Shown: piece after piece, positions 1-64,000 of the stretch
How the letters are laid out: each line of letters opens with the position of its first letter
Numbering within the stretch: position 1 is the stretch's first letter
Source: an uncultured virus (IMG/VR IMGVR_UViG_3300025896_000027)
Lineage: Duplodnaviria; Heunggongvirae; Uroviricota; Caudoviricetes; Schitoviridae
Length of the DNA stretch: 64,000 nucleotides
IMG/VR virus record: IMGVR_UViG_3300025896_000027
Direction: 5' to 3' (one strand)
Position numbers and translations under genes: made by a program
The notes under the pieces: generated by a model
What the model was told of the DNA's origin: nothing
Database searches by the model: none
What the model saw: only the letters and a program-made list of their open reading frames with translations

Positions 1-266
1 AGCTCGTCTTCCACGGTGAAAAGCAGGCTACGTGCTTCGACCTTTTGCCATTGCGACCATTGGCCGAAATCGGCCGCATGTTGGTTGCTCCCAAGGTGCC
101 GCCATTCCCAACACACCGGCTCCTGCGCCTGTTGGGCGAGGGCGGCAAGTGCGTAGGCGTGCATTTGGGCAGCGCTGTAGCTCCATACGTCTTTGCCCGT
201 GTCGTCGTCAAAGCAGTGAGTGTCAGGCTCAGGCAGTGGTGGCAATTGGTTGGGGGTAGGGCTCAT
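1..266 (-). CDS. hypothetical phage protein (partial, runs off window start)
   Basis: Not in the ORF track. ATG at 266 is preceded by AAGAAAG and the frame is open to position 1: MSPTPNQLPPLPEPDTHCFDDDTGKDVWSYSAAQMHAYALAALAQQAQEPVCWEW... Confidence 0.7.
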   Translation of the reverse strand, partial: MSPTPNQLPPLPEPDTHCFDDDTGKDVWSYSAAQMHAYALAALAQQAQEPVCWEWRHLGSNQHAADFGQWSQWQKVEARSLLFTVEDE

Positions 267-283
267 GTGTTTCTTTCTTGGCT

Positions 284-667
284 TCAAGCCATAGCACCGT
301 GGAGGTACTTCAAAGGTAATGCAGTGAGGTACTTAACGCGAACATGCTCAGTACGGCTTTCCCAAGGCTTCTCTTCATTGAAGATGAGCACCTTTATCCG
401 AGCACCGGATTCAAGGGCTACAACCTTTTTTTCTTCGAACAGGTACGGATGCCCTTGCTGGGCAAATTCAACGCACTGGAGAGGCTCTGGTGGCTTACTA
501 GCCCTATGTTCGGCAATGTCACGAATATCCCGGAGGGATTCAGCCATTTTTATAGGGGGATTTGTAGGATCGAATCCTTTGGCTTTTATCGCCTGAAGAA
601 CACTCCCTGCGTTGATAACTACCTGTTCCAGGTACTGCATGCGATTAGCAGGGGATTTCTTGCTCAT
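284..667 (-). CDS. hypothetical protein
   Basis: 127-aa ORF in a tightly packed minus-strand run. Confidence 0.65.
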   Translation of the reverse strand: MSKKSPANRMQYLEQVVINAGSVLQAIKAKGFDPTNPPIKMAESLRDIRDIAEHRASKPPEPLQCVEFAQQGHPYLFEEKKVVALESGARIKVLIFNEEKPWESRTEHVRVKYLTALPLKYLHGAMA

Positions 668-872
668 TGGAATCAGGTGCTTTCAACAAAGGCAGATCGA
701 AGATCAAGCCAGGTGATTTGGAGGGCTTGGGGACCAGAGCCAGGACAGCACCTTGAATAGGTTCCATACCTTCTTGGTTCATCACCAGATGGCGAGCTGC
801 TTCGATGTCGTCACAGTCGGAGACATCGACCTGGGCAAGTTTGCCTTGGTCACGGTAGTAGATGCTGATCAT
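645..872 (-). CDS. hypothetical protein
   Basis: 75-aa ORF overlapping its neighbour on the same strand. Confidence 0.6.
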   Translation of the reverse strand: MISIYYRDQGKLAQVDVSDCDDIEAARHLVMNQEGMEPIQGAVLALVPKPSKSPGLIFDLPLLKAPDSNEQEIPC

Positions 873-974
873 GGTGAGTGCTTCGATAGGGGGAACAACT
901 TGATCTCATCGGTATTGAGGAACGTGTCATGTGCTCCCAATACCTTTCTCTTTTGGTTAAAAAATCACCAAGCC

Positions 975-1223
975 TCACGGAGTGAGGCTCTGTCCGTCTT
1001 GTTTGTGGTGGCTATCCACTGCTTGCTGTGCAGCAAATACAGAAGGGAAATCCTTCTTCACTTGATGACCAAGACAGGTGTAAACAGTCACAGCCCCATT
1101 GCCAGAAGAATGCCGTATCAAGCTAAAGCCACGATAGCTCGCTTGGTAGTACTTAGATGATTCGATCCGCATGATCTTCTCCTTGAAGCATGATGACGTA
1201 CTCTTCTTGAAGTCGCTTCTCAT
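975..1223 (-). CDS. hypothetical protein (true start may be the internal MRIESS Met)
   Basis: ORF in the minus-strand run; GGAG upstream of the internal Met. Confidence 0.5.
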   Translation of the reverse strand: MRSDFKKSTSSCFKEKIMRIESSKYYQASYRGFSLIRHSSGNGAVTVYTCLGHQVKKDFPSVFAAQQAVDSHHKQDGQSLTP

Positions 1224-1356
1224 CCTGTGGTTTGATGTGTTTGTTGATCCATGGATCGGGACGCAAGTTGTTATCCAGGATCACATAGTCGAAAGGCACC
1301 TCGACAAGTACTTTGCACTTGCAGGGGATGCCGTTGATGGTGGTAGAGAAGATCAT
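1153..1356 (-). CDS. hypothetical protein
   Basis: 67-aa ORF (INGIPC...FDYVILD), overlapping its neighbour. Confidence 0.6.
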   Translation of the reverse strand: MIFSTTINGIPCKCKVLVEVPFDYVILDNNLRPDPWINKHIKPQDEKRLQEEYVIMLQGEDHADRII

Positions 1357-1365
1357 GGGAGTGTT

Positions 1366-1542
1366 TCACTCTTTGGTTTTTTCAAGAGCCTTTTGCTGTA
1401 TCGAAAACTCATGCCGCATAACTTGGTTATAGGTTTGCATGAAAGAGATCAAGCACTTGGCATATAGAAAACCGGCCAATGCAGCCAGTAGTGAGAATGG
1501 CAAGGCGATCATGAAGATCAAGATTGCAAAGATGATTCGCAT
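1366..1542 (-). CDS. small membrane protein (58 aa)
   Basis: Not in the ORF track; AGGA RBS; MRIIFAILIFMIALPFSLLAALAGFLYAKCLISF... hydrophobic N-terminus. Confidence 0.6.
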   Translation of the reverse strand: MRIIFAILIFMIALPFSLLAALAGFLYAKCLISFMQTYNQVMRHEFSIQQKALEKTKE

Positions 1543-1580
1543 GTTTCAATTTCCTGTGTAGACGCTGACATATTGCCCAC

Positions 1581-1796
1581 TCATTCTGGTTCCCGATCAG
1601 AGCTAGGAAGCAATGACTTGATGCGATCACACCAAGCAGAGATGACCTCATTGAAGCCATCACCTGTGACATAGCCTACGGCATAGCCAACTTTGATGAT
1701 GGCCCAGATAAAGCCAATGACAGCAGGGATGGCAATCAAGGCAAGGAAGCACAAGACGATTGCTAGAAGCAGCACTGTCTGAATGATGGCTGACAT
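1581..1796 (-). CDS. small membrane protein
   Basis: C-terminal part of track ORF 1581-2153 from MSAIIQTVLLLAIVLCFLALIAIPAVIGFIWAII; long hydrophobic segment. Confidence 0.6.
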   Translation of the reverse strand: MSAIIQTVLLLAIVLCFLALIAIPAVIGFIWAIIKVGYAVGYVTGDGFNEVISAWCDRIKSLLPSSDREPE

Positions 1797-1818
1797 TGCA
1801 TTGGTGGTTTGGTTCACT

Positions 1819-2013
1819 TCATTTCCGATCTGCCCTCTTAGGGCGTTCTTGGCAGCGATCAAGTCGCTTTTGCAGCTTGTCGGCCAGTTCCCATTCATCA
1901 GTATCTTCTCTGGTGAAGAGATTAGGAGCTTGGGAATGGCCTGCTTCGTTCTGGGCCTGATATCGAAGGGCTCCGATACAGGCTTCCAGTTCAGTTGGTG
2001 AGATGGCTGGCAT
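1819..2013 (-). CDS. hypothetical protein
   Basis: 64-aa ORF with GAGG RBS, overlapping the upstream gene. Confidence 0.55.
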   Translation of the reverse strand: MPAISPTELEACIGALRYQAQNEAGHSQAPNLFTREDTDEWELADKLQKRLDRCQERPKRADRK

Positions 2014-2395
2014 TGAGCAGTTCCTCTGGTACCTCTACGGTTTCGCCCAGCTTGGACATCACGTAGCAGCGCATGGCGGCAATCAACGGCTTGTGGTCCC
2101 ATTGTGTGAACTTGGAGGAGTGCCTGATATCCGCCTGCCAGAACTCCGCCCACCGGGTCGATTGTGATGCCAAGCTGATGTTCTCTCGCTCAATGATCGG
2201 CCCGCCCACTGCCCAGTTACGGGAGGGTTCGTAAGGCTGAACCCACGAGGGCATCAGCACACATACCCGGCGAGGGGTATCTTCGGACACCGGAGTCACC
2301 CAATGGGATGTGAAGACCGGCTTGTGCCCCACACACGTCGCCACCAACCAGTCCAGGGTAGTGCCGGCGGCTTCGTCTACTTTGATCGATTTCAT
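1991..2395 (-). CDS. NinX/DUF2591-like phage protein
   Basis: LDWLVA...YEPSRNWAVGGPIIERENISL...PLIAAMRCYVMSKLG pattern. Confidence 0.75.
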   Translation of the reverse strand: MKSIKVDEAAGTTLDWLVATCVGHKPVFTSHWVTPVSEDTPRRVCVLMPSWVQPYEPSRNWAVGGPIIERENISLASQSTRWAEFWQADIRHSSKFTQWDHKPLIAAMRCYVMSKLGETVEVPEELLNASHLTN

Positions 2396-3252
2396 TGGTT
2401 TCCTTGCGCCGGTTCCAGCATCTTCTCCTTGGCTTTATTGCAAAGCTTTCGGAGGGTTGCTTGATCGGCATTGTTGGGTAGGGTTGTTGGATGTGCCCAG
2501 TCAGGCCAGAAGATGTCCAGGTTGGCACCCAACTTCACAGTGGGATGTTGCAACTCAGGAAGCTCTTGCCATTGCATGGACTTGATCAGCTCACGGTTGG
2601 CCCATTCCACGACCTCCACGTCATCTCTGACAAGGATGTAGATTGCGTCATGGATCAGTGCTACTGGCTTGATGTCGTAGCGATACTTCGATGCCCAGAC
2701 CTTCTGCATGAACTCCACAGCAGCACGGTTGTTCAACAGGCCATAGGATTGGCCCAGTGCATTCCCAGCAGTACGTCCTTCAGCAGCAGCCGCATAAGGC
2801 ACGCTGGAGCTACCGAAGATCACTTGCTTGAGCATGGGTGTTCGTACCCTCAGACCGAAAGCCACTTCCACATAGCCGTCCTTGGATGCCTGTTGAAGAC
2901 GCATCTGTGTGTACTCATCAGACACCTTGTACAGCTCGTGGTAGTTGGCTTCAATGGCTTGGGACTTGTCCTGTGGCCATCCTAGGTTGCTCATCATCCC
3001 GTGGTAGGTGCCACCGTAGGTCAACAGGAAGGTGGGCGCCTTGGAATCTTGACGAAGCTCGGGATGTGTCTTTTTGATTGAGTTGATGGAATCAACTGTG
3101 TCTTCAATGTCAGGACACTGCTCCCTAAAGTAGCTGTATGCACGAAGACAGTGACCGTCATACCCAGGGGTCTGGCCAATCTCTTTGATGGTAACAGTGT
3201 CCTCCTTACGGATGACAACCGTTGATTTTTTCAAGGTTCCGAAGTGCTGCAT
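2392..3252 (-). CDS. DNA polymerase family A, C-terminal fragment
   Basis: GYDGHCLRAY, motif B RQDSKAPTFLLTYGG, motif C LIHDAIY. Confidence 0.93.
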   Translation of the reverse strand: MQHFGTLKKSTVVIRKEDTVTIKEIGQTPGYDGHCLRAYSYFREQCPDIEDTVDSINSIKKTHPELRQDSKAPTFLLTYGGTYHGMMSNLGWPQDKSQAIEANYHELYKVSDEYTQMRLQQASKDGYVEVAFGLRVRTPMLKQVIFGSSSVPYAAAAEGRTAGNALGQSYGLLNNRAAVEFMQKVWASKYRYDIKPVALIHDAIYILVRDDVEVVEWANRELIKSMQWQELPELQHPTVKLGANLDIFWPDWAHPTTLPNNADQATLRKLCNKAKEKMLEPAQGNQ

Positions 3253-3751
3253 GACGGCGGTTCTCTTTCATGATGGTGTTCCACTGATCGTGAATGCCAA
3301 GTTTCTTGGCGGCTTCACGCAGCATCTTGTGCATGGTTTCTGGCCTACGCCCGATGTCGGCAGCCAGATCGGATACCTGACGGCCCCCGAGAATCTCATG
3401 AAGGTATTTCACTCGATCATCGAAAGACATGAAGCCAGAGGCCAGTCCAGTTTCGAGAGCGTGATTGGCATTCTCTTCGTGGGTACACCACTCAAGATTG
3501 CACCAATCGTTGTTGGTCTTTACGCCATCTACGTGGTTGACCACAGGATGCTGGTAAGGATTGGGGAGGTAGTGCAGGGCAACTAGCCGGTGAATCAGCA
3601 ACTGTTGTTGCTTGGTTCCATCGGAGAGGCTCACTTTCAAGTAGCCGTTTGGGTTGAGTACTGGCGTCAGGAACTCGTTGTTCCTTCTGCTCAGTACTCG
3701 TCCGTCATCGGCAATCAAATACCTCTCTTCAAAGTGGGCGATGGGTTTCAT
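3206..3751 (-). CDS. HNH homing endonuclease (NUMOD4-like N-terminus) inserted in the polymerase gene
   Basis: NGYLKVSL...IHRLVALHYL...VNHVDGVKTNNDWCNLEWCTHEENANHA; possible C-terminal HTH; overlaps both polymerase fragments. Confidence 0.92.
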   Translation of the reverse strand: MKPIAHFEERYLIADDGRVLSRRNNEFLTPVLNPNGYLKVSLSDGTKQQQLLIHRLVALHYLPNPYQHPVVNHVDGVKTNNDWCNLEWCTHEENANHALETGLASGFMSFDDRVKYLHEILGGRQVSDLAADIGRRPETMHKMLREAAKKLGIHDQWNTIMKENRRHAALRNLEKINGCHP

Positions 3752-5762
3752 AGAATTGCTCCGCTGTCATGGTATTCCCATCATACTCGATAATAGTATC
3801 ATCTCGGATTTGATGGGTCACACCGTTGATGTTGAGTCCGTAAACCTTGTGCCCGGTATATACCTTCAGCTTGTTTGGATCCTTGGTGGTCAGAGCAGAA
3901 ACATAGTCCTCCAACGAGTTGAAGTCTGCACCACAGAACAGCCAACCATAAGCTGCCATGAAAGCTGACTTGATCAGCTTCGCATAGTGACTATTGGCAG
4001 GGATGTTCTGAAGGTTAGGTTCGCTGGAGCTTAGGCGGCCAGATACCGTGCCACCGAGGTTGAAGTTGCCATGCAGATACCGCATGCCATCTGCCTTCAT
4101 GATCCCTCGCTCGAAAGCTGGGATGAAGGTAGACAAGATCTTGGTGACCTTGCCGTAGTTGATCAACGCTTGCAGGAGATCCTTGTAGGCTGGCTCCTGG
4201 GTGTGGTTGATCAACTTCTCGATGGTTTCAGCCCCTGTAGCAGGTTGCTTGGTGTCTGTCAGATCTATGACGGGCAAGCCCATCTGCTCGTACAGCAACC
4301 GTTGAAGCTGAGGACCACTGTTGGGGTTGAACTCCTTGGTGTCGAAAGCAGCAAGCTGCTTGGGAAGGATCTTCCCAGGATTCTTGGCTTTGGCTTTGCG
4401 ATCCTCGTAGTCCTTCTCCCACTCACTGCGTTGCAGGAGCAGGGTCAGAGTCTTGATCACATTGCTGTTGCGAAGTACATTGATCTGATCCTGTTGGTAA
4501 GCCTCAAGCTTTGCCTTGATCTCTTGGATCTTGGCATCGCTCATCGGCATGCCTGTCAGCTCGATCTGGATGATCAGCTTCAGGCTTGGCAGCATCAGCT
4601 CGTGGTACAGCTTCTCCTGGTTGTCGCGCACCATGACCGGATAGTTCTTCTCCTTCACATAGTTGGTGGACAAGGTATCCACCAAGTTGTACTGAAGGAG
4701 CTTGTCGATAGGCACTTGTCGAATGTCTTTGACATCCACTGCCCAATTGCCAGCGAACTCATGAGCCAAGGCTTTCAAGCCAAGCTCATTACCTGCCGTG
4801 GAGTTGGTGGCCAGATACGAGATGATCTTGGTGTCATCAAATGAACGAGTCATCGTATCCAGGCCAGTGAGCAGGCCTGCAGTGTCCAGGGAGTCTTTCA
4901 TCCACAGTGCAAAGATGATGGCCTTCAGGTCATAAGGTGCGTTGTGCCAGGTGAGCTTTCCCTTGTAGGTCAGGAAGAAGTTCAGCAGGAGCTTGCGAAC
5001 TGATTGGTTTGGGCTGAAATATCCCTCGTAGGCAGCGATATCGATATCACACTCTTTATCGTAAGAACCGTCCTTATTCCAGATCTCTTTGTAGTCACAT
5101 GCGAAAGCCAACCCGTTGTGCTTGTCCCATGCGAAGGAAATCGTTCCGATCCCTGCCTCGTTAAAACGAAGCGAGAAGCCCTCAATGTCTGCGGACAGCT
5201 CTGGGTATTGGTGGAGCGATTCAAGAGCCTGTGCGATCTCCTGGACCCCTTGCGGGTACCGTGCCGAATGAATGATGGTGGAACCGATGACGGCATAGCT
5301 GCCATTGATCCTCGCCGCCAACGTGTCCAGGCTCAAGGTGAGCTTGGCTTGAAGGGATGGGTTGTAGAAGAGCTGTGCGTAGTTCACGCTCAACACCACT
5401 TCCATGTCTTCGAAGCCGGGGTATTTGCAAGGCATGGCATAGCCGAAATGCGGATCTGCCTTGAGCTGTTTGGTCAGCACCTTGAAGTAGGAGCTGTCGG
5501 ACACGAAGAGGTACTTCACACCGAGGGATTTCAAGGCAGGCAGGAGTTTGTCCAGGTAGTCTTTGATGAAGCCAGCAGGGGCTTTACCATCACTGTTGTA
5601 CTCCAGGGTGAAGCCAATGACATCCTGCTTTTTGATTCCCTTGGCTTGCATGGGAATCACGTAGTTGGTCAGGAGTTCCTGCCTGTTGAAGGAACTGCTC
5701 TTGCTCAGAACAGCAATGCTGTAGCGATTGGTGGGGTTCTCTTCGAACAAGTGATGACGCAT
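3729..5762 (-). CDS. DNA polymerase family A, N-terminal fragment (3'-5' exonuclease, thumb, motif A)
   Basis: ExoI DIEG, ExoII HNAPYDL, ExoIII YNLVD; TVSGRLSSSEPNLQNIP; motif A GADFNSLE. Confidence 0.93.
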   Translation of the reverse strand: MRHHLFEENPTNRYSIAVLSKSSSFNRQELLTNYVIPMQAKGIKKQDVIGFTLEYNSDGKAPAGFIKDYLDKLLPALKSLGVKYLFVSDSSYFKVLTKQLKADPHFGYAMPCKYPGFEDMEVVLSVNYAQLFYNPSLQAKLTLSLDTLAARINGSYAVIGSTIIHSARYPQGVQEIAQALESLHQYPELSADIEGFSLRFNEAGIGTISFAWDKHNGLAFACDYKEIWNKDGSYDKECDIDIAAYEGYFSPNQSVRKLLLNFFLTYKGKLTWHNAPYDLKAIIFALWMKDSLDTAGLLTGLDTMTRSFDDTKIISYLATNSTAGNELGLKALAHEFAGNWAVDVKDIRQVPIDKLLQYNLVDTLSTNYVKEKNYPVMVRDNQEKLYHELMLPSLKLIIQIELTGMPMSDAKIQEIKAKLEAYQQDQINVLRNSNVIKTLTLLLQRSEWEKDYEDRKAKAKNPGKILPKQLAAFDTKEFNPNSGPQLQRLLYEQMGLPVIDLTDTKQPATGAETIEKLINHTQEPAYKDLLQALINYGKVTKILSTFIPAFERGIMKADGMRYLHGNFNLGGTVSGRLSSSEPNLQNIPANSHYAKLIKSAFMAAYGWLFCGADFNSLEDYVSALTTKDPNKLKVYTGHKVYGLNINGVTHQIRDDTIIEYDGNTMTAEQFYETHRPL

Positions 5763-5772
5763 AGGGCCTCTT

Positions 5773-6288
5773 TCACATCAGCAAGTTCCTAATCATCCTC
5801 TGCTTCATCAAACTGATGGAGTGTTGGTTGATCTGCTGAATTTCATTAACGGTTTCTTGGGGGAGTTCCTTTGCCCTGCAAGGCCAGCTCTTGATCATCT
5901 TCTCGATAGGTTCATGGACCGATTCGGGAAGAAGCCTGAGGTAGTCACTGAGGACATTGGATGAATTGAGTACCTGATTGATGAAGCCAAGAACATAGGG
6001 AATTTCCGTATCGTTCAGGGTCTTCAGGTCTTTCAGGTACGCATCCATGTAGGGAACCAACTGTGGCAGCAACTTGTTTGACTTGCGTGGTGGAGGCGTA
6101 CCGTCACAGTTGTACAAAACGCCTTTGTACATGAACGAGTTGTGAGCGTGCTGACCGAGTAGGGAATTCTTCACGATCAGCGTCGTCAGTCGTTGAGCAA
6201 AGTGCTTTTCAACTGGCTCATACAGGTACATATACAGGGCGTTCTTGATTTGCTGCTTGGCTCGTGGGTCGAGTTGAAGCGGTTCCAT
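5773..6288 (-). CDS. conserved N4-like hypothetical protein between helicase and polymerase
   Basis: 171-aa ORF at a syntenic position. Confidence 0.7.
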   Translation of the reverse strand: MEPLQLDPRAKQQIKNALYMYLYEPVEKHFAQRLTTLIVKNSLLGQHAHNSFMYKGVLYNCDGTPPPRKSNKLLPQLVPYMDAYLKDLKTLNDTEIPYVLGFINQVLNSSNVLSDYLRLLPESVHEPIEKMIKSWPCRAKELPQETVNEIQQINQHSISLMKQRMIRNLLM

Positions 6289-6309
6289 GATTCTCTCGAA
6301 AGAGGAAGG

Positions 6310-7605
6310 TTACTTGCCGAAGTCCCCAGTCAAGAAGACTTGATGGCGAGCACGGGAGATGGCGACGTACAACATGCGAGCGATCTGATCGCCGGAGTTG
6401 CAACCACTGATGTCATCCAGGTCGATGTATACGCGGTCATAGGTTGAGCCTTGGCTCTTGTTGACCGTCTGTGCATACGCACCTCGGAGATCAATCCATT
6501 GGTTTTCGATCTCCTGGATGAGGGAGTACTCATTGGATGCTCTGGCTTGCTTCAGACGAGCATTTTTCGATGCCAGTGTCTTGGGCATGAATGCAGCTAT
6601 GGTCCCATCAAGATTGAACCAGTTTCCAGATACATCATTATGAATTACGTCTTCACTGATCGAACTGATCTGCACCAAGGCATCGGTCTTGATGCTCTTG
6701 TTGCCAATCTGGATGTAAGAGTTGCAGACAGCGTAGTCCCCTTCCTCAAAGTGAGGATCACCCTTGATCAAATTGCGAATGGCTTGGTTGTAGAAGACTA
6801 CTTTCTTGTTGGTCCAAGCCAGGAACTTGGAGTCCTTGTATCGCCAGTCAGGACGGGTGAACTCATCGGTGATGGCTTGGTCGAAGTCATCCCGATTCAT
6901 GTGCTTGACGTGGTGTCCGTCGAGCACGATGTTGGTTGGGAATTCACCTGTGTTGACCGTGTGACGGAACTTGGTAGACAGGTCGATGATGGGATTGCCT
7001 TCGGCCTGACGAACCACCGTGGTCAATGATGCTTCGAGAAAGCCTGCCTTGAACACAGGAGCATCGGTGGACTTCACAGGGGTGAGCTGTGCAGGATCTC
7101 CGATGAAGACGATCTTGCAGTCCTTGGTCATCTTGAAGATGTAGTCCAGGAGCTGCTTGTCTACATAGCTGGCTTCGTCGATGAAGAGCAGATAGCCTTG
7201 CTTGATGTCATTCTTGTTCCTGGGGATCAGGGTGGTCTTGCCAGAGTTGTAGTCCGTCTGCACACGCAAACCAAGGAATGAATGGATCGTTCCACAGGTA
7301 TGTCCTGTGATCAGAGCGAAGTTCTCTGCTGCCTTGTTGGTGGTGGCAGTCAGCGCAACCATGTACCCAGGAGTATCTGGATCCAACAGGAGTTGGGTCT
7401 TCAGGAAGTTGGGGAGCTGATCGAGAATGGTCTTGACCAGGGTGGACTTGCCACAACCAGAGTAGCCCGAGAGCACCATGACCTGTTCAACAGGATTGCA
7501 TAGGAATTGCTGGAAGGTTGCCAGTGCAGCTTCTTGGTCAGTAGTCAGGTCAATGGACGGTTCTTCTTTGACTTCAGGAATGTCTTCGATGGTTGCGGTG
7601 TTCAT
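6310..7605 (-). CDS. Dda/RecD-like SF1 DNA helicase
   Basis: Walker A GYSGCGKS, TIHSFL, Walker B IDEAS, GDPAQL, TVNKSQGST, LYVAISRAR. Confidence 0.93.
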   Translation of the reverse strand: MNTATIEDIPEVKEEPSIDLTTDQEAALATFQQFLCNPVEQVMVLSGYSGCGKSTLVKTILDQLPNFLKTQLLLDPDTPGYMVALTATTNKAAENFALITGHTCGTIHSFLGLRVQTDYNSGKTTLIPRNKNDIKQGYLLFIDEASYVDKQLLDYIFKMTKDCKIVFIGDPAQLTPVKSTDAPVFKAGFLEASLTTVVRQAEGNPIIDLSTKFRHTVNTGEFPTNIVLDGHHVKHMNRDDFDQAITDEFTRPDWRYKDSKFLAWTNKKVVFYNQAIRNLIKGDPHFEEGDYAVCNSYIQIGNKSIKTDALVQISSISEDVIHNDVSGNWFNLDGTIAAFMPKTLASKNARLKQARASNEYSLIQEIENQWIDLRGAYAQTVNKSQGSTYDRVYIDLDDISGCNSGDQIARMLYVAISRARHQVFLTGDFGK

Positions 7606-7608
7606 GGC

Positions 7609-8736
7609 TTAGATTTCGTAGTTGATGACCTTCCCGAAGGGAGGTACAAATCCTGGGTTGTTGTGGATGAACCAGAGCGTTTTGCTCTTGGCTTGCAATT
7701 GCGGGAAAAGGAAATCACCATCGCTGAAAACCATGAGCAACTGAGGCTTGTGGGTATTAGCCCATTCGATGACCTCATGGATCTGGGTACCACCACGACC
7801 TACGAAATGAACCTTGGACAGTTCATCGAAGGAACGCAGTTGATCCACTGCCTTGATCTTGGTATCGAACTGGATCAAGGTGATCTTCTTTGGCTTCATC
7901 ATCTTGAAGATGCCACCCACTTCAGAGACAAAGACCTTGAAGTCATGGTCACTGACGGAACCTGAGGTATCCACGGCAATGGTCAGATCGATGAGTGATT
8001 CACCGAACTGGCTTGGAAGAATGTGCTCAGGGAAGAAGCGACGATTGGGCTTTCGGAAGCTGTAGTCAGTCTTGGCATATGACTGCACATACTTGCGAAG
8101 GATGGTCTGCCAAGGCAGCTTGGGGTTCAGCAGGTTGTCTAGGAAGATCTCGATCTCACCTGGAATTGTTCCAACAGCATCACCAGCCATCTTCGATTGG
8201 ATCGAAGCACGGACGATGATGTCTTGGATCTTGTGCTGAGCTTCCTGAGGGTCACCAGGAGCCTCTAGGAGGTCGCCTTGCATTTGGTTGGTACCGCCGG
8301 AGCCATCATCCCCTTCAGACTCAGGGAGGAGCTTGTAGACCTGTTCCGTGGACATGCCTTTGAACTGGGGATCTTTCAGAACCCAGTTAGGCATGCTGTA
8401 GCCACGTTTCTGAAGCATCAGGTTGATGACATGATCGGCAGCTTCATTCCAACGCTTCTTGTCCCGGCTCTTCAAGCGAGCAGGATCCAGATGCAGTAAA
8501 GCCATGTGAAGGCTTTCATGTACCAGGACGAAGACACGTTCCTTGGGATCCAAGCTCAAGAAGAACCTGGGATTGATGAACATGGATTCACCATCCACAC
8601 CAGCAGTAGGAATGTCATCGTTCCACTTGAACTTCAAGCTGAAGCAAAGGGTGGTGAAGAAGACGGAATCTGGCTTGCTCATGAGAGCAATCTTGGCTTT
8701 GCTCAAAGCCTGATCGTGTGCGGTTTGGGTAGTCAT
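7609..8736 (-). CDS. HExxH metallopeptidase-like + vWA domain protein (N4 gp25-like, DUF2201 type)
   Basis: VLVHESLH, WNEAADHVIN, MIDAS DTSGSV, GRGGT, FSDG; GGAG RBS before ATG 8736. Confidence 0.88.
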   Translation of the reverse strand: MTTQTAHDQALSKAKIALMSKPDSVFFTTLCFSLKFKWNDDIPTAGVDGESMFINPRFFLSLDPKERVFVLVHESLHMALLHLDPARLKSRDKKRWNEAADHVINLMLQKRGYSMPNWVLKDPQFKGMSTEQVYKLLPESEGDDGSGGTNQMQGDLLEAPGDPQEAQHKIQDIIVRASIQSKMAGDAVGTIPGEIEIFLDNLLNPKLPWQTILRKYVQSYAKTDYSFRKPNRRFFPEHILPSQFGESLIDLTIAVDTSGSVSDHDFKVFVSEVGGIFKMMKPKKITLIQFDTKIKAVDQLRSFDELSKVHFVGRGGTQIHEVIEWANTHKPQLLMVFSDGDFLFPQLQAKSKTLWFIHNNPGFVPPFGKVINYEI

Positions 8737-8816
8737 AAGACTCCATTCTTGAAATAAAAATGGAGGCTTATAGCCCCCTGAGTTCTTGAACCACACGGCG
8801 CAGGAGGCGCCTGTGG

Positions 8817-9188
8817 TTACTTGGTTATCCTGCCAGTAGGTGATCCGTAGGTCACGATGCGACCGCCATCATAGATACCAGTTATATGAGTGGTCATTTC
8901 TGATTGGACTTCAGCAATCCACTTGGCAAAATCTACGCCCTTAAAACGATTATCGAATTCAAAGAATTCAGACTCATTCAACAGCAAAGCTTTGGTCTTA
9001 CGAACCTTCTCAATCTGAGCAGGAATCTCCTTCTGAAGTTTGATCAGTACATCTTTTGGGACATGACCAAGATCTTCATTGAAGGTTCTTCCTGGGTACC
9101 GCTTCATGCGATAGCCCAGGACATTCATGGCAGAAAGGATCTCAGTTTCTGAGTACTTCCTGATTTGTTTGACGAGTCCACTGCTCAT
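8817..9188 (-). CDS. hypothetical protein
   Basis: 123-aa ORF inserted between the ATPase and vWA genes. Confidence 0.65.
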   Translation of the reverse strand: MSSGLVKQIRKYSETEILSAMNVLGYRMKRYPGRTFNEDLGHVPKDVLIKLQKEIPAQIEKVRKTKALLLNESEFFEFDNRFKGVDFAKWIAEVQSEMTTHITGIYDGGRIVTYGSPTGRITK

Positions 9189-9190
9189 GA

Positions 9191-9667
9191 TTAGCTTTCA
9201 GGATTCAATAGTTGTACGGTGCGATAGATCTTGCCGTACTCTTCTTGATTGCTCCAGGGAAGCACTGTGATTAGCTCATGATGAGCACGAACAGCTTTAG
9301 TAAGTGCCAAAGGATCGTCTATCAATTCCATGAGTTCATTTAGATCCGGATTGATTTCGTTTTCGTAGATTTCCTTCCAGACAATTTCACCTTCTGGTGT
9401 GAAGCGTAAGTACTCAGTTCCACTATTGAACTCAGAGCCTTGTTCCCAAGTTTTATCATAAGAAATTCCGGCTTTGGTAAGTAAAAGCGTAAAACCAAGT
9501 TCCCCATAGTTGCACTCACAGAACGTGTATGTAGTGAGATCAATACCTGAAGAACTGCACTTCATCTCATAAACAGAATCGCTTTCGTAGGTGAACAACT
9601 TCTTTGCTTCATCATCTTGAGAAGACAATATCGTCAGGTGAACGGAAACTCTATCGCCCATGATCAA
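9191..9667 (-). CDS. hypothetical protein (AT-rich)
   Basis: 158-aa ORF with GGAG upstream. Confidence 0.65.
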   Translation of the reverse strand: MIMGDRVSVHLTILSSQDDEAKKLFTYESDSVYEMKCSSSGIDLTTYTFCECNYGELGFTLLLTKAGISYDKTWEQGSEFNSGTEYLRFTPEGEIVWKEIYENEINPDLNELMELIDDPLALTKAVRAHHELITVLPWSNQEEYGKIYRTVQLLNPES

Positions 9668-9676
9668 CTCCGCTGC

Positions 9677-9901
9677 TCATACTTCATCCGTGAGGATAGG
9701 CAGAGAGGCATCAACGGTCTTGCCGTAGTTTTCCAGACGCTTGATGTTCTCTTGGTAGTACTCGGCCATCTTCTTGTTGTAGGCAGCAGAGGACTGATGT
9801 TTGAGAAGACGACGCTTATCGTCCTCCAATTGTTCTTTGGCCAATGAGGCAGCAGAGTTGTTGGTGAAATAGCCCCAGAGGCGTTTGATTGCTTTGAACA
9901 T
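9677..9901 (-). CDS. hypothetical coiled-coil protein
   Basis: 74-aa ORF with TGAAAG RBS. Confidence 0.65.
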   Translation of the reverse strand: MFKAIKRLWGYFTNNSAASLAKEQLEDDKRRLLKHQSSAAYNKKMAEYYQENIKRLENYGKTVDASLPILTDEV

Positions 9902-9964
9902 GGTGTTGCTTTCAGTGAGTGACGGGGGGTGTTGTAGATGCCATTTCCATGGTCATCATGGTTT

Positions 9965-9990
9965 GAAGAGAACCCCGTAGGGTTCCCTTC
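9965..9990 (-). terminator. stem-loop with C(UACG)G tetraloop after the AAA ATPase (weak terminator or processing site)
   Basis: GAAGAGAACCC-CGTA-GGGTTCCCTTC; U-tract is poor. Confidence 0.45.
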
Positions 9991-9997
9991 TTGACGA

Positions 9998-11011
9998 TCA
10001 GTACAGCTCGTTCGCGTTCTTGGCGATCCAGGCTTGCATGGTCGGCGTTGACATCAGTGCCTTGTTGCGACGAATGGCTTCACGCAAGCAAACCACTTGG
10101 AACTCCACAGGGAGACGGTTCACGTACTGCACCAGCTTGGCGATGTTGTCAGCATCTGCATGGTTGGCGATGGAACCAGTGATGGCGAACAGCACGCTTG
10201 GATCATTCGACACCATGGTACCCATGGGATCAGTCACGATCTCAGCAATGCTGGGCAGCGACTTGTAGATCTGCATGAAGGCCATGAGTTCCGTAGCCAC
10301 ACCTTCACTCAAGGCACCAGCAAGCATGGGCCTGCGTTCAGGCGAACTGTCTTCGGTGACCTTCAGAATTTGATCAGCAAACTTCCAGGTCCGAGGACAG
10401 GCATAGGTGCAGTCCGTGTGGTCTGGATTGAAGTTGTGCAGGAGGTCAGGACGGAAGCGAATGAAGGAACAGATCCGGTGATCGATGTTCACACTCGCTG
10501 CCCAGTCCAGCCATTCATCTTTGTCCACAGCGATCTCCAAGTGAACCAGACGAGATTGCAGAGCAGTGCTCATCGATTCCACGATGGCGTTGTCTGACTC
10601 CAGATTGCCTGCTGCCACCACAGCCACATTGGGATGCAACTTGTGGTTACCCACCATGCGATCCAGGATGATCTTGTATGCAGCGGCTTGGATACTCTTG
10701 GGTGCAGAGGTCAGCTCATCCAGTAACAGAAGCCAGCCGTTGTAGCCTTTCGGAATTTCATCCGACTCGATGGGGAAGGTTTCCATCGGCACGTAGCCAG
10801 CCTTGCTCCCTTGGATCTGAGGAAAGCCGAGCATGTCGGTTGGATCGCACTGAGCAAGGCGAAGGTCGATGACCTTCAAGCCAAAGTCAGCAGCGATCTT
10901 GTGAATGATGTCGGACTTACCAACACCAGGACTGCCCTTCACCAAGGGAACCAGCTTGGCTCGGATGAGCTGGGTAATGATGGTGATGGCAGCAGAGATC
11001 TTCACTTGCAT
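9998..11011 (-). CDS. AAA+ ATPase, MoxR-like (N4 gp24-like)
   Basis: Walker A GSPGVGKS, DLRLAQCDPTD, Walker B LLLDE, AAGN, STALQSR, CPRTW. Confidence 0.9.
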   Translation of the reverse strand: MQVKISAAITIITQLIRAKLVPLVKGSPGVGKSDIIHKIAADFGLKVIDLRLAQCDPTDMLGFPQIQGSKAGYVPMETFPIESDEIPKGYNGWLLLLDELTSAPKSIQAAAYKIILDRMVGNHKLHPNVAVVAAGNLESDNAIVESMSTALQSRLVHLEIAVDKDEWLDWAASVNIDHRICSFIRFRPDLLHNFNPDHTDCTYACPRTWKFADQILKVTEDSSPERRPMLAGALSEGVATELMAFMQIYKSLPSIAEIVTDPMGTMVSNDPSVLFAITGSIANHADADNIAKLVQYVNRLPVEFQVVCLREAIRRNKALMSTPTMQAWIAKNANELY

Positions 11012-11024
11012 GATGGGCACTTTC

Positions 11025-11150
11025 TTACCAGAATTTGTTGATGAAATGGATGGCGACGTAAATCAAGCCACTAAGCATTGACAGAACGAACACCGCCGAA
11101 ATGACGATGATCAGCTCGATCAAGGTAAAGCCGCTTTGATGTTTACGCAT
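11025..11150 (-). CDS. 41-aa prepilin-like microprotein (class III signal peptide plus hydrophobic helix only)
   Basis: MRKHQSG|FTLIELIIVISAVFVLSMLSGLIYVAIHFINKFW; GAAAG RBS; stop is just upstream of the ATPase start. Confidence 0.8.
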   Translation of the reverse strand: MRKHQSGFTLIELIIVISAVFVLSMLSGLIYVAIHFINKFW

Positions 11151-11190
11151 GGTTTTTCTTTCGATGAAGGGTAGGAACTTGGGGGCGGGT

Positions 11191-11421
11191 TTAGTTACGC
11201 AGGCCAGCTTTGCGAGCTTCCTTTTTGGCACGGTTGGCGAGCTTCTTGTTCACTTCTTCCAGCTTGACTTCACCGACCTTGCGGCCTTCGGTGTCACGAA
11301 TGAAGTGCTTGCCATGACGCAGGCTCATAGCTTCGTTGTAGACCGACCAGGCAGGCGTGGTGGGCTTCATCAGTTGGACGCGGTTGGCGTTGCGAGCGAG
11401 AGTGGTTGCAGAGGTGGTCAT
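11191..11421 (-). CDS. basic hypothetical protein
   Basis: 76-aa Lys/Arg-rich ORF with TGAAAG RBS. Confidence 0.7.
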   Translation of the reverse strand: MTTSATTLARNANRVQLMKPTTPAWSVYNEAMSLRHGKHFIRDTEGRKVGEVKLEEVNKKLANRAKKEARKAGLRN

Positions 11422-11448
11422 GGGGATGTATTTCTTTCAGAGAAAATG

Positions 11449-11470
11449 AAAAAGGGGCCGAAGCCCCCTT
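11449..11470 (-). terminator. intrinsic terminator with C(UUCG)G loop
   Basis: Minus strand AAGGGGGC-TTCG-GCCCCTTTTT. Confidence 0.85.
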
Positions 11471-11491
11471 GAAGTTTATGGAGAGAATAGC

Positions 11492-11893
11492 TTAGCTGTC
11501 CAGTTCCTTGAGACGTGCTTGGATCTGTTCAGGCGTGAGAGCCTTCAGAGCAGCATCTTGGTGATCGGCCAAGGCACCCAGGAGCTTCTCGCGTTCAGCA
11601 GCCTTGGCAGCTTTCAGGCGAGATTCCTCGTTCGCAGCCAGCTTCACAGCGATGACATGCTTGACGATCTCCAGACGGAGTTCACAGATGGCCTGGGCAG
11701 GGTTGTTGGTAACCTTGACGAAGCTTTCTTCCGTCACCGTCTTCAAAGTGCTGTTGACAGCCTTGGCCACGGTGTCCAGGTCGAAGCCTTGCTTGCTGGT
11801 GAGAGGCAGATCCCACAGATCTTCGGTGGACAGGTCACCTCGGTTGGATTGGAAGCGCAGCTTCAGCTTGGATGCTTGTTCGAAAATGTTCAT
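11492..11893 (-). CDS. conserved phage hypothetical protein, coiled-coil C-terminus
   Basis: MNIFEQASKLKLRFQSNRGDLSTEDLWDLPL...; TGAAAG RBS. Confidence 0.8.
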   Translation of the reverse strand: MNIFEQASKLKLRFQSNRGDLSTEDLWDLPLTSKQGFDLDTVAKAVNSTLKTVTEESFVKVTNNPAQAICELRLEIVKHVIAVKLAANEESRLKAAKAAEREKLLGALADHQDAALKALTPEQIQARLKELDS

Positions 11894-11902
11894 GATGTTC
11901 TT

Positions 11903-13966
11903 TCAGAATTTGACATTGAATGTCTTGTTGATCTTGGTGCCTTGGACCTTGACGGTCACAGTGTCACCACGGGTGGATGAGAAGCCAAGACCACTGAGTT
12001 GGTCCTCAATGGGTTGGCACTTGGTCTTGTCTCCCAAGATTTCGAAGACCTTGCGGTGCTTCTCAAGGTTGGAATTCAAGAACTCGTTGTAGATGCCACG
12101 AGTTGGCTCTGGGTTCTTGCAACCTTCCAGGATGAAGAAGTGGTGCTTGTTGCCCACGGTGTTGTCATCCCAAAAGTTCGGGCTGAACATGAGGGTGTTG
12201 ACCTTCACAAATTGCTCGGTGTTGATACCCCAAACATTCTGTGAACTGACTGAACATGGCAGATGGTGTTTGATCGTGAAAACACCTTTCTTCAGGTTCA
12301 CTGTTGCAACAGTCACCCATTCCTTTTGCTTCAATGGCTTGATGTATTCGTATTCGAACACTTGACCTGCAAATTCGATCTCAGCCTTGAAACCAGCTTC
12401 GGTTGGTGGACGATTGCTCCAGTTGTGGACCTTGCAGATGTAATCTCCTTCAGGCATGCGAGCCAGATCGGGGAACGTGATGTTCTCTACTGGCACATAG
12501 CCCACAGGTGCGGGTTGCACATAGTCCACGTCTTGAACACCTCCTGATGCCATATCAGATCGATTGTTCCAGCCAACCCGCTTGGAGTTGCCATAGATGT
12601 CGTTGACAGGGTTGCCTTCCGAGATCGTGGAACCGGGCATGAAGACATGCAGGTCCATCAGAGAAGCATTGCGCTTGTCATAGTTCCAGGAGTGAGAGAA
12701 ACGGAAGACTCCATCGACACGACCACCACGGCCCTGAACTGCCTTGCGGATTTCAGAATCAGCGATGTTGCCGTTGTAACTCCAGGCGAAGTCGTTGGCC
12801 CACTTGAAGAGTTTGTCTTCGCTCTCATGAACCGGAGCCGTCAGACTCATGAAGTTGCTTTGGTGAGCGTTCTTCACCAGAAGTTCCATCGACACAGCAT
12901 TGGGTACGACACCCTTCATGAAGTCATCGATGCTGATGTCTTCTGCCTGGTCCACCTTGATTGTGGTCTTGGCTGAAGCCATGAGGACATCAGCAATGCC
13001 ACCCTTCATCTTGCCCTTGACCGAGTTGTCCACCCAGAGGACGTTGTTGACGTTCACGTCACTGATCGTGGCAAAGCGACGTTCCAGGGCTGCTTCCAGA
13101 TCCAGTTCCTTGATGGTCTTCATCGCATCTTCGACCATGCGAGGCGTGATCAGAGCCGTAGGACGCTTGTAGTTGGCGGGTGCCACCTTGGCCTCAAACG
13201 AGCGCACAGCGGCTTCCAGGGGCACGCCTGAGGACAGATCCTGGACCAGGGTACCGATGACGGTGTTGCGGAAGCGTGAAGCAGGCGAGTCAGCATTGGC
13301 CCAGGCAAAGACATTCTTGCTGGCTTCATCCTTCAGAGCCAGGTATGCCTTCTGGGCTTTTTGGAAAGCCACGATAGCAGCCTTGTGCTCTTCACCACGG
13401 TACAGCGAGTTGCTGGCAATCAGGTCCAGCACATCGGTCAGAGCCTGAGGCAACAGCTCTTCCAAGCCACGTTGGAAGACTTGAACGGTGGTAGCGTAGG
13501 AGCCGCACACTTCACCGGCTTTGGTGCTCTGGTGCTTGGAAGCAACCTTGCCATGGAAGTGTTTCCACTTCTTGACCAAGCCATCTTCCTGAAGCTGCTT
13601 GGTTTCCTCGGCACCGTAGGTGCCTTCCTGGGTCCGGAACAGGCTGGTGATGGGGTGACCAACCACCAGAGCATCCAGGGCCTTGGCGACCTCGCTGTAC
13701 GGGTACTCAGCACCCTTCACGTTCCAGACCGACTCGGCCTTGCCATTGATGATGGCCACCACATTGCCGATGTTCCGGATGAAGTTCTTGCAGCAAGTGC
13801 AATCGTGCTCGGTGTTGGTCTTGTAGATCGGGTTGGTGCCTTCAGGGAAAGCAGCCAAGTAGGCTTCCGAGAGTTCATGACCGTCAACGGTGACGAACAG
13901 CTCATGCTTGGACAGCTCAAGGAAGCGAGCATGGATGAGTTTGGAGAAGGTGCTGAATTGAGGCAT
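11903..13966 (-). CDS. large conserved phage protein (687 aa) with HDCxCC motif
   Basis: Start MPQFSTF after AGGA; EHDCTCCKNFIR; FSHSWN...DLH and DVDY...VENI segment (DUF2135/YfaP-like); strongly biased codon usage. Confidence 0.85.
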   Translation of the reverse strand: MPQFSTFSKLIHARFLELSKHELFVTVDGHELSEAYLAAFPEGTNPIYKTNTEHDCTCCKNFIRNIGNVVAIINGKAESVWNVKGAEYPYSEVAKALDALVVGHPITSLFRTQEGTYGAEETKQLQEDGLVKKWKHFHGKVASKHQSTKAGEVCGSYATTVQVFQRGLEELLPQALTDVLDLIASNSLYRGEEHKAAIVAFQKAQKAYLALKDEASKNVFAWANADSPASRFRNTVIGTLVQDLSSGVPLEAAVRSFEAKVAPANYKRPTALITPRMVEDAMKTIKELDLEAALERRFATISDVNVNNVLWVDNSVKGKMKGGIADVLMASAKTTIKVDQAEDISIDDFMKGVVPNAVSMELLVKNAHQSNFMSLTAPVHESEDKLFKWANDFAWSYNGNIADSEIRKAVQGRGGRVDGVFRFSHSWNYDKRNASLMDLHVFMPGSTISEGNPVNDIYGNSKRVGWNNRSDMASGGVQDVDYVQPAPVGYVPVENITFPDLARMPEGDYICKVHNWSNRPPTEAGFKAEIEFAGQVFEYEYIKPLKQKEWVTVATVNLKKGVFTIKHHLPCSVSSQNVWGINTEQFVKVNTLMFSPNFWDDNTVGNKHHFFILEGCKNPEPTRGIYNEFLNSNLEKHRKVFEILGDKTKCQPIEDQLSGLGFSSTRGDTVTVKVQGTKINKTFNVKF

Positions 13967-14309
13967 TGAATTTCCTAACGAATGGAGGGACGGAAAAGCG
14001 CTCTGAGCGTCTTTTCTGATTGGTTTGATGGGTAACCATCTCCAGGTGCTCTTTACGCCAGCAGAGATGGTCGATTTGCTTGGTACCAGGGATGAAGCCA
14101 AAGAAGTGGGTGTAAGCCACCAGATGGACTGCAACGGTTTGCCCGTTGAGAGACATGCGACCGTAGCCACCACCACGGCCAGTTCCTGAGGTAGGGCCAG
14201 TCCATTGGAAACATGGACTGTCTATCCCGTCGATCTTGAAACCAGTGTTGATGACTTCAGTACGTTCCTGGATACGGTCAATGATGGATTGGCGACGATC
14301 AAAGGTCAT
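13917..14309 (-). CDS. HNH nuclease-like protein (N4 gp22-like), apparently with an internal deletion
   Basis: PCFQWTG...GYGRM...VAVHLVAY...IDHLC-WRK-EHLEMVTHQTN. Confidence 0.75.
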   Translation of the reverse strand: MTFDRRQSIIDRIQERTEVINTGFKIDGIDSPCFQWTGPTSGTGRGGGYGRMSLNGQTVAVHLVAYTHFFGFIPGTKQIDHLCWRKEHLEMVTHQTNQKRRSERFSVPPFVRKFNASIQHLLQTHPCSLP

Positions 14310-14324
14310 CGTCAGTGTTCTTTC

Positions 14325-14831
14325 TTAATCAGTAGCTTGTGAATTGATAAGAGCCTGTAGCTGTTGGTACTTCGTGAAGATGTCAGTACGAGTCAGGTTC
14401 TCGATCAACTCCTGAGCATCACTATTTGCAACATGAATAGCGATTTCACGAACAGCAGCCTTCAATCTTTGCTTGTACTCAGCAACCATTTCAGATTGCA
14501 CTTGTTTCTTTAAGGTTGCGCTCAACTCTGGCATTTTGACTTGACCTAACCATTCCTGAATAGCAGCTTTCTGGACTGTAGTTAGATAGTCTCCTGCCAT
14601 AGAAGCACCATTTCTGCCATTGCAATGATCGAGTCTCCATCGACCATCCCAAGAGTCTTGTGTAAAGCCAAGAAGAGAGAGAAGGATCTTTTGGGATCCT
14701 TTTTCCAAAGTCTCATGAACTTTCTTCGTGATTTGTTCAGGAGTGTTGGCTTCTTTCCAGGATGACAGTGCATCCACCATCAAAGGGAAGACTTCATCGA
14801 TTGGTGAGTTGATTGGGGTTGGATCCGACAT
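14325..14831 (-). CDS. hypothetical protein
   Basis: 168-aa ORF (LLGF...WRLDHCNGRNG). Confidence 0.7.
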   Translation of the reverse strand: MSDPTPINSPIDEVFPLMVDALSSWKEANTPEQITKKVHETLEKGSQKILLSLLGFTQDSWDGRWRLDHCNGRNGASMAGDYLTTVQKAAIQEWLGQVKMPELSATLKKQVQSEMVAEYKQRLKAAVREIAIHVANSDAQELIENLTRTDIFTKYQQLQALINSQATD

Positions 14832-15033
14832 CGTTCGCTTTCAATAACTCAGACAACAGTGTGTTGTGGTAGGTGAACAGCAAGGAAGTGAGTTCATTCT
14901 TGCTAGTGATGGGCAACTTTGACTCAGCGAGGTCTACAACCTCTTGCAAGCTCCCTAGAGTAGGGAAGAGAGTCAAAGGAACTGCCCGGATGGGCAGTTG
15001 AAGAGAAGACTGTTCTTGTGCAGGTTGGTTCAT
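14794..15033 (-). CDS. hypothetical protein
   Basis: 79-aa ORF (...LFTYHNTLL), ATGA overlap with the upstream gene. Confidence 0.65.
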   Translation of the reverse strand: MNQPAQEQSSLQLPIRAVPLTLFPTLGSLQEVVDLAESKLPITSKNELTSLLFTYHNTLLSELLKANDVGSNPNQLTNR

Positions 15034-15422
15034 GGGGAGTAGTGCTGGCTGAAGAGCAAAGAACGTACAAAACGTTCCAGTAACTTGGAGAAGAACCCTT
15101 GAGGTTCAGGTTGATATGGTTGAGCCAGTTTCTGCCAGTCGGCATAGCACTTAGGCTCAATTGTTTTATGTGTGCTGTTCACCCGTTGTTGAGGCAATGG
15201 AATGGGATCACACACCAATACATCCTCAAAGAAAGAGGCTTGGGTGTCTTGTGCTTCCCAGTACTTGTCAGATCCGTAGGCATAGGTACCCAGCTCATTC
15301 AGGATTCTGGTGACAGTGCTTCGGGACACCTTCCACTTCTTGGAAAGCTCAGTGGTTGTGAGGACAGCAGCTTCTTCTGAGAGCTGGATCTTTTCATCGT
15401 CGGTCAACAGGCGGACAGTCAT
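15030..15422 (-). CDS. HTH-domain protein
   Basis: TTTELSKKWKVSRSTVTRILNE helix-turn-helix; AGAAAG RBS. Confidence 0.7.
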   Translation of the reverse strand: MTVRLLTDDEKIQLSEEAAVLTTTELSKKWKVSRSTVTRILNELGTYAYGSDKYWEAQDTQASFFEDVLVCDPIPLPQQRVNSTHKTIEPKCYADWQKLAQPYQPEPQGFFSKLLERFVRSLLFSQHYSP

Positions 15423-15536
15423 GATGGTCTTTCTATCGGTTGAACATGGTCAAAAAATTAAATTCTGAAGAGTCAGAATATCGGTTTCAGTAGTTTTAGA
15501 AGTCTGAGAGAACTTCTCAGAAGTTCTAAGTTGAAC

Positions 15537-15571
15537 AAAAAAAGAGGACAGACCCTTTCGGATCTGTCCTC
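15537..15571 (-). terminator. intrinsic terminator after RNAP II
   Basis: GAGGACAGA...TCTGTCCTC stem followed by a long T-tract on the minus strand. Confidence 0.85.
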
Positions 15572-15606
15572 CTACATCATCGAGCGGCAGGATGCCGCAT
15601 GCCTAC

Positions 15607-16851
15607 TCAGGACAAACCATAGTTACTCTGACGAATCAGATCACCTAGGTTAGAAGACAGCTTCTGGAAGGTTCCTGGAGTGCCATGGATCTGGCTCAGG
15701 AGATCATCCAGGACATTGCTGTCAGCGATTTCAGCCAGGATCTCTTTGTACCAGTAGCGGACACGATTCATGTTATTGGCATGAGCCTTGAATTCATCGT
15801 GAACCGTTACCAGAGCAAATGGCTTGTGAGTCAACATGGCTTTGATAATCTTAGACAGCTTTTGCAGATGTTCAATCGTCAAACCACTAACCGTTGCCTG
15901 ATCCAGATAAGGCAGGATTGTGATATCAGCCAGAGTACTCCGGTTATATTGTTCAATGTAGTATTCCAATTTGGAAGTATTGAACTCCTTGGTTCCTTTG
16001 TATTGGTGATCTCGTAGACCGAGTTCATGGTCAATGCATTGATCCACATAGCTCACAAGTTGAGGGTCGTAGTTACAGCGACGATGCATAGTCCTCAGGA
16101 CATAAGCATCCATGCTGTGGGTCAGATTGGCCACATTACTCAGACCGGATTTGCTCCCGATATTCTCGTAGGACTCATAGGTGAAGGTAGCGTGATCCAG
16201 CTCGTCTACCTCGATGCGAGCCTCTTTCTTCTGCATGACCTTGACCCGTGCATCGAAGCCATCAGGGAGCTTCCAGGCGTGTTGCAGGGCATAGGGTTGC
16301 CAGGATGCCAGGAGGTCTTGCAGCAGCTCCCAGGCCCCTGGAGCAATGTTGAAGGCGGCTTGGTAGAAGGCATTGAGTTCAGGAGTCTTCTCACCGAAGA
16401 TGTCCTTGGGTGTCTTCTTGGAGCCGTAGAAACTCGTCATCAGTCCCTGTTTTGCGTCCTCTCGTGAGACGTTGAGGATATCCCCTAGGATGTGCTCCAT
16501 TTCCTTCGTACAGGCCGTGTATGCGTCTGCACGGACATTGGGATCCACCAAACCAGTGGCGGTAGCTCCGGCAATGCAGCCAGTCATGGCAGACATGACC
16601 TGGATACCTGAGCAGACAGCATCGAAACCAACAAGGTGACCTGTTGGGATACTAGCTTGGGCCTTACGGATTGCCATGACAGCCTTGATATACAAGGGAC
16701 GTGTCTTCTTCTTGGCTTGAGGGATGAGAGCTTCCAGCTTGGAAAGGTTCTCAGTAGCCCATTGAATTCGTTCTTCGAACAAGAGCTTGTCTAGTCCAAA
16801 GTTATTGGCAGCATCGATCAAGAGGTACTGCCATGCAGTAAATTCCATCAT
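15607..16851 (-). CDS. N4-like RNA polymerase II, catalytic subunit (gp16-like)
   Basis: FGLDK..FEERIQW, motif A FDAVCSG, motif B REDAKQGLMTSFYG, ANLTHSMDA, motif C TVHDEF. Confidence 0.95.
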   Translation of the reverse strand: MMEFTAWQYLLIDAANNFGLDKLLFEERIQWATENLSKLEALIPQAKKKTRPLYIKAVMAIRKAQASIPTGHLVGFDAVCSGIQVMSAMTGCIAGATATGLVDPNVRADAYTACTKEMEHILGDILNVSREDAKQGLMTSFYGSKKTPKDIFGEKTPELNAFYQAAFNIAPGAWELLQDLLASWQPYALQHAWKLPDGFDARVKVMQKKEARIEVDELDHATFTYESYENIGSKSGLSNVANLTHSMDAYVLRTMHRRCNYDPQLVSYVDQCIDHELGLRDHQYKGTKEFNTSKLEYYIEQYNRSTLADITILPYLDQATVSGLTIEHLQKLSKIIKAMLTHKPFALVTVHDEFKAHANNMNRVRYWYKEILAEIADSNVLDDLLSQIHGTPGTFQKLSSNLGDLIRQSNYGLS

Positions 16852-16864
16852 AGAGTTCTCCCTT

Positions 16865-17092
16865 TCAGGTGATTAGTAGGAATATGGTTTTTATATGAGC
16901 AGGAACTTCTTCGAATGGTATTGAACACCAACCTGGCCCATCTTTGACATCACTTATATTTGACCATATAAACCATTCATCCCCATCTTTAGAATGGACG
17001 CACCCTCCTAAAACTCGACAGGATTCTGGTGCGCCATTAGTTCTAATCCCTGTGGTAGAACCATCAGGTTTAAATCCTAAGTATTCGGACAT
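16865..17092 (-). CDS. AT-rich 75-aa hypothetical protein between the RNAP II subunits
   Basis: MSEYLGFKPDG...; AGAAAAG upstream; visibly lower GC than its neighbours. Confidence 0.6.
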   Translation of the reverse strand: MSEYLGFKPDGSTTGIRTNGAPESCRVLGGCVHSKDGDEWFIWSNISDVKDGPGWCSIPFEEVPAHIKTIFLLIT

Positions 17093-17102
17093 ATGATTCT
17101 TT

Positions 17103-18017
17103 CTAAGGAGTAGGAACTCCTTCAATGAGTTCTTCGTCAGCCAGCTCAAGCATGGCTTTCTTGAATGAGGAACCTTGGGGATTGAGGTGATAGCCTTGAG
17201 AGTAGGCACGGCCTCGCTTATCCACCTTATGAGTGAAATAGAAGCGATTGTCTTGCTGCTCCATGAGGGAATAGAACATATAGCTCTGGGTCTTGAAACG
17301 CCTCCAAGCATCTTCCTTGTCCTGGGTATCCAGGTCAAAGGTAGGATCTTCTTCTGCTTTACAGAGGAACTGGGTATCCAGTTTGAGGGCTACCTTGTTC
17401 ATGAGATTCAAGGTATCCAGGCAGATATCACCGTCATGGTGATTCCCCGATCCAAGGATCAAAGAATCGTTATGCGTGAGGTATCCACTGGAATAGTTGT
17501 GAGTCAATTCCAAGGGTTCACACACCATGGGCGGTAGATACTGACTGTTTTCAATGAAGCTCTTCAGGTTGTCCGAGAGAGGGATTCTCGATACCACCAT
17601 CAGGCTTGCTTGTTTGTTTGGCTTGAGGATGTCAAAGGCATCCGTCAAGCACAGCACAGCCATTAGCTCGGCCACAGTAGTAATGGCATCTGTCCGGTCA
17701 GAGAACTTCAACCGTGCAGCCATTTGAGCTGATACCGAGGTGAATAACTCTGGCCTCTGTGAGTAGGCAATGCCCACGAAGATATCCATCACCATGGCTG
17801 AGACATCCATATTCGCAAGTTGGGCGATACGCCTGTTCTTGCTGGCATAGCTGTAGGTTGTGGCCATGTACTCTTGCACGAGTGCAATACCATGTTCGAT
17901 CTTCGCCACCATCTCAGGGTTACCTTCGATGGCAGTGCGGATCTTCACATCAATATGCTTGCGATTGAATCGCTCTTCGTTCATCTCTTGGAGAATGATA
18001 TTACGCATGGTTTCCAT
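17103..18017 (-). CDS. N4-like RNA polymerase II, N-terminal subunit (gp15-like)
   Basis: YLPPMVCEP, FYFTHKVDKRGRAYSQGYHLNPQG (DxRGR motif); GGAGAG RBS. Confidence 0.95.
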   Translation of the reverse strand: METMRNIILQEMNEERFNRKHIDVKIRTAIEGNPEMVAKIEHGIALVQEYMATTYSYASKNRRIAQLANMDVSAMVMDIFVGIAYSQRPELFTSVSAQMAARLKFSDRTDAITTVAELMAVLCLTDAFDILKPNKQASLMVVSRIPLSDNLKSFIENSQYLPPMVCEPLELTHNYSSGYLTHNDSLILGSGNHHDGDICLDTLNLMNKVALKLDTQFLCKAEEDPTFDLDTQDKEDAWRRFKTQSYMFYSLMEQQDNRFYFTHKVDKRGRAYSQGYHLNPQGSSFKKAMLELADEELIEGVPTP

Positions 18018-18038
18018 GAAGCTCTCCAATTAGATGGC

Positions 18039-18158
18039 TTAGACGCTGGTACGAATACCAGCAGCGATTTCCAAGAGCAGTGTCTTGATCTCGTTCTTGC
18101 CCCAAGAGTTCTTGGTCTCAAGGATTTGATAGAACAGTTTGAGTTGGTCAGTTGTCAT
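18039..18158 (-). CDS. 39-aa small protein
   Basis: Not in the ORF track: MTTDQLKLFYQILETKNSWGKNEIKTLLLEIAAGIRTSV; GGA upstream; fills the intergenic gap. Confidence 0.65.
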   Translation of the reverse strand: MTTDQLKLFYQILETKNSWGKNEIKTLLLEIAAGIRTSV

Positions 18159-18184
18159 GATTTTTCCAATGGATTGAGGATGGT

Positions 18185-18574
18185 TTAGAACGTGCCCCAG
18201 TAGATGTACTTAGCACCCAGGTAGGGATACCAAGCAGCATCGAACTGACAGTTCTTAGGGGCATCTTTGAACAGTGGTGCGATGTCCTCGTCTTTGAATC
18301 CAGCCAAGCCACAGCCAATGCGTGTGACTTGAAAGGTCATTTCAGGGTAATCACGAGCAAACTCGATGAACTGGGCAATATAAGGTTTGACATCATCCAA
18401 TGGGATGTACTCGATTTTGTGGCCTTTGGTTGGAATAGCATAGCTATTACCCTGCATACCAATACCACGGCCCATCTTGGCACCATGTTCCATGCGTGCA
18501 AAGCGAGCTGCACCAGCACCATGAATACCAGCGAGATTGGATCCGAAGCAAAACACCATATTGTTAGTAGCCAT
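18185..18574 (-). CDS. N4 gp14-like / A1S_2505-family protein (macro-like fold)
   Basis: VFCFGSNLAGIHGAGAA, SYAIPT, FQVTRIGCGLAG. Confidence 0.85.
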   Translation of the reverse strand: MATNNMVFCFGSNLAGIHGAGAARFARMEHGAKMGRGIGMQGNSYAIPTKGHKIEYIPLDDVKPYIAQFIEFARDYPEMTFQVTRIGCGLAGFKDEDIAPLFKDAPKNCQFDAAWYPYLGAKYIYWGTF

Positions 18575-18599
18575 TTGGTTTCTCCTGTAAGTACAAACA

Positions 18600-18620
18600 C
18601 CGCAGCATGGGCGGAGCCCA
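18600..18620 (-). promoter_or_regulatory. vRNAP hairpin promoter P5
   Basis: Plus (template) strand CCGCAGCATGGGC-GGA-GCCCA. Confidence 0.75.
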
Positions 18621-18652
18621 GGAATGCATGACTGTCTTAGCTGTATTTCAAT

Positions 18653-18690
18653 AAAAAAAGGGAGCCACCACCTTCACAGGTGATGACTCC
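18653..18690 (-). terminator. intrinsic terminator after the gp2-like gene
   Basis: Minus strand GGAGTCATCACCTG...GGTGGTGGCTCC-CTTTTTTT. Confidence 0.8.
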
Positions 18691-18764
18691 AAAGTAGGCC
18701 AGCCGCGCCCTCAGGGAGGGAAAGGGAGCGACCTTAACGGCCTACACAGTAACAGGAACAGGGA

Positions 18765-19046
18765 TTAGACCTTGAACAGCGGACCGCCATCAGCAGGTGC
18801 TGCCGAGACTTCGACATATTCGAAGTCCATGGCATTCAGAACACGCTTCAGACCATTTTCAGGGTCTTCCTTAATCAGGTCAGCGATGAACTTTTGTGCA
18901 GGCACACTGCCCTTCAAGGGAATGGCACCGACCTTCTTCCGCGATTGACCATCAGCGGTAGGCAGGTAGATGTTGAGAAAGCCGACAGCCTTTTCACCAC
19001 GGTAGGCAGTGTCTTGGGAAGTAGAGTTGGATTGAGCGAAAGCCAT
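18765..19046 (-). CDS. N4 gp2/Drc-like ssDNA-binding co-activator of RNAP II
   Basis: KAVGFLNIYLPTADGQSRKKVGAIPL motif; GGAG RBS; directly downstream of promoter P4. Confidence 0.82.
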   Translation of the reverse strand: MAFAQSNSTSQDTAYRGEKAVGFLNIYLPTADGQSRKKVGAIPLKGSVPAQKFIADLIKEDPENGLKRVLNAMDFEYVEVSAAPADGGPLFKV

Positions 19047-19092
19047 GAGAATCTCCAATAGATGAGAGTTGATTAACGAAAGGCAGGATTTG

Positions 19093-19113
19093 CCATTACA
19101 TGGGCGAAGCCTA
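19093..19113 (-). promoter_or_regulatory. vRNAP hairpin promoter P4
   Basis: Plus strand CCATTACATGGGC-GAA-GCCTA. Confidence 0.8.
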
Positions 19114-19344
19114 GGCAACATTGAGCGAAGAGGTAATCGATGCATCGCACCAAAGCGATGCGAGGTACTAACCAGACGGTCACTAGGACAGTGCCTTGGC
19201 CTCATGAGCGGGCTCAGGAGAGGCGATTGGAGCCTTGGGAATACCAGAGGTAGGGTGATTCATTTCTTTCTCTTAGAGAAGGTTTTGGAGGTTCTTGCTT
19301 TGGCAGTAAACCAAAGCAAGAAATAGGGAAGGATTGGGAATGGG

Positions 19345-19587
19345 TTAGGCATTGAGAGCAACGATCACATAACAGATTGGTTTCTCTTTGCTCAGTTTCC
19401 GATGACAGGTAATGCCGTATTGATCCAGTGCCATGCACAGGAGAACGGCCAAGCCCTCGGAGTTACAACGAACGATCATTCGTTCATCGTGGTGAGCAGT
19501 GATTTCAGTACCTGAAATGAGGATGGTTTGATCATGGACATGTTTAGGAATGTCCAGATCTGGGAGAGGTATGGAAGTTATGGGCAT
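19345..19587 (-). CDS. early hypothetical protein
   Basis: 80-aa ORF with TGAAAG RBS. Confidence 0.6.
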   Translation of the reverse strand: MPITSIPLPDLDIPKHVHDQTILISGTEITAHHDERMIVRCNSEGLAVLLCMALDQYGITCHRKLSKEKPICYVIVALNA

Positions 19588-19610
19588 AGAAGACTTTCAG
19601 AGGGTCTGAG

Positions 19611-19805
19611 TTATAGATCGTAGGCTTGTGCAGTGCGATTGCTTGCCATGATGGCAATGACACACAGAAAAGCAGTGAGGGAGAAGGCAGGCACTGGGTG
19701 CATACCTTCTGAAGGACTGAAGGTGAGATAGATCATGCCAAGCACGCCGAAGTAAGAGGCTGCAAAGATGGAGATGATCATGATGACGGGATAGAAGGGA
19801 CGCAT
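19611..19805 (-). CDS. early small membrane protein (two hydrophobic segments)
   Basis: 64 aa; AAGGA RBS. Confidence 0.65.
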   Translation of the reverse strand: MRPFYPVIMIISIFAASYFGVLGMIYLTFSPSEGMHPVPAFSLTAFLCVIAIMASNRTAQAYDL

Positions 19806-19960
19806 GGTGGATCCTTAGGTATCGGTTGAGTATCGGAATGAAAGGAGTGAGGGATCAGTTGGGGATTTGGAGGAGATAGGAGTAATAACAGTGAACTAGC
19901 GTTCACTCATCCCTCTCTCACTAAACCTGCGACTGATGTCTGGGTTTATATTTATATTGA

Positions 19961-19981
19961 CCATCGCATAGCCGAAGGCTA
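19961..19981 (-). promoter_or_regulatory. vRNAP hairpin promoter P3
   Basis: Plus strand CCATCGCATAGCC-GAA-GGCTA. Confidence 0.8.
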
Positions 19982-20091
19982 GATAGAGATGGACTACAGA
20001 CTGAGTAGATAGGTAGGTAGTAAGACTGTGTTCTTTCTATTGCCTGTCTATCTCCTGTGTGTGTAGTTGTGTAGGTAATGTGTAGAAGGAA

Positions 20092-20115
20092 CTACCTACC
20101 CCGTAGGGTAGGTAG
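20092..20115 (-). terminator. 10-bp stem-loop with C(UACG)G loop ending the second early unit
   Basis: CTACCTACCC-CGTA-GGGTAGGTAG. Confidence 0.65.
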
Positions 20116-20126
20116 GTGAGTAGTGA

Positions 20127-20351
20127 TTACTCGGTGATGGTTGGGAAGTTGGTTGATTGGGTGATTTGGGTACCGTTAGCTTGGTTGAGGGCTGCGAGCT
20201 TGGCTGTGCGTTGGACGCGTGCTTCGTCTGCGAATGAGCCTGCTGCTTCGTCTGCCCAGGTGGCCAGGTGATTGGTTGAGGATGCGAGCTTCTCGAATGC
20301 ACTGAAGAGTACGGTGAGAGCGGTGAACAGTTGTTGGAACATGTTGAACAT
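20127..20351 (-). CDS. early hypothetical protein (amphipathic helix)
   Basis: 74 aa; AGGAG RBS; directly downstream of promoter P2. Confidence 0.8.
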   Translation of the reverse strand: MFNMFQQLFTALTVLFSAFEKLASSTNHLATWADEAAGSFADEARVQRTAKLAALNQANGTQITQSTNFPTITE

Positions 20352-20380
20352 AAGAACTCCTATAGGTTATGGACGGATAT

Positions 20381-20400
20381 CCAGGACATAGGCGAAGCCT
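20381..20400 (-). promoter_or_regulatory. vRNAP hairpin promoter P2
   Basis: Plus strand CCAGGACATAGGC-GAA-GCCT. Confidence 0.8.
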
Positions 20401-20418
20401 TGAGGTGGGGTAGGAAGT

Positions 20419-20445
20419 AAAAGAACTAACCTACCCGAAGGTAGG
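20419..20445 (-). terminator. terminator with C(UUCG)G loop after the first early gene
   Basis: CCTACC-CGAA-GGTAGG, followed on the minus strand by TTAGTTCTTTT. Confidence 0.7.
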
Positions 20446-20452
20446 AAATAGT

Positions 20453-20638
20453 TCAGAGCATCATGTACTCAGGTAACAACTCATAGTCATCGGACATGAA
20501 CGACAGGTAATCAGCCAAGTCATCACGAGCACAATGAGTACCATCAGCCCAAACACACACAGCATTCATAGCATCTGGATGGGGTGGATGATTAGCAGCA
20601 TCACGATCCACAGCAGCATCAAACTCAGCATCAGTCAT
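20453..20638 (-). CDS. first early protein (61 aa, acidic)
   Basis: MTDAEFDAAVDRD...VWADGTHC...YLSFMSDDYE; GGAG RBS; downstream of P1. Confidence 0.7.
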   Translation of the reverse strand: MTDAEFDAAVDRDAANHPPHPDAMNAVCVWADGTHCARDDLADYLSFMSDDYELLPEYMML

Positions 20639-20667
20639 AACCAACTCCGTAATACCAGGCAACATTG

Positions 20668-20690
20668 CCATGACATGGCCGAAGGCTATG
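20668..20690 (-). promoter_or_regulatory. vRNAP hairpin promoter P1
   Basis: Plus strand CCATGACATGGCC-GAA-GGCTATG. Confidence 0.8.
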
Positions 20691-20824
20691 GTTGTTGTAG
20701 TGAAGATGGGGGGGGGTACTTTGGTTTGTTGGGCTCGAAGTGACAGTCCTGCCTCCATACCTAGATGATGAAAATTCCACAAACCTGCGGATTCTTTTCT
20801 AATCTATGGCACACTACTCTCCAT

Positions 20825-20900
20825 TGGCATGTAGCTCAGTTGGTAGAGCACCCGGCTGTTAACCGGAAGCGCACTGGTTCGAAGCCAGTCTTGCCAGCCA
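20825..20900 (+). tRNA. tRNA-Asn (GTT)
   Basis: Cloverleaf: D arm AGCTCAGTTGGTAGAGC, anticodon arm CCCGG-CTGTTAA-CCGGA, T loop GGTTCGAAGCC, encoded CCA. Confidence 0.93.
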
Positions 20901-20905
20901 TATTC

Positions 20906-20991
20906 GGATGCGTAGACCTGTAAGGAGCAGGAGCAGCCTGTAAAGTTGCTGTCCTCGGACCCACTTGGCTCGATACCAAGAGCATCCACCA
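20906..20991 (+). tRNA. tRNA-Tyr (GTA)
   Basis: Acceptor GGATGC/GCATCC-A-CCA, anticodon arm GCAGC-CTGTAAA-GTTGC, long variable arm, T arm CTTGG-CTCGATA-CCAAG. Confidence 0.85.
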
Positions 20992-20996
20992 CTTCA

Positions 20997-21032
20997 AGAA
21001 AAAGACTCACTCCGGTGGGTCTTTTTTCTTTT
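20997..21032 (+). terminator. intrinsic (possibly bidirectional) terminator after the tRNAs
   Basis: AAAAAGACTCAC-TCCG-GTGGGTCTTTTTTCTTTT. Confidence 0.85.
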
Positions 21033-21103
21033 GGCTTCGTGTTACGGCAATTGGCTTATCGTTTACTATACCTAACCGATACGTTAACTGAACTGTTTCT
21101 CCT

Positions 21104-21811
21104 ATGACAATCGAAGCACTCACTGTTGATCAATTGAAGATGGCTTTGCCTGACAAGGTGAAGAAGTCGATCAACCAGGAACTGATTGATCAGATCAACA
21201 CCACTCTCTCTGATCCGGATATGTATGAGGCATACCGGGACAACCTACTCAGCTACACCAAGGTGATGGCTGATGGAAGGTTCAAGGTTCAGGAGTACGT
21301 CAATGCTGTGAAGTACGTGAGTCATAAGCTCATGGGCTGTACCAACATTGATGCCTATACCAAGACCTTCCCTGATAAGTACCAGAGGTTCTTAGCGACA
21401 GGTGTGGCGGCGAAGGACATTGCCAGCTATGTGACTGCCTATAACAAAAGTAAGCTGGTCAACCTGATCTTTGAGCAGACACTTATTCCTCACTATGTTC
21501 TGAACCAGGATCTGTATCAGAAGGCTTTGAATGTTCAGGCTGAGCTGATGATCACGGCCAAGAGTGAGAAGGTAAGGTCCGATGCAGCGGCTCATCTGTT
21601 GCAGGCTTTGAAGATGCCTGAGGTGACGAAGGTGGAGCTGGATATCGGGGTGAAGGAAGATGGTTCGATTGGTGCCCTGCGTAGAGCCACCCAGGAGCTT
21701 GCTGCTGCACAGCGGTTGGCTATTGAGGCCGGTGCCTCGACAGCTCAGGATATTGCTCACAGTCGCGTTGTGCAGGCTGATGTGGTGGATGTTGAAGCCA
21801 AGGAGATCTGA
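21104..21811 (+). CDS. N4 gp69-like protein (probable terminase small subunit)
   Basis: YRDNLLSY..V...G.FK...YVNAVKYVSHKLMG...AY..TFP; immediately upstream of the large terminase. Confidence 0.8.
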   Translation: MTIEALTVDQLKMALPDKVKKSINQELIDQINTTLSDPDMYEAYRDNLLSYTKVMADGRFKVQEYVNAVKYVSHKLMGCTNIDAYTKTFPDKYQRFLATGVAAKDIASYVTAYNKSKLVNLIFEQTLIPHYVLNQDLYQKALNVQAELMITAKSEKVRSDAAAHLLQALKMPEVTKVELDIGVKEDGSIGALRRATQELAAAQRLAIEAGASTAQDIAHSRVVQADVVDVEAKEI

Positions 21812-21812
21812 A

Positions 21813-22052
21813 ATGAACAAGTTTTATACATACCTATTGCAAGTTGAAACAAACACACGATTCTTTCCTATGGACCGTACTCTATGGGAACGATTTTGCT
21901 TTTGGTTTCTTAGAAACGTATTTGGAGCCCGTTACTGGCATGATGTAGTCTTAATCCAAGCTCATTTTATTAAAGCTGAACGAATCAAATACAAAGCAGA
22001 ACTTAAAAAACTGCAAGATGAGTTGAGCAGGAAAGTGAAGACACCCCTATGA
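21813..22052 (+). CDS. AT-rich 79-aa hypothetical protein
   Basis: MNKFYTYLLQ...; AGGAG RBS; ATGA overlap with the terminase. Confidence 0.6.
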   Translation: MNKFYTYLLQVETNTRFFPMDRTLWERFCFWFLRNVFGARYWHDVVLIQAHFIKAERIKYKAELKKLQDELSRKVKTPL

Positions 22053-23662
22053 TCGATCCGGTAGCAGAAGCCTTGGCACCGTGGAAGGTTGAGGAGTACC
22101 TCAACACCACGGACTACAAGCATGACCTGAACTATGTGCCAAGTGCCTTTGCCCTGGAGTTCATCAACTTCATTAAGCTGGTGAACGGTGCCCAAGGTGA
22201 AGAGAACAAGACGCCTCTGGTTCACTACAAGATGTTGGATACAATTACCCATGGGGGTACTCGGATCATTAACCTGTGTCACCGAGGGATTGCTAAGACC
22301 ACCCTGATGGGTGAGTACTTGTTTCTGTATATCGCTACCTATGGTGATCTTCCTGGCTTCGGGAAAATCAATCTGGCTTTGTATGTGTCCGACTCCATTG
22401 AGAACGGCGTCAAGAACATGCGGAAGAACTTGGAGTTCCGTTGGGATAACTCGGACTTCCTGAAGCAGTACGTGCCTGAAGTGAGGTTCACGGATATCCG
22501 GTGGGAGTTCAAGAATGCCGATGGCAAGGTGTTCATCGTCAAGGGTTATGGTGCGAAGACGGGTGTTCGTGGTGCCAAGGAAATGGGTATCCGTCCTCAG
22601 TTGGCGGTGCTCGATGACTTGATCAGCGATGAGGATGCACGCTCGGCTACTGTTATTGCTGCCGTAGAGGATACGGTTTACAAGGCTGTGACCTACGCCT
22701 TGCACCCAACCAAGAACATGATCGTTTGGTCAGGTACGCCGTTCAATGCCAAGGATCCTTTGTATAAGGCTGTGGAGTCTGGTGCTTGGGCAGTGAACGT
22801 GTTCCCTGTGTGTGAGGTATTCCCCTGTGCTAAAGAGGAGTTCCGAGGTAGCTGGCCTGATCGTTTCACTTATGAGTACGTGAAGACTCAATACGACAGT
22901 GCAGTGAAGCTGGGTAAGGTGGATACCTTCAACCAGGAGCTGATGCTTCGAATCATGTCTGATGAAGACCGTGTTATTCAGGATGGTGACATTGGCTGGT
23001 ACCGGCTGGATGCTGTCCTGCGTAACAAGAACAAGTTCAACTTCTACATCACCACTGACTTTGCCACCAGTGAGAAGCAGAAGTCCGACTATTCAGTGAT
23101 CAGTGTCTGGGCCTACAACAATGTTGGTGACTGGTTGTGGGTGGATGGTGTGTGCAAGCGTCAGCTCATGGACAAGAACATTGATGACCTGTTCCGGCTA
23201 AGCCAGATGTACAAGCCTCAGTCGGTGGGTGTGGAGGTCACGGGGCAGCAAGGCGGATTCATTCCCTGGATCCAAGGTCAGATGATGGAACGGAACATTT
23301 ATTTCTCATTGGCTTCCGATGGGAACGAGAATGCTCCCGGAATCAGGCCGAATACCAATAAAATGGTGCGGTTCAATACGGTGGTCCCATTGTTCAAGGC
23401 CCGAAAGGTTTTCTTCCCGGTAGAGCGTAAGACCGAAGCTACTATGGTCGAGTGCATGGATGAGCTGAGTCTGGTTGCTGTTTCTGGTTTCAAGAGCAAG
23501 CATAATGACTTCATCGATACGATCTCGATGCTATCAGTGTTGAAGCCCTGGAAGCCATCAGAAGAAGCTGAGCTGCATAAGGCTAACACTGGAGAGACTT
23601 CTCTTTGGGAATTAGATGATGAAGCTGGACCTTCTAGCCGTATGTCTTCGTATATCGTTTAA
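22049..23662 (+). CDS. terL: terminase large subunit (N4 gp68-like)
   Basis: Walker A HRGIAKTT, Walker B LAVLDD, GTP coupling motif, nuclease TTDFA...D...HNDFIDT. Confidence 0.95.
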   Translation: MIDPVAEALAPWKVEEYLNTTDYKHDLNYVPSAFALEFINFIKLVNGAQGEENKTPLVHYKMLDTITHGGTRIINLCHRGIAKTTLMGEYLFLYIATYGDLPGFGKINLALYVSDSIENGVKNMRKNLEFRWDNSDFLKQYVPEVRFTDIRWEFKNADGKVFIVKGYGAKTGVRGAKEMGIRPQLAVLDDLISDEDARSATVIAAVEDTVYKAVTYALHPTKNMIVWSGTPFNAKDPLYKAVESGAWAVNVFPVCEVFPCAKEEFRGSWPDRFTYEYVKTQYDSAVKLGKVDTFNQELMLRIMSDEDRVIQDGDIGWYRLDAVLRNKNKFNFYITTDFATSEKQKSDYSVISVWAYNNVGDWLWVDGVCKRQLMDKNIDDLFRLSQMYKPQSVGVEVTGQQGGFIPWIQGQMMERNIYFSLASDGNENAPGIRPNTNKMVRFNTVVPLFKARKVFFPVERKTEATMVECMDELSLVAVSGFKSKHNDFIDTISMLSVLKPWKPSEEAELHKANTGETSLWELDDEAGPSSRMSSYIV

Positions 23663-23671
23663 GGAATCACC

Positions 23672-24352
23672 ATGAATCTCGTAGAAATCTTTGACCAGTT
23701 GGCTTTTGGTGAGCTATCTAATGTCTATCTTGGTGGAGGTGATCCAGGGGAAAGCGGCGTCGTTGGGGAGTCCCACTTCAATCGTCTAACGTTTCATGTG
23801 AATCTGGGATTGACGGCACTTCATTCCCGGTTCCTCTTGAAGGAAGGGCGTCTGACCCTTGATCTGATCCCTGACCAATACGAGTATCAACTGGCAAGTA
23901 ATGATGACGTGATCAAGGTAGAGAAGGTACTCACCCCAGATGGCTTAGAGCTTCCTCTGAATGACGCCACTAGCGAGTACAGTGTCAGCACCCCGACGCT
24001 AACGAAGCTACGAATCCCAGAAGACATCGTGGACCAAAGCCAATACCTCCCTGACTGGTTGAGCTTGACTCAACTGGAAGTGGTGTATCGAGCAAACCAT
24101 CCGAAGATCATCGTTGGGGTGGATTTCGATCCCAGCATGGTGGAAGTGGATCTGCCAGAGACGCACCTCATGGCACTGCTGTATTTCATCGCAAGCCGGG
24201 TAAACAATCCCATTGGGATGACCAATGAGTTTCATGCAGGCAACAGCTATGCAGCCAAGTACGAGATGGCGTGTAAAGAGCTTGAGTTTGCTGGTCTACA
24301 GGTTGACATGGGTACGGGCAATACCAAGCTGAGAGATCGAGGGTTTGCCTGA
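23672..24352 (+). CDS. head-tail adaptor (N4 gp67-like)
   Basis: LAFGELSN...VNLGLTALHSRF...VVYRANHP...ALLYFIASRV; synteny. Confidence 0.8.
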   Translation: MNLVEIFDQLAFGELSNVYLGGGDPGESGVVGESHFNRLTFHVNLGLTALHSRFLLKEGRLTLDLIPDQYEYQLASNDDVIKVEKVLTPDGLELPLNDATSEYSVSTPTLTKLRIPEDIVDQSQYLPDWLSLTQLEVVYRANHPKIIVGVDFDPSMVEVDLPETHLMALLYFIASRVNNPIGMTNEFHAGNSYAAKYEMACKELEFAGLQVDMGTGNTKLRDRGFA

Positions 24353-24510
24353 TGCCAGCAGAAGTCGCAGAGGACACAACGATCTACTACTGCCTGACTT
24401 GTGGGCCTTGCCTTCGATGGTCTGATGATGAATTTCACTATACCGAGCACAAAGATGTCTGGCATCCAGAACATTACGTGAATGTGGACTACGAAAGAAC
24501 CCTTCAGTAG
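24352..24510 (+). CDS. 52-aa Cys/His-rich protein
   Basis: Not in the ORF track; TGATG coupling to the adaptor gene; YYCLTCGPC...H..H...H..H; ends just before a terminator. Confidence 0.6.
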   Translation: MPAEVAEDTTIYYCLTCGPCLRWSDDEFHYTEHKDVWHPEHYVNVDYERTLQ

Positions 24511-24520
24511 AAACCCCATG

Positions 24521-24550
24521 AAAAAAGCCCCTTGATTGGGGCTTTTCTTT
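24521..24550. terminator. bidirectional terminator between convergent genes
   Basis: AAAAAAGCCCC-TTGATT-GGGGCTTTTCTTT. Confidence 0.85.
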
Positions 24551-24562
24551 GGCTGGTTTGGC

Positions 24563-24982
24563 TTATCTGCCGGTGGATCCGAAGCCTCCTTCACCACGAC
24601 TGGTTTCATCAAGCGAATCTACCAATTCCAGGGCCACATTGGCGATGGGGACGATGAGGAATTGAAGGACACGCTCTCCCTTTTTCCATGAGTACGAAAG
24701 ACCGCTCTTGGTACGGAGTGCTGCCTTCCATTCACCTCTGTAATCTGAATCGATGACCCCACAGGTGTTGTTCAGTTCCAGTCCAAACTCGGCACCTGTG
24801 CTGGATCTGGGAAGCAAAAGCCCCACATGGCCTGCTGGGACAGCAGCCTTGAATCCAAGCCCTGTCTTTCTGGAAATCCCGTCTACAGTCCCTGCTTCTG
24901 GCATATAAATGTCGAAGGCTCCGGCTTTGTCGGTAGCCTTTGTAGGCATAATGAAGCCCAAATGAATTGATTCAATACGCAT
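24563..24982 (-). CDS. dut: trimeric dUTPase
   Basis: AGAFDI, PRSSTG, GVIDSDYRGE, RVLQF, RGEGGFGSTG. Confidence 0.95.
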   Translation of the reverse strand: MRIESIHLGFIMPTKATDKAGAFDIYMPEAGTVDGISRKTGLGFKAAVPAGHVGLLLPRSSTGAEFGLELNNTCGVIDSDYRGEWKAALRTKSGLSYSWKKGERVLQFLIVPIANVALELVDSLDETSRGEGGFGSTGR

Positions 24983-25023
24983 TCTGTAATCCTATGGGTT
25001 AATGGAATGAATGTAGCTACCTG

Positions 25024-27198
25024 ATGCACTGGATTGCTATGAACGAACTACAGCTTTCAACTGACGTGGAAGAGACGCCCCTTACCAAGTGGCCTAAGGC
25101 CCCGTCGATCAAAGATCTGAAGCAGGATCTTACAGATTCCAAGCCAGCTCATGACACCCAAAAGCAAAAAATTGCTGAATGGCTTGATAACCTGAATGCC
25201 ACTGGTAAGGCTGCAGTCAAGACGCCTGATGGTAGTTCGAAGATCGTGCCTAAGCTGATCCGTAAGCAGGCGGAATGGCGATACGCTGCCCTCAGTGAGC
25301 CCTTTCTGAGCACGGATGACGTGTTCAATGTGAAGCCGGTGAGCTGGGAAGATCGAGAGTCTGCACAGCAGAATCAGTTGGTACTGAACAACCAGTTCAA
25401 TACCAAGATCAACAAGATCACCTTCATTGATGAGTACGTTCGTGCTGCTGTTGATGAGGGTACGGTCATTGTCCGAGTAGGTTGGGACTTCCACGAAGAG
25501 GACTATGAGGGTGAATTCCCTCAAGTAGAGTTCGTGATCAATCCTGAGTACGCTCCCATGCATGAGCAGATCGCTCAGATGAAGGCGGAATCCCCTAGTC
25601 AATACGCCACCGATGTGCCTGAGGAGCTAAAGGAAGCTCATGAGCTGTCTATGGAGAAGGGTGTCCCTCTTCAGCCAGTGATCAAAGGCTACGTGAAAGA
25701 GACTCGTACTCGCACGGTGAAGAACTGCCCCACTGTTGAGGTGTGTGACTACCGTAATGTGATCATTGATCCCTCCTGCCAAGGTGACTTGGACAAGGCT
25801 GGCTTCGTGATTTACAGCTTTGAGTCTTCTAAGTCTCAATTGGAGAAGGACGGCAAGTACAAAAATATCGACAAGATCAACATCGAGGGGAGTACCCCCC
25901 TAGGCCAGCCCGACCACGACACGTCGGACGGCACGAAGAACTTCAACTTCACTGACCAGGCACGTAAAAAGTTCGTGGTCCATGAGTACTGGGGCTTCTG
26001 GGATATTGATGGTGATGGCAGGGTGAAGCCTATCGTGGCTGCATGGGTAGGTAACACGCTCATTCGCATGGAAGAGAACCCTTACCCTGATAAGAAGGTT
26101 CCTTTCGTCACTGTGCAGTACCTGCCTGTGCGTAAAAGCATCTACGGTGAGCCTGATGGCTCCCTGTTGGAAGACAACCAGAAGGTCATTGGTGCTATCA
26201 CACGCGGCATGATCGACATCATGGGTAAGTCTGCCAATAGTCAGACAGGTACTGCCAAGGGTTTCTTGGATGTGACCAATCGACGCAAGTTTGATAAGGG
26301 TCAAGACTACGAGTACAACCCTGGCACAGATCCTCGCATGAGCGTCTTCATGCATACCTACCCTGAGATCCCTCAGTCGGCCTATGGAATGCTGCAAATG
26401 CAGAACATGGAAGCTGAGTCGTTGACAGGTGTGAAGGCCTACGCCAATGACGGCATCTCCGGTGCTTCCCTTGGTGATGTCGCTGCCGGTGTGCGTAGTG
26501 CCCTGGACGCTGCATCTAAACGAGAGCTGGGCATCCTTCGTCGCCTGAGTGATGGTGTGGTCAAGATCGGTCGGAAGATCATCAGCATGAATGCTGAGTT
26601 CCTGTCCGATGAGGAAGTCATCCGAGTTACCAATGATGACTTCGTGACCATTCGACGGGATGACCTGGGTGGCAACTTCGACTTGAAGCTGTCCATTAGC
26701 ACTGCTGAAGAGGACAACAACAAGGCGGAACAACTGGCTTTCATGTTGCAAACCAATGCAGCCAATATGGATCCAGACCTGGCCAAGATGATCTACGGGG
26801 ATATCGCCAAGCTCCGCAAGATGCCTGACTTGGCCCACAAGATTGAGAGTTTCGAGCCACAGCCCGATCCCCTCATGCAGCGAAAGATGGAAGCTGAGGT
26901 CCGTAAGCTTGAAGCAGAAGCCATGGAAATTGAAACCACGGCCATGTTGAACCGTGCCAAGGCTATGACTGAAAACGTGAAGCAGGGCAATATGAAAGCA
27001 GATACTGACCTGAAGAATCTGGACTTTGTTGAGCAGGAATCGGGTGTCAAACAAGAGCGTGCCAAGGAACTGCATGGTGAGCAGGCCCGTAGTCAGGCTC
27101 AGTTGAAACTCCTGGATCGTCAGGATCGACGTGAAGACCGTCGAGTTGATCTGATCAAGGAATACATCAAATCACGGACCAAAGCGAAAGCTGCATAA
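25024..27198 (+). CDS. portal protein (N4 gp59-like; start may be 25039)
   Basis: PKLIRKQAEWRYAALSEPFL, HEYWG.WDIDGDG, EAESLTGVKAY, LDAASKRELGILRRL. Confidence 0.93.
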   Translation: MHWIAMNELQLSTDVEETPLTKWPKAPSIKDLKQDLTDSKPAHDTQKQKIAEWLDNLNATGKAAVKTPDGSSKIVPKLIRKQAEWRYAALSEPFLSTDDVFNVKPVSWEDRESAQQNQLVLNNQFNTKINKITFIDEYVRAAVDEGTVIVRVGWDFHEEDYEGEFPQVEFVINPEYAPMHEQIAQMKAESPSQYATDVPEELKEAHELSMEKGVPLQPVIKGYVKETRTRTVKNCPTVEVCDYRNVIIDPSCQGDLDKAGFVIYSFESSKSQLEKDGKYKNIDKINIEGSTPLGQPDHDTSDGTKNFNFTDQARKKFVVHEYWGFWDIDGDGRVKPIVAAWVGNTLIRMEENPYPDKKVPFVTVQYLPVRKSIYGEPDGSLLEDNQKVIGAITRGMIDIMGKSANSQTGTAKGFLDVTNRRKFDKGQDYEYNPGTDPRMSVFMHTYPEIPQSAYGMLQMQNMEAESLTGVKAYANDGISGASLGDVAAGVRSALDAASKRELGILRRLSDGVVKIGRKIISMNAEFLSDEEVIRVTNDDFVTIRRDDLGGNFDLKLSISTAEEDNNKAEQLAFMLQTNAANMDPDLAKMIYGDIAKLRKMPDLAHKIESFEPQPDPLMQRKMEAEVRKLEAEAMEIETTAMLNRAKAMTENVKQGNMKADTDLKNLDFVEQESGVKQERAKELHGEQARSQAQLKLLDRQDRREDRRVDLIKEYIKSRTKAKAA

Positions 27199-27209
27199 AA
27201 CTGGCTTAT

Positions 27210-27235
27210 AGTGGCGACAGCGAATTGTCGCCACT
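27210..27235 (+). other. 10-bp stem-loop after the portal gene
   Basis: AGTGGCGACA-GCGAAT-TGTCGCCACT; no clean U-tract. Confidence 0.55.
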
Positions 27236-27278
27236 TACTTAACCCTCTATTACCTTCAGAAAGCAATGGTAGAGAACT

Positions 27279-27632
27279 ATGACCAATGATCTTCAAGGCC
27301 AACTGGCCGCAATCGACCGGGATATTGAATCCGCCAAGAAAGTGATTGAGAAGGCCGAAGCCCTGACTCGCCTATCTACCAATCGTGACTTCAAGACCCT
27401 CATTTCTGAAGGCTTGTTCAAGGATGAGGCGCTTCGCCTTGTTTTCTTGAAGGCAGATTCGAATATGCAGTCTCCTGACAAGCAGGCAGCAATTCTCCGT
27501 GACCTGGACACTATCAGTGGCCTCAACAGTTATTTCCAAACCGTGTGTGCTTTGGCCAATCAGGCCAAGGGTTCTCTGGAATCCAGTGAAGCCATGCGTG
27601 AAGAAATCGAGCAGGAGATGAGCAATGGCTGA
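27279..27632 (+). CDS. N4 gp58-like coiled-coil protein
   Basis: AL.RL..NRDFK.LI.EG.F..EA.RLV motif; synteny. Confidence 0.8.
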   Translation: MTNDLQGQLAAIDRDIESAKKVIEKAEALTRLSTNRDFKTLISEGLFKDEALRLVFLKADSNMQSPDKQAAILRDLDTISGLNSYFQTVCALANQAKGSLESSEAMREEIEQEMSNG

Positions 27633-28848
27633 TCAGAACCAAACCACGGCTGAGCCAGTGAATTACCTGGATATGTCTGACGAGGACTTGCTCAAGGCCC
27701 CCCCTCCCCCCCTTTCAGCTTCCACGGAGACTGACGACTCCGCCTCGGACGGCGAAGCCGATCCGGAAGGCGGTGAGTCAGGCGACGGGGAGACGGTTCA
27801 AGAGAGTACCGATACCCCAGATCCTGACGAAGATGCTCCTGATCAGGGCAGTTCTGACGATACAGCCGGAGATGCTGAAGTCAAGAACGACAAGCCAGTA
27901 ATTGATACTGCGAAACCTGGAGCTTCTGATGGGCAAGAAGTCAAAGACGCAGCGAAACCCAATGTTTCGGACAAACCCCTTGCCGAGCCTGAGGCTGAGT
28001 CCGGCAAAGATCAGCAGATTGACTACAAGGCAGCGTACACGAAGCTTACGGCCCCATTCAAAGCGAATGGACGTGACATGGCTGTCAAGGATGTTGATGA
28101 TGCGATTGCTCTTATGCAGATGGGAGCCCATTACAACAAGAAGATGGCTGCTCTGAAGCCAAACTTCAAATTGCTCAAGATGCTGGAGAATAACGGTCTC
28201 TTGAGCGAAGAGAAAATCAGTTTCTTGATTGACCTGGATAAGAAAAATCCTGGGGCTATCAATAAACTGGTGAAAGATGGTGGTATAAACCCACTTGATT
28301 TAGATGGTGATAAAGCGAGCGAGTACCAGCAAACAGCTTATACCGTAAACGACCAAGAGATTGAACTGGACAATGTACTGGACGAGTTGAAAGACAGTCC
28401 TTCATACAACCGGACTCTTGAAGTTGTTGGCGATAAGTGGGACATTGCAAGTAAGAAGGTCGTTGCCGCCAATCCCCAGTTGCTGAAAGTCATCAATGCT
28501 CACATCGACAGTGGCATCTATGACCGGATCAACAAGGTGATTGAGAGTGAACGAGTTTTTGGTCGCTTGGCTGGTTTGTCCGACATCGAAGCCTACCGGC
28601 AAGTCGGTGATCGTCTGCATGCTGAAGGTAAGTTTGTCCAGGTCAATGACCCACGGCAACAAACTACGCCTACTCCTGTGGTCGTTGCCCCGAATCCTAA
28701 GAAGGTGGATGACGACAAGCTGAAAGACAAACGGCGAGCTGCAAGCTCCACTAAGCCTGCTGCTCAGGTGACGGCACCCAAGGATTTCAATCCTTTGGCT
28801 CTGTCGGACGAAGAGTTCAGCAAGCAAGTTCAATCCAAGTACCTGTAA
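27625..28848 (+). CDS. N4 gp57-like protein (probable scaffold)
   Basis: Acidic disordered N-terminus, APFKANG...LMQMGAHYNKKM, C-terminal NPLALSDEEF; directly before the capsid gene. Confidence 0.8.
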   Translation: MADQNQTTAEPVNYLDMSDEDLLKAPPPPLSASTETDDSASDGEADPEGGESGDGETVQESTDTPDPDEDAPDQGSSDDTAGDAEVKNDKPVIDTAKPGASDGQEVKDAAKPNVSDKPLAEPEAESGKDQQIDYKAAYTKLTAPFKANGRDMAVKDVDDAIALMQMGAHYNKKMAALKPNFKLLKMLENNGLLSEEKISFLIDLDKKNPGAINKLVKDGGINPLDLDGDKASEYQQTAYTVNDQEIELDNVLDELKDSPSYNRTLEVVGDKWDIASKKVVAANPQLLKVINAHIDSGIYDRINKVIESERVFGRLAGLSDIEAYRQVGDRLHAEGKFVQVNDPRQQTTPTPVVVAPNPKKVDDDKLKDKRRAASSTKPAAQVTAPKDFNPLALSDEEFSKQVQSKYL

Positions 28849-28863
28849 ACCTGAAGGACTATC

Positions 28864-30261
28864 ATGCCCCAACAATACAACGACCCTGCCGGTGGCTCGC
28901 AATCGAGCGTTGGCAATCAGATGAACACCCAGTACTACCAGAAGCAGGCTCTCATTGAGGCCCGCAAGGAACAGTACTTCACCCAACTGGCTGACGTGAC
29001 CTCGATGCCGAAGCACTTCGGTAAGAAGATCAAGCGTTACCACTACATCCCTCTGCTGGATGATCAGAACTTGAACGACCAAGGCATTGATGCTGCTGGC
29101 GTGGCGATCAGTGCCGCTCAGTACACCGTGCATCTGGCTGGTCTGGTTCAGACCTATGCTGTAGAGGCTGATGCCACTGCTGCGGCTGCAGCTATCAACG
29201 CTGCTGACTCCGGTACGGCTACCAAGTCGGGCTCGTCTACTCCTTGGACGGTGACCTCGACCAAGAAGGTTCTGGATCCCACGACCCAGGTCCTGTCTGC
29301 TGCTGTTCTGGTTGCTGTGCCTCACTCGACCCGTGTCCAAGGCTCGGGCAACCTGTATGGCTCCAGCAAGGACATCGGCACCATTTCCGGCAAGATGCCT
29401 TCGCTGTCGGAAACGGGTGGTCGCGTGAACCGTGTTGGCTTCAAGCGCAAGGAAATCGAAGGTACTTTTGAGAAGTTTGGCTTCTTCGATGAGTACACCC
29501 AGGAATCCCTGGACTTCGACTCGGATGAGGAGCTGTGGACCCACATCAACCGAGAGATGATCTCTGGTGCCAACGAGATGACCGAAGATGCACTGCAGAT
29601 TGACTTGCTCAATGCTGCTGGTGTGATTCGCTATGCGGGTGATGCCACCCAAAACAGCGAAATCGGTTCGAACGATCTGGTTTCCTATGGTGACCTGATG
29701 CGTGTGTCCATTGACCTGGACAACAACCGCACGCCCAAGCACACCAAGATCATCACTGGTACCCGCCTGGTTGATACCCGTGTGCTGCCTGCTGCTCGGA
29801 TCGCCTACATCGGCTCCGAGTTGCTGCCTACCTTCAAAGCCATGAAGGATCTGCATAACAACCCTGCCTTCATCGAAGTGCAGAAGTATGCAGCCGGTGG
29901 TCAGACGGTTCTGGGTGAAGTCGGCTCGGTGGATCAACTGCGAATCGTGGTTGTCCCTGAGATGATGAAGTGGGCTGGTGCTGGTGCTCTGGTGACCGAC
30001 ACCATCAACTACGACAACGGGCTGCACTACGACGTGTTCCCGATCCTGATCGTGGGTGATGAGTCCTTCACCACCATTGGCTTCCAGACGGACGGCAAGA
30101 CCGTGAAGTTCAAGATCTACCACAAGGCTCCTGGCGAAGCTACGGCTGACCGCAACGATCCTTACGGTGAAACTGGCTTCATGTCGATCAAGTGGTACTA
30201 CGGCTTCATGGCTCTTCGCCCTGAACGTATCGCCCTGATCAAGACCGTCGCCCGCCTGTAA
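28864..30261 (+). CDS. major capsid protein (N4 gp56-like) with insertion
   Basis: [54 protein letters not shown]. Confidence 0.95.
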
Positions 30262-30271
30262 TCCAGGCTGA

Positions 30272-30305
30272 GAGGGAGTGGGTTTAGGCTCACTCCCTCA
30301 TTTTT
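30272..30305 (+). terminator. terminator after the capsid gene
   Basis: GAGGGAGTG...CACTCCCTC-ATTTTT. Confidence 0.8.
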
Positions 30306-30329
30306 CTGAACATGTACCAAGGAATCGCA

Positions 30330-30935
30330 ATGTCTAACGACAACGAACAATTCAATGACGACCTGAAGGTCACTCCTGAACAAGAGCTGGAAGCTCTCAA
30401 AACTCGTGCTGATCTGCTGAAAGTTGCTTACCATCCCTCTATTGGGCTGGAAAAACTGCGTGATAAGGTCAATGCAGCCATTTCTGCCGAGCCAGGGGAA
30501 TCCTCTGATGATGAGCCTGTTGTTGAGCAAACTGCTCCGACTGCTCCCAAGGAAGAAACCATTGCTCAACGCCGTGAACGCAAGAAGAAGGAAGCCAACG
30601 AATTGGTGCGTATTCGGGTGACTTGCATGAACCCGGCCAAGAAGGAATGGGAAGGTGAAATTTTCACTGCAGGTAATTCCCTGGTGGGTAGCTTCAAGAA
30701 GTACGTGCCCTTCAACAGTGATGAAGGCTGGCATGTTCCACGAATCATCTTCAATCAGCTCAAAGACCGGCAATGCCAGGTTTTCGTGAACAACCGTGAT
30801 GCCCGTGGCAACGTGACTCGTAAGGGCAAGTTGATCAAGGAATTTGCCATCGAAGTTATGCCTAATCTGACGATTGAAGAACTGCACGATCTGGCACAGC
30901 GACAAGCTCTGTCTGGTTCTGTGGCTCAGGCATAA
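30330..30935 (+). CDS. N4 gp55-like protein
   Basis: LKTRADLL.V.YHPSIGLEKLR, LVRIRVTCMNPAKKEWEGEIFT. Confidence 0.82.
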   Translation: MSNDNEQFNDDLKVTPEQELEALKTRADLLKVAYHPSIGLEKLRDKVNAAISAEPGESSDDEPVVEQTAPTAPKEETIAQRRERKKKEANELVRIRVTCMNPAKKEWEGEIFTAGNSLVGSFKKYVPFNSDEGWHVPRIIFNQLKDRQCQVFVNNRDARGNVTRKGKLIKEFAIEVMPNLTIEELHDLAQRQALSGSVAQA

Positions 30936-30975
30936 GTCTGAAAACTGAAGTCTCCAACGAACCCCTTGTAATACC

Positions 30976-31620
30976 ATGTCTACAATCGTTATTGCTGATC
31001 TGACCCAAGCCACGGTAAGCGGTACTGGTGTATTCGATATCTTGATGAAGGCTGCTAAAGCCCATCTGGATTCTGAGCACGCAAGCAATCGGATCAAGTC
31101 CGCTGAGTACGCGACGGTATACCTAGGTTCGTTGGAGGCTGTCATGAGCGCCTCCCTACAGTTTCTGTTGACTAAGCAGAAGGCAGGGCTTGAAGCAGAG
31201 TTGCTTCAGAAACAGATCGACCTAGTTACCCAACAAGCTTTGAATGCTGTGATTGAGGGTCAAGTCCTGACCGCTCAGAAGTGCAAGCTGGATGCTGAGT
31301 ACGATAACCTGATGGCTGTGAAGCTGAAGACTGCTGCCGAAACCTCTCTGCTGTCCCAGAAGACGGCCACAGAGAAAGCACAGATCACTTCCCTAGGCGT
31401 GGATGCGGATAGCGTGGTCGGTCGTCAGAAGCAGCTTTATGTGGCTCAAACCAGTGGTTTCACTCGTGATGCTGAGCAGAAAGCTGCCAAGATCATGGTG
31501 GATACTTGGAACGTTCGTCGCACCACTGATGAAGGCACGGTGGCTGATGGTGTGAACATGCTGAATGACACGGCTGTGGGACGTGCTGTGAATGCTCTTC
31601 TGGCTGGGGTTGGTGCCTGA
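30976..31620 (+). CDS. tail/structural protein (N4 gp54-like)
   Basis: LT...V.GTGVFD.LM....HL..E....RI...EYA.VYLG; GF.RDAEQKAAK. Confidence 0.8.
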   Translation: MSTIVIADLTQATVSGTGVFDILMKAAKAHLDSEHASNRIKSAEYATVYLGSLEAVMSASLQFLLTKQKAGLEAELLQKQIDLVTQQALNAVIEGQVLTAQKCKLDAEYDNLMAVKLKTAAETSLLSQKTATEKAQITSLGVDADSVVGRQKQLYVAQTSGFTRDAEQKAAKIMVDTWNVRRTTDEGTVADGVNMLNDTAVGRAVNALLAGVGA

Positions 31621-31645
31621 TTTGCCAAGATAAGGGTGACAATAC

Positions 31646-31671
31646 GGGGGAGCCAAGTGCTCCCCCTTTTT
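31646..31671 (+). terminator. intrinsic terminator
   Basis: GGGGGAGC-CAAGT-GCTCCCCC-TTTTT. Confidence 0.85.
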
Positions 31672-31686
31672 ACATTGGTGATTGAT

Positions 31687-33945
31687 ATGGGCCTGTTCAG
31701 TAGCAAGAAAGAAACCTATGTGGGTACCTCCGTTTCACGGGTGATTCAGGATAGGGATTTGCCAGACTTCGCTAAGACGGGCGTGCTCAAGGCCATCATG
31801 GAAGCCTCTGGCACGATCTCTGATTACCTCATGGAAGAGGCTGTTGCGAGTATCGCTGTAAAGGTGGATAGCTACTACAGGTATGGACAGACAGCCTACT
31901 CCTATGGCTTGCCTACGGGAGAGATGTATTCCAACCTGTGGGGTATGGAGGAAATCCAGGTGATTCTGGATACCTTGGTAGGTGCTCCCGTACTTATTGA
32001 GTACCTTCGGTATGGTCCCCCAAATATCCAACACATTGGTTGGAAAAGCCTTGTTGAGGATCATGGCTATGATTCTCGGACCAATACTCTCGCAAACCTC
32101 AGTGATATCAAGGACACGCCTGTTTACCTCAAAGACCTTGAGGTGGTCATTCCTGCAGCACAAGCTGCGGACTTTAGTCCTATCTCTTTGGAACGCTGGG
32201 GCATTCCTCCTAAAGCAGGCTACACCCCAGAACGTCCTGCGAATACTGGTGCTCTGGGCAATCTCATTGCTGATACGCCTGTTCGAATCGATGACACTAT
32301 TTCAGAAGAAGTAGCTCGGGCTACCTATACCTGGAAGGTACCTGGAGAATGGGCTGGCGGCGGGGTAACACCCCCTAGCTACCCAAATGGAGTGATTACG
32401 ATTCCAGTCACTGGTTTCGATGACGATGCTGACTATTTCCAAGTCAAGTACTCTCATGAAGGTAAGGCCTTCTACTGGATGTATGAGGTAGGTACAGGTG
32501 TCTATCCAGAACTCGATGCCCTGTTTGGTTCTAATGCTACAGTCATGGGGGACTACTTCCCATTCCTGTACTTCAGGTACGGCAAGCAGTCCATGTCTGC
32601 TAACACAGGCAGTCAAGAGTTCATCACCTCAAAGCGCATGGCCAAGTACCTGGGCATGGACTATGAAACCATCATTGATGCGATTCATGAGAATCCAGAT
32701 ATTGATCAGGTAGAGCAGGCAATGTGCATCTTCGCTGTGCCTGCGAAGTCACAGGATCCTCTCGATCTAAAGTATCTCTATGAGTACTTTGATCGCATGT
32801 ACTACTTCACAGACATCACCTTTTCCGTTGAAGCCGTGGACGACGTTTTCCAGTTATTAAGCAAAGAAACGAAGTATCAACGATCCAGTAATGTGATCCA
32901 GGATGCTCGCTTCAAGATGACACTCAATACGGGTGGTATCTTCAAGCAACGACTGGCAGGCGTCCTAGGCCCCGTAGGTACCCATACAGGTGAAATCACG
33001 ACTCGATCTAAGACCGTCAAAACTGTGAATCGCTTTGATGAAGAGAGCACCCGTACCGTACAGATTCCTTGCCACGTATATCGTAAGCAAATCAGCGACG
33101 GCCTCTACGATGAGGTACAAGTACTTGACCTACAGATGTTCTACTTCATCCTAGGTAAACATACGGCTATTGGTGATGAGACAGATGACATCTTGCTAGT
33201 ACCCATCGACAGATCTATAACTGAGGGGTATGAGTTTGCAATGCGTGAACGGCTGTATGCCCGGTCATTACACTTCGTATTTAACAGCGTAGAAGTTGTC
33301 AATGTGAAGTGGTATCAACAAGAATGGTTTTCTGACTTCTTGTTGATCGTGGCTATTGTGGTGACCATCTTCACCTTAGGTGCTGACGGAGGTACGTTCA
33401 TTTCAGCGGTATTGTCAGGAACCATCGCACTGCCTGCATTGCTATACATCATTGCAGTCAAGGTGATGACGTTCCTGATCATCCGGGAAGCCATCAAACT
33501 ATTCGTCAAAGCGGTAGGTATGGAAGTGGCTTTTATTGTTGCCATCATCGCTGCTGCATTTGGCATGTACGCACAACTACAAGGAGCCAACTTCCAAGGA
33601 CTTCCGTGGGTGAAGGACTTGCTTCAACTGTCCTCCGGACTCGTCAAGCAGATCTCCCAATCGGTGGCCGATAACATGGAAGATCTGTTGGGGGAAGCAA
33701 AAGGCTTCTCGGCCTATGTAGATGAACAAGTGAAGTCCCTGGAGACTGCCAAAGAGCTTCTGGAAACAAACAATTTCCTCAGTCCGTTCGTAATTTTTGG
33801 TGAGACTCCTGATGACTACTATCAACGTACCGTTCACTCCGGTAACATCGGGGTAGTCGGTATTGGGGTAGTGGCTTCGTATGTGGAGATCGCACTTACA
33901 CTCCCTAAACTGAAAGATTCTGTAGGAGATACTTTTTATGGCTAA
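31687..33945 (+). CDS. N4 gp53-like virion protein with C-terminal transmembrane segments
   Basis: Start MGLFSSKK; VKWYQQ followed by several hydrophobic helices; synteny. Confidence 0.82.
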   Translation: MGLFSSKKETYVGTSVSRVIQDRDLPDFAKTGVLKAIMEASGTISDYLMEEAVASIAVKVDSYYRYGQTAYSYGLPTGEMYSNLWGMEEIQVILDTLVGAPVLIEYLRYGPPNIQHIGWKSLVEDHGYDSRTNTLANLSDIKDTPVYLKDLEVVIPAAQAADFSPISLERWGIPPKAGYTPERPANTGALGNLIADTPVRIDDTISEEVARATYTWKVPGEWAGGGVTPPSYPNGVITIPVTGFDDDADYFQVKYSHEGKAFYWMYEVGTGVYPELDALFGSNATVMGDYFPFLYFRYGKQSMSANTGSQEFITSKRMAKYLGMDYETIIDAIHENPDIDQVEQAMCIFAVPAKSQDPLDLKYLYEYFDRMYYFTDITFSVEAVDDVFQLLSKETKYQRSSNVIQDARFKMTLNTGGIFKQRLAGVLGPVGTHTGEITTRSKTVKTVNRFDEESTRTVQIPCHVYRKQISDGLYDEVQVLDLQMFYFILGKHTAIGDETDDILLVPIDRSITEGYEFAMRERLYARSLHFVFNSVEVVNVKWYQQEWFSDFLLIVAIVVTIFTLGADGGTFISAVLSGTIALPALLYIIAVKVMTFLIIREAIKLFVKAVGMEVAFIVAIIAAAFGMYAQLQGANFQGLPWVKDLLQLSSGLVKQISQSVADNMEDLLGEAKGFSAYVDEQVKSLETAKELLETNNFLSPFVIFGETPDDYYQRTVHSGNIGVVGIGVVASYVEIALTLPKLKDSVGDTFYG

Positions 33946-34495
33946 ATATGCAATGCCCCCGGTACAGTTTGGTGGGCAATCAGATTTCAACCTCCCTTTG
34001 TACCTGGATCCAAGTAGCGTGCCTGTTTCTCCAAGCAATGCTTGGGGAATGCCTGCTGAAGACTTCTCGCCAATGGCTGCTTGGGGTAATGCACCTTCTG
34101 CTGCAGCCCCTGGCTTTGCTGTAGACACCTCTGGCTTTTCCCTTCCTCAACTCCAACCTCAAGGGGATCCGTCTCTGTGGGGTAGGTTCAGGACTGGGCT
34201 GCAGGATAGTGGTTTCCTGGGCTCCAAGGATGCCAATGGGGTTGAAACCCAAGGCTGGGGCGGTATGGCTCTGGGTGCTGCCAGTGGCCTGGCAAATGCC
34301 TACATGGGCATGCAGCAACTGAAGCTGGCCAAAGAAACTTTGTCTCAGAACAAGGCACAGTTCGAAAAGAACTTTGATGCTCAACGAACCACGACGAACA
34401 CTGCTCTTGAAGATCGACAGCGTGCTCGTGTGGCCTCAAATGGTGCTGCCTATGAATCCGTAGGTCAGTACATGGACAAGAATCGAGTGAGGTAA
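33938..34495 (+). CDS. N4 gp52-like ejection protein
   Basis: Gly/Ala-rich helix followed by NTALEDRQRAR; no Cys. Confidence 0.8.
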   Translation: MAKYAMPPVQFGGQSDFNLPLYLDPSSVPVSPSNAWGMPAEDFSPMAAWGNAPSAAAPGFAVDTSGFSLPQLQPQGDPSLWGRFRTGLQDSGFLGSKDANGVETQGWGGMALGAASGLANAYMGMQQLKLAKETLSQNKAQFEKNFDAQRTTTNTALEDRQRARVASNGAAYESVGQYMDKNRVR

Positions 34496-34498
34496 GTC

Positions 34499-35833
34499 AT
34501 GGCGGCAATCACTTGGCGTAACGTCAATGGGCCTTCCCTTGCAGAAGCAAGTCGGCCTCTTGAAGTAGCCCAACGCTCCTTTGGGAGCGTCTTCGATACC
34601 CTTGGTGGCTTGGTCAACAAGGTAGAAGCTGTGGATACCCGTAACTGGGACACCACGAAGGAGAACAACACCCAGGCATTTCTGAACACCTTGGCCCAAG
34701 CCAAGACGCCAGAAGAAATGGCTGCAATGCAGAAAAGTGGTCAGTTGGCTCAGATGCTGGCTGGCTTCGGTGGTCAGGTGAATCAGGCTGCTGTACGCAG
34801 TGCTCCTGAGGCACGGCTGGATGCTTTGTACAAGCAGACCAAGACAGCCAATGAGTACCAGGACTACAGCTTGGATCGTGAGCAAGCTCCTATCCGGGAT
34901 AAGGCTCTGAGCCTTGCAGTACAGGGCAACAAGGCTGGTGCCCTGGCTCTGTTGGAAGCCAATCCGACCCTTCGCAATGCTGCCGAGATCCATAAGGCAG
35001 TGGTCAATGGCGAACGGGATATGACACGTTTTGGCTTCGAAGTGAACCAAGACCGTCGAGCTGGTCAGGCACTGCAAAGTACCTTGGCATCTCAACGGAT
35101 GAGCCGTGAAGCTACTGGCTTGCAGATCCAACAGACTCGCCAGGAAATTGCTGATGCCGATAAGATGAGGGCTTTGGAAGCTCGCATTGCAGCGGGCGGG
35201 GCTGAGTACCTGAAGACGGCCAAAAAGGGAGACAGCGATACCGAAGCGGCAGACAAGCTGATGAAGCAGCTCCGTAAGGAAGGATATACCCCAAGCCAGT
35301 TGGCCCGTGTCGAACCCTTGTTGGGCTCAGCTTTCAGCACCATGCCGGTGTCCAAGATTGGTAATGATGCGGCTGCTGTACGGGTCAAGGATGCTCAGGC
35401 TCAGTGGTACAAGGACAATGGTATTGCTGCTCCTGGTTCCACAGAAGCCCTCCGCAATATCCCTGAGTTGGCTGGTTTCATCAACACGATCACCAAGGAT
35501 ACGGATGAGCAAGCCTCATTGAATCGTGCCTTGGCAAAGCTATCCAAGACTGAATACGATTTGGGTGGTGGTAGGAAGATCGGTTATCCCCAGGAAATTC
35601 TGCGAGCAGCTCTTCTGGAATCACATCAGCCTGCGACTTACAACATCTTCAACTGGAAGGATCGTGGTGAAGTAGCCGAACAATTGGCCAAGAAGATGAT
35701 GAAAGACTCTCGGATCATTGATGACATCGCAGCTCGTGAACAGTTGGATGCTGAAGCCATCCGTCGAAAGTTCACTGAGCAAATGAAAGAACCGGGCTCA
35801 AAAATGAAAGAACCGGGCTCAAAGAAGAAGTAA
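34499..35833 (+). CDS. N4 gp51-like ejection protein
   Basis: N-terminal ITWRNV motif; helical, no Cys; directly before vRNAP. Confidence 0.8.
   Translation: MAAITWRNVNGPSLAEASRPLEVAQRSFGSVFDTLGGLVNKVEAVDTRNWDTTKENNTQAFLNTLAQAKTPEEMAAMQKSGQLAQMLAGFGGQVNQAAVRSAPEARLDALYKQTKTANEYQDYSLDREQAPIRDKALSLAVQGNKAGALALLEANPTLRNAAEIHKAVVNGERDMTRFGFEVNQDRRAGQALQSTLASQRMSREATGLQIQQTRQEIADADKMRALEARIAAGGAEYLKTAKKGDSDTEAADKLMKQLRKEGYTPSQLARVEPLLGSAFSTMPVSKIGNDAAAVRVKDAQAQWYKDNGIAAPGSTEALRNIPELAGFINTITKDTDEQASLNRALAKLSKTEYDLGGGRKIGYPQEILRAALLESHQPATYNIFNWKDRGEVAEQLAKKMMKDSRIIDDIAAREQLDAEAIRRKFTEQMKEPGSKMKEPGSKKK
35781..35823 (+). repeat. perfect 21-bp tandem duplication (MKEPGSK x2)
   Basis: AAATGAAAGAACCGGGCTCAA twice. 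Confidence 0.9.
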
Positions 35834-35849
35834 TTCAACTTACTTTCAA

Positions 35850-35887
35850 GAAAGGTGAGTGAGGCTCCGGCTTCTCTCACCTTTTTC
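35850..35887 (+). terminator. terminator/attenuator upstream of vRNAP
   Basis: GAAAGGTGAGTGAGG...CTTCTCTCACCTTTTTC. Confidence 0.7.
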
Positions 35888-35922
35888 AATAGAATGGTTG
35901 GAATCCCAGATGAAAGCATCCC

Positions 35923-38900
35923 ATGGCAGATTTTGACCTCGACAGCTATTTCGCCAAGCGTATTGGTTCAGTCCAACCTGAGCCAGTCAATTCCCTGATT
36001 CCCAATCCTGTGAATGAAATTCCACAGGTCGATAAGATCGCGGAATTGATGCGTGCATCAGCTCAAAAGCTGGATGGCTTGGAGAAGTACAAAGCCCGTG
36101 TCGCTGCCCAGGAAAAAGCCAATGAGGCTTCTCTGGTGGGTCAGTTGGGCCTGGATCCTGAAGGTACCGTGGGTACAGGTGTGAACCTCGTCGCTCGTGG
36201 CCTGGCTGGTGCTTCGAAGAATGTGATTGGACAGCTCCTGGCTGTGCCATCGAGCGTCAAAGCCTCCATTCATGAACTTGGCTTGGATGAGGAAGATCGT
36301 CAGGCCTACGTTCGCCATACTCAAGGTGTTGCTACTCCTGAGGACATGGCACGTCTGAGCTTCAAGGGGCAAGCCCGAGATGCCAGCACCAAGCTGGAGA
36401 TGTTCCAAAAGGCTGACCAGAGCACGGAGATCGCCAAGGACATTCGTGACACGTTCAACATCGACTACCTCACCCACAAAGCCAACACCGACCAGCTCAA
36501 TGCTGACCTGGGTGAAGGTTTCCAAGGGAACTGGGATCAAGTCAAGGAAGGCTGGAGCACTCTGACCGAAGGCAAGGGTACGTCCAAGGGTTTATCCGAG
36601 CTGGCTTCCGGTCTGGGTGGTTTGATCTACAAGGCAGGCGAAGCCGGGGCAACCAACCCTCTGGCCGTCACCGAGTACATCGCTGAGAACCTGCCTCAGA
36701 TGTTCATGGGCGGTGCTGGGAAGATGGGTGCTGCCCTTCTGATGGAAACCAATGCCGGTTACGCCTACGAAAACTACGAGAAGGGCATTGCCCAGTACCG
36801 GGAAAAGAACAACGGGGCTTTCCCTCCTGAGGCAGAACGTCAGAAGATGGCTGCATACGCTGCCTCTCTGGCCCTGGCCGAGCAGTTGGGGGATATCACA
36901 GCCATCAAGGGCATGTTCCCGGCCAAGGCTGTGAAGGGTGTTGCCGAGGCTGCTGATGCAGTGACCACTGGTTTCAAGAAGGGCTTGCTGAATACCCTCA
37001 ATGCGGGTGCCAAGTCCCTGGCCGTGGAGTCTGGTACCGAAGGCTGGCAGACCTTTGCCGAGGGCGAGGCAACGCTCAAGCCAGCAACCCCTGAAGAGAT
37101 CTACACGGGTGCTTCCATCGGCGGCCTCACGGGTGGCTCGATGTCAGGAGGTGCTCGTGGTGTGGCCGAGCTGCTGAAGGCTACTCCTGAGCATGCCAAG
37201 CTCAAGAACCTGGATGCTGACAAAGCCAAGGCTCTGGATGAAGCTATTGCCTCAGGTGATGTGACGGGCTACACCAATACCAAGTCTAAGGACTATGCTC
37301 CTGAGCGTGCGGTTGCTGCACTGTTCGGCAACAGTCAACTGGACACCACGACACCGGAAGCGAAGCAAGAGAATCTTGCTAAAGCGAGCAAGATCATTGC
37401 TGATCTGGAAGAACGTAAGACAGGAATGCAGACAAGCTTGGATGAGTTGTCTCCTACTGCTGTTGAAGGATACAAAGCTCAGCTTGAAGTGATCAAGGAG
37501 AAGCAGAAGCAAGTAGATCCTGCTAATACTCAAGAAGTAGCTGAGTTGTCCAGTACTGCTTCCTTCTATGAAGGACTGATCAAGGATGCAGGCTCTAAGT
37601 TGCCTAAGCAACTTGAAGCATCCATGTCCAAGCTGGACACTCAGTTGGAAGAGTCACGGACTAGCCTGGAACAGTTGAAGCTTTTGCTCCAACCCAAGGA
37701 TGTCGAAGTGGAAGCCCTGGTTCAGGAAATCCAAGAGGCACCAAGCAAAGACGCCCTGGCGGCTGGTTCGGCTCCGCGAGCCGAAGCAGCAGTGGGCGTC
37801 ATCAACCTGTCCATGCAGACCCCAGATCGATTGGATCCAACGACAGCTACCGAGCTGGCCGACAACCAAGAAAACGCTCTGACGGCCCCTCAGAGGGCCT
37901 ACCTGCGTGCCTTCTCTGCAGCCCGGATTGCCGAGAACATCCTGAAGGACATGGGTCAGGTTTCTCAGGAAATCTTCTCAGGCTCTCCTACAGGGAAGAA
38001 GGGTACCAAGTACGTCGGCATTGCCCAGTACCGGGCACGCATGGCAGAAGCCATGAGCACCCTTAATCGTGAAGCGGCTGATCGCTTCCTAGGTGGCCTG
38101 ACCAAGTTCATGTCTGATCATCAAGCCAAGCTTTCTGCGGCTGAGCAAGCATTGGCCAAGGGTCTTGGGAACCAGATCGTCAAGGCGAACGGTGAATGGA
38201 TTGTTAGTCCAGAACGTCTTTCGGACGCGAAGATCAAAGAAGGCGGGGGCTTGACCGTCAACTCTCCTGGCCTGGTGGCCAACATCCGTGCTGAGACGGA
38301 TGCCCTGGTCAAAGCACAGGCCGAGATGGCTGCTGCCTATGATTTGACGTTCAAGAAGGAACCTGAAAAATCGGTGGTACAGTCCGCTCCTGCTGAGAAA
38401 AAAGCAGAGCCTGTAAAAAATACATCTAGTGAAAAAATCCTAGAGGTAAAACCACGTCTACAGGAAGAACCTGTAGACTCTCCGCTGGAAGCTCCCCCCT
38501 CCAAGGTGGAAGAAGAAAAGACGGTAAAAGTTACCGAAAATCTTGCTATCGAGAAGGCACTGAGTCAAGTGAATCGTGCGTACCGCCGAATCACCCGTGA
38601 GAACCCACGTAGCCTATGGTCTGCCCTCAAGCACAGCCTCACAACCAGTGATTTGAATGAGATCTACGGTAGTGATTGGCGCAAGCGTTATACCTTGCTG
38701 AAAGGCAATCCAGGCAGGTCTTTGGTTGACGTTGTTGCGAATGGTTCATTGGACGAATTCCTACCACACGCGATGCGTGTTGGGATCAATCAAGACAATG
38801 AACAAGATGCAACAGAATTCATCAGAGAAAAATTGCGTAGCGGTAACTACCTTACCGAAGAGACGAATAACCTCTTGGCACAGGTATCCCTGACCATCCA

Positions 38901-41900
38901 AGAGTTGGAACAAGCCCTATCTATCGAGGACATTCAAGATGCCATCACAACCATCGAAGCCGAAATCACCGCCCAAGAAGCCAATTCTTCTAAAGAAGTT
39001 ACAACAACTCCCATTGAAAAATCAACTCAAAGTGCTGAAGAATCTTCTGGAAATCAAACTCAAGAAGTAGAGGCGGAAGCAGAAGAGTCTGTAGAAGCTA
39101 CAACACCGGTTGTGGAGTCTGGATCGCTTTCTGCACTCCAGAACAAGTCGCCTGAGGGCACGGCCTATCACTTGGCCAACCTACTTGGAACCTATTTCAA
39201 GCAAGCTCTCAATCGTGATGGCAACACCTCTGTACGTCCACTTGTTGCTGCCAAAGACTTCATCAGTTCCTTGGTCAACAAGACGACCACGGTGGGTGAA
39301 TTCCTGGCTGATAAGACACTGAATGATCAGCAGAAATCTGCTGTCCGTAGCTTCGTCAAGCATGCTCGTGAATGGCAAGCACGAATCAAAGCTAATCTGC
39401 CTGCCCTAGCTCCCCAGGAATATCGCCATCAGGACATGATGCAATTCCTGTTGGAAGAGCAGTCTGATGGGTCCGTAGACGTGGCTGAGAACGTCAAGAC
39501 GGCTATGGCTTATGCCGCCTATAGCTGGGCAGCAGAACAAGCCTCAGCCCCTCGTCGATTGACAGACAAAGCCATCAATGCAGTGCTCGGGCGCCAGAAA
39601 GGTACCCGTATTTCAGCCATGGCCTACAAGCTGCTGGGTACAGCAGGCACCTATCAACATAACGTGGTGGATTCTCTCGGTGGGAAAGTGTTGGATGCTC
39701 TTGGCTTGGAAGCCAATAAAGACACGCCACAGAACGTGATCGCTCAGTTGCGTGCTGCTCTGGGGGGACACACTTTGAAGCTGCTTGAAGATGAAGGCTT
39801 GGCCACCCGTACCACGATCAGTGGCTGGGACATTCAAGCTCTACGTGAAGAAGGCTTGTCTGAAAATCAAGTGGAGCGTTTACGAGCACAGTCTCAAGGT
39901 GTCAATCACCATCTCGCACATACGTTCTTCGCTGTTGCCCGTGATGGTAAAGGCAAGCTGATGGAGAAGGTTACGGCCATCTCTGAAGCCAATAAAGGTA
40001 CTAAGGCAGTTCTCAGCAAGTTGTTCCAAGTGGAATCTGGTCATAAAGTTCCTTCCTTGGAGCCAGTGACGCAGGTACAGAACACCACTTCAGGCACCAA
40101 CCAAGGTCTACCCACAGAGCTGAAAAAAATCCTTTTGGCGAACCAAGCACGCCCTCGTGTATTGCGTAAGGACAAGCTCGCTTTGTTTGATGGCTTCAAT
40201 GATGCAGATCGCAACGCCATGCTAGGCGTGGTTGAAATCGATGATGCAACTACCCACATCGTCAACCGCTCTGGTACCCAAGCCAAGAATGAAGGTTTGA
40301 TCCGCGAGTACGATCTCTTTATCGAGTTCGTTGGGGAATACCTTGCTACCAGTGACAAGGGCCTGGACACGCAGTTCTTTCTGGAATTTTCAGCCTGGAA
40401 GCAACAACGTGTTGGTATTGCCACCAATGTTGCCAATCCTCAAGCCAGCAAGATTGTTCGCTTTTTGATCGGCTCACCTGACTGGACAACCAAGATCGAG
40501 TCCACCAATGAAGAGCTAATGAATAGCTTCTGGCTTCGGGTTGCTGAAGGCTTGAGCATCAAGACAGAGCGAGCTGACAATGCTGTCTCTATTGAAGAGG
40601 TGCAAGCTCAATTGGAAGCATCTGTGTATGCCGATGCCATCCAAGCACTTCGCAAGAAGGTTGTCCGTAACGAGGCATTAACTACTGAAGAGCAATCGAG
40701 TATTGTGGCTGCTGTGGTTAAAGGCGGTGCGAACCTACATACCTTGGATGCGTTGATCGGGGTAGCCCGTCAACAAGAAGCCAAGGCAGGAAACGAAGGC
40801 AACTACACCTTCACCGTCGAGATGATGGGTGAAGTCGATGGTGTGGCCAACGGCACCATGCTGAACCATGTCCTCATGGGTGCTGGACCTTCGGTCGCTG
40901 ACCTGAACACGATGCTTAATCAAGGTGGCTTTTATCAGGAAGGCAGTGATCACACACAGTACAACCAATGGCGGGGTGCAGAAGGTAACCTGGACATCTA
41001 CGAATCTACTGGGCGTAAGGTCTTCAACGCAGTCAAACAATTCGTCGCTGAGTCCACTTCCGATGTAGGTCAGAAGGTCAATTCAATCTGGGCCATTGCA
41101 GGCAACATCTACGATGAAAGTACGGATAGCGTTACCAAGGATGGTCGTAATCTCGTTAAAGACGGGATGAATCCATTGGCTTTCGGATCCTCTCTGTCGA
41201 GTGTCATCAATGGCATGTCAGAGGGCTTCCTGAGCAGTGTTTATGGTGGCTTTGAGAAGCTGGCCAAGAACCCTGCCACAACTCAAGTTCAGGTCGATGC
41301 CTACGTGACCCACATCAATACCTTGGTAAAAGGTACGGGAGAGCTTTTGCCTGTTGGTCGTTCTTTGGCTTGGTACATGGGTAACTCCATGAAGCCATCC
41401 ACCGAGATAGCTCTCAAGACAGCTTTTGCAAGCACGGTAGGTAGCGTAACCAGTAATGTTTTGGGAGAAGAATTCTCCCTGTTCATCGCTCGTCGTAATG
41501 CATTGAACAAGACAGCTCAAGCAACCTTTGGTCTGTACGATGCGGTCTATCAAGGGATGCGTGAATCTCTCATTGAAGAGCTGATGGCTGAAGGTAAGTT
41601 GCCTGTGAATGCCAAAGGCAAACGTATTGGTGATTTGTCTAAAGCACAAGAAGCCGAGCTTGAGAAGCGCCTGCAAGGCTTGGCCCCGAACATCCGCACT
41701 GCCATGTCCATGAAAGACAGGGGCACCCGTACCGGCCTTAGGATGGCTAAAACTAAGCGGAAGCAAAACCAAGATCCCATTTACACCAACGTCACGAAAT
41801 ACGGTACGCCTCTTTCTACGGGAGATAAGTCAGCCAAGCTGAAGGGCCAGTCTACTCAGATGGAGAGCCCCGGTGTTGCCATGGGTTCGGCTACCACCCA

Positions 41901-44900
41901 CTCCCTGGACAGTGCAGTCTCTCACCGGACACAGGCTGCTCTGGATGTATTGAACATTCATGATGCTGTGGGTTCTGGTGTGGCTGGCTTGAAGGAAGCC
42001 GCCCGCTTGATGAATAAGAACACTTGGGAAGTGTTGAGGGACTATTCACCTCTTGGAGAGGTGTACACCTCATTGGCTTCGGTGGTTCAAGGCGTGGCTC
42101 AAATGATGGAAAACGGGGAGCTGTCTGTTCAGGCTACTCAACGAGTACAAGCCTTCCTAAACAAGCAGCGAGAAGCCTCCGAAGCCAGCAGCAATAAAGA
42201 AGCTCTAACGATTCTCTTGGAGAACGCTAAGTACATTGCCTATCAAGCTGACAGCATGAAGCTGGGCACCATGGCAACCTGGATCTCGGTTGACCAATAC
42301 GCTTACCAAGGTGGTAACTATGAGGTCACTGCTGCTGATCGTGAGGCGGTAGTCAAGAAAATGGAAGCCTTGTCACAGGACGTGTCAGCAGAGGTTCTTG
42401 ATGCCATCAAAACAATGGCTATCTTGGTTAAGAAGTCGCCTGAATCGGGGGTTGTAGTGACTCCGGAAGTATCCTCGGATATGACTGAATCTGTGGATAC
42501 GGTTGAGGATGAAAACACTCCTGATAACAGTGATACTTTGGATCCTGAACTCAAGGACATGGATGTCCTTGGCTTCCCTGCTGTGCAGGCGATGCAGCTC
42601 CTTGAGCATGCAAGCCAAGACACGACCCTCAGTGAGGATCTGCGGACACAGGTAGATGAAGTACTCATCCAGATGATGACGGCCAGCCAGAGCCTCAAGG
42701 AAGCTGTCTTGAAGGTACTCAAGCCTGCTGATGCTGCTGCCATGGTGCAACTGCTCAGCAAGCGATTCAGTGCCTTGCCTGCCAATCAATGGGGTGAGCA
42801 AGGCCAGTCAGCTATTCAGAGTGATACTGCCTTGGTGGAGTTCTTTGAGAGCAATGCGTATGTCACGGCAGATCGTGTCATTCAGATGCTGTATCAGACA
42901 ATCAGCAAAGGAGCGAACAACAACATCAAGGAATTCAACTTGAAGTTGTTGAAGGTTCTGTTCAAGACGGTGAACCCCAAGATGGTGATTCGCTATGTCA
43001 CTCCTGCCACTGAGCCAAGCATGGTTCTGGAAGGTGCTGACAAGTCACGCGGTTGGTATGTGAGCAAGGGTGGTAAGTCGGAGATCTATGTTCTGTCCCC
43101 TATCTATAAGCACTCAGGCTTGACCGTTGAAACGCTGATTCATGAGCTGGTCCACGCTGCTATTTCCCAGAGCATTGAGGCTGCTACGGGTGAGGCTAAG
43201 GAGTTGGTTGATGAATTGGGTACTCTGCTAGAGCGTGCCCGTGTCCATGTAAACCAAGCTGGTTTGAAAGGCTATGGGGCTGCCCTCGCCAACGTTCAAG
43301 AGCTGGTTGCATGGGGCATGAGCAACCTGGATTTCCAGAAGAACGTGCTCAATCAGATCACGGTGGAAACCAAGACCGGAAGCAACACCTTGGTATCTGG
43401 GATGAAGAAGTTCATCGATACGATGGTGGGCTTGCTGTTCCGTGGTTCCAAGAAGAGCGAGCAACAGGTTGCTTCCAATGGTATGTCAGTACTGATTGCC
43501 AATGTTTCAGGTTTGTTTGCTGAGGCTGCGAAGTCCAATACTGCTGTGGATATGGTCCTCAACCAAGAGAGCAGGTCTCCCTTGGATGATGTGATCAACT
43601 ACAGCACTACGGACATCTATACCGCATTGCGTCAAGCATCTGGGACTCCCCTGGATAGCTCGTTTGATGAACACCTCCGAGGTGTCCTGGGCAACATCGT
43701 TGCCAAGCTGCACGGTCCCTTTGATGACTTCAAGAAGCAAGTCATGAAGACCCAAGCTCTTGGCCCTATGGATATCTGGCTCAAGGCACTGGACACAGGC
43801 GTTGCACCCTTTGCTTCACAGGCATTGGCTTCTGGCTTCAAGATTCCTGCTCAAGTGGCGTTTGTCATGGAGCAAGTCGAGGTCACGATCAAGGCTGCTT
43901 TGGAGAACAACGAGGCATACACCAAGACGGCGTACAAGGAACTCTCTGATCTGTACACCGAGGTGTCTGCACGCCTGCAACCGAAGGACTTCCATGATGG
44001 TCCCTGGGCTACTGCAACGGCCAATGAGCAAGCCATTGCTACTGAGCTGTACAACTTCATCTTCAAGGTGGAGCAAACCAATGGTAAGAAGTCAGACTAC
44101 CTGGCTCGCTTTGCTGCACTGGGTCTGACGCATCCTCACCTCAATAAGCTGCTTCAAGTTCCTACTGCAGTGAAGGTAGCCGGTCCTGCTAAAACGTTCG
44201 CAGAACGTCTGCAGTCCTTGTTTGAAAAGGTGCTGGGTTTCTTCAGCAACAAGATCGCTCATACCTATGAGGGTCAGCCTGCTGATGAAAAACTGTTGAG
44301 CATGGTGGGTCAACTGGTGGATATCGAAGCCAAGCATCGCCAACAGATTGCCAGTCGTGCTGCTGAGTCCAACTACGTTGCTCCTGTCGAAGAAGCGGTC
44401 AAGGCTGCTGCTGAAGCTGTGCGTAGTAAGGTCGGGCAATTGGCCAGCAACCCCTTCTTGCGTAACCACAAGAGCGGGTATGTTCGCGGTGCTTCTGCTG
44501 TGGTGAGTACCTTGGCCAATGATCGGGTTGAGGCATTCATGGAAGGCCTTGCTCAGTTCCGTAACGAGAACTTCAAAGGCAAGTTGGGCATTGCTGCTGG
44601 CTTGCTCAATGATATGAAAGGCCCGGTTCAGGATTTCCTGAAGCTGCTTCTGGAATCCAAGTCCAACGAACGCACCCGCAAGAGCATCATCACCAACGCC
44701 GCCAAAGGGGCCTTGGCTGCATTTGTTGAGGGCGGCAAGGCCCTGACACCTAAAGCGAAGGCAAGCCTCTCTGCGGTCTTCCTACGCACAGGTGCCCATG
44801 CTCTGGTGGACCACTTCACCATGGCTGACCTGGAGCAACTGGTTTCGGATAAGGCACGTCGTACCAAGGAGATTCAGGATTGGGAAGCCAAGCTTGCTGG

Positions 44901-47097
44901 CTTCAATACGAAGCACCAGAACTACTTCAAGTATCAAGCTAAGGCACTGGCCTATTACAAGGCAGTAGGCAAGAGCACCAGTGAGATCCTGATGCTCAAT
45001 GCTCATGCAATCGTCAACATGTACGGTACTGTTGGCCAGACCCAGATTACACAAGCCGAAGCCAAACAGGCTGAAGGTATTGTTGATGTCCTGGTTTCGT
45101 TGTATGCCTTGGAGTACTCGGACAGCGTTCATCTGTCACAAGCAGCTCAAGTGCTTCGTGCCGAGAATGCTCGGGGTACAGAGAACGGGGTGGAGTTCCT
45201 GCTCAAGCTCCATAAGAAGCTTGAAGCTGAATCTGAAGCAAGGTTGTTCCGAGGTAACCGTACCTTGATGGTCAAGGGTTACACCCCTGAGATCTTCAAT
45301 CCTTATGTGGACTTGAAGATTGTTGAAGAGGGTTCGGAGGAAAGTAAGGATTTGATTGATCAAGGATACGCCTTGGGTGACGCCGTGCCTAGGGATCCTT
45401 CGGATCCCGGCACTGCACCCCGGCGTATCCATGTCTTGAGGGGGAAAGGTTTGCAGCCTCATGTGACGGGCGTTATTTCTTACAGTGGCAATAAGGCTAA
45501 GGGCTCCCCTCAGCACAATGGCTACTTGAATGTGAATACCCAGTCTGGTGCCATGAATGCTTCGATGAATGCAGAGTTCATGAACAACAAGGCTTTGGGT
45601 ATCTCCCAGATGTTCGCCAATAACCCTGGCTTCGATCCTCGCAAAACCTCTGCGAACTTCGCAGTCCCATTGCTCAATGAACGGGGTGAGGTAGTCAACT
45701 GGCGGTACATGATGACCGAGAGCAGCAAGGATGTTCTGCTGGAGCGCACCAATGACTTTGACAAGATCATTGGTACTTTGGCAGGGTCTATCTACGACAA
45801 GCAAACCACGGAAGAACACAACGAAAAAGCGATTGCTGCTCTTCGTGAAGACTACCTGGCTGGCTATGCCAAGAACCAGAAAGCCTACGTCTTGGTTGGT
45901 CCTAAGAGTACGGATCCTGAGATGCGTGAGATCTGGGCTTTGTTGCCTGACGCTACCAAGGCCGATGCTCGCAAGATCTGGGGCTATGACGGCATGATGG
46001 TTCGGTTGGATTCTTTGGATGTGATGTTTGGCTACCGTAAGCTGTCCATCGCTTCGTTCTTGAACAATGATGCTGAGACCCTTGAGGGTGTGCAGAAGAT
46101 CATGCGTGAATGGTTCGGGGTGTATGCACGGTCTCGTGGAATGAATGACCGGGAAGCAGACAACTATGCCAAGAAACTTGGTTTGATGGTCACCAAGGGT
46201 GAGCGTGTTTGGCAAGAGATTGTCCGTGAAACCAAGGACTTGATCGTGGTGAAGACGGGTACTGTGATGCTGGGTAACATCTGGTCGAACATGTCTTATC
46301 TGGTGCTGAGCGGTGTGTCGATGAAAGACATCGTGCATCACCACATCGTTGCCCTCAAGGGAGCTACTGCTTACAGGAAGGATAGTGATGAGCTGTTCCG
46401 TCTGAAGACTCTTCGTGATACCGGGTACACCCAAGGCAACGATGCAGAGATCGCCAAGAACATTGCTCGACTGGAAGATGCTTTGGCTCGTAATCCAGTG
46501 GTGGAACTCATTGACGCTGGCTTGATGCCTACGATCACTGAGGACATTGCTCAGGATGAGGATGCCTACTCTTACAAGACTGGCTTGGTGAAGAAGATGG
46601 ATGGGATCACCAAGAAGCTGAATCCGGCGATTGTGAGTGGTGCCCGTACCGTGTATATGGCCCATGACACTAGGCTGTACCAAGGCTTGAGCCGAGTGAC
46701 TCAATTGTCGGACTTCGTGGCACGGTACACCTTGTACCAGCACATGACGACGAGGAAGACAGGGCCGTTGACGAAGGAAGCGGCAGTCATTCAAGCATCG
46801 GAAGCGTTCATTAACTATGACGTACCAATGCATCGTGGGATGCAGTATATGGATGACATGGGCATCACGCCATTCATGAAGTACTACCTGCGTATTCAGA
46901 AGGTTCTGTTGAAGATGGGTCGTGAGAATCCTGCACGGGTTATGGCTACTTTGCTTTTAGGGAATCTTTGGGATCTAGGCCCCATCGTTCTGGAGGGTTC
47001 TGCATTTACAAGGATCGGGAACAATCCTTTGGAGGCAGGTGCCTTTAACTTCCCTGGAGCCTTGACTGACCTGGCCACACTAAGCGTGTTCAAGTAA
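35923..47097 (+). CDS. virion-encapsidated RNA polymerase (N4 gp50-like), 3724 aa
   Basis: Size and position; NPQASKIVR, motif A EVDGVANG, motif B RNLVKDGMNPLAFG, motif C NIHDAV; C-terminal QLSDFVARY, FINYD. Confidence 0.95.
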   Translation: MADFDLDSYFAKRIGSVQPEPVNSLIPNPVNEIPQVDKIAELMRASAQKLDGLEKYKARVAAQEKANEASLVGQLGLDPEGTVGTGVNLVARGLAGASKNVIGQLLAVPSSVKASIHELGLDEEDRQAYVRHTQGVATPEDMARLSFKGQARDASTKLEMFQKADQSTEIAKDIRDTFNIDYLTHKANTDQLNADLGEGFQGNWDQVKEGWSTLTEGKGTSKGLSELASGLGGLIYKAGEAGATNPLAVTEYIAENLPQMFMGGAGKMGAALLMETNAGYAYENYEKGIAQYREKNNGAFPPEAERQKMAAYAASLALAEQLGDITAIKGMFPAKAVKGVAEAADAVTTGFKKGLLNTLNAGAKSLAVESGTEGWQTFAEGEATLKPATPEEIYTGASIGGLTGGSMSGGARGVAELLKATPEHAKLKNLDADKAKALDEAIASGDVTGYTNTKSKDYAPERAVAALFGNSQLDTTTPEAKQENLAKASKIIADLEERKTGMQTSLDELSPTAVEGYKAQLEVIKEKQKQVDPANTQEVAELSSTASFYEGLIKDAGSKLPKQLEASMSKLDTQLEESRTSLEQLKLLLQPKDVEVEALVQEIQEAPSKDALAAGSAPRAEAAVGVINLSMQTPDRLDPTTATELADNQENALTAPQRAYLRAFSAARIAENILKDMGQVSQEIFSGSPTGKKGTKYVGIAQYRARMAEAMSTLNREAADRFLGGLTKFMSDHQAKLSAAEQALAKGLGNQIVKANGEWIVSPERLSDAKIKEGGGLTVNSPGLVANIRAETDALVKAQAEMAAAYDLTFKKEPEKSVVQSAPAEKKAEPVKNTSSEKILEVKPRLQEEPVDSPLEAPPSKVEEEKTVKVTENLAIEKALSQVNRAYRRITRENPRSLWSALKHSLTTSDLNEIYGSDWRKRYTLLKGNPGRSLVDVVANGSLDEFLPHAMRVGINQDNEQDATEFIREKLRSGNYLTEETNNLLAQVSLTIQELEQALSIEDIQDAITTIEAEITAQEANSSKEVTTTPIEKSTQSAEESSGNQTQEVEAEAEESVEATTPVVESGSLSALQNKSPEGTAYHLANLLGTYFKQALNRDGNTSVRPLVAAKDFISSLVNKTTTVGEFLADKTLNDQQKSAVRSFVKHAREWQARIKANLPALAPQEYRHQDMMQFLLEEQSDGSVDVAENVKTAMAYAAYSWAAEQASAPRRLTDKAINAVLGRQKGTRISAMAYKLLGTAGTYQHNVVDSLGGKVLDALGLEANKDTPQNVIAQLRAALGGHTLKLLEDEGLATRTTISGWDIQALREEGLSENQVERLRAQSQGVNHHLAHTFFAVARDGKGKLMEKVTAISEANKGTKAVLSKLFQVESGHKVPSLEPVTQVQNTTSGTNQGLPTELKKILLANQARPRVLRKDKLALFDGFNDADRNAMLGVVEIDDATTHIVNRSGTQAKNEGLIREYDLFIEFVGEYLATSDKGLDTQFFLEFSAWKQQRVGIATNVANPQASKIVRFLIGSPDWTTKIESTNEELMNSFWLRVAEGLSIKTERADNAVSIEEVQAQLEASVYADAIQALRKKVVRNEALTTEEQSSIVAAVVKGGANLHTLDALIGVARQQEAKAGNEGNYTFTVEMMGEVDGVANGTMLNHVLMGAGPSVADLNTMLNQGGFYQEGSDHTQYNQWRGAEGNLDIYESTGRKVFNAVKQFVAESTSDVGQKVNSIWAIAGNIYDESTDSVTKDGRNLVKDGMNPLAFGSSLSSVINGMSEGFLSSVYGGFEKLAKNPATTQVQVDAYVTHINTLVKGTGELLPVGRSLAWYMGNSMKPSTEIALKTAFASTVGSVTSNVLGEEFSLFIARRNALNKTAQATFGLYDAVYQGMRESLIEELMAEGKLPVNAKGKRIGDLSKAQEAELEKRLQGLAPNIRTAMSMKDRGTRTGLRMAKTKRKQNQDPIYTNVTKYGTPLSTGDKSAKLKGQSTQMESPGVAMGSATTHSLDSAVSHRTQAALDVLNIHDAVGSGVAGLKEAARLMNKNTWEVLRDYSPLGEVYTSLASVVQGVAQMMENGELSVQATQRVQAFLNKQREASEASSNKEALTILLENAKYIAYQADSMKLGTMATWISVDQYAYQGGNYEVTAADREAVVKKMEALSQDVSAEVLDAIKTMAILVKKSPESGVVVTPEVSSDMTESVDTVEDENTPDNSDTLDPELKDMDVLGFPAVQAMQLLEHASQDTTLSEDLRTQVDEVLIQMMTASQSLKEAVLKVLKPADAAAMVQLLSKRFSALPANQWGEQGQSAIQSDTALVEFFESNAYVTADRVIQMLYQTISKGANNNIKEFNLKLLKVLFKTVNPKMVIRYVTPATEPSMVLEGADKSRGWYVSKGGKSEIYVLSPIYKHSGLTVETLIHELVHAAISQSIEAATGEAKELVDELGTLLERARVHVNQAGLKGYGAALANVQELVAWGMSNLDFQKNVLNQITVETKTGSNTLVSGMKKFIDTMVGLLFRGSKKSEQQVASNGMSVLIANVSGLFAEAAKSNTAVDMVLNQESRSPLDDVINYSTTDIYTALRQASGTPLDSSFDEHLRGVLGNIVAKLHGPFDDFKKQVMKTQALGPMDIWLKALDTGVAPFASQALASGFKIPAQVAFVMEQVEVTIKAALENNEAYTKTAYKELSDLYTEVSARLQPKDFHDGPWATATANEQAIATELYNFIFKVEQTNGKKSDYLARFAALGLTHPHLNKLLQVPTAVKVAGPAKTFAERLQSLFEKVLGFFSNKIAHTYEGQPADEKLLSMVGQLVDIEAKHRQQIASRAAESNYVAPVEEAVKAAAEAVRSKVGQLASNPFLRNHKSGYVRGASAVVSTLANDRVEAFMEGLAQFRNENFKGKLGIAAGLLNDMKGPVQDFLKLLLESKSNERTRKSIITNAAKGALAAFVEGGKALTPKAKASLSAVFLRTGAHALVDHFTMADLEQLVSDKARRTKEIQDWEAKLAGFNTKHQNYFKYQAKALAYYKAVGKSTSEILMLNAHAIVNMYGTVGQTQITQAEAKQAEGIVDVLVSLYALEYSDSVHLSQAAQVLRAENARGTENGVEFLLKLHKKLEAESEARLFRGNRTLMVKGYTPEIFNPYVDLKIVEEGSEESKDLIDQGYALGDAVPRDPSDPGTAPRRIHVLRGKGLQPHVTGVISYSGNKAKGSPQHNGYLNVNTQSGAMNASMNAEFMNNKALGISQMFANNPGFDPRKTSANFAVPLLNERGEVVNWRYMMTESSKDVLLERTNDFDKIIGTLAGSIYDKQTTEEHNEKAIAALREDYLAGYAKNQKAYVLVGPKSTDPEMREIWALLPDATKADARKIWGYDGMMVRLDSLDVMFGYRKLSIASFLNNDAETLEGVQKIMREWFGVYARSRGMNDREADNYAKKLGLMVTKGERVWQEIVRETKDLIVVKTGTVMLGNIWSNMSYLVLSGVSMKDIVHHHIVALKGATAYRKDSDELFRLKTLRDTGYTQGNDAEIAKNIARLEDALARNPVVELIDAGLMPTITEDIAQDEDAYSYKTGLVKKMDGITKKLNPAIVSGARTVYMAHDTRLYQGLSRVTQLSDFVARYTLYQHMTTRKTGPLTKEAAVIQASEAFINYDVPMHRGMQYMDDMGITPFMKYYLRIQKVLLKMGRENPARVMATLLLGNLWDLGPIVLEGSAFTRIGNNPLEAGAFNFPGALTDLATLSVFK

Positions 47098-47133
47098 AAA
47101 GAAACCTCCTCGCATAACTGCTTGGGGGTTTCT
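47096..47133. terminator. terminator between vRNAP and the convergent middle operon
   Basis: AAAAAGAAACCTCC...GGGGGTTTCTT. Confidence 0.75.
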
Positions 47134-47162
47134 TCAGACTGAGACTCCGTGGTGAATTCGAT

Positions 47163-47336
47163 CTACCGTTCGAAGATCTCTTTGAGGGCTATAGCCAGTA
47201 AGCCCACACATACGATTAGGGCTACACAGGCTCCGACCACAAAAAGAACGGTGGCGATGAATACACCCCCACCTACCACCACAGAGAGTACGACGATGGC
47301 TAGTAGTACATAGCCGATCAGTTTGAGTACTCCCAT
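47163..47336 (-). CDS. 57-aa highly hydrophobic membrane protein
   Basis: Not in the ORF track: MGVLKLIGYVLLAIVVLSVVVGGGVFIATVLFVVGACVALIVCVGLLAIALKEIFER. Confidence 0.7.
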   Translation of the reverse strand: MGVLKLIGYVLLAIVVLSVVVGGGVFIATVLFVVGACVALIVCVGLLAIALKEIFER

Positions 47337-47347
47337 GGCGGTACTGT

Positions 47348-47674
47348 TCAGGCGAACAGGCTCTTGCCAGCAGCGGGTGCAGTTTCTTCAACCACAGGGT
47401 CAGTGGTTGCCGAGTCAGGCAGAGGTTCTGCTTGAGCATCAGCGATTGCAGAAGTGGCCTGGCTCACAGCCGTGCTTGTCGAGGCAGTAGCAGCCTGTTC
47501 TTGCAGGCCAGGCTTCACCTCGTCTTCGATGGACACGTCAGCGATCAGGCCACCAGCCTTACGGCCAGCAGTGAAATCGATGGTGACCAGCTTGTTGTTC
47601 AAGTTGAAACCTTGAGCAATGATGTGACGCTTCAGAGCGGCCTCAATGTCCACTTGTTTGAGTTTGATATCCAT
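47348..47674 (-). CDS. N4-like hypothetical protein with acidic tail ending KSLFA
   Basis: MDIKLKQVDIEAAL...IDFTAGRK; AAGGA RBS. Confidence 0.8.
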   Translation of the reverse strand: MDIKLKQVDIEAALKRHIIAQGFNLNNKLVTIDFTAGRKAGGLIADVSIEDEVKPGLQEQAATASTSTAVSQATSAIADAQAEPLPDSATTDPVVEETAPAAGKSLFA

Positions 47675-47682
47675 GATGGTCC

Positions 47683-48276
47683 TTAAAGATTTGCTGTCAG
47701 AAAAGGCAGCGTTTGTTGAAAAGCAGTACAGGCTAAGCCTGCGTAGATGGCAGCGACGGCATCAGCCATGTGTTCAGCGTCAGCCTCACACACGAGCATT
47801 TGGCCCTTTCGCTTATACATAGGCCAATTGGCTTCGGGATGCTTAGCCATGGCCCAATCGATCATCTGTTTCTTCGTGGCAGTTTTTGTGCCATGTCCGG
47901 CCAGCTTGATCTCAGTTGGAGTCAGTTCGAAGAAGGGAATACCTTCTGCTCGTATGGCTCCTAGAACGCCTGTGCAAACTCCATAGCCGCACATGGCACG
48001 AGCTGATTGGCTCCCGACAGGTACTTCGACGAAGGTTGCATGGGCATCCTTTGTTGCGTCCTTGGCACCTCGATAGAGCTGGGCACCAGACTCGATCTCC
48101 TTGCTGTTCTGACGTACCTGCTTGCCATCAGGCAAGACAGGATTGAGCAGAGCCAGCTTGGAGATCGTGAGCTTCTTGGCTTCCAGATCGTAGATGCCAT
48201 AGGCCAATCCCCAGTTCCGAAGACTGGGATCCTGCCCCACCACTCGGATGAGCTTAGTTGGGAGGGAGTTCGTCAT
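47683..48276 (-). CDS. RuvC-like Holliday junction resolvase
   Basis: VVGQDPSLRNWG, FVEVPVGSQSAR, TPTEIK, EHMADA. Confidence 0.85.
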   Translation of the reverse strand: MTNSLPTKLIRVVGQDPSLRNWGLAYGIYDLEAKKLTISKLALLNPVLPDGKQVRQNSKEIESGAQLYRGAKDATKDAHATFVEVPVGSQSARAMCGYGVCTGVLGAIRAEGIPFFELTPTEIKLAGHGTKTATKKQMIDWAMAKHPEANWPMYKRKGQMLVCEADAEHMADAVAAIYAGLACTAFQQTLPFLTANL

Positions 48277-48616
48277 TGGCAGCAGTACCTTCCTGAGCCG
48301 GTGAATCCGACTCATCTTCGGTCGTGGTCACGAAGGGTACGTTAGCCACTTCACTTGCTGCCATGCTCATGCCCATCAGGAAGCCTCGGCGGAGGTCACC
48401 CGTGAGCTTCTCAGAGGCACCATCACCAACGGTGAACTCGATGCCATCAGGAACGTTCTGGAAGTGATCCAGACGCTGCATGGTCTTGCGATGCCATGCA
48501 TGGAACAGACCAGCGAACTGATGAACAGTCGTGATCTGGAATGAGTCGTCAGGAGCCTGGGTTGGGGCTTCAGCTTGAGGCTCTTGGCTTTGGTCTTGGT
48601 TTTGATCGTCGCTCAT
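48254..48616 (-). CDS. hypothetical protein
   Basis: 120-aa ORF, ATGA overlap with the upstream gene. Confidence 0.7.
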   Translation of the reverse strand: MSDDQNQDQSQEPQAEAPTQAPDDSFQITTVHQFAGLFHAWHRKTMQRLDHFQNVPDGIEFTVGDGASEKLTGDLRRGFLMGMSMAASEVANVPFVTTTEDESDSPAQEGTAANDELPPN

Positions 48617-49161
48617 TGCTGGGCTCCTTCGAATCGTTGAATACGCTTGTGCAAGACTTCAGCGTAGTCAGTCATGACTGCACGTTGTTCCAGCAACAAG
48701 CCTTGGTCTTCATGGGCCAGCAGTGTGAATGTCAGGATCTTGGTGAAGGTAGTCAGCTTGTTCAGACGTTCCACCAGTTCAGCATGCTCTGCCTTGACAC
48801 GCTCGAAAAGTGTCGAGGCGGGAGGGTTCAACTGCTTGAACAGTGCGTAGCCTTCCAGCTCCCACAGCTTATCCTTAGCCTTGGCTTCAGCACTGGCCTT
48901 GGCGATGTTCATGCCAATCTCAGCATTGAAGTTGGCCGGATCCACACAAGCACTGTGACCAGTAGCGAGGTGGAACTTATTGTCCAAGAAGGCATGGACA
49001 AACGTAGTGGTTGTGCCTGCTGGCACGTCCACCTTGAACACGACACGGTTCAGCAGATTCAAGATCTGTTCAGGCAAGACGCGAGGACCAGTCAAACCCT
49101 TGGCTTGGATCTGGTGCTCGATACTGGTGTCGTCGTTCTGAGGCGATGGGACGTTGTGCAT
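48613..49161 (-). CDS. Gp49-family protein fused to a C-terminal coiled-coil (crAss001_48-like)
   Basis: IQAKGLT.PRV, GHSACVDPANFNAEIG..IA...A...LWELEGY; C-terminal ERVKAEHAEL...LL.EQ..VM.DY..VL.KRI. Confidence 0.75.
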   Translation of the reverse strand: MHNVPSPQNDDTSIEHQIQAKGLTGPRVLPEQILNLLNRVVFKVDVPAGTTTTFVHAFLDNKFHLATGHSACVDPANFNAEIGMNIAKASAEAKAKDKLWELEGYALFKQLNPPASTLFERVKAEHAELVERLNKLTTFTKILTFTLLAHEDQGLLLEQRAVMTDYAEVLHKRIQRFEGAQQ

Positions 49162-49184
49162 CGATTGCTTTCAGAGTGAAACAG

Positions 49185-49208
49185 AAAATGCCCCATTGCT
49201 GGGGCATC
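49185..49208 (-). terminator. terminator after ssb
   Basis: Minus strand ATGCCCCA-GCAA-TGGGGCAT-TTT. Confidence 0.75.
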
Positions 49209-49225
49209 GTGAACTAACAACCTGA

Positions 49226-49954
49226 TCAAGCGAACAGGCTTTGCTTGGGCTTGGCCGTACCTGCGGCTGCACCAGCCTTGGGAGCACCAGCGGTACCACC
49301 TGCACCAGCACCCTTGGCCTTGTTCTTCACTTGACCAGCCCACTTGGTTTCCCATTGGTCAGCGAAGGTGGCTTCGGTAGCCTGAGCACGGATCTCAGCA
49401 GTGGTCATGCGATCACGGGCACGGAAGAACTTGTCGATATCGTTTTCCTCACGGGTTTCGCCCGTGGGTTCGTAGATGCCAGAGGTTTCGTTCTTCTTGG
49501 TCTTGTCGGAGATCTGCTTGATCAGGCCGATCAGGATCTGCTGACCCATGATGTCCGTCAGAGCTTCAACCTTGGTAGGCACGTCAGCCTTGGCTTCCTT
49601 GCTGTAGACATTGACCACCTTGGTTTCGGTAGCCAGTTCAGACAGTTCCTTGCCCGCCGTCAGCAGAGCCAAGCTGTTGGCATGCATGAAGCCTGGGAGG
49701 TAGTTCTTGGTACCGTCCTTCTCGTAGAAGTTTTCGCCCTTCTTGTTGGTCATCCACAAGGTTTGACGGATCTCCTTGCCTTCTTCAGTCTTGGCTTGGA
49801 GTACCAGACCCAAGGCACCACCTTCGGACTTGGTACCGTAGGCCAAGGTGACAGTTGCCAAGTACAGGCCGGAATCGAGAACGAAGCCGCCACCAACGCT
49901 GTCTTTTTCGTCAGCAATGTTGGTATCGGTCTTGAGGGTTGAGAACATCGACAT
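49226..49954 (-). CDS. ssb: single-stranded DNA-binding protein (N4 gp45-like)
   Basis: EKDSVGGG..LDSGLY, YLPGF, Y.PTGETREEN.IDKFF, C-terminal SLFA. Confidence 0.88.
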   Translation of the reverse strand: MSMFSTLKTDTNIADEKDSVGGGFVLDSGLYLATVTLAYGTKSEGGALGLVLQAKTEEGKEIRQTLWMTNKKGENFYEKDGTKNYLPGFMHANSLALLTAGKELSELATETKVVNVYSKEAKADVPTKVEALTDIMGQQILIGLIKQISDKTKKNETSGIYEPTGETREENDIDKFFRARDRMTTAEIRAQATEATFADQWETKWAGQVKNKAKGAGAGGTAGAPKAGAAAGTAKPKQSLFA

Positions 49955-50017
49955 GGTGTATTCCTTTAGGAAATGAAAGTTGAGATTTTGGGGAAAGAAG
50001 TGTACGACGCTTGTGGG

Positions 50018-50746
50018 TTATGCGTAGTACTCGTCAAGTCGGTCCAGGACCAACTGAATGTTGTTGTCGATGAAAGTTTCCTTCGTATCGAACAACCCCA
50101 TAGGTCCACGCAAGCGTTCGCCCACAGTGTCCTTGGTGATCTTGGTTTGGTAGACGTATTTGAAGCCGAGTGCTTCCTCTTCAGGGGTGATGGTGAGAAG
50201 GGGTGAGCCGTACTCCTTGAGCTGTTTCAAAGCCACCTTCTTCGATGCGATGACAAGGCTGAAATAGGACTCCAGACCGTTGTTCTTCAAGCTGCCCTTC
50301 ACAGGCACCTTGGTTTCCATCAACATCTCCGACTCGTTCAAGCTGTCTGAAGTGTGAGCCGTGAAGATGATCTTCTTGGTTGAACCTGCCACCTTCTGCT
50401 GCATCAAGGTCTTGAAGTACTGAGCGAACTGGCCCCATGCCTGCATGCCGTTGGCAGCAGGAAGGACATAGATCGACTCGTACATATCGAGCAGGTAGGT
50501 CAAGCTGTCCACGATGATGGTGTGGATGTGTGCTTGAGTCTCAGCCCAATCGAAAGCCTCGATGATTTGAAGCGGATCGGTGACCGTCTTCTCAACGAAC
50601 TTGGACTTGAAAGGCAGACGTTTGCCAGCCTCACAGTTCAAGTACAGAACACCTTCTGGATTCTTCAGCCCCATGAGAGAGGCTGACTTGCCGGTAGCTG
50701 ACTTGCCACACAACAAGACCAGATGGTCATTGACTTGGTTTGACAT
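50018..50746 (-). CDS. AAA-24/Sak4-like ATPase (N4 gp44-like)
   Basis: Walker A GKSATGKS, YLNCEAGKRLPF, IIVDSLT. Confidence 0.85.
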   Translation of the reverse strand: MSNQVNDHLVLLCGKSATGKSASLMGLKNPEGVLYLNCEAGKRLPFKSKFVEKTVTDPLQIIEAFDWAETQAHIHTIIVDSLTYLLDMYESIYVLPAANGMQAWGQFAQYFKTLMQQKVAGSTKKIIFTAHTSDSLNESEMLMETKVPVKGSLKNNGLESYFSLVIASKKVALKQLKEYGSPLLTITPEEEALGFKYVYQTKITKDTVGERLRGPMGLFDTKETFIDNNIQLVLDRLDEYYA

Positions 50747-50837
50747 TGGATCTCCTATGGAAGAGCAAGCATTCGGGATTACCAAACGCCTGCTTGTTTT
50801 TCATGAAAGTGCTCGGAGAGCACATGAGGACTACTGC

Positions 50838-52982
50838 CTAAGGCTTCTTGGCAATCGCCTTTGCCACTGAGATCAGGATCGTGCTCATGATCTCGATCTC
50901 TTCCAACTTGTCTGGCATCTTGTCGTTCAGGCTCTTCACCCGTGACGAAACACCATCCATGTCGAATCCAGCATCCACTAGGATCATTGCGTAACGCAGG
51001 AGCATGTTGTTCCTGTTGCCGTCACCTGAGTTGTTGAGTACCCAACGCTCCAGGTTGTCCATGGCGTGTTGAGAGTTCATCAACTCCTTGCGTTCTTCGT
51101 TCTTGCTGGTCTTCGGAATGAAGGGCAAGGCATCGAAGATTTGGCCTTCGACATACTCGTAGTGGCCATTGTGAGAAAGCCACTTCTTGCAACGATGACC
51201 GCACTGCAAGTCCGCTTCGAATGGAAGCCACTCCAAGACGTTCTTGTAGAACTCCTTGTAGTCTTTCGCATCCAGCTTCAACTTGTAGTTGATGGGGATG
51301 AGGATTCGGAAACGGTTCTCAGCATCGGTGTGACGCTTCGTGGTGTAGTACATGGCCTTGTAATCAGCCAGGAGAAGCTTGGCAGTGCTCAGGCTCACCT
51401 TGCCATCCACGTCCACCACGATGAAGTTAAAGCCTTGTTGGGCGTTCTCTTCGTTGCGATGCCCACCAGCAAGATGGTGGTTGGTCCAGTGGTAGCCCAT
51501 GGTTTGGGTGAGCTTGTGCAGATCTTCGAACGCTGCGTACTCGCTCTGGTAGTCCTTGGCGATGTCGGTGCTGTAGCTGATCACCATCTTCGCCAGGTTG
51601 GTTTCCTCCAAGGTTTCACCCCTGTAGAACTCCACTCCATCGAGGTAGGACTTCTTGATGATGATGTTGTTCTTGTAGCCATAGGCAATGGCCAAGGTCA
51701 TCATCTCCTGCTTCTGTCCTGCTGCTCCACGGTAGAAGGGAAGATCCTCCACCAGATCAGCTTGAGTCACATCGCTCTTGACTGAGCCAAGGTACTTGGC
51801 CAGCTTCACGTAATGACGATCACGAGTCAGCAGACGGATGAAGGCTTCGCCTGATTCTTCCACCAGCTTGATGGCGTAGTACACATGCTGTTCGGTGACT
51901 TCTGGGGAGTCGTCCACGAACGCATAAGCACCAGCCAGCTTCAGCACCTTGAAGTAACGGTGGGAGTGTTCTGCCTTCTTGATCTCTTCGTGCTCAGGGT
52001 ATGTGTCAGCTTCCTTCTCACACTTGAGTCGATACTCGATCAACAGCAGACTGGTTGCCTTGGACATCACCAGACGCTTGTTGGTATTGATGATGTCGGC
52101 AAGGTTCTCCAATCGTGCAGCCAGCTCTTCCAGGTATTGATTGCTGGTTTGGTTGGTCAGCATCTCGTACACCTCTTCAGGTGACTGGTTCCTGGTGTTG
52201 TTGGAAGCACGGCTGTAGCCGAAGATGCATCGACGAGCGTAGCCAGTCTCCAGCATCGAATAGAGTTCTTCCTCCGTCTTGCCGCCGTTGAGCAGCTTGG
52301 CGGGTGTCCCGAAGAGCAGCATGTTGGTCGGCGTCCGACCCTCAATCTCTTCGTTACGAACGTTCTCTGATGTGTTCTTGATCAGCTTGGATTTGATCCG
52401 GCCCACGTCATAGAGTTCAAGGAAGGTGTTGAGCACTTCGACGTTACCGACGAGGTTGCTCCCGATCTCATCGATCTGAAGGTTGACCGATCCAGCATCT
52501 GCCATCAGCAGCTTGTGACGCATCTGCTTCACGGCTGCTGGGGTACCTGAGTCAAAGCTGAACACCAGGGAACCCAGTTGTTCAAACTCCTTCTGCACGC
52601 GAAGGATCTCTTCATCAGGATCAGTGCTCTTGCGATTGGCACGCTTCACAGCGAGCTTGGGCAAGTTCTGTTCTGCCAGCAGTGGGAAGGTTTCTTCCAG
52701 GAACTTCTGACGGAACAGGTGGATGACTTCATTCTCCATGATGTTCGTGGAGAAGCCCTTGCCTGATCCTGATGTGCTCAGGTTCAAGGCATACATATTC
52801 ACGGGGATGTCTCCACGATCATGTGTGGCGATGGATGCTCGCTGCATCGAAGCCACAAGGCTGAAGTAATAGCCCACCAGCACTCGGAAGAAGAGTGGGT
52901 TGGCATTCTGTGTTTTGCTACACAGGATCTCAACCAGCTTCTCTGAAGTGGGGTGATGGGCAATTTGGTCAAAGGACAGCAT
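50838..52982 (-). CDS. N4 gp43-like DNA primase (P-loop + primase + PriCT-like C-terminus)
   Basis: STSGSGKG, QIDEIG, VVDVDG, YTTKRH...RFR, GNRNNMLLRYA. Confidence 0.88.
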   Translation of the reverse strand: MLSFDQIAHHPTSEKLVEILCSKTQNANPLFFRVLVGYYFSLVASMQRASIATHDRGDIPVNMYALNLSTSGSGKGFSTNIMENEVIHLFRQKFLEETFPLLAEQNLPKLAVKRANRKSTDPDEEILRVQKEFEQLGSLVFSFDSGTPAAVKQMRHKLLMADAGSVNLQIDEIGSNLVGNVEVLNTFLELYDVGRIKSKLIKNTSENVRNEEIEGRTPTNMLLFGTPAKLLNGGKTEEELYSMLETGYARRCIFGYSRASNNTRNQSPEEVYEMLTNQTSNQYLEELAARLENLADIINTNKRLVMSKATSLLLIEYRLKCEKEADTYPEHEEIKKAEHSHRYFKVLKLAGAYAFVDDSPEVTEQHVYYAIKLVEESGEAFIRLLTRDRHYVKLAKYLGSVKSDVTQADLVEDLPFYRGAAGQKQEMMTLAIAYGYKNNIIIKKSYLDGVEFYRGETLEETNLAKMVISYSTDIAKDYQSEYAAFEDLHKLTQTMGYHWTNHHLAGGHRNEENAQQGFNFIVVDVDGKVSLSTAKLLLADYKAMYYTTKRHTDAENRFRILIPINYKLKLDAKDYKEFYKNVLEWLPFEADLQCGHRCKKWLSHNGHYEYVEGQIFDALPFIPKTSKNEERKELMNSQHAMDNLERWVLNNSGDGNRNNMLLRYAMILVDAGFDMDGVSSRVKSLNDKMPDKLEEIEIMSTILISVAKAIAKKP

Positions 52983-52992
52983 GGTTTTCCTT

Positions 52993-53976
52993 TCAGGTCA
53001 TGATCAGATCGCCAGAAGCGATCAGTTGGTCTTTTTGGCTGCACACAGGGAAGGCTTGGCAATACTTGCAAGCCATGACCTGTCCAGGCACTTCCTTGAC
53101 GATGCCTACATTGCCGTCCTCTGAAAGACGGATGTAAGCCTCTTGCTTGATGTCGAAGTTCTTGGTGCTGCGAGCTGTCTTCTGGGGGTTCTTGTAGTAC
53201 TTCCAGATAGGCTCGGATCGCCAGAGTTCTTCGTCTGAGCAAGGAGGAAGCTCGTTCTCAGGGGCATCCCAGTAGCGTTCGATGGCCTCAAGCTTTCGTT
53301 TGATGAACGCTTCAGTTTCAGGCAGCGACTTCAGTTGGAAGATCTGCTGCTGGAACCGTTGCTGGGGGTAGTTGGGGTTGGATGAAGCCTGGGCCTTGGA
53401 CCAGTCCGTGAAGATGAACTGGATGGCCATCTCATCCTTGGTGATTTTTTCTGGCTGCAACCACCGATAGATGCTTCCCTGCCATGCATATTTATCGTTG
53501 TTGGTTTGGTTCATGTAGGTGTAGGTCGAGGTGGACTTGAAGTCCTCCACACGACCATCCCCGATGAAGTCAAACTTCCCGGAGATCTTGAACTTGCCCG
53601 CCTGACGGTAGGCACGTTGCTCCAGGTAGATAGGGATGCAGCCATCAGTGAGTTCTTCTGGCTTGGGGTTGATGAGCACCTTCTTGATGACGCCGTTCGG
53701 TAGGCCAAGATCGGCCATTGCTCGGGCATAGTTGGTCTTCCAGGCTCGCTCGATGCCATCATGGATGGCTGTGCCCAGACGGCTGGACATCATCTGAGCC
53801 AGGTCGATGACCGCATCCTCAACAGGTACGCGGGCACTGAGAACAAGCTGACGCAGAGGCTTCAGCAGTGCCGTGGCAGAGATGCAATTGGGGTCATCGT
53901 TGTAATCGTAGGAGTCGGTGGCTAGAAATACAGCCAGCGACAGAGGCACCGATGAGGTGTTGCCGTACTTGGACAT
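52993..53976 (-). CDS. PD-(D/E)xK, Cas4-like exonuclease (N4 gp42-like)
   Basis: ISATALLKP, GTAIHD, E.R...ISGKFD...VEDFKST, QGSIY, C-terminal CKYC....C. Confidence 0.85.
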   Translation of the reverse strand: MSKYGNTSSVPLSLAVFLATDSYDYNDDPNCISATALLKPLRQLVLSARVPVEDAVIDLAQMMSSRLGTAIHDGIERAWKTNYARAMADLGLPNGVIKKVLINPKPEELTDGCIPIYLEQRAYRQAGKFKISGKFDFIGDGRVEDFKSTSTYTYMNQTNNDKYAWQGSIYRWLQPEKITKDEMAIQFIFTDWSKAQASSNPNYPQQRFQQQIFQLKSLPETEAFIKRKLEAIERYWDAPENELPPCSDEELWRSEPIWKYYKNPQKTARSTKNFDIKQEAYIRLSEDGNVGIVKEVPGQVMACKYCQAFPVCSQKDQLIASGDLIMT

Positions 53977-54014
53977 AGGAAACCTTTTTGGATGGATCGA
54001 AGAGGGCGTAGGGA

Positions 54015-54368
54015 CTACGCCTCAGGATTGAGCTGGAGCCAGCGATTCAGGGTGTCGCGGGCTTCTTTGATGTCCTTGAACTTGGACTTACCGCCTGTGC
54101 GTACACCGGATAGGAGCAGCTTCTTGCTTGCATGTTGAATGGCCCCTGAGGGGTCTTGGATGTCAAAGAGTTGATGCACTGCATAGACATCGATCTCATC
54201 CACGTCAGCCACTGACTTGTAGTACTGCGGGTACTTACTGGCCAGGGTTTGTTCTTGTGAAGGTGTTCTGGCCGGAATCTTCAATGAGAACTTTTGAATG
54301 CACTGATCGCAGAACTCGCTTTCAGGCGTCCTCTTTTGTGTGCAGTTTTGTGTACGACAGAATTCCAT
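54015..54368 (-). CDS. hypothetical protein: N-terminal Cys cluster plus conserved phage domain
   Basis: CRTQNC...FCDQC; IDVYAV..LF...DP..AIQHA.KKLL..G.R.GGK. Confidence 0.7.
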   Translation of the reverse strand: MEFCRTQNCTQKRTPESEFCDQCIQKFSLKIPARTPSQEQTLASKYPQYYKSVADVDEIDVYAVHQLFDIQDPSGAIQHASKKLLLSGVRTGGKSKFKDIKEARDTLNRWLQLNPEA

Positions 54369-54435
54369 AACGGGGTCTTTCAGTTGAGTTGACTCTCTTG
54401 GATAAGAAAGCTGAGTTGAATCAGCTCACTTATCA

Positions 54436-54461
54436 AAGAGACTCCCGGAGGGGAGCCTCTT
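54436..54461 (-). terminator. stem-loop/terminator after nrdJ
   Basis: AAAGAGACTCCC-GGA-GGGGAGCCTCTT. Confidence 0.55.
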
Positions 54462-54469
54462 CTACTCAC

Positions 54470-56416
54470 TTAGAGAATTTCGCAAACTCCAGCACTACAG
54501 GCAAGTTCTCGCACACTGACAGTTTCATCAGTACGTTCGAAGTCACTCAAGGCTTGCCAGTTGAAAGCAGGCATCGTGGCCAGGACAGCCTCGTACTCTT
54601 CCTTCGTACATTCGGTGTATGGGGCTTGCTTATAACTGTGATTACTGTGAGGTAAGAAGCTCACACCACCCAGTTGATCGAAGTTCCGATACACCCAATC
54701 ACCCACACCCAGCCACTCGTGATCCTTCACATAGATCGTGACGGAGACGTTGTGTTCACACCAGTTGGTTTGTACCATCAGGTAATGCTCCAACTGCTCC
54801 ATGGCTGATCGGTCATTGCGAAACACTGCATGTTCCGGACCAGCTACTGGGAAGCTGAAGACATCGGTGGTTGCACCTTTCAAGTAGCAGTCCTCGACAG
54901 GGAATCCTTGCTGACGCATGAGCTGTGCCAGGGGATCCTTCTTGTCGGCACGTACCGTCCGGATGTAATGCTGGGCATACCGTGGATGAATGCCACTGGC
55001 ACTGTCCACAAGCTGGCTCACCGTTCCCGAAGGCTTCACCGTAGTGATAGCCGTAGACTGGTTGATGCCCAGCTTCTTAGCCCACTTGGCATTGACAGCA
55101 ATGGCGTGAGCCTTCATCTCCCGAAGCCATGAAGCTGCTTCCTCATTGGTTTGAGACAGGATCGGGTGATCCATGATCCCAGTGAGGGACACACCCAGCA
55201 GGCGCTCTTCTTCCTGGTTCTTCGCCCAGATCTTTCGCACGTAGCGGAAGTCGGTCAACATGGATTGGTAGGTGCCCATGATGGTGGCGACACGAACCTT
55301 GTCCTTCAGATCGTCCAGGGTGTCGGTGTGACGAATGACAACTTCAGAGAGGTTGCACAGCCCTGCTGAGCGAAGCGTGATCTCGGCACAGGGGTTGGTA
55401 CCTACGATCTTTGTGGGATCCCTGCGGCCACTGTCCACGGCCTTCTGGATGGCTGCTGATCGATTGAACACACCACGTTCACCAGATTTGGATTCCACAA
55501 GTGAAAGCCATTCCTTCATGAACACTTCCATCTCTGGACGTTCGGTGTATGCAGCCGAGTTGTTGGCCAGGGCACGCTGAGGCTCGCCCACCCACCATTG
55601 GCCGCTCTTGGCAGCACGCATGCGGTCATCGCTGGGGTTGCTCAGACTGATCAGAGCACTGCGGCGAACGCCTCCCACCACCACGATGTCTGCCACCTTG
55701 CAAACCAAGTCATGGCATTCAATGCTGGTGAGCTTTCGACCCACTGCATTCTTGAAGGTTTCAACGGTGAACTTGAAGAGGTCATCCAATGGTTGAGGGC
55801 CACTGGCACGGCCACCGAACACCTTGAGCTTTTCACCGGCTGGCCGGATCTTGGACATATCCCAGGATGGGATGTGGCCTGCGTACAGGTGATCGATCAA
55901 CTCACGGAAACTGCCTGCCCAACCACCCTTGCTGTCACGCACTACGATGGTGTGATCAATGGCTGTGAGGGCATCGACAACGCCTACCGTGGGCTTGTTG
56001 TCCTCACCAGCCAATACGGTGGCACCAACAACCGGCAGCTTGTTGACGAACTGCCGTTCGACACTGAAGCCAACGCCAGTACCACACATCAGGATGTAAA
56101 GGATTTCATCGAAAGCTCGGGTGTTGTCAACGGCTACGAACGAACAGTTGAAGCCAGCCATCGGATCACGTTCCAGTGCAGGGCCTGCGGTCATCAGGGC
56201 ACGCATGGAAGGCATGGTCTTCAGGGCCAGGATGTGCTGGTAGACCTCATTGGATGGGTAGTGAGGGAACTTCTGGGCGAAGTAGTCAACGTAGCGTTTG
56301 ACCGTTTCTGGCCAAGTTTCACGTCGCTGTTCGCTATCGACCCATCGAGCGTATCGGCTCTTGTGGACGAATTCCTGAAGTGGTGTGGGGAGATGGGCTA
56401 CTTTGGAATGAGGCAT
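54470..56416 (-). CDS. nrdJ: class II (adenosylcobalamin-dependent) ribonucleotide reductase
   Basis: SRYARW, MPSMRAL, FNCSF, GGVRRSALI, TNPCAEI, CNLSEV, VKPSGTVSQL, C-terminal C.AG.CE; no beta-subunit gene nearby. Confidence 0.93.
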   Translation of the reverse strand: MPHSKVAHLPTPLQEFVHKSRYARWVDSEQRRETWPETVKRYVDYFAQKFPHYPSNEVYQHILALKTMPSMRALMTAGPALERDPMAGFNCSFVAVDNTRAFDEILYILMCGTGVGFSVERQFVNKLPVVGATVLAGEDNKPTVGVVDALTAIDHTIVVRDSKGGWAGSFRELIDHLYAGHIPSWDMSKIRPAGEKLKVFGGRASGPQPLDDLFKFTVETFKNAVGRKLTSIECHDLVCKVADIVVVGGVRRSALISLSNPSDDRMRAAKSGQWWVGEPQRALANNSAAYTERPEMEVFMKEWLSLVESKSGERGVFNRSAAIQKAVDSGRRDPTKIVGTNPCAEITLRSAGLCNLSEVVIRHTDTLDDLKDKVRVATIMGTYQSMLTDFRYVRKIWAKNQEEERLLGVSLTGIMDHPILSQTNEEAASWLREMKAHAIAVNAKWAKKLGINQSTAITTVKPSGTVSQLVDSASGIHPRYAQHYIRTVRADKKDPLAQLMRQQGFPVEDCYLKGATTDVFSFPVAGPEHAVFRNDRSAMEQLEHYLMVQTNWCEHNVSVTIYVKDHEWLGVGDWVYRNFDQLGGVSFLPHSNHSYKQAPYTECTKEEYEAVLATMPAFNWQALSDFERTDETVSVRELACSAGVCEIL

Positions 56417-56446
56417 TACAGCTCTGCTTTCTGGTTTCCTGAGGAC

Positions 56447-56490
56447 AAAAAAAGAGCCAAGCTCTCCAGGAAGGTGAAAGCTTTGGCTCT
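56447..56490 (-). terminator. intrinsic terminator after thyX
   Basis: Minus strand AGAGCCAAAGCT...AGCTTGGCTCTTTTTTT. Confidence 0.75.
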
Positions 56491-56556
56491 GTAAAACCTC
56501 GCAATGGATGTTTTACTTCAACCAAAAGCCAGGAAGGCTTCTGGTTTTCACTCGGA

Positions 56557-57294
56557 TCAGTAGGCACCCTTGGTCAATGCAGCCCAGCTCACAGGAAAGA
56601 GGGGTGCAATGATGGCGTCGATTTCAGCCGCCAAAAGTTGGATCTCCATTTGAGCATGAGAATCGGTGCGTTGATTCACCATGTTCGAAAAAGCGTAGAG
56701 AGAGCCTGTCCACACCCAGTTCACTTCACAGCCTTGAGGTAGGACGAAGCGGGCTTGTTCTGGGCAGATGTCAGAAGCAACCATCTCTTCATAGAGTTGT
56801 ACGGCCTTGCGAACAGACATTTCATACTCTGTGAGCCAGAACTCCGATTGAGGGTGGATGTCCCCACTACCCTGCTTGACGTTCGCAGCTTTGGCTCTCA
56901 AGTACGGTGGAATGAATACTTCTGGCTTTGAAGAGATGTAGCGTCGAGACTCTTCTGACTCCACGAAGCCAATCTTATGCTTAAAACACTGCACTCTGAT
57001 TGGGATTGGGGCTTGCATACGCAGAGTGATTTGAGGATGCCCGAATGGCACCCAGTGCTCTGGAATGTTACGCATGTACACAGCCATATCATGGGCTGCT
57101 TGTTTAGTATCCAAATGCTGTAGCCCGGCAATCAGAGTTTCCCAGTCACCTGATTGCATACCTCTGGCAAGGAAGCGAATCAGATTGTTGTTCTGTTCTT
57201 CTGAGAAATTCTCAGCCAGCTTGGCAAAAGATTGCCTAGCATAGTTCGCAACATCCTTATCGGTGAGATAATGATTTTCGTAGATAGCTTTCAT
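56557..57294 (-). CDS. thyX: flavin-dependent thymidylate synthase
   Basis: VANYARQSF, HWVPFGH, FKHKIGFVESEESRRY, PEQARFVLP, WTGSL, HAQMEI. Confidence 0.93.
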   Translation of the reverse strand: MKAIYENHYLTDKDVANYARQSFAKLAENFSEEQNNNLIRFLARGMQSGDWETLIAGLQHLDTKQAAHDMAVYMRNIPEHWVPFGHPQITLRMQAPIPIRVQCFKHKIGFVESEESRRYISSKPEVFIPPYLRAKAANVKQGSGDIHPQSEFWLTEYEMSVRKAVQLYEEMVASDICPEQARFVLPQGCEVNWVWTGSLYAFSNMVNQRTDSHAQMEIQLLAAEIDAIIAPLFPVSWAALTKGAY

Positions 57295-57343
57295 TGGTTT
57301 CTTTCAGTTGGTGAGGGAAATCCGCTTACTTAGAGGGTGACTT

Positions 57344-60300
57344 ATGTCTGGTACGTGCGGAACTGGTGGATGGGGCGGCCCGTTACCGGGGGATCCCGAT
57401 AACAACTCCATCCTGACGGTGACTCCTGCCTTTGGCGGGATTGATGTTTCCTGGACCTATCCGACAACCAATCCGTTCGCTGTAGCTCACACGGTTGTTT
57501 ATCGTGGGCTAACTGACGATCCATTGGGTGCCACGATTCGGTCGATCACTGGTGGTGATCTGTTCTATGACAAGACAGACAATGAACTGTCTATCGAGTA
57601 CTTCTATTGGATTAAGCACGTCTCGATCAATGGCACTCAGGGTGAAATGATCGGGCCTGCTTCGGCCATTGCCCGTCCTACCATCGAACAAACGATGGAG
57701 ATGCTGGCCAACCGAATCGACACAGGAATGCTGGGTACTGCTTTGAAAGCAGACCTTGGAAAAATTACTTTGTTGGAGGGCTCTCTTTCTGAAGAAGTGG
57801 TTGCTCGTATCGCTTCACGAGATGAGCTGATCGTCGCAGTGGGTAACCTTCAAGGCACCATTAATGAAGCCATCACGCTTGTAGAGACTGAGGTCGTAGA
57901 ACGTACCAGCGATTCAGAAGCATTTGCTGCTTCTTTGAACTTGGTTGTTACTGGTTTGGGAGATTCCATTGCTGCTGTGGCAGTTGAGATGGAAGCCCTG
58001 AGCACTGACACCGCTGCTATTACATCCTGGCAAGCGGTGACGGAGGCCACCCTGAACGGTGATGTGGCCTTGGGGGAGATCGGTCTTGTTGCCAAGGTTG
58101 AGGAACAGGCTGACAAGACAACTGCCATCGGTGCCCTTTACACGGCCAAGCTTTCAGTCAATGGTTTGATTGGTGGCTTTGGTGTCTACAACGATGGGAC
58201 GCTTGTTGAAGCTGGTTTCGATGTAGACAACTTCTGGGTTGGTAGGACTGGCCCTGACAAGGTGAAGCCATTTGTTATTGAGGGCGGTGAAGTCTTCATG
58301 GACGAAGCTGTCATCAACAAGCTGACCTTCAACAAGCTCAGGTCTGCAGACGGTAATGTCATTGTTGAGGATGGCAAGATCAAAGCCGAGTTTCTGACTC
58401 TGGAAGGTCTTGAAGTTGTTGATGAGTTGGGCAACGTCATCTTGGGTGCTGGGGTAGATCTGGACTGGTCACGTATTGGTGGGTCCAATAAGCCAGCCGA
58501 TGGAGCGACTCGTAACGTAGCCAGAGGTCTTTGGACTTCAGGCACGTTGTACCTTCCTGGAGATTCAGTATTCGAGGCGGGTTACGGCTGGTCTTGCATC
58601 TTCGAACATACCTCTTCCGGTGTGGTGACTCCACCTACTTATCCGGTGACGGAGAACACCTACTGGGTGCTTCAAACTATTGGCGGTGCTGACGGTGCCA
58701 ACGGTAGTCGTACTGCCATCTTGGACATGTACCAGTGGGCTGCTGCTGCACCCACGACATTCCCGGTAGGCACCTCAACATACACATGGGCAACGGGGCA
58801 ATTCACTGCACCCAGCACATTGAATGGCTGGTCCTTGACGCCTTCTGCTGCTGTAGCAGGGCAGACCTTGTGGACCTGTCGTACAGTGTTTGTGGATTCG
58901 CTGACCTCAGCTACTAGCTCGGTAACCTGGGCTGCTACTGTAGCCCGTGCTCAAGGTGCTGCCGGTACTCCAGGCAGTCCAGGTAGTCCGGGTACTGATG
59001 GGGCCAATGGAGCCCGCACAGCGGTTCTGGAGCTGTACAGGTGGGCTGCTGGTACCCCGGTGACTTTCCCATCGGGGTCGTCTACCTACACCTGGAATAC
59101 AGGCGCTTTTACTGCACCAGCAACCCTGAATGGTTGGAGTCTGACTCCCGGTGCTGCGGTGGCTGGACAAACTCTTTGGGGATGCAGCGTCAACTATGTA
59201 GACACAGGTACGTCAGCTACTTCAGCAGTTGCTTGGAGTACTGCCACGGCATATGCCTTGGGTGCTGCAGGTACGAATGGTGCCAATACTATTCTTGGCT
59301 TGTTGTCTAATGAAGTACACACGATACCTACTGCCGCAGATGGCAGCGGTGGTGTATTCACTGGGGCTAACACAACCCTAACCATCTATAACGGTGCTAC
59401 GGATGATTCTGCAAACTGGACTTTTTCAGTTACCAAAGTCAATGTGATTTGTACGGAGAGTTCAACTAGCCGTACTCAAACAGTGACTGCGATGTCTGCA
59501 GATACCGGGTACGTGGAATTCACTGCATCACGAGCTGGCTATGTCAATATCGTGAAACGTTTTACTCTGACTAAGAGTAAGGCAGGGATTGCTGGCAGCA
59601 ATGGTCTTGATGGGATAGACGGGGATACGGGTCCAATGGGGCCTGCTGTTCAGATTACCTCCAATCGTGCTTCAACCTTTACAGCAACGGATGGAACACT
59701 GGATATTGGTCAGTCAATCATCACGTTCACTGCTAATACCAGTGGCTTGACGTTGCCTACCTATGTATGGACATTCTCTGGTTTTGAGATTACACCTACC
59801 AACTTTGGGGTAGCCAATCAATCGGTATCTGCTGCTCAGTTTGGCACGGCTAAATCTGCCACGGTAACCTGTACGGTCAATGGCACCTATACAGATGTCA
59901 TTACGATTGTTCGTCTGGAGAAGAGTACTGCTCAAGCTGGGGCTACGGTAGGTGCTCCTGCTGGTACCAATGTGGGCGGGGTACCTGTAGAGACTCTGGT
60001 GGCATCGGTAAGTGCTGCCACTACTGCTCTGACAAATAAGCTAAACAAAACAGGAGATACGATCACTGGTCGAATTTCGCTAGGTGTTGCTGATGGCTTG
60101 TTTGTTGGTACGGATACCAACAACGGTGTCTATATGGGCAGTGGGGGCTTGGTATCTAAGAAAGCCGGGGTGACTAAGTTTGTGTTGTCCCCTACAGGGG
60201 ATGCCTTGTTTGCCGGTTCATTGGATGCAGCATCTGGGACATTTGCAGGAACGCTGACGGCGGCGGCGATTGAGGCCGTTGATTCGGTAAATATCAGGAA

Positions 60301-60700
60301 TAATGCCGTGGTCATTCCTGTTGCTGCAGAATGGGCAGGCACCCTCAATAATAATTTCGGCTATGTCACAGGAACAGCATCTGTTGATAGTCGCGGCGGT
60401 GCCGTATCTATTACATGCTCCGTAACGATGAATGTGATGGGCACGAATACAGGCCCCGTCAATATCCATATATTCAGAGACGGCTATCCTGTCAAGGTTA
60501 TTTCTTTTGGCGACGCCCCCCGTGGTGCTAATACATTTGGAGTTGGGAAAAAAAGCACAGTTACTGGGGTATTTATTGACAACCCAGGCTCAGGCCCGCA
60601 CAGCTATCAAATAGGCGGGACCATTTCTGACGCGAGCCTTTTCACGATAACTAAGGCTGTTATTTGTTGTGTTGTCGCCGTCAAGCTCGGCCCTATTTAA
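57344..60700 (+). CDS. tail fibre / host-specificity protein (1118 aa)
   Basis: Fibronectin-like N-terminus (YFYWIKHVSING), coiled coil, DUF1983-like FDVDNFWVG..PFVI, CBM-like module, GxxGxx linkers, duplicated beta modules; followed by a chaperone gene. Confidence 0.85.
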   Translation: MSGTCGTGGWGGPLPGDPDNNSILTVTPAFGGIDVSWTYPTTNPFAVAHTVVYRGLTDDPLGATIRSITGGDLFYDKTDNELSIEYFYWIKHVSINGTQGEMIGPASAIARPTIEQTMEMLANRIDTGMLGTALKADLGKITLLEGSLSEEVVARIASRDELIVAVGNLQGTINEAITLVETEVVERTSDSEAFAASLNLVVTGLGDSIAAVAVEMEALSTDTAAITSWQAVTEATLNGDVALGEIGLVAKVEEQADKTTAIGALYTAKLSVNGLIGGFGVYNDGTLVEAGFDVDNFWVGRTGPDKVKPFVIEGGEVFMDEAVINKLTFNKLRSADGNVIVEDGKIKAEFLTLEGLEVVDELGNVILGAGVDLDWSRIGGSNKPADGATRNVARGLWTSGTLYLPGDSVFEAGYGWSCIFEHTSSGVVTPPTYPVTENTYWVLQTIGGADGANGSRTAILDMYQWAAAAPTTFPVGTSTYTWATGQFTAPSTLNGWSLTPSAAVAGQTLWTCRTVFVDSLTSATSSVTWAATVARAQGAAGTPGSPGSPGTDGANGARTAVLELYRWAAGTPVTFPSGSSTYTWNTGAFTAPATLNGWSLTPGAAVAGQTLWGCSVNYVDTGTSATSAVAWSTATAYALGAAGTNGANTILGLLSNEVHTIPTAADGSGGVFTGANTTLTIYNGATDDSANWTFSVTKVNVICTESSTSRTQTVTAMSADTGYVEFTASRAGYVNIVKRFTLTKSKAGIAGSNGLDGIDGDTGPMGPAVQITSNRASTFTATDGTLDIGQSIITFTANTSGLTLPTYVWTFSGFEITPTNFGVANQSVSAAQFGTAKSATVTCTVNGTYTDVITIVRLEKSTAQAGATVGAPAGTNVGGVPVETLVASVSAATTALTNKLNKTGDTITGRISLGVADGLFVGTDTNNGVYMGSGGLVSKKAGVTKFVLSPTGDALFAGSLDAASGTFAGTLTAAAIEAVDSVNIRNNAVVIPVAAEWAGTLNNNFGYVTGTASVDSRGGAVSITCSVTMNVMGTNTGPVNIHIFRDGYPVKVISFGDAPRGANTFGVGKKSTVTGVFIDNPGSGPHSYQIGGTISDASLFTITKAVICCVVAVKLGPI
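58685..59290 (+). repeat. internal tandem domain duplication (~102-aa period) in the tail fibre
   Basis: GANGSRTAILDMYQWAA..P.TFP.G.STYTW.TG.FTAP.TLNGWSLTP.AAVAGQTLW.C occurs from 58685 and again from 58991. Confidence 0.9.
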
Positions 60701-60709
60701 AAAAACATC

Positions 60710-61294
60710 ATGATCAAAGTTTGCTACTTCACCCAAGCCGACGGACAGGTGTTTTCAGCCCTCACCGGCCCGTCGCTGGAGGGTATGCCAGAGGCACCGC
60801 CCGGTCAGCTTGCAACCCTCACAGATTACAGCGGCCCTCTACCGGCCTACTGGAATGGTGAATCGGTCCAAGCAATCCCAGATCAGCCCTCCACTGCACA
60901 TGTCTGGAACTGGGCCACCAAGCAGTGGATACACAGCCTGACTGAAGCCAGGGTTCAAGCATGGGACCGTATCAAGGCATCCAGGGATGCTGCTGAGTTC
61001 GGCACTTTCACCTGGAATGGTCATGTCTTTGATGGTGATTCAGAGAGTCAACGAAGGATCCAAGGTGCTGCTCAATTGGCTATTCTGGCTCAAGCCATGG
61101 GACAGCCTTTCAGCATTGATTGGACATTAGCGAACAACGCCCAAGTAGCACTGTCTGCTTCTGACATGGTGGGTGTAGGTAGTGCATTGGGGCAGAAGGT
61201 AAGTTCTGTACATGGCACTGCCAGAGGTCTTCGTGAGGTTATTCAAGAAGCACTCACTCAGAATCAACTGGATGCAATCCAGTGGCCTAGTTAA
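60710..61294 (+). CDS. tail fibre assembly protein (DUF4376-like)
   Basis: P.QPS..HVWNW..K.W; W..IK..RD..E...F.W.G..FD.D..SQ.RI; WTLANN. Confidence 0.82.
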   Translation: MIKVCYFTQADGQVFSALTGPSLEGMPEAPPGQLATLTDYSGPLPAYWNGESVQAIPDQPSTAHVWNWATKQWIHSLTEARVQAWDRIKASRDAAEFGTFTWNGHVFDGDSESQRRIQGAAQLAILAQAMGQPFSIDWTLANNAQVALSASDMVGVGSALGQKVSSVHGTARGLREVIQEALTQNQLDAIQWPS

Positions 61295-61385
61295 GTTAAA
61301 TCCGAGATGACATCCTCTATGCACTTACAAAGCTGATAGAGTGCATGCCATCAAGAATTGTTTACGCATACACCAAAGGTGCATC

Positions 61386-61703
61386 ATGAAACGTACTGCC
61401 CCCATCCTTCAATCCAACGTCACCAAAGCTGAAGCGGGTCTTTGGCATGAGACGGGGGGTTTTGTTCATTCAGTTGAAGCCATGTTGGCTCCTGGTGCCA
61501 CGGCTGCTGTGATTGACATCTATGGCAGTAACTTGGGCAAAGGTAAGGGAGTGAAGTTCGCCACCATTACCTTGTCTGCTGACACTCCTACTGATGGCTT
61601 CACTGCTGGCATTCGTGCAGATGGCTGGATGTATGTTCGCTCTACAGTTGTGTCTAACACAGGGACTGTTGAAGCAATCGCAGCTTGTGTTGGACAGGAG
61701 TAA
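61386..61703 (+). CDS. hypothetical beta-rich virion-associated protein
   Basis: MKRTAPILQ...IDIYGSN...WMYVR; AAAGG RBS. Confidence 0.7.
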   Translation: MKRTAPILQSNVTKAEAGLWHETGGFVHSVEAMLAPGATAAVIDIYGSNLGKGKGVKFATITLSADTPTDGFTAGIRADGWMYVRSTVVSNTGTVEAIAACVGQE

Positions 61704-61705
61704 TC

Positions 61706-62287
61706 ATGTCAGTAACCATCATCGATAAGCAGTTACCTCAGCCTGTTGGCACCTCTGGCGCGGAGTTCGTGCCTGGGGATGCGGGATCACCCTGGGTATT
61801 CGCTGCCTCCAGCTTTGGAACCAAACGCGTCGGCGATGGCACTGCGGATACTGCGACACCTGCGGTCATGATCCCTGCCGATGTGGTGATTCCTCCAGGC
61901 ATTCTGACTGTCGGCACCTGTGTTGAAATCTATTGGGAGATTACGCACACGACGGCCAGTGGCAACTTCGATCCTGTGGTTTACCCAGTGCTGTCGTCCT
62001 ACCCGAACAGCTTGGGGTGCGATGGCCTGCGGATTCAGCCTGGTGGTGCAGCCACGGAGCGTGGCGGCTCCGGACTGCTGCGGTTCGTCGTCGATACCCC
62101 AGCGAGCCAGCACATTCTGGCGAACCCGGCAAACCTGGGGGACACGGGCAACCCGCCGCAGAAGACGACTTGGGATGTCCTGAACAACGGGCTGAACATC
62201 AACCTCGTCAGCGAATTCCCTGCCAACGCCCCCGCTTCAGAGTCTGTGACGCTGAAGTATTACTCCATCACCATCGTGAAGGCCTGA
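61706..62287 (+). CDS. hypothetical beta-sandwich protein (tail appendage cluster)
   Basis: MSVTIIDKQ...; AGGAG RBS; abuts the next gene. Confidence 0.7.
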   Translation: MSVTIIDKQLPQPVGTSGAEFVPGDAGSPWVFAASSFGTKRVGDGTADTATPAVMIPADVVIPPGILTVGTCVEIYWEITHTTASGNFDPVVYPVLSSYPNSLGCDGLRIQPGGAATERGGSGLLRFVVDTPASQHILANPANLGDTGNPPQKTTWDVLNNGLNINLVSEFPANAPASESVTLKYYSITIVKA

Positions 62288-62288
62288 C

Positions 62289-63746
62289 ATGCCAGATTAC
62301 AACGCAATTCTTTCTGGGGGCGGTCTTCGCCCAGATACGGTCGTTGACCTCTCCAAAGTCGTCGGCCAAACGTGGACAGACGGCACAAGTTTCGCCGTGC
62401 CGACGGAGGCAGATCAGTTTCTGTCCAACCAACCTGCGGTGCTGGGGATCGTGGAGATCCTAAAGTCCAACGCGACCCCGGTCACGGTTACTGATCGCTT
62501 TTTCGGCGGTCACGTGAACCCAGACGGATCGGCTCTGGACAAGTACCCTGCGAAGATCAAATATCTACGCAGTGTTGACTTCGATCCTGCTGACACCGGG
62601 GTGTTCGTCTGGCGTGATATTCAGCCAACAGGCAGTGGTCCTGGTGATGGCGGTCCCTTTGTGTGGGATGTCGTTGATCGGTACTTGCAGGTCTGCAAGG
62701 ATCGTGACTTGATCCCGTACATCTGCCTGCATTGCCCGCCTGACTGGGCCGTGGCGAGCCAAGATTGGGCGCAGGGGGAAGTCATCGGTACCGTCGGCGT
62801 CGTTCGTAAACGTGGGTCGTACTACTACACCGCGATCACAACCGGAACTTGTGGAGCTACCTCGCCGACACACACAGGTGTGTCACCTAGTCCCATTGAC
62901 GCGTCTGATGGTGGTGTTACTTGGCGTTCGGCTGCTCTGGCTCAGTCTGGTTATGGCGGCAAGGCCAACCTGCCGTCCACGTTCTCGTCGGACCTGTATA
63001 TCTACGCGCTTGCAGTCGCTGATCGGGTGAAGAACGTCCACGGCATTACCGAGGCTGTTTTCGAGCCACTGAACGAAGTGAACCTGCTTGTGCACTGGGC
63101 AGGTACAGACGCACAGATGGCAGAGGCTGTACGGCAGGTCTACAACGCAGTCGCCCCACTTGGCTTCCAAGTCCACGCCCCGAATCTCTGGTTCGGTGGG
63201 TCTGTCACGGATGCAGAGTACACAACCATCGTTGACAACTACATCACTATGCTGAACACGGTGGTGGTGGGTAATGCGATGTGGAAGTATTGCCAAGGCT
63301 TTGGCATCCATACCTACAGTCTGACGCCCGCGAACGTGCGCGACCTGCACCGGGGTGTGCTGCTGTTGAAATCCCGTATCAACAGTGCGCTGATAGGCAA
63401 CAACACCCTGGGCACCAGCCGCAACGCCATGCCGATCTTCGACAATGAGCACGGAACGAACGGTTGCCCCTGCAAGGCTGCTGCAATCATGCAGCGTTTG
63501 GTGATCTTGGCGGGCCTACGCATCAACGCCAGCTTCTACTACGCCATCAATTCGACAGATGGTACTGGGCCGAGTCTGGGCCTGGGCAAGTACACCGCCG
63601 ACTGGAACCGTATCCAGGAGATCCTGCTCAGTGGCCCACTGACGGTGGTCAACATCCTGCCAAACGGCTCGGTGGCATTCGTGGTCGGCGGCAAGCAGTA
63701 CCGCATTGATTGGGTTGAAGATAACCCACTTGTTGCATTGACTTAA
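62289..63746 (+). CDS. clan GH-A glycoside hydrolase (GH39/GH5-like), putative polysaccharide depolymerase
   Basis: WRDIQP...FVWDVVD, PPDWA, acid/base FEPLNEVN, GIHTY, nucleophile IFDNEHG. Confidence 0.75.
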   Translation: MPDYNAILSGGGLRPDTVVDLSKVVGQTWTDGTSFAVPTEADQFLSNQPAVLGIVEILKSNATPVTVTDRFFGGHVNPDGSALDKYPAKIKYLRSVDFDPADTGVFVWRDIQPTGSGPGDGGPFVWDVVDRYLQVCKDRDLIPYICLHCPPDWAVASQDWAQGEVIGTVGVVRKRGSYYYTAITTGTCGATSPTHTGVSPSPIDASDGGVTWRSAALAQSGYGGKANLPSTFSSDLYIYALAVADRVKNVHGITEAVFEPLNEVNLLVHWAGTDAQMAEAVRQVYNAVAPLGFQVHAPNLWFGGSVTDAEYTTIVDNYITMLNTVVVGNAMWKYCQGFGIHTYSLTPANVRDLHRGVLLLKSRINSALIGNNTLGTSRNAMPIFDNEHGTNGCPCKAAAIMQRLVILAGLRINASFYYAINSTDGTGPSLGLGKYTADWNRIQEILLSGPLTVVNILPNGSVAFVVGGKQYRIDWVEDNPLVALT

Positions 63747-64000
63747 GTAGCCCACCCAGGCCACATGATTCAAGCACTCACCTGAAAGCCCAACCATGGA
63801 ACTCTCACTCTCCACCGCCATCGGCCGCAACACCCTGCACTTGGGTCTGACGGGCTCATCTTAAGTCGTGGCCGGACCCACTGCCGCCTATGAGCAGGGG
63901 GCCGTCCTACCAGTAATGCAATACACATGGCTTGCCATGTTGAGGTACCCATATGCCCGTTATTCGTATCGATAAAAAACTGAACCAGCCTGGTAGTCAT

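Follow-up and report, generated by a model that had tools for sequence, protein, structure and literature searches.

Bacteria rely on type IV pili and type II secretion to move, to take up DNA and to export virulence factors, and phages use this machinery for adsorption; phage proteins that act on pili have been described before. PfsE of the Pf filamentous phages is a 30-aa inner-membrane peptide that binds PilC, stops pilus extension and confers superinfection exclusion, as described in the accessible text of that report (Schmidt et al. 2022, mBio, PMC8764522). Prophage-encoded P-FimU mimics enter the pilus and block tip-binding phages, according to the part of the paper available to us (Sztanko et al. 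2026, Cell Rep, PMC12952977). The same portion of that paper describes truncated PilA proteins of ~60 aa in six virulent Pseudomonas phages, and offers two hypotheses for them, entry into the pilus or a block of its assembly. Headless phage pilins, as an idea, are already in print in this source. Our original prediction had stated that the known phage inhibitors of pili do not work by mimicking pilin; the prophage FimU mimics, which enter the pilus, make that statement outdated. The novelty here lies in a defined family of phage peptides with a fixed mature length of 34 residues, an invariant C-terminal tail, and kinship with peptides that carry no prepilin signal.

The member of this family considered here is encoded by an uncultured virus (IMG/VR record IMGVR_UViG_3300025896_000027), in a stretch of 64,000 nucleotides that was analysed as a whole and is called the window below. 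Its gene, which we call the microprotein gene, occupies 11025..11150 on the minus strand, with 41 codons and a stop (11025-11027), as established from the ORF list, the sequence, and matches to the N_methyl and TIGR02532 models; the ORF starts with ATG and translates as MRKHQSGFTLIELIIVISAVFVLSMLSGLIYVAIHFINKFW, 41 aa. The original prediction had described a 41-aa ORF at this position, with its own GAAAG ribosome-binding site, between a basic 76-aa gene and an AAA ATPase gene. The ORF is present exactly as described and its two neighbours are confirmed by the ORF list. The start signal is supported as well, with GAAAG found at 11158..11162 (minus strand), 7 nt upstream of the ATG. Of the 50 long ORFs in the window, 14 have the same motif within 20 nt upstream, whereas 1.6% of random 17-mers contain it, and the classic AGGAG is found upstream of only three of the 50; GAAAG appears to be the usual translation start signal of this phage. 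It often reads TGAAAG and lies ~6-8 nt before the start codon, for example in the minus-strand ORFs starting at 9188, 11893, 14831 and 15422. A longer reading of the microprotein, 68 aa from a GTG at 11231, was rejected because it overlaps the upstream gene and because leaders in the family have 6-7 residues.

The microprotein gene is placed among tightly packed replication-phase genes, far from the late genes of the window. The basic 76-aa ORF upstream (11191-11421, minus strand, from the ORF list) is 40 nt away and found no match in the Pfam and PHROG scans. Downstream lies the gene for an AAA_5/MoxR-like ATPase (9998-11020, minus strand; Pfam AAA_5, E 3.4e-5), whose GTG start at 11020 follows the microprotein stop by 4 nt. 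An alternative ATG for the ATPase, at 11011, is preceded at a distance of 8 nt by a GAAAG that directly follows the microprotein stop. To judge from the sequence, this ATG is more likely to be the ATPase start than the GTG given in the ORF list. The MoxR-like ATPase is also found ~1.2 kb from a protein that combines a DUF2201_N metallopeptidase with a DUF2201 VWA-like part (7609-8796, minus strand; Pfam E 1.9e-40 and 1.7e-24), the two being separated by three small ORFs of no known family.

The class III (prepilin-type) signal that the original prediction had read in the N-terminus is supported by both curated models, each of which is passed above its cut-off: Pfam N_methyl (PF07963) gives 29.3 bits against 21.2 (E 5.7e-7), and NCBIfam TIGR02532 gives 23.3 bits against 16.3. 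On the minus strand, the gene opens with a short, basic leader, MRKHQSG, whose last residue is Gly-1 (codons 1-7, 11130..11150). The HMM matches then place FTLIEL, that is Phe+1, Thr+2, Glu+5 and Leu+6 of the predicted mature peptide, at codons 8-13 (11112..11129); FTLIELIIVISAVFVLSMLSGLI has a hydrophobic residue (Phe) at +1, Glu at +5 and then ~20 hydrophobic residues. A variable hydrophobic helix middle, delimited by natural variants and by the AlphaFold2 helix, covers codons 14-30 (11061..11111), and the protein ends in a tail, YVAIHFINKFW, that is conserved in the alignment of relatives (codons 31-41, 11028..11060). AlphaFold2, run on a 66-row alignment, returned a single helix over residues 10-40 with a mean pLDDT of 93. 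This helix and the length of 41 aa bear out the claim that the protein has no globular head: it stops at residue 41, and the next gene begins 4 nt on. Frameshifted remains of a pilin downstream are excluded too, since with the ATPase gene 4 nt after the microprotein stop no such remnant can follow.

A family profile was built from 19 members and searched against 1.84 billion cluster representatives at E <= 0.001. It matched 846 of them, nearly all ~40 aa long (best E 4e-14), and because about half of the profile members are of the prepilin type this set is biased towards that type. Short homologues, which the original prediction had suggested looking for, thus exist, and the microprotein is no singleton. 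The original prediction had missed the most conserved part of the protein, which is the C-terminal tail Y-x3-H-F-x2-K-[F/Y]-W-stop, to which the YVAIHFINKFW and stop of the microprotein conform. Among the best 150 of the 846 matches, 145 end in H-x3-K-x-W, and in these relatives Tyr-11 (counted from the end) is found in 127, His-7 in 145, Phe-6 in 144, Lys-3 in 145 and the final Trp in 145. As the matched stretch reaches the last residue in 145 of these best 150, there is no longer, headed form among them. The window itself holds one copy of the tail motif, with 0 expected in shuffles. Tyr31, His35 and Lys39 are spaced i, i+4, i+8 in the sequence and in the AlphaFold2 helix, which puts them on one helix face.

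The signal is conserved in register with the tail. Gly-1, a hydrophobic +1 and Thr+2 stand exactly 34 residues from the C-terminus in 101 of 142 top matches, and Glu+5, the conservation of which is known from pilin mutagenesis to be unable to tell an assembled from an only processed protein, is present in 97 of those 101. Among 107 prepilin-type relatives, 97 have a mature part of exactly 34 residues; the leader, measurable in 97 of the 107, has six residues in 56 and seven in 21. Gln occupies position -2 in 79/107, and Lys or Arg is found just before Gly likewise in 79/107. With identities below 50% between any two representatives, the conservation of the signal reflects strong selection and not recent descent. 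Neither Pfam nor PHROGs holds a model for the tail (the window protein and 25 members were scanned), and an ESM Atlas search returned generic N_methyl clusters alone, with scores of 0.77-0.78. We found the tail family nowhere described in the literature, which is weak evidence because the motif is not searchable as words.

Gly-1, Phe+1, Thr+2 and an in-membrane Glu+5, kept at a fixed distance from the tail, suggest that the host peptidase, and probably the pilin-handling machinery, recognise the peptide. For this reason we favour, with a probability of roughly 40%, the reading that a pilin stalk of 34 residues, matured by a host peptidase, competes with or poisons the assembly of the type IV pilus or of type II secretion, the tail being the damaging contact. 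As to cleavage, topology, target and benefit, we infer the following course of events. The microprotein would be made in the pre-lysis part of the infection and would insert into the inner membrane with its basic leader in the cytoplasm, where the host prepilin peptidase (of the PilD/GspO type) would cut after Gly7 and methylate Phe8. The product would be a helix of 34 residues, that is, a pilin stalk without its head. Because Phe1, Thr2 and Glu5 are kept, this stub could be mistaken for a pilin by the assembly platform of the type IV pilus or of type II secretion, and would then compete with real subunits or poison the growing fibre, the Y-x3-HF-x2-K-F-W end making the harmful contact at the periplasmic face of the membrane. 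Pili or secretion would be lost early in infection, with the exclusion of pilus-dependent rivals, or host takeover, as the outcome.

The tail was also sampled on its own in IMG/VR, with a DNA pattern for the tail plus stop codon; at least 120 stretches gave, after de-duplication, 101 distinct peptides, of which ~5 are chance matches. The prepilin type accounts for only 15 of the 101, and 86 are without the signal. These plain-type members are single-helix peptides of 25-60 aa with unrelated N-termini. When 66 prepilin-type members were aligned with 36 plain-type members, hhalign gave 98.9% (E 2.3e-17) over 31 columns, which are residues 11-41 of the window protein; on this alignment the two types are homologous. 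Some relatives resemble decayed signals, with Ser or Ala at -1, or with Lys or Asp at +5. As the plain-type majority shares the tail, it is the tail, rather than the signal, that stays constant across the wider family; the prepilin signal marks a large and very uniform subfamily. Carriers in the tail sample span 24% to 66% GC, a range that implies very diverse hosts; the carriers of prepilin-type and plain-type members do not differ significantly in GC (medians 0.48 vs 0.40, p = 0.059).

Prepilin-less homologues with the same tail mean that the active end of the peptide may bear no resemblance to a pilin, and their existence, together with that of decayed signals, suggests that the tail is able to work without a prepilin peptidase. 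The main rival to the pilin-stalk reading, possible if somewhat doubtful, is that the tail is the effector and binds, through its Tyr-His-Lys face and terminal Phe-Trp, some widespread envelope component unrelated to pili, such as a transporter, a PDZ protein or membrane protease, or a route of DNA entry. The prepilin signal would then be just one of several exchangeable means of inserting, trimming or positioning the helix. The 86 of 101 peptides without a signal speak for this, as do the hhalign match between the two types, the presence of His, Lys and the final Trp in 145/145 with the stop always right after Trp, the common helix face of Tyr31, His35 and Lys39, and the spread of the carriers in GC and host. 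Such an effector, however, gives no account of the retention, in ~100 divergent lineages, of Gly-1, Phe+1, Thr+2 and, within the membrane, the charged Glu+5, all at a constant spacing from the tail. We consider it unlikely, too, that the tail is a widespread phage 'warhead', an aromatic C-terminus tethered to the membrane which hits one conserved envelope component from interchangeable anchors, the prepilin form being matured by the host peptidase and routed by the pilin pathway to the pilus or secretion platform; if true, the microprotein would be more than a truncated pilin, namely a membrane effector of modular build that the host activates.

Three unrelated phages among 50,697 isolate records searched with tblastn each encode a full-length look-alike (37-42 aa), and all three peptides end in HF[IV]xK[FY]W and a stop. 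In the T5-like Aeromonas phage vB_AdhS_TS3, a 37-aa member at 7483-7596 of the record (1498-1611 of the locus), 7.5 kb from the left end, is unannotated and fills a gap of 174 nt between two annotated genes; in a T4-like Aeromonas phage the member is annotated as hypothetical and lies among tRNA genes; and Pseudoalteromonas phage XG4 has a member with Ser at -1. Two of the isolate genomes are annotated, and in one of them the member has been passed over. Against the same 50,697 records, a consensus-like query of the prepilin type retrieved only the two Aeromonas phages, and two plain-type queries had no match, but BLAST is weak on short hydrophobic queries, so that these outcomes are no measure of rarity. 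Five carrier records were scanned, those of the three isolates and of two jumbo UViGs that are complete or nearly so. In each of them N_methyl matched nothing but the microprotein, and Peptidase_A24 had no match, so any processing would have to be carried out by the host.

Another proposal is that the peptide does nothing beyond engaging the host enzyme, as a substrate or slow-release pseudo-substrate that occupies the prepilin peptidase and leaves host pilins and pseudopilins unprocessed, the stub itself never entering a fibre. The cleavage-site consensus is perfect, the Ser-1 variant of phage XG4 might bind uncut, and the tightly packed replication-phase operon may permit high output. Yet a simple competitor needs neither a strict, distant tail nor an exact length of 34 residues, and the plain-type homologues could not act in this way, which makes the proposal an improbable one in our judgement.

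The surroundings of the family were surveyed in viral contigs by taking the first 150 of 208 listed neighbour ORFs, minus seven at two loci of chance matches (L034 and L040), which leaves 143 ORFs at 37 loci. PHROG matches assign 18 of the 143 to DNA/RNA metabolism, eight to other enzymes, two to packaging, two to connector or tail and one to morons; a further 15 fall in PHROGs of unknown function and 97 have no PHROG match. None of the 143 matches a lysis PHROG, and no neighbour recurs across the 37 loci. The window, where the neighbours are the ATPase and hypothetical middle genes, shows no placement in a holin or lysis cassette. This non-lysis, DNA-metabolism neighbourhood fits a gene for takeover or exclusion. 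A viroporin- or holin-like peptide, which would form a small oligomeric channel and depolarise the membrane or time lysis, could well be short and single-helical with a conserved His and aromatic residues, as the microprotein is; with 0/143 neighbour ORFs of a lysis family and the window gene standing among replication-phase genes, far from the late genes, we regard this as very unlikely. That the ORF arose by chance, or is what a dead full-length pilin gene has left behind, for which its small size and nothing else can be said, is refuted by the 846 related cluster representatives, its own start motif, protein-level motifs kept across 24-66% GC, the 4 nt to the next gene and the lack of a headed, longer form among the best 150 matches. 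The microprotein gene is genuine and conserved, is borne by phages and has almost escaped annotation.

Members of the family are frequent in viral contigs and, though present, scarce in cellular assemblies. In IMG/VR the tail pattern marked 167 stretches, 31 of which were confirmed. The cellular scan covered one genome for each of 185,579 prokaryote species, where the DNA pattern applied directly gave 77 matches, 55 of them with a true stop and 15 being short hydrophobic ORFs that end in the tail. A reading of the family as absent from cellular genomes, drawn from 27 stretches of which 0 were confirmed by an over-strict procedure, was rejected on account of these 15 real-looking members. The context of the 13 cellular loci that were inspected is mostly that of prophages or mobile elements. 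A Paraburkholderia isolate has a 40-aa prepilin-type copy ~1 kb downstream of a CI-like S24 repressor gene and on the same strand, at a locus that also has a divergent Cro/CII-like gene and is, by its gene content, a prophage immunity or early-left region. In this prophage (locus positions 3001-3245), another single-helix ORF, of 41 aa (3120-3245), lies immediately upstream of the member and is likewise downstream of the CI-like repressor gene and on the same strand. Other cellular copies adjoin an integrase, an ArdC-like protein, RadC, or RtcB together with a cell-wall hydrolase. Two copies have an apparently chromosomal context, both of them in metagenome-assembled genomes. In a contig of an Uhrbacteria genome of this kind (~2900-3036), a prepilin-type member with a mature part of 34 residues is placed between two class II aminoacyl-tRNA synthetase genes and scpA; this member, from the candidate phyla radiation, may be a cellular copy or may come from a mis-binned contig.

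The phage that carries the microprotein gene is an N4-like phage. Its closest DNA matches lie with N4-like phages that infect Pseudomonas, Stenotrophomonas and Xanthomonas, among them Zuri, Pokken, Piffle and PB119. The virion RNA polymerase, a marker of N4-like phages, has ~3,400 aa in phage DEV, as given in the accessible text of its description (PMC11445570), and the window has an ORF of 3,724 codons at 35923-47097, which by its size is a candidate virion RNA polymerase. The ATPase of the window is 48% identical to the gp42 ATPase of Zuri and belongs to a conserved block shared with that phage, in which homologues of a 757-aa protein, a 133-aa protein and the ATPase are found. Zuri has two unrelated genes in place of the 76-aa ORF and the microprotein, which puts the microprotein gene in a variable slot. 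The 757-aa protein (11903-14176, minus strand) has no Pfam match and is 45% identical to Zuri gp38; it is also conserved in the jumbo Pseudomonas phages Lu11 and HRDY3 and in an EBPR siphovirus. A search of IMG/VR for loci syntenic with the ATPase block of the window found none, and near-identical DNA is present in wastewater, freshwater and soil metagenomes of 15 studies. The receptors reported for N4 and its named relatives, in the portions of the literature available to us, are LPS, a glycan or an outer-membrane protein, and nothing in these portions connects pili, as a receptor, with this phage or with the isolates in which the family occurs, which counts against the pilin-stalk reading.

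Contigs of four public runs cover the microprotein gene, and none has an indel in it. Ten differences are listed within the ORF, and since the list holds the best-supported differences only (51 more are unlisted) it gives a pattern, not a rate: all ten are non-synonymous and all fall in codons 15-32, nine of them in the variable helix middle and the tenth, V32A, in the tail, with none in the leader and FTLIEL part and none in the last nine residues. In the same listing, the ATPase stretch has 10 synonymous and six non-synonymous differences. Amino-acid changes between near-identical phages concentrate in the helix middle (11055-11107), which could be due to relaxed constraint or to diversifying selection. 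One contig of 713 nt from a metatranscriptome library spans 10593-11305, including the microprotein gene; as DNA carry-over is possible in an RNA library, this is only a weak hint of transcription.

If the reading of the microprotein as a host-matured pilin stalk is true, this 34-residue peptide would be the smallest known tool to shut down pili or secretion from inside the membrane, and would allow pilin recognition by the platform to be probed cleanly. A tail shared by two types of anchor is a natural experiment on which half of the peptide acts, and the tail kinship of prepilin-type and prepilin-less peptides makes the question of which end does the work directly testable. The 846 clusters at 50% identity, nearly unannotated as they are, represent conserved phage biology hidden below the size limits of gene callers.

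With type IV pilin-like proteins (N_methyl, TIGR02532) the microprotein has in common the leader, Gly-1, Phe+1, Glu+5 and the hydrophobic N-terminal helix; these proteins, however, carry a head domain, which the microprotein wholly lacks. With 34 mature residues it is, to our knowledge, shorter than any known pilin, including the small Flp/Tad and Geobacter pilins. Flp/Tad (type IVc) pilins have a Gly/x4-Glu-Tyr processing motif and a longer leader, and the microprotein has Leu at +6 and a leader of seven residues. PfsE resembles the microprotein as a tiny inner-membrane phage peptide with its N-terminus inside and a conserved aromatic cluster, but, as far as its published account was available to us, it has no prepilin signal, bears a mid-helix YAWGW motif that is absent from the 41-aa microprotein, and has no sequence relation to it; PfsE is an analogue and not a relative. 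P-FimU, in the available part of its description, is a phage protein that host machinery takes for a pilin and that excludes other phages, as is proposed for the microprotein, yet P-FimU has the full length of a minor pilin and masks the pilus tip without abolishing pilus function, whereas the microprotein has no head domain.

As for the truncated PilA proteins, the matches of the microprotein to phrog_10597 and phrog_13280 cover only residues 3-26, so that no kinship is seen beyond the prepilin N-terminus; phrog_10597 (59 positions), which may be the profile of the KPP10 ORF132 group, matches at residues 3-23 only (E 0.015). The KPP10 ORF132 group (Nankokuvirus and relatives) is like the microprotein in being encoded by virulent phages and in having a short basic leader, Gly-1, FTL-E and one helix without a head. 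ORF132 differs, however, in its 59 aa and its long hydrophilic tail, without the Y-x3-HF-x2-K-F-W end, from a family whose members have 40-41 aa and a fixed mature part of 34 residues, and this hydrophilic tail without HF-x2-KFW marks the KPP10 ORF132 group as a family separate from that of the microprotein.
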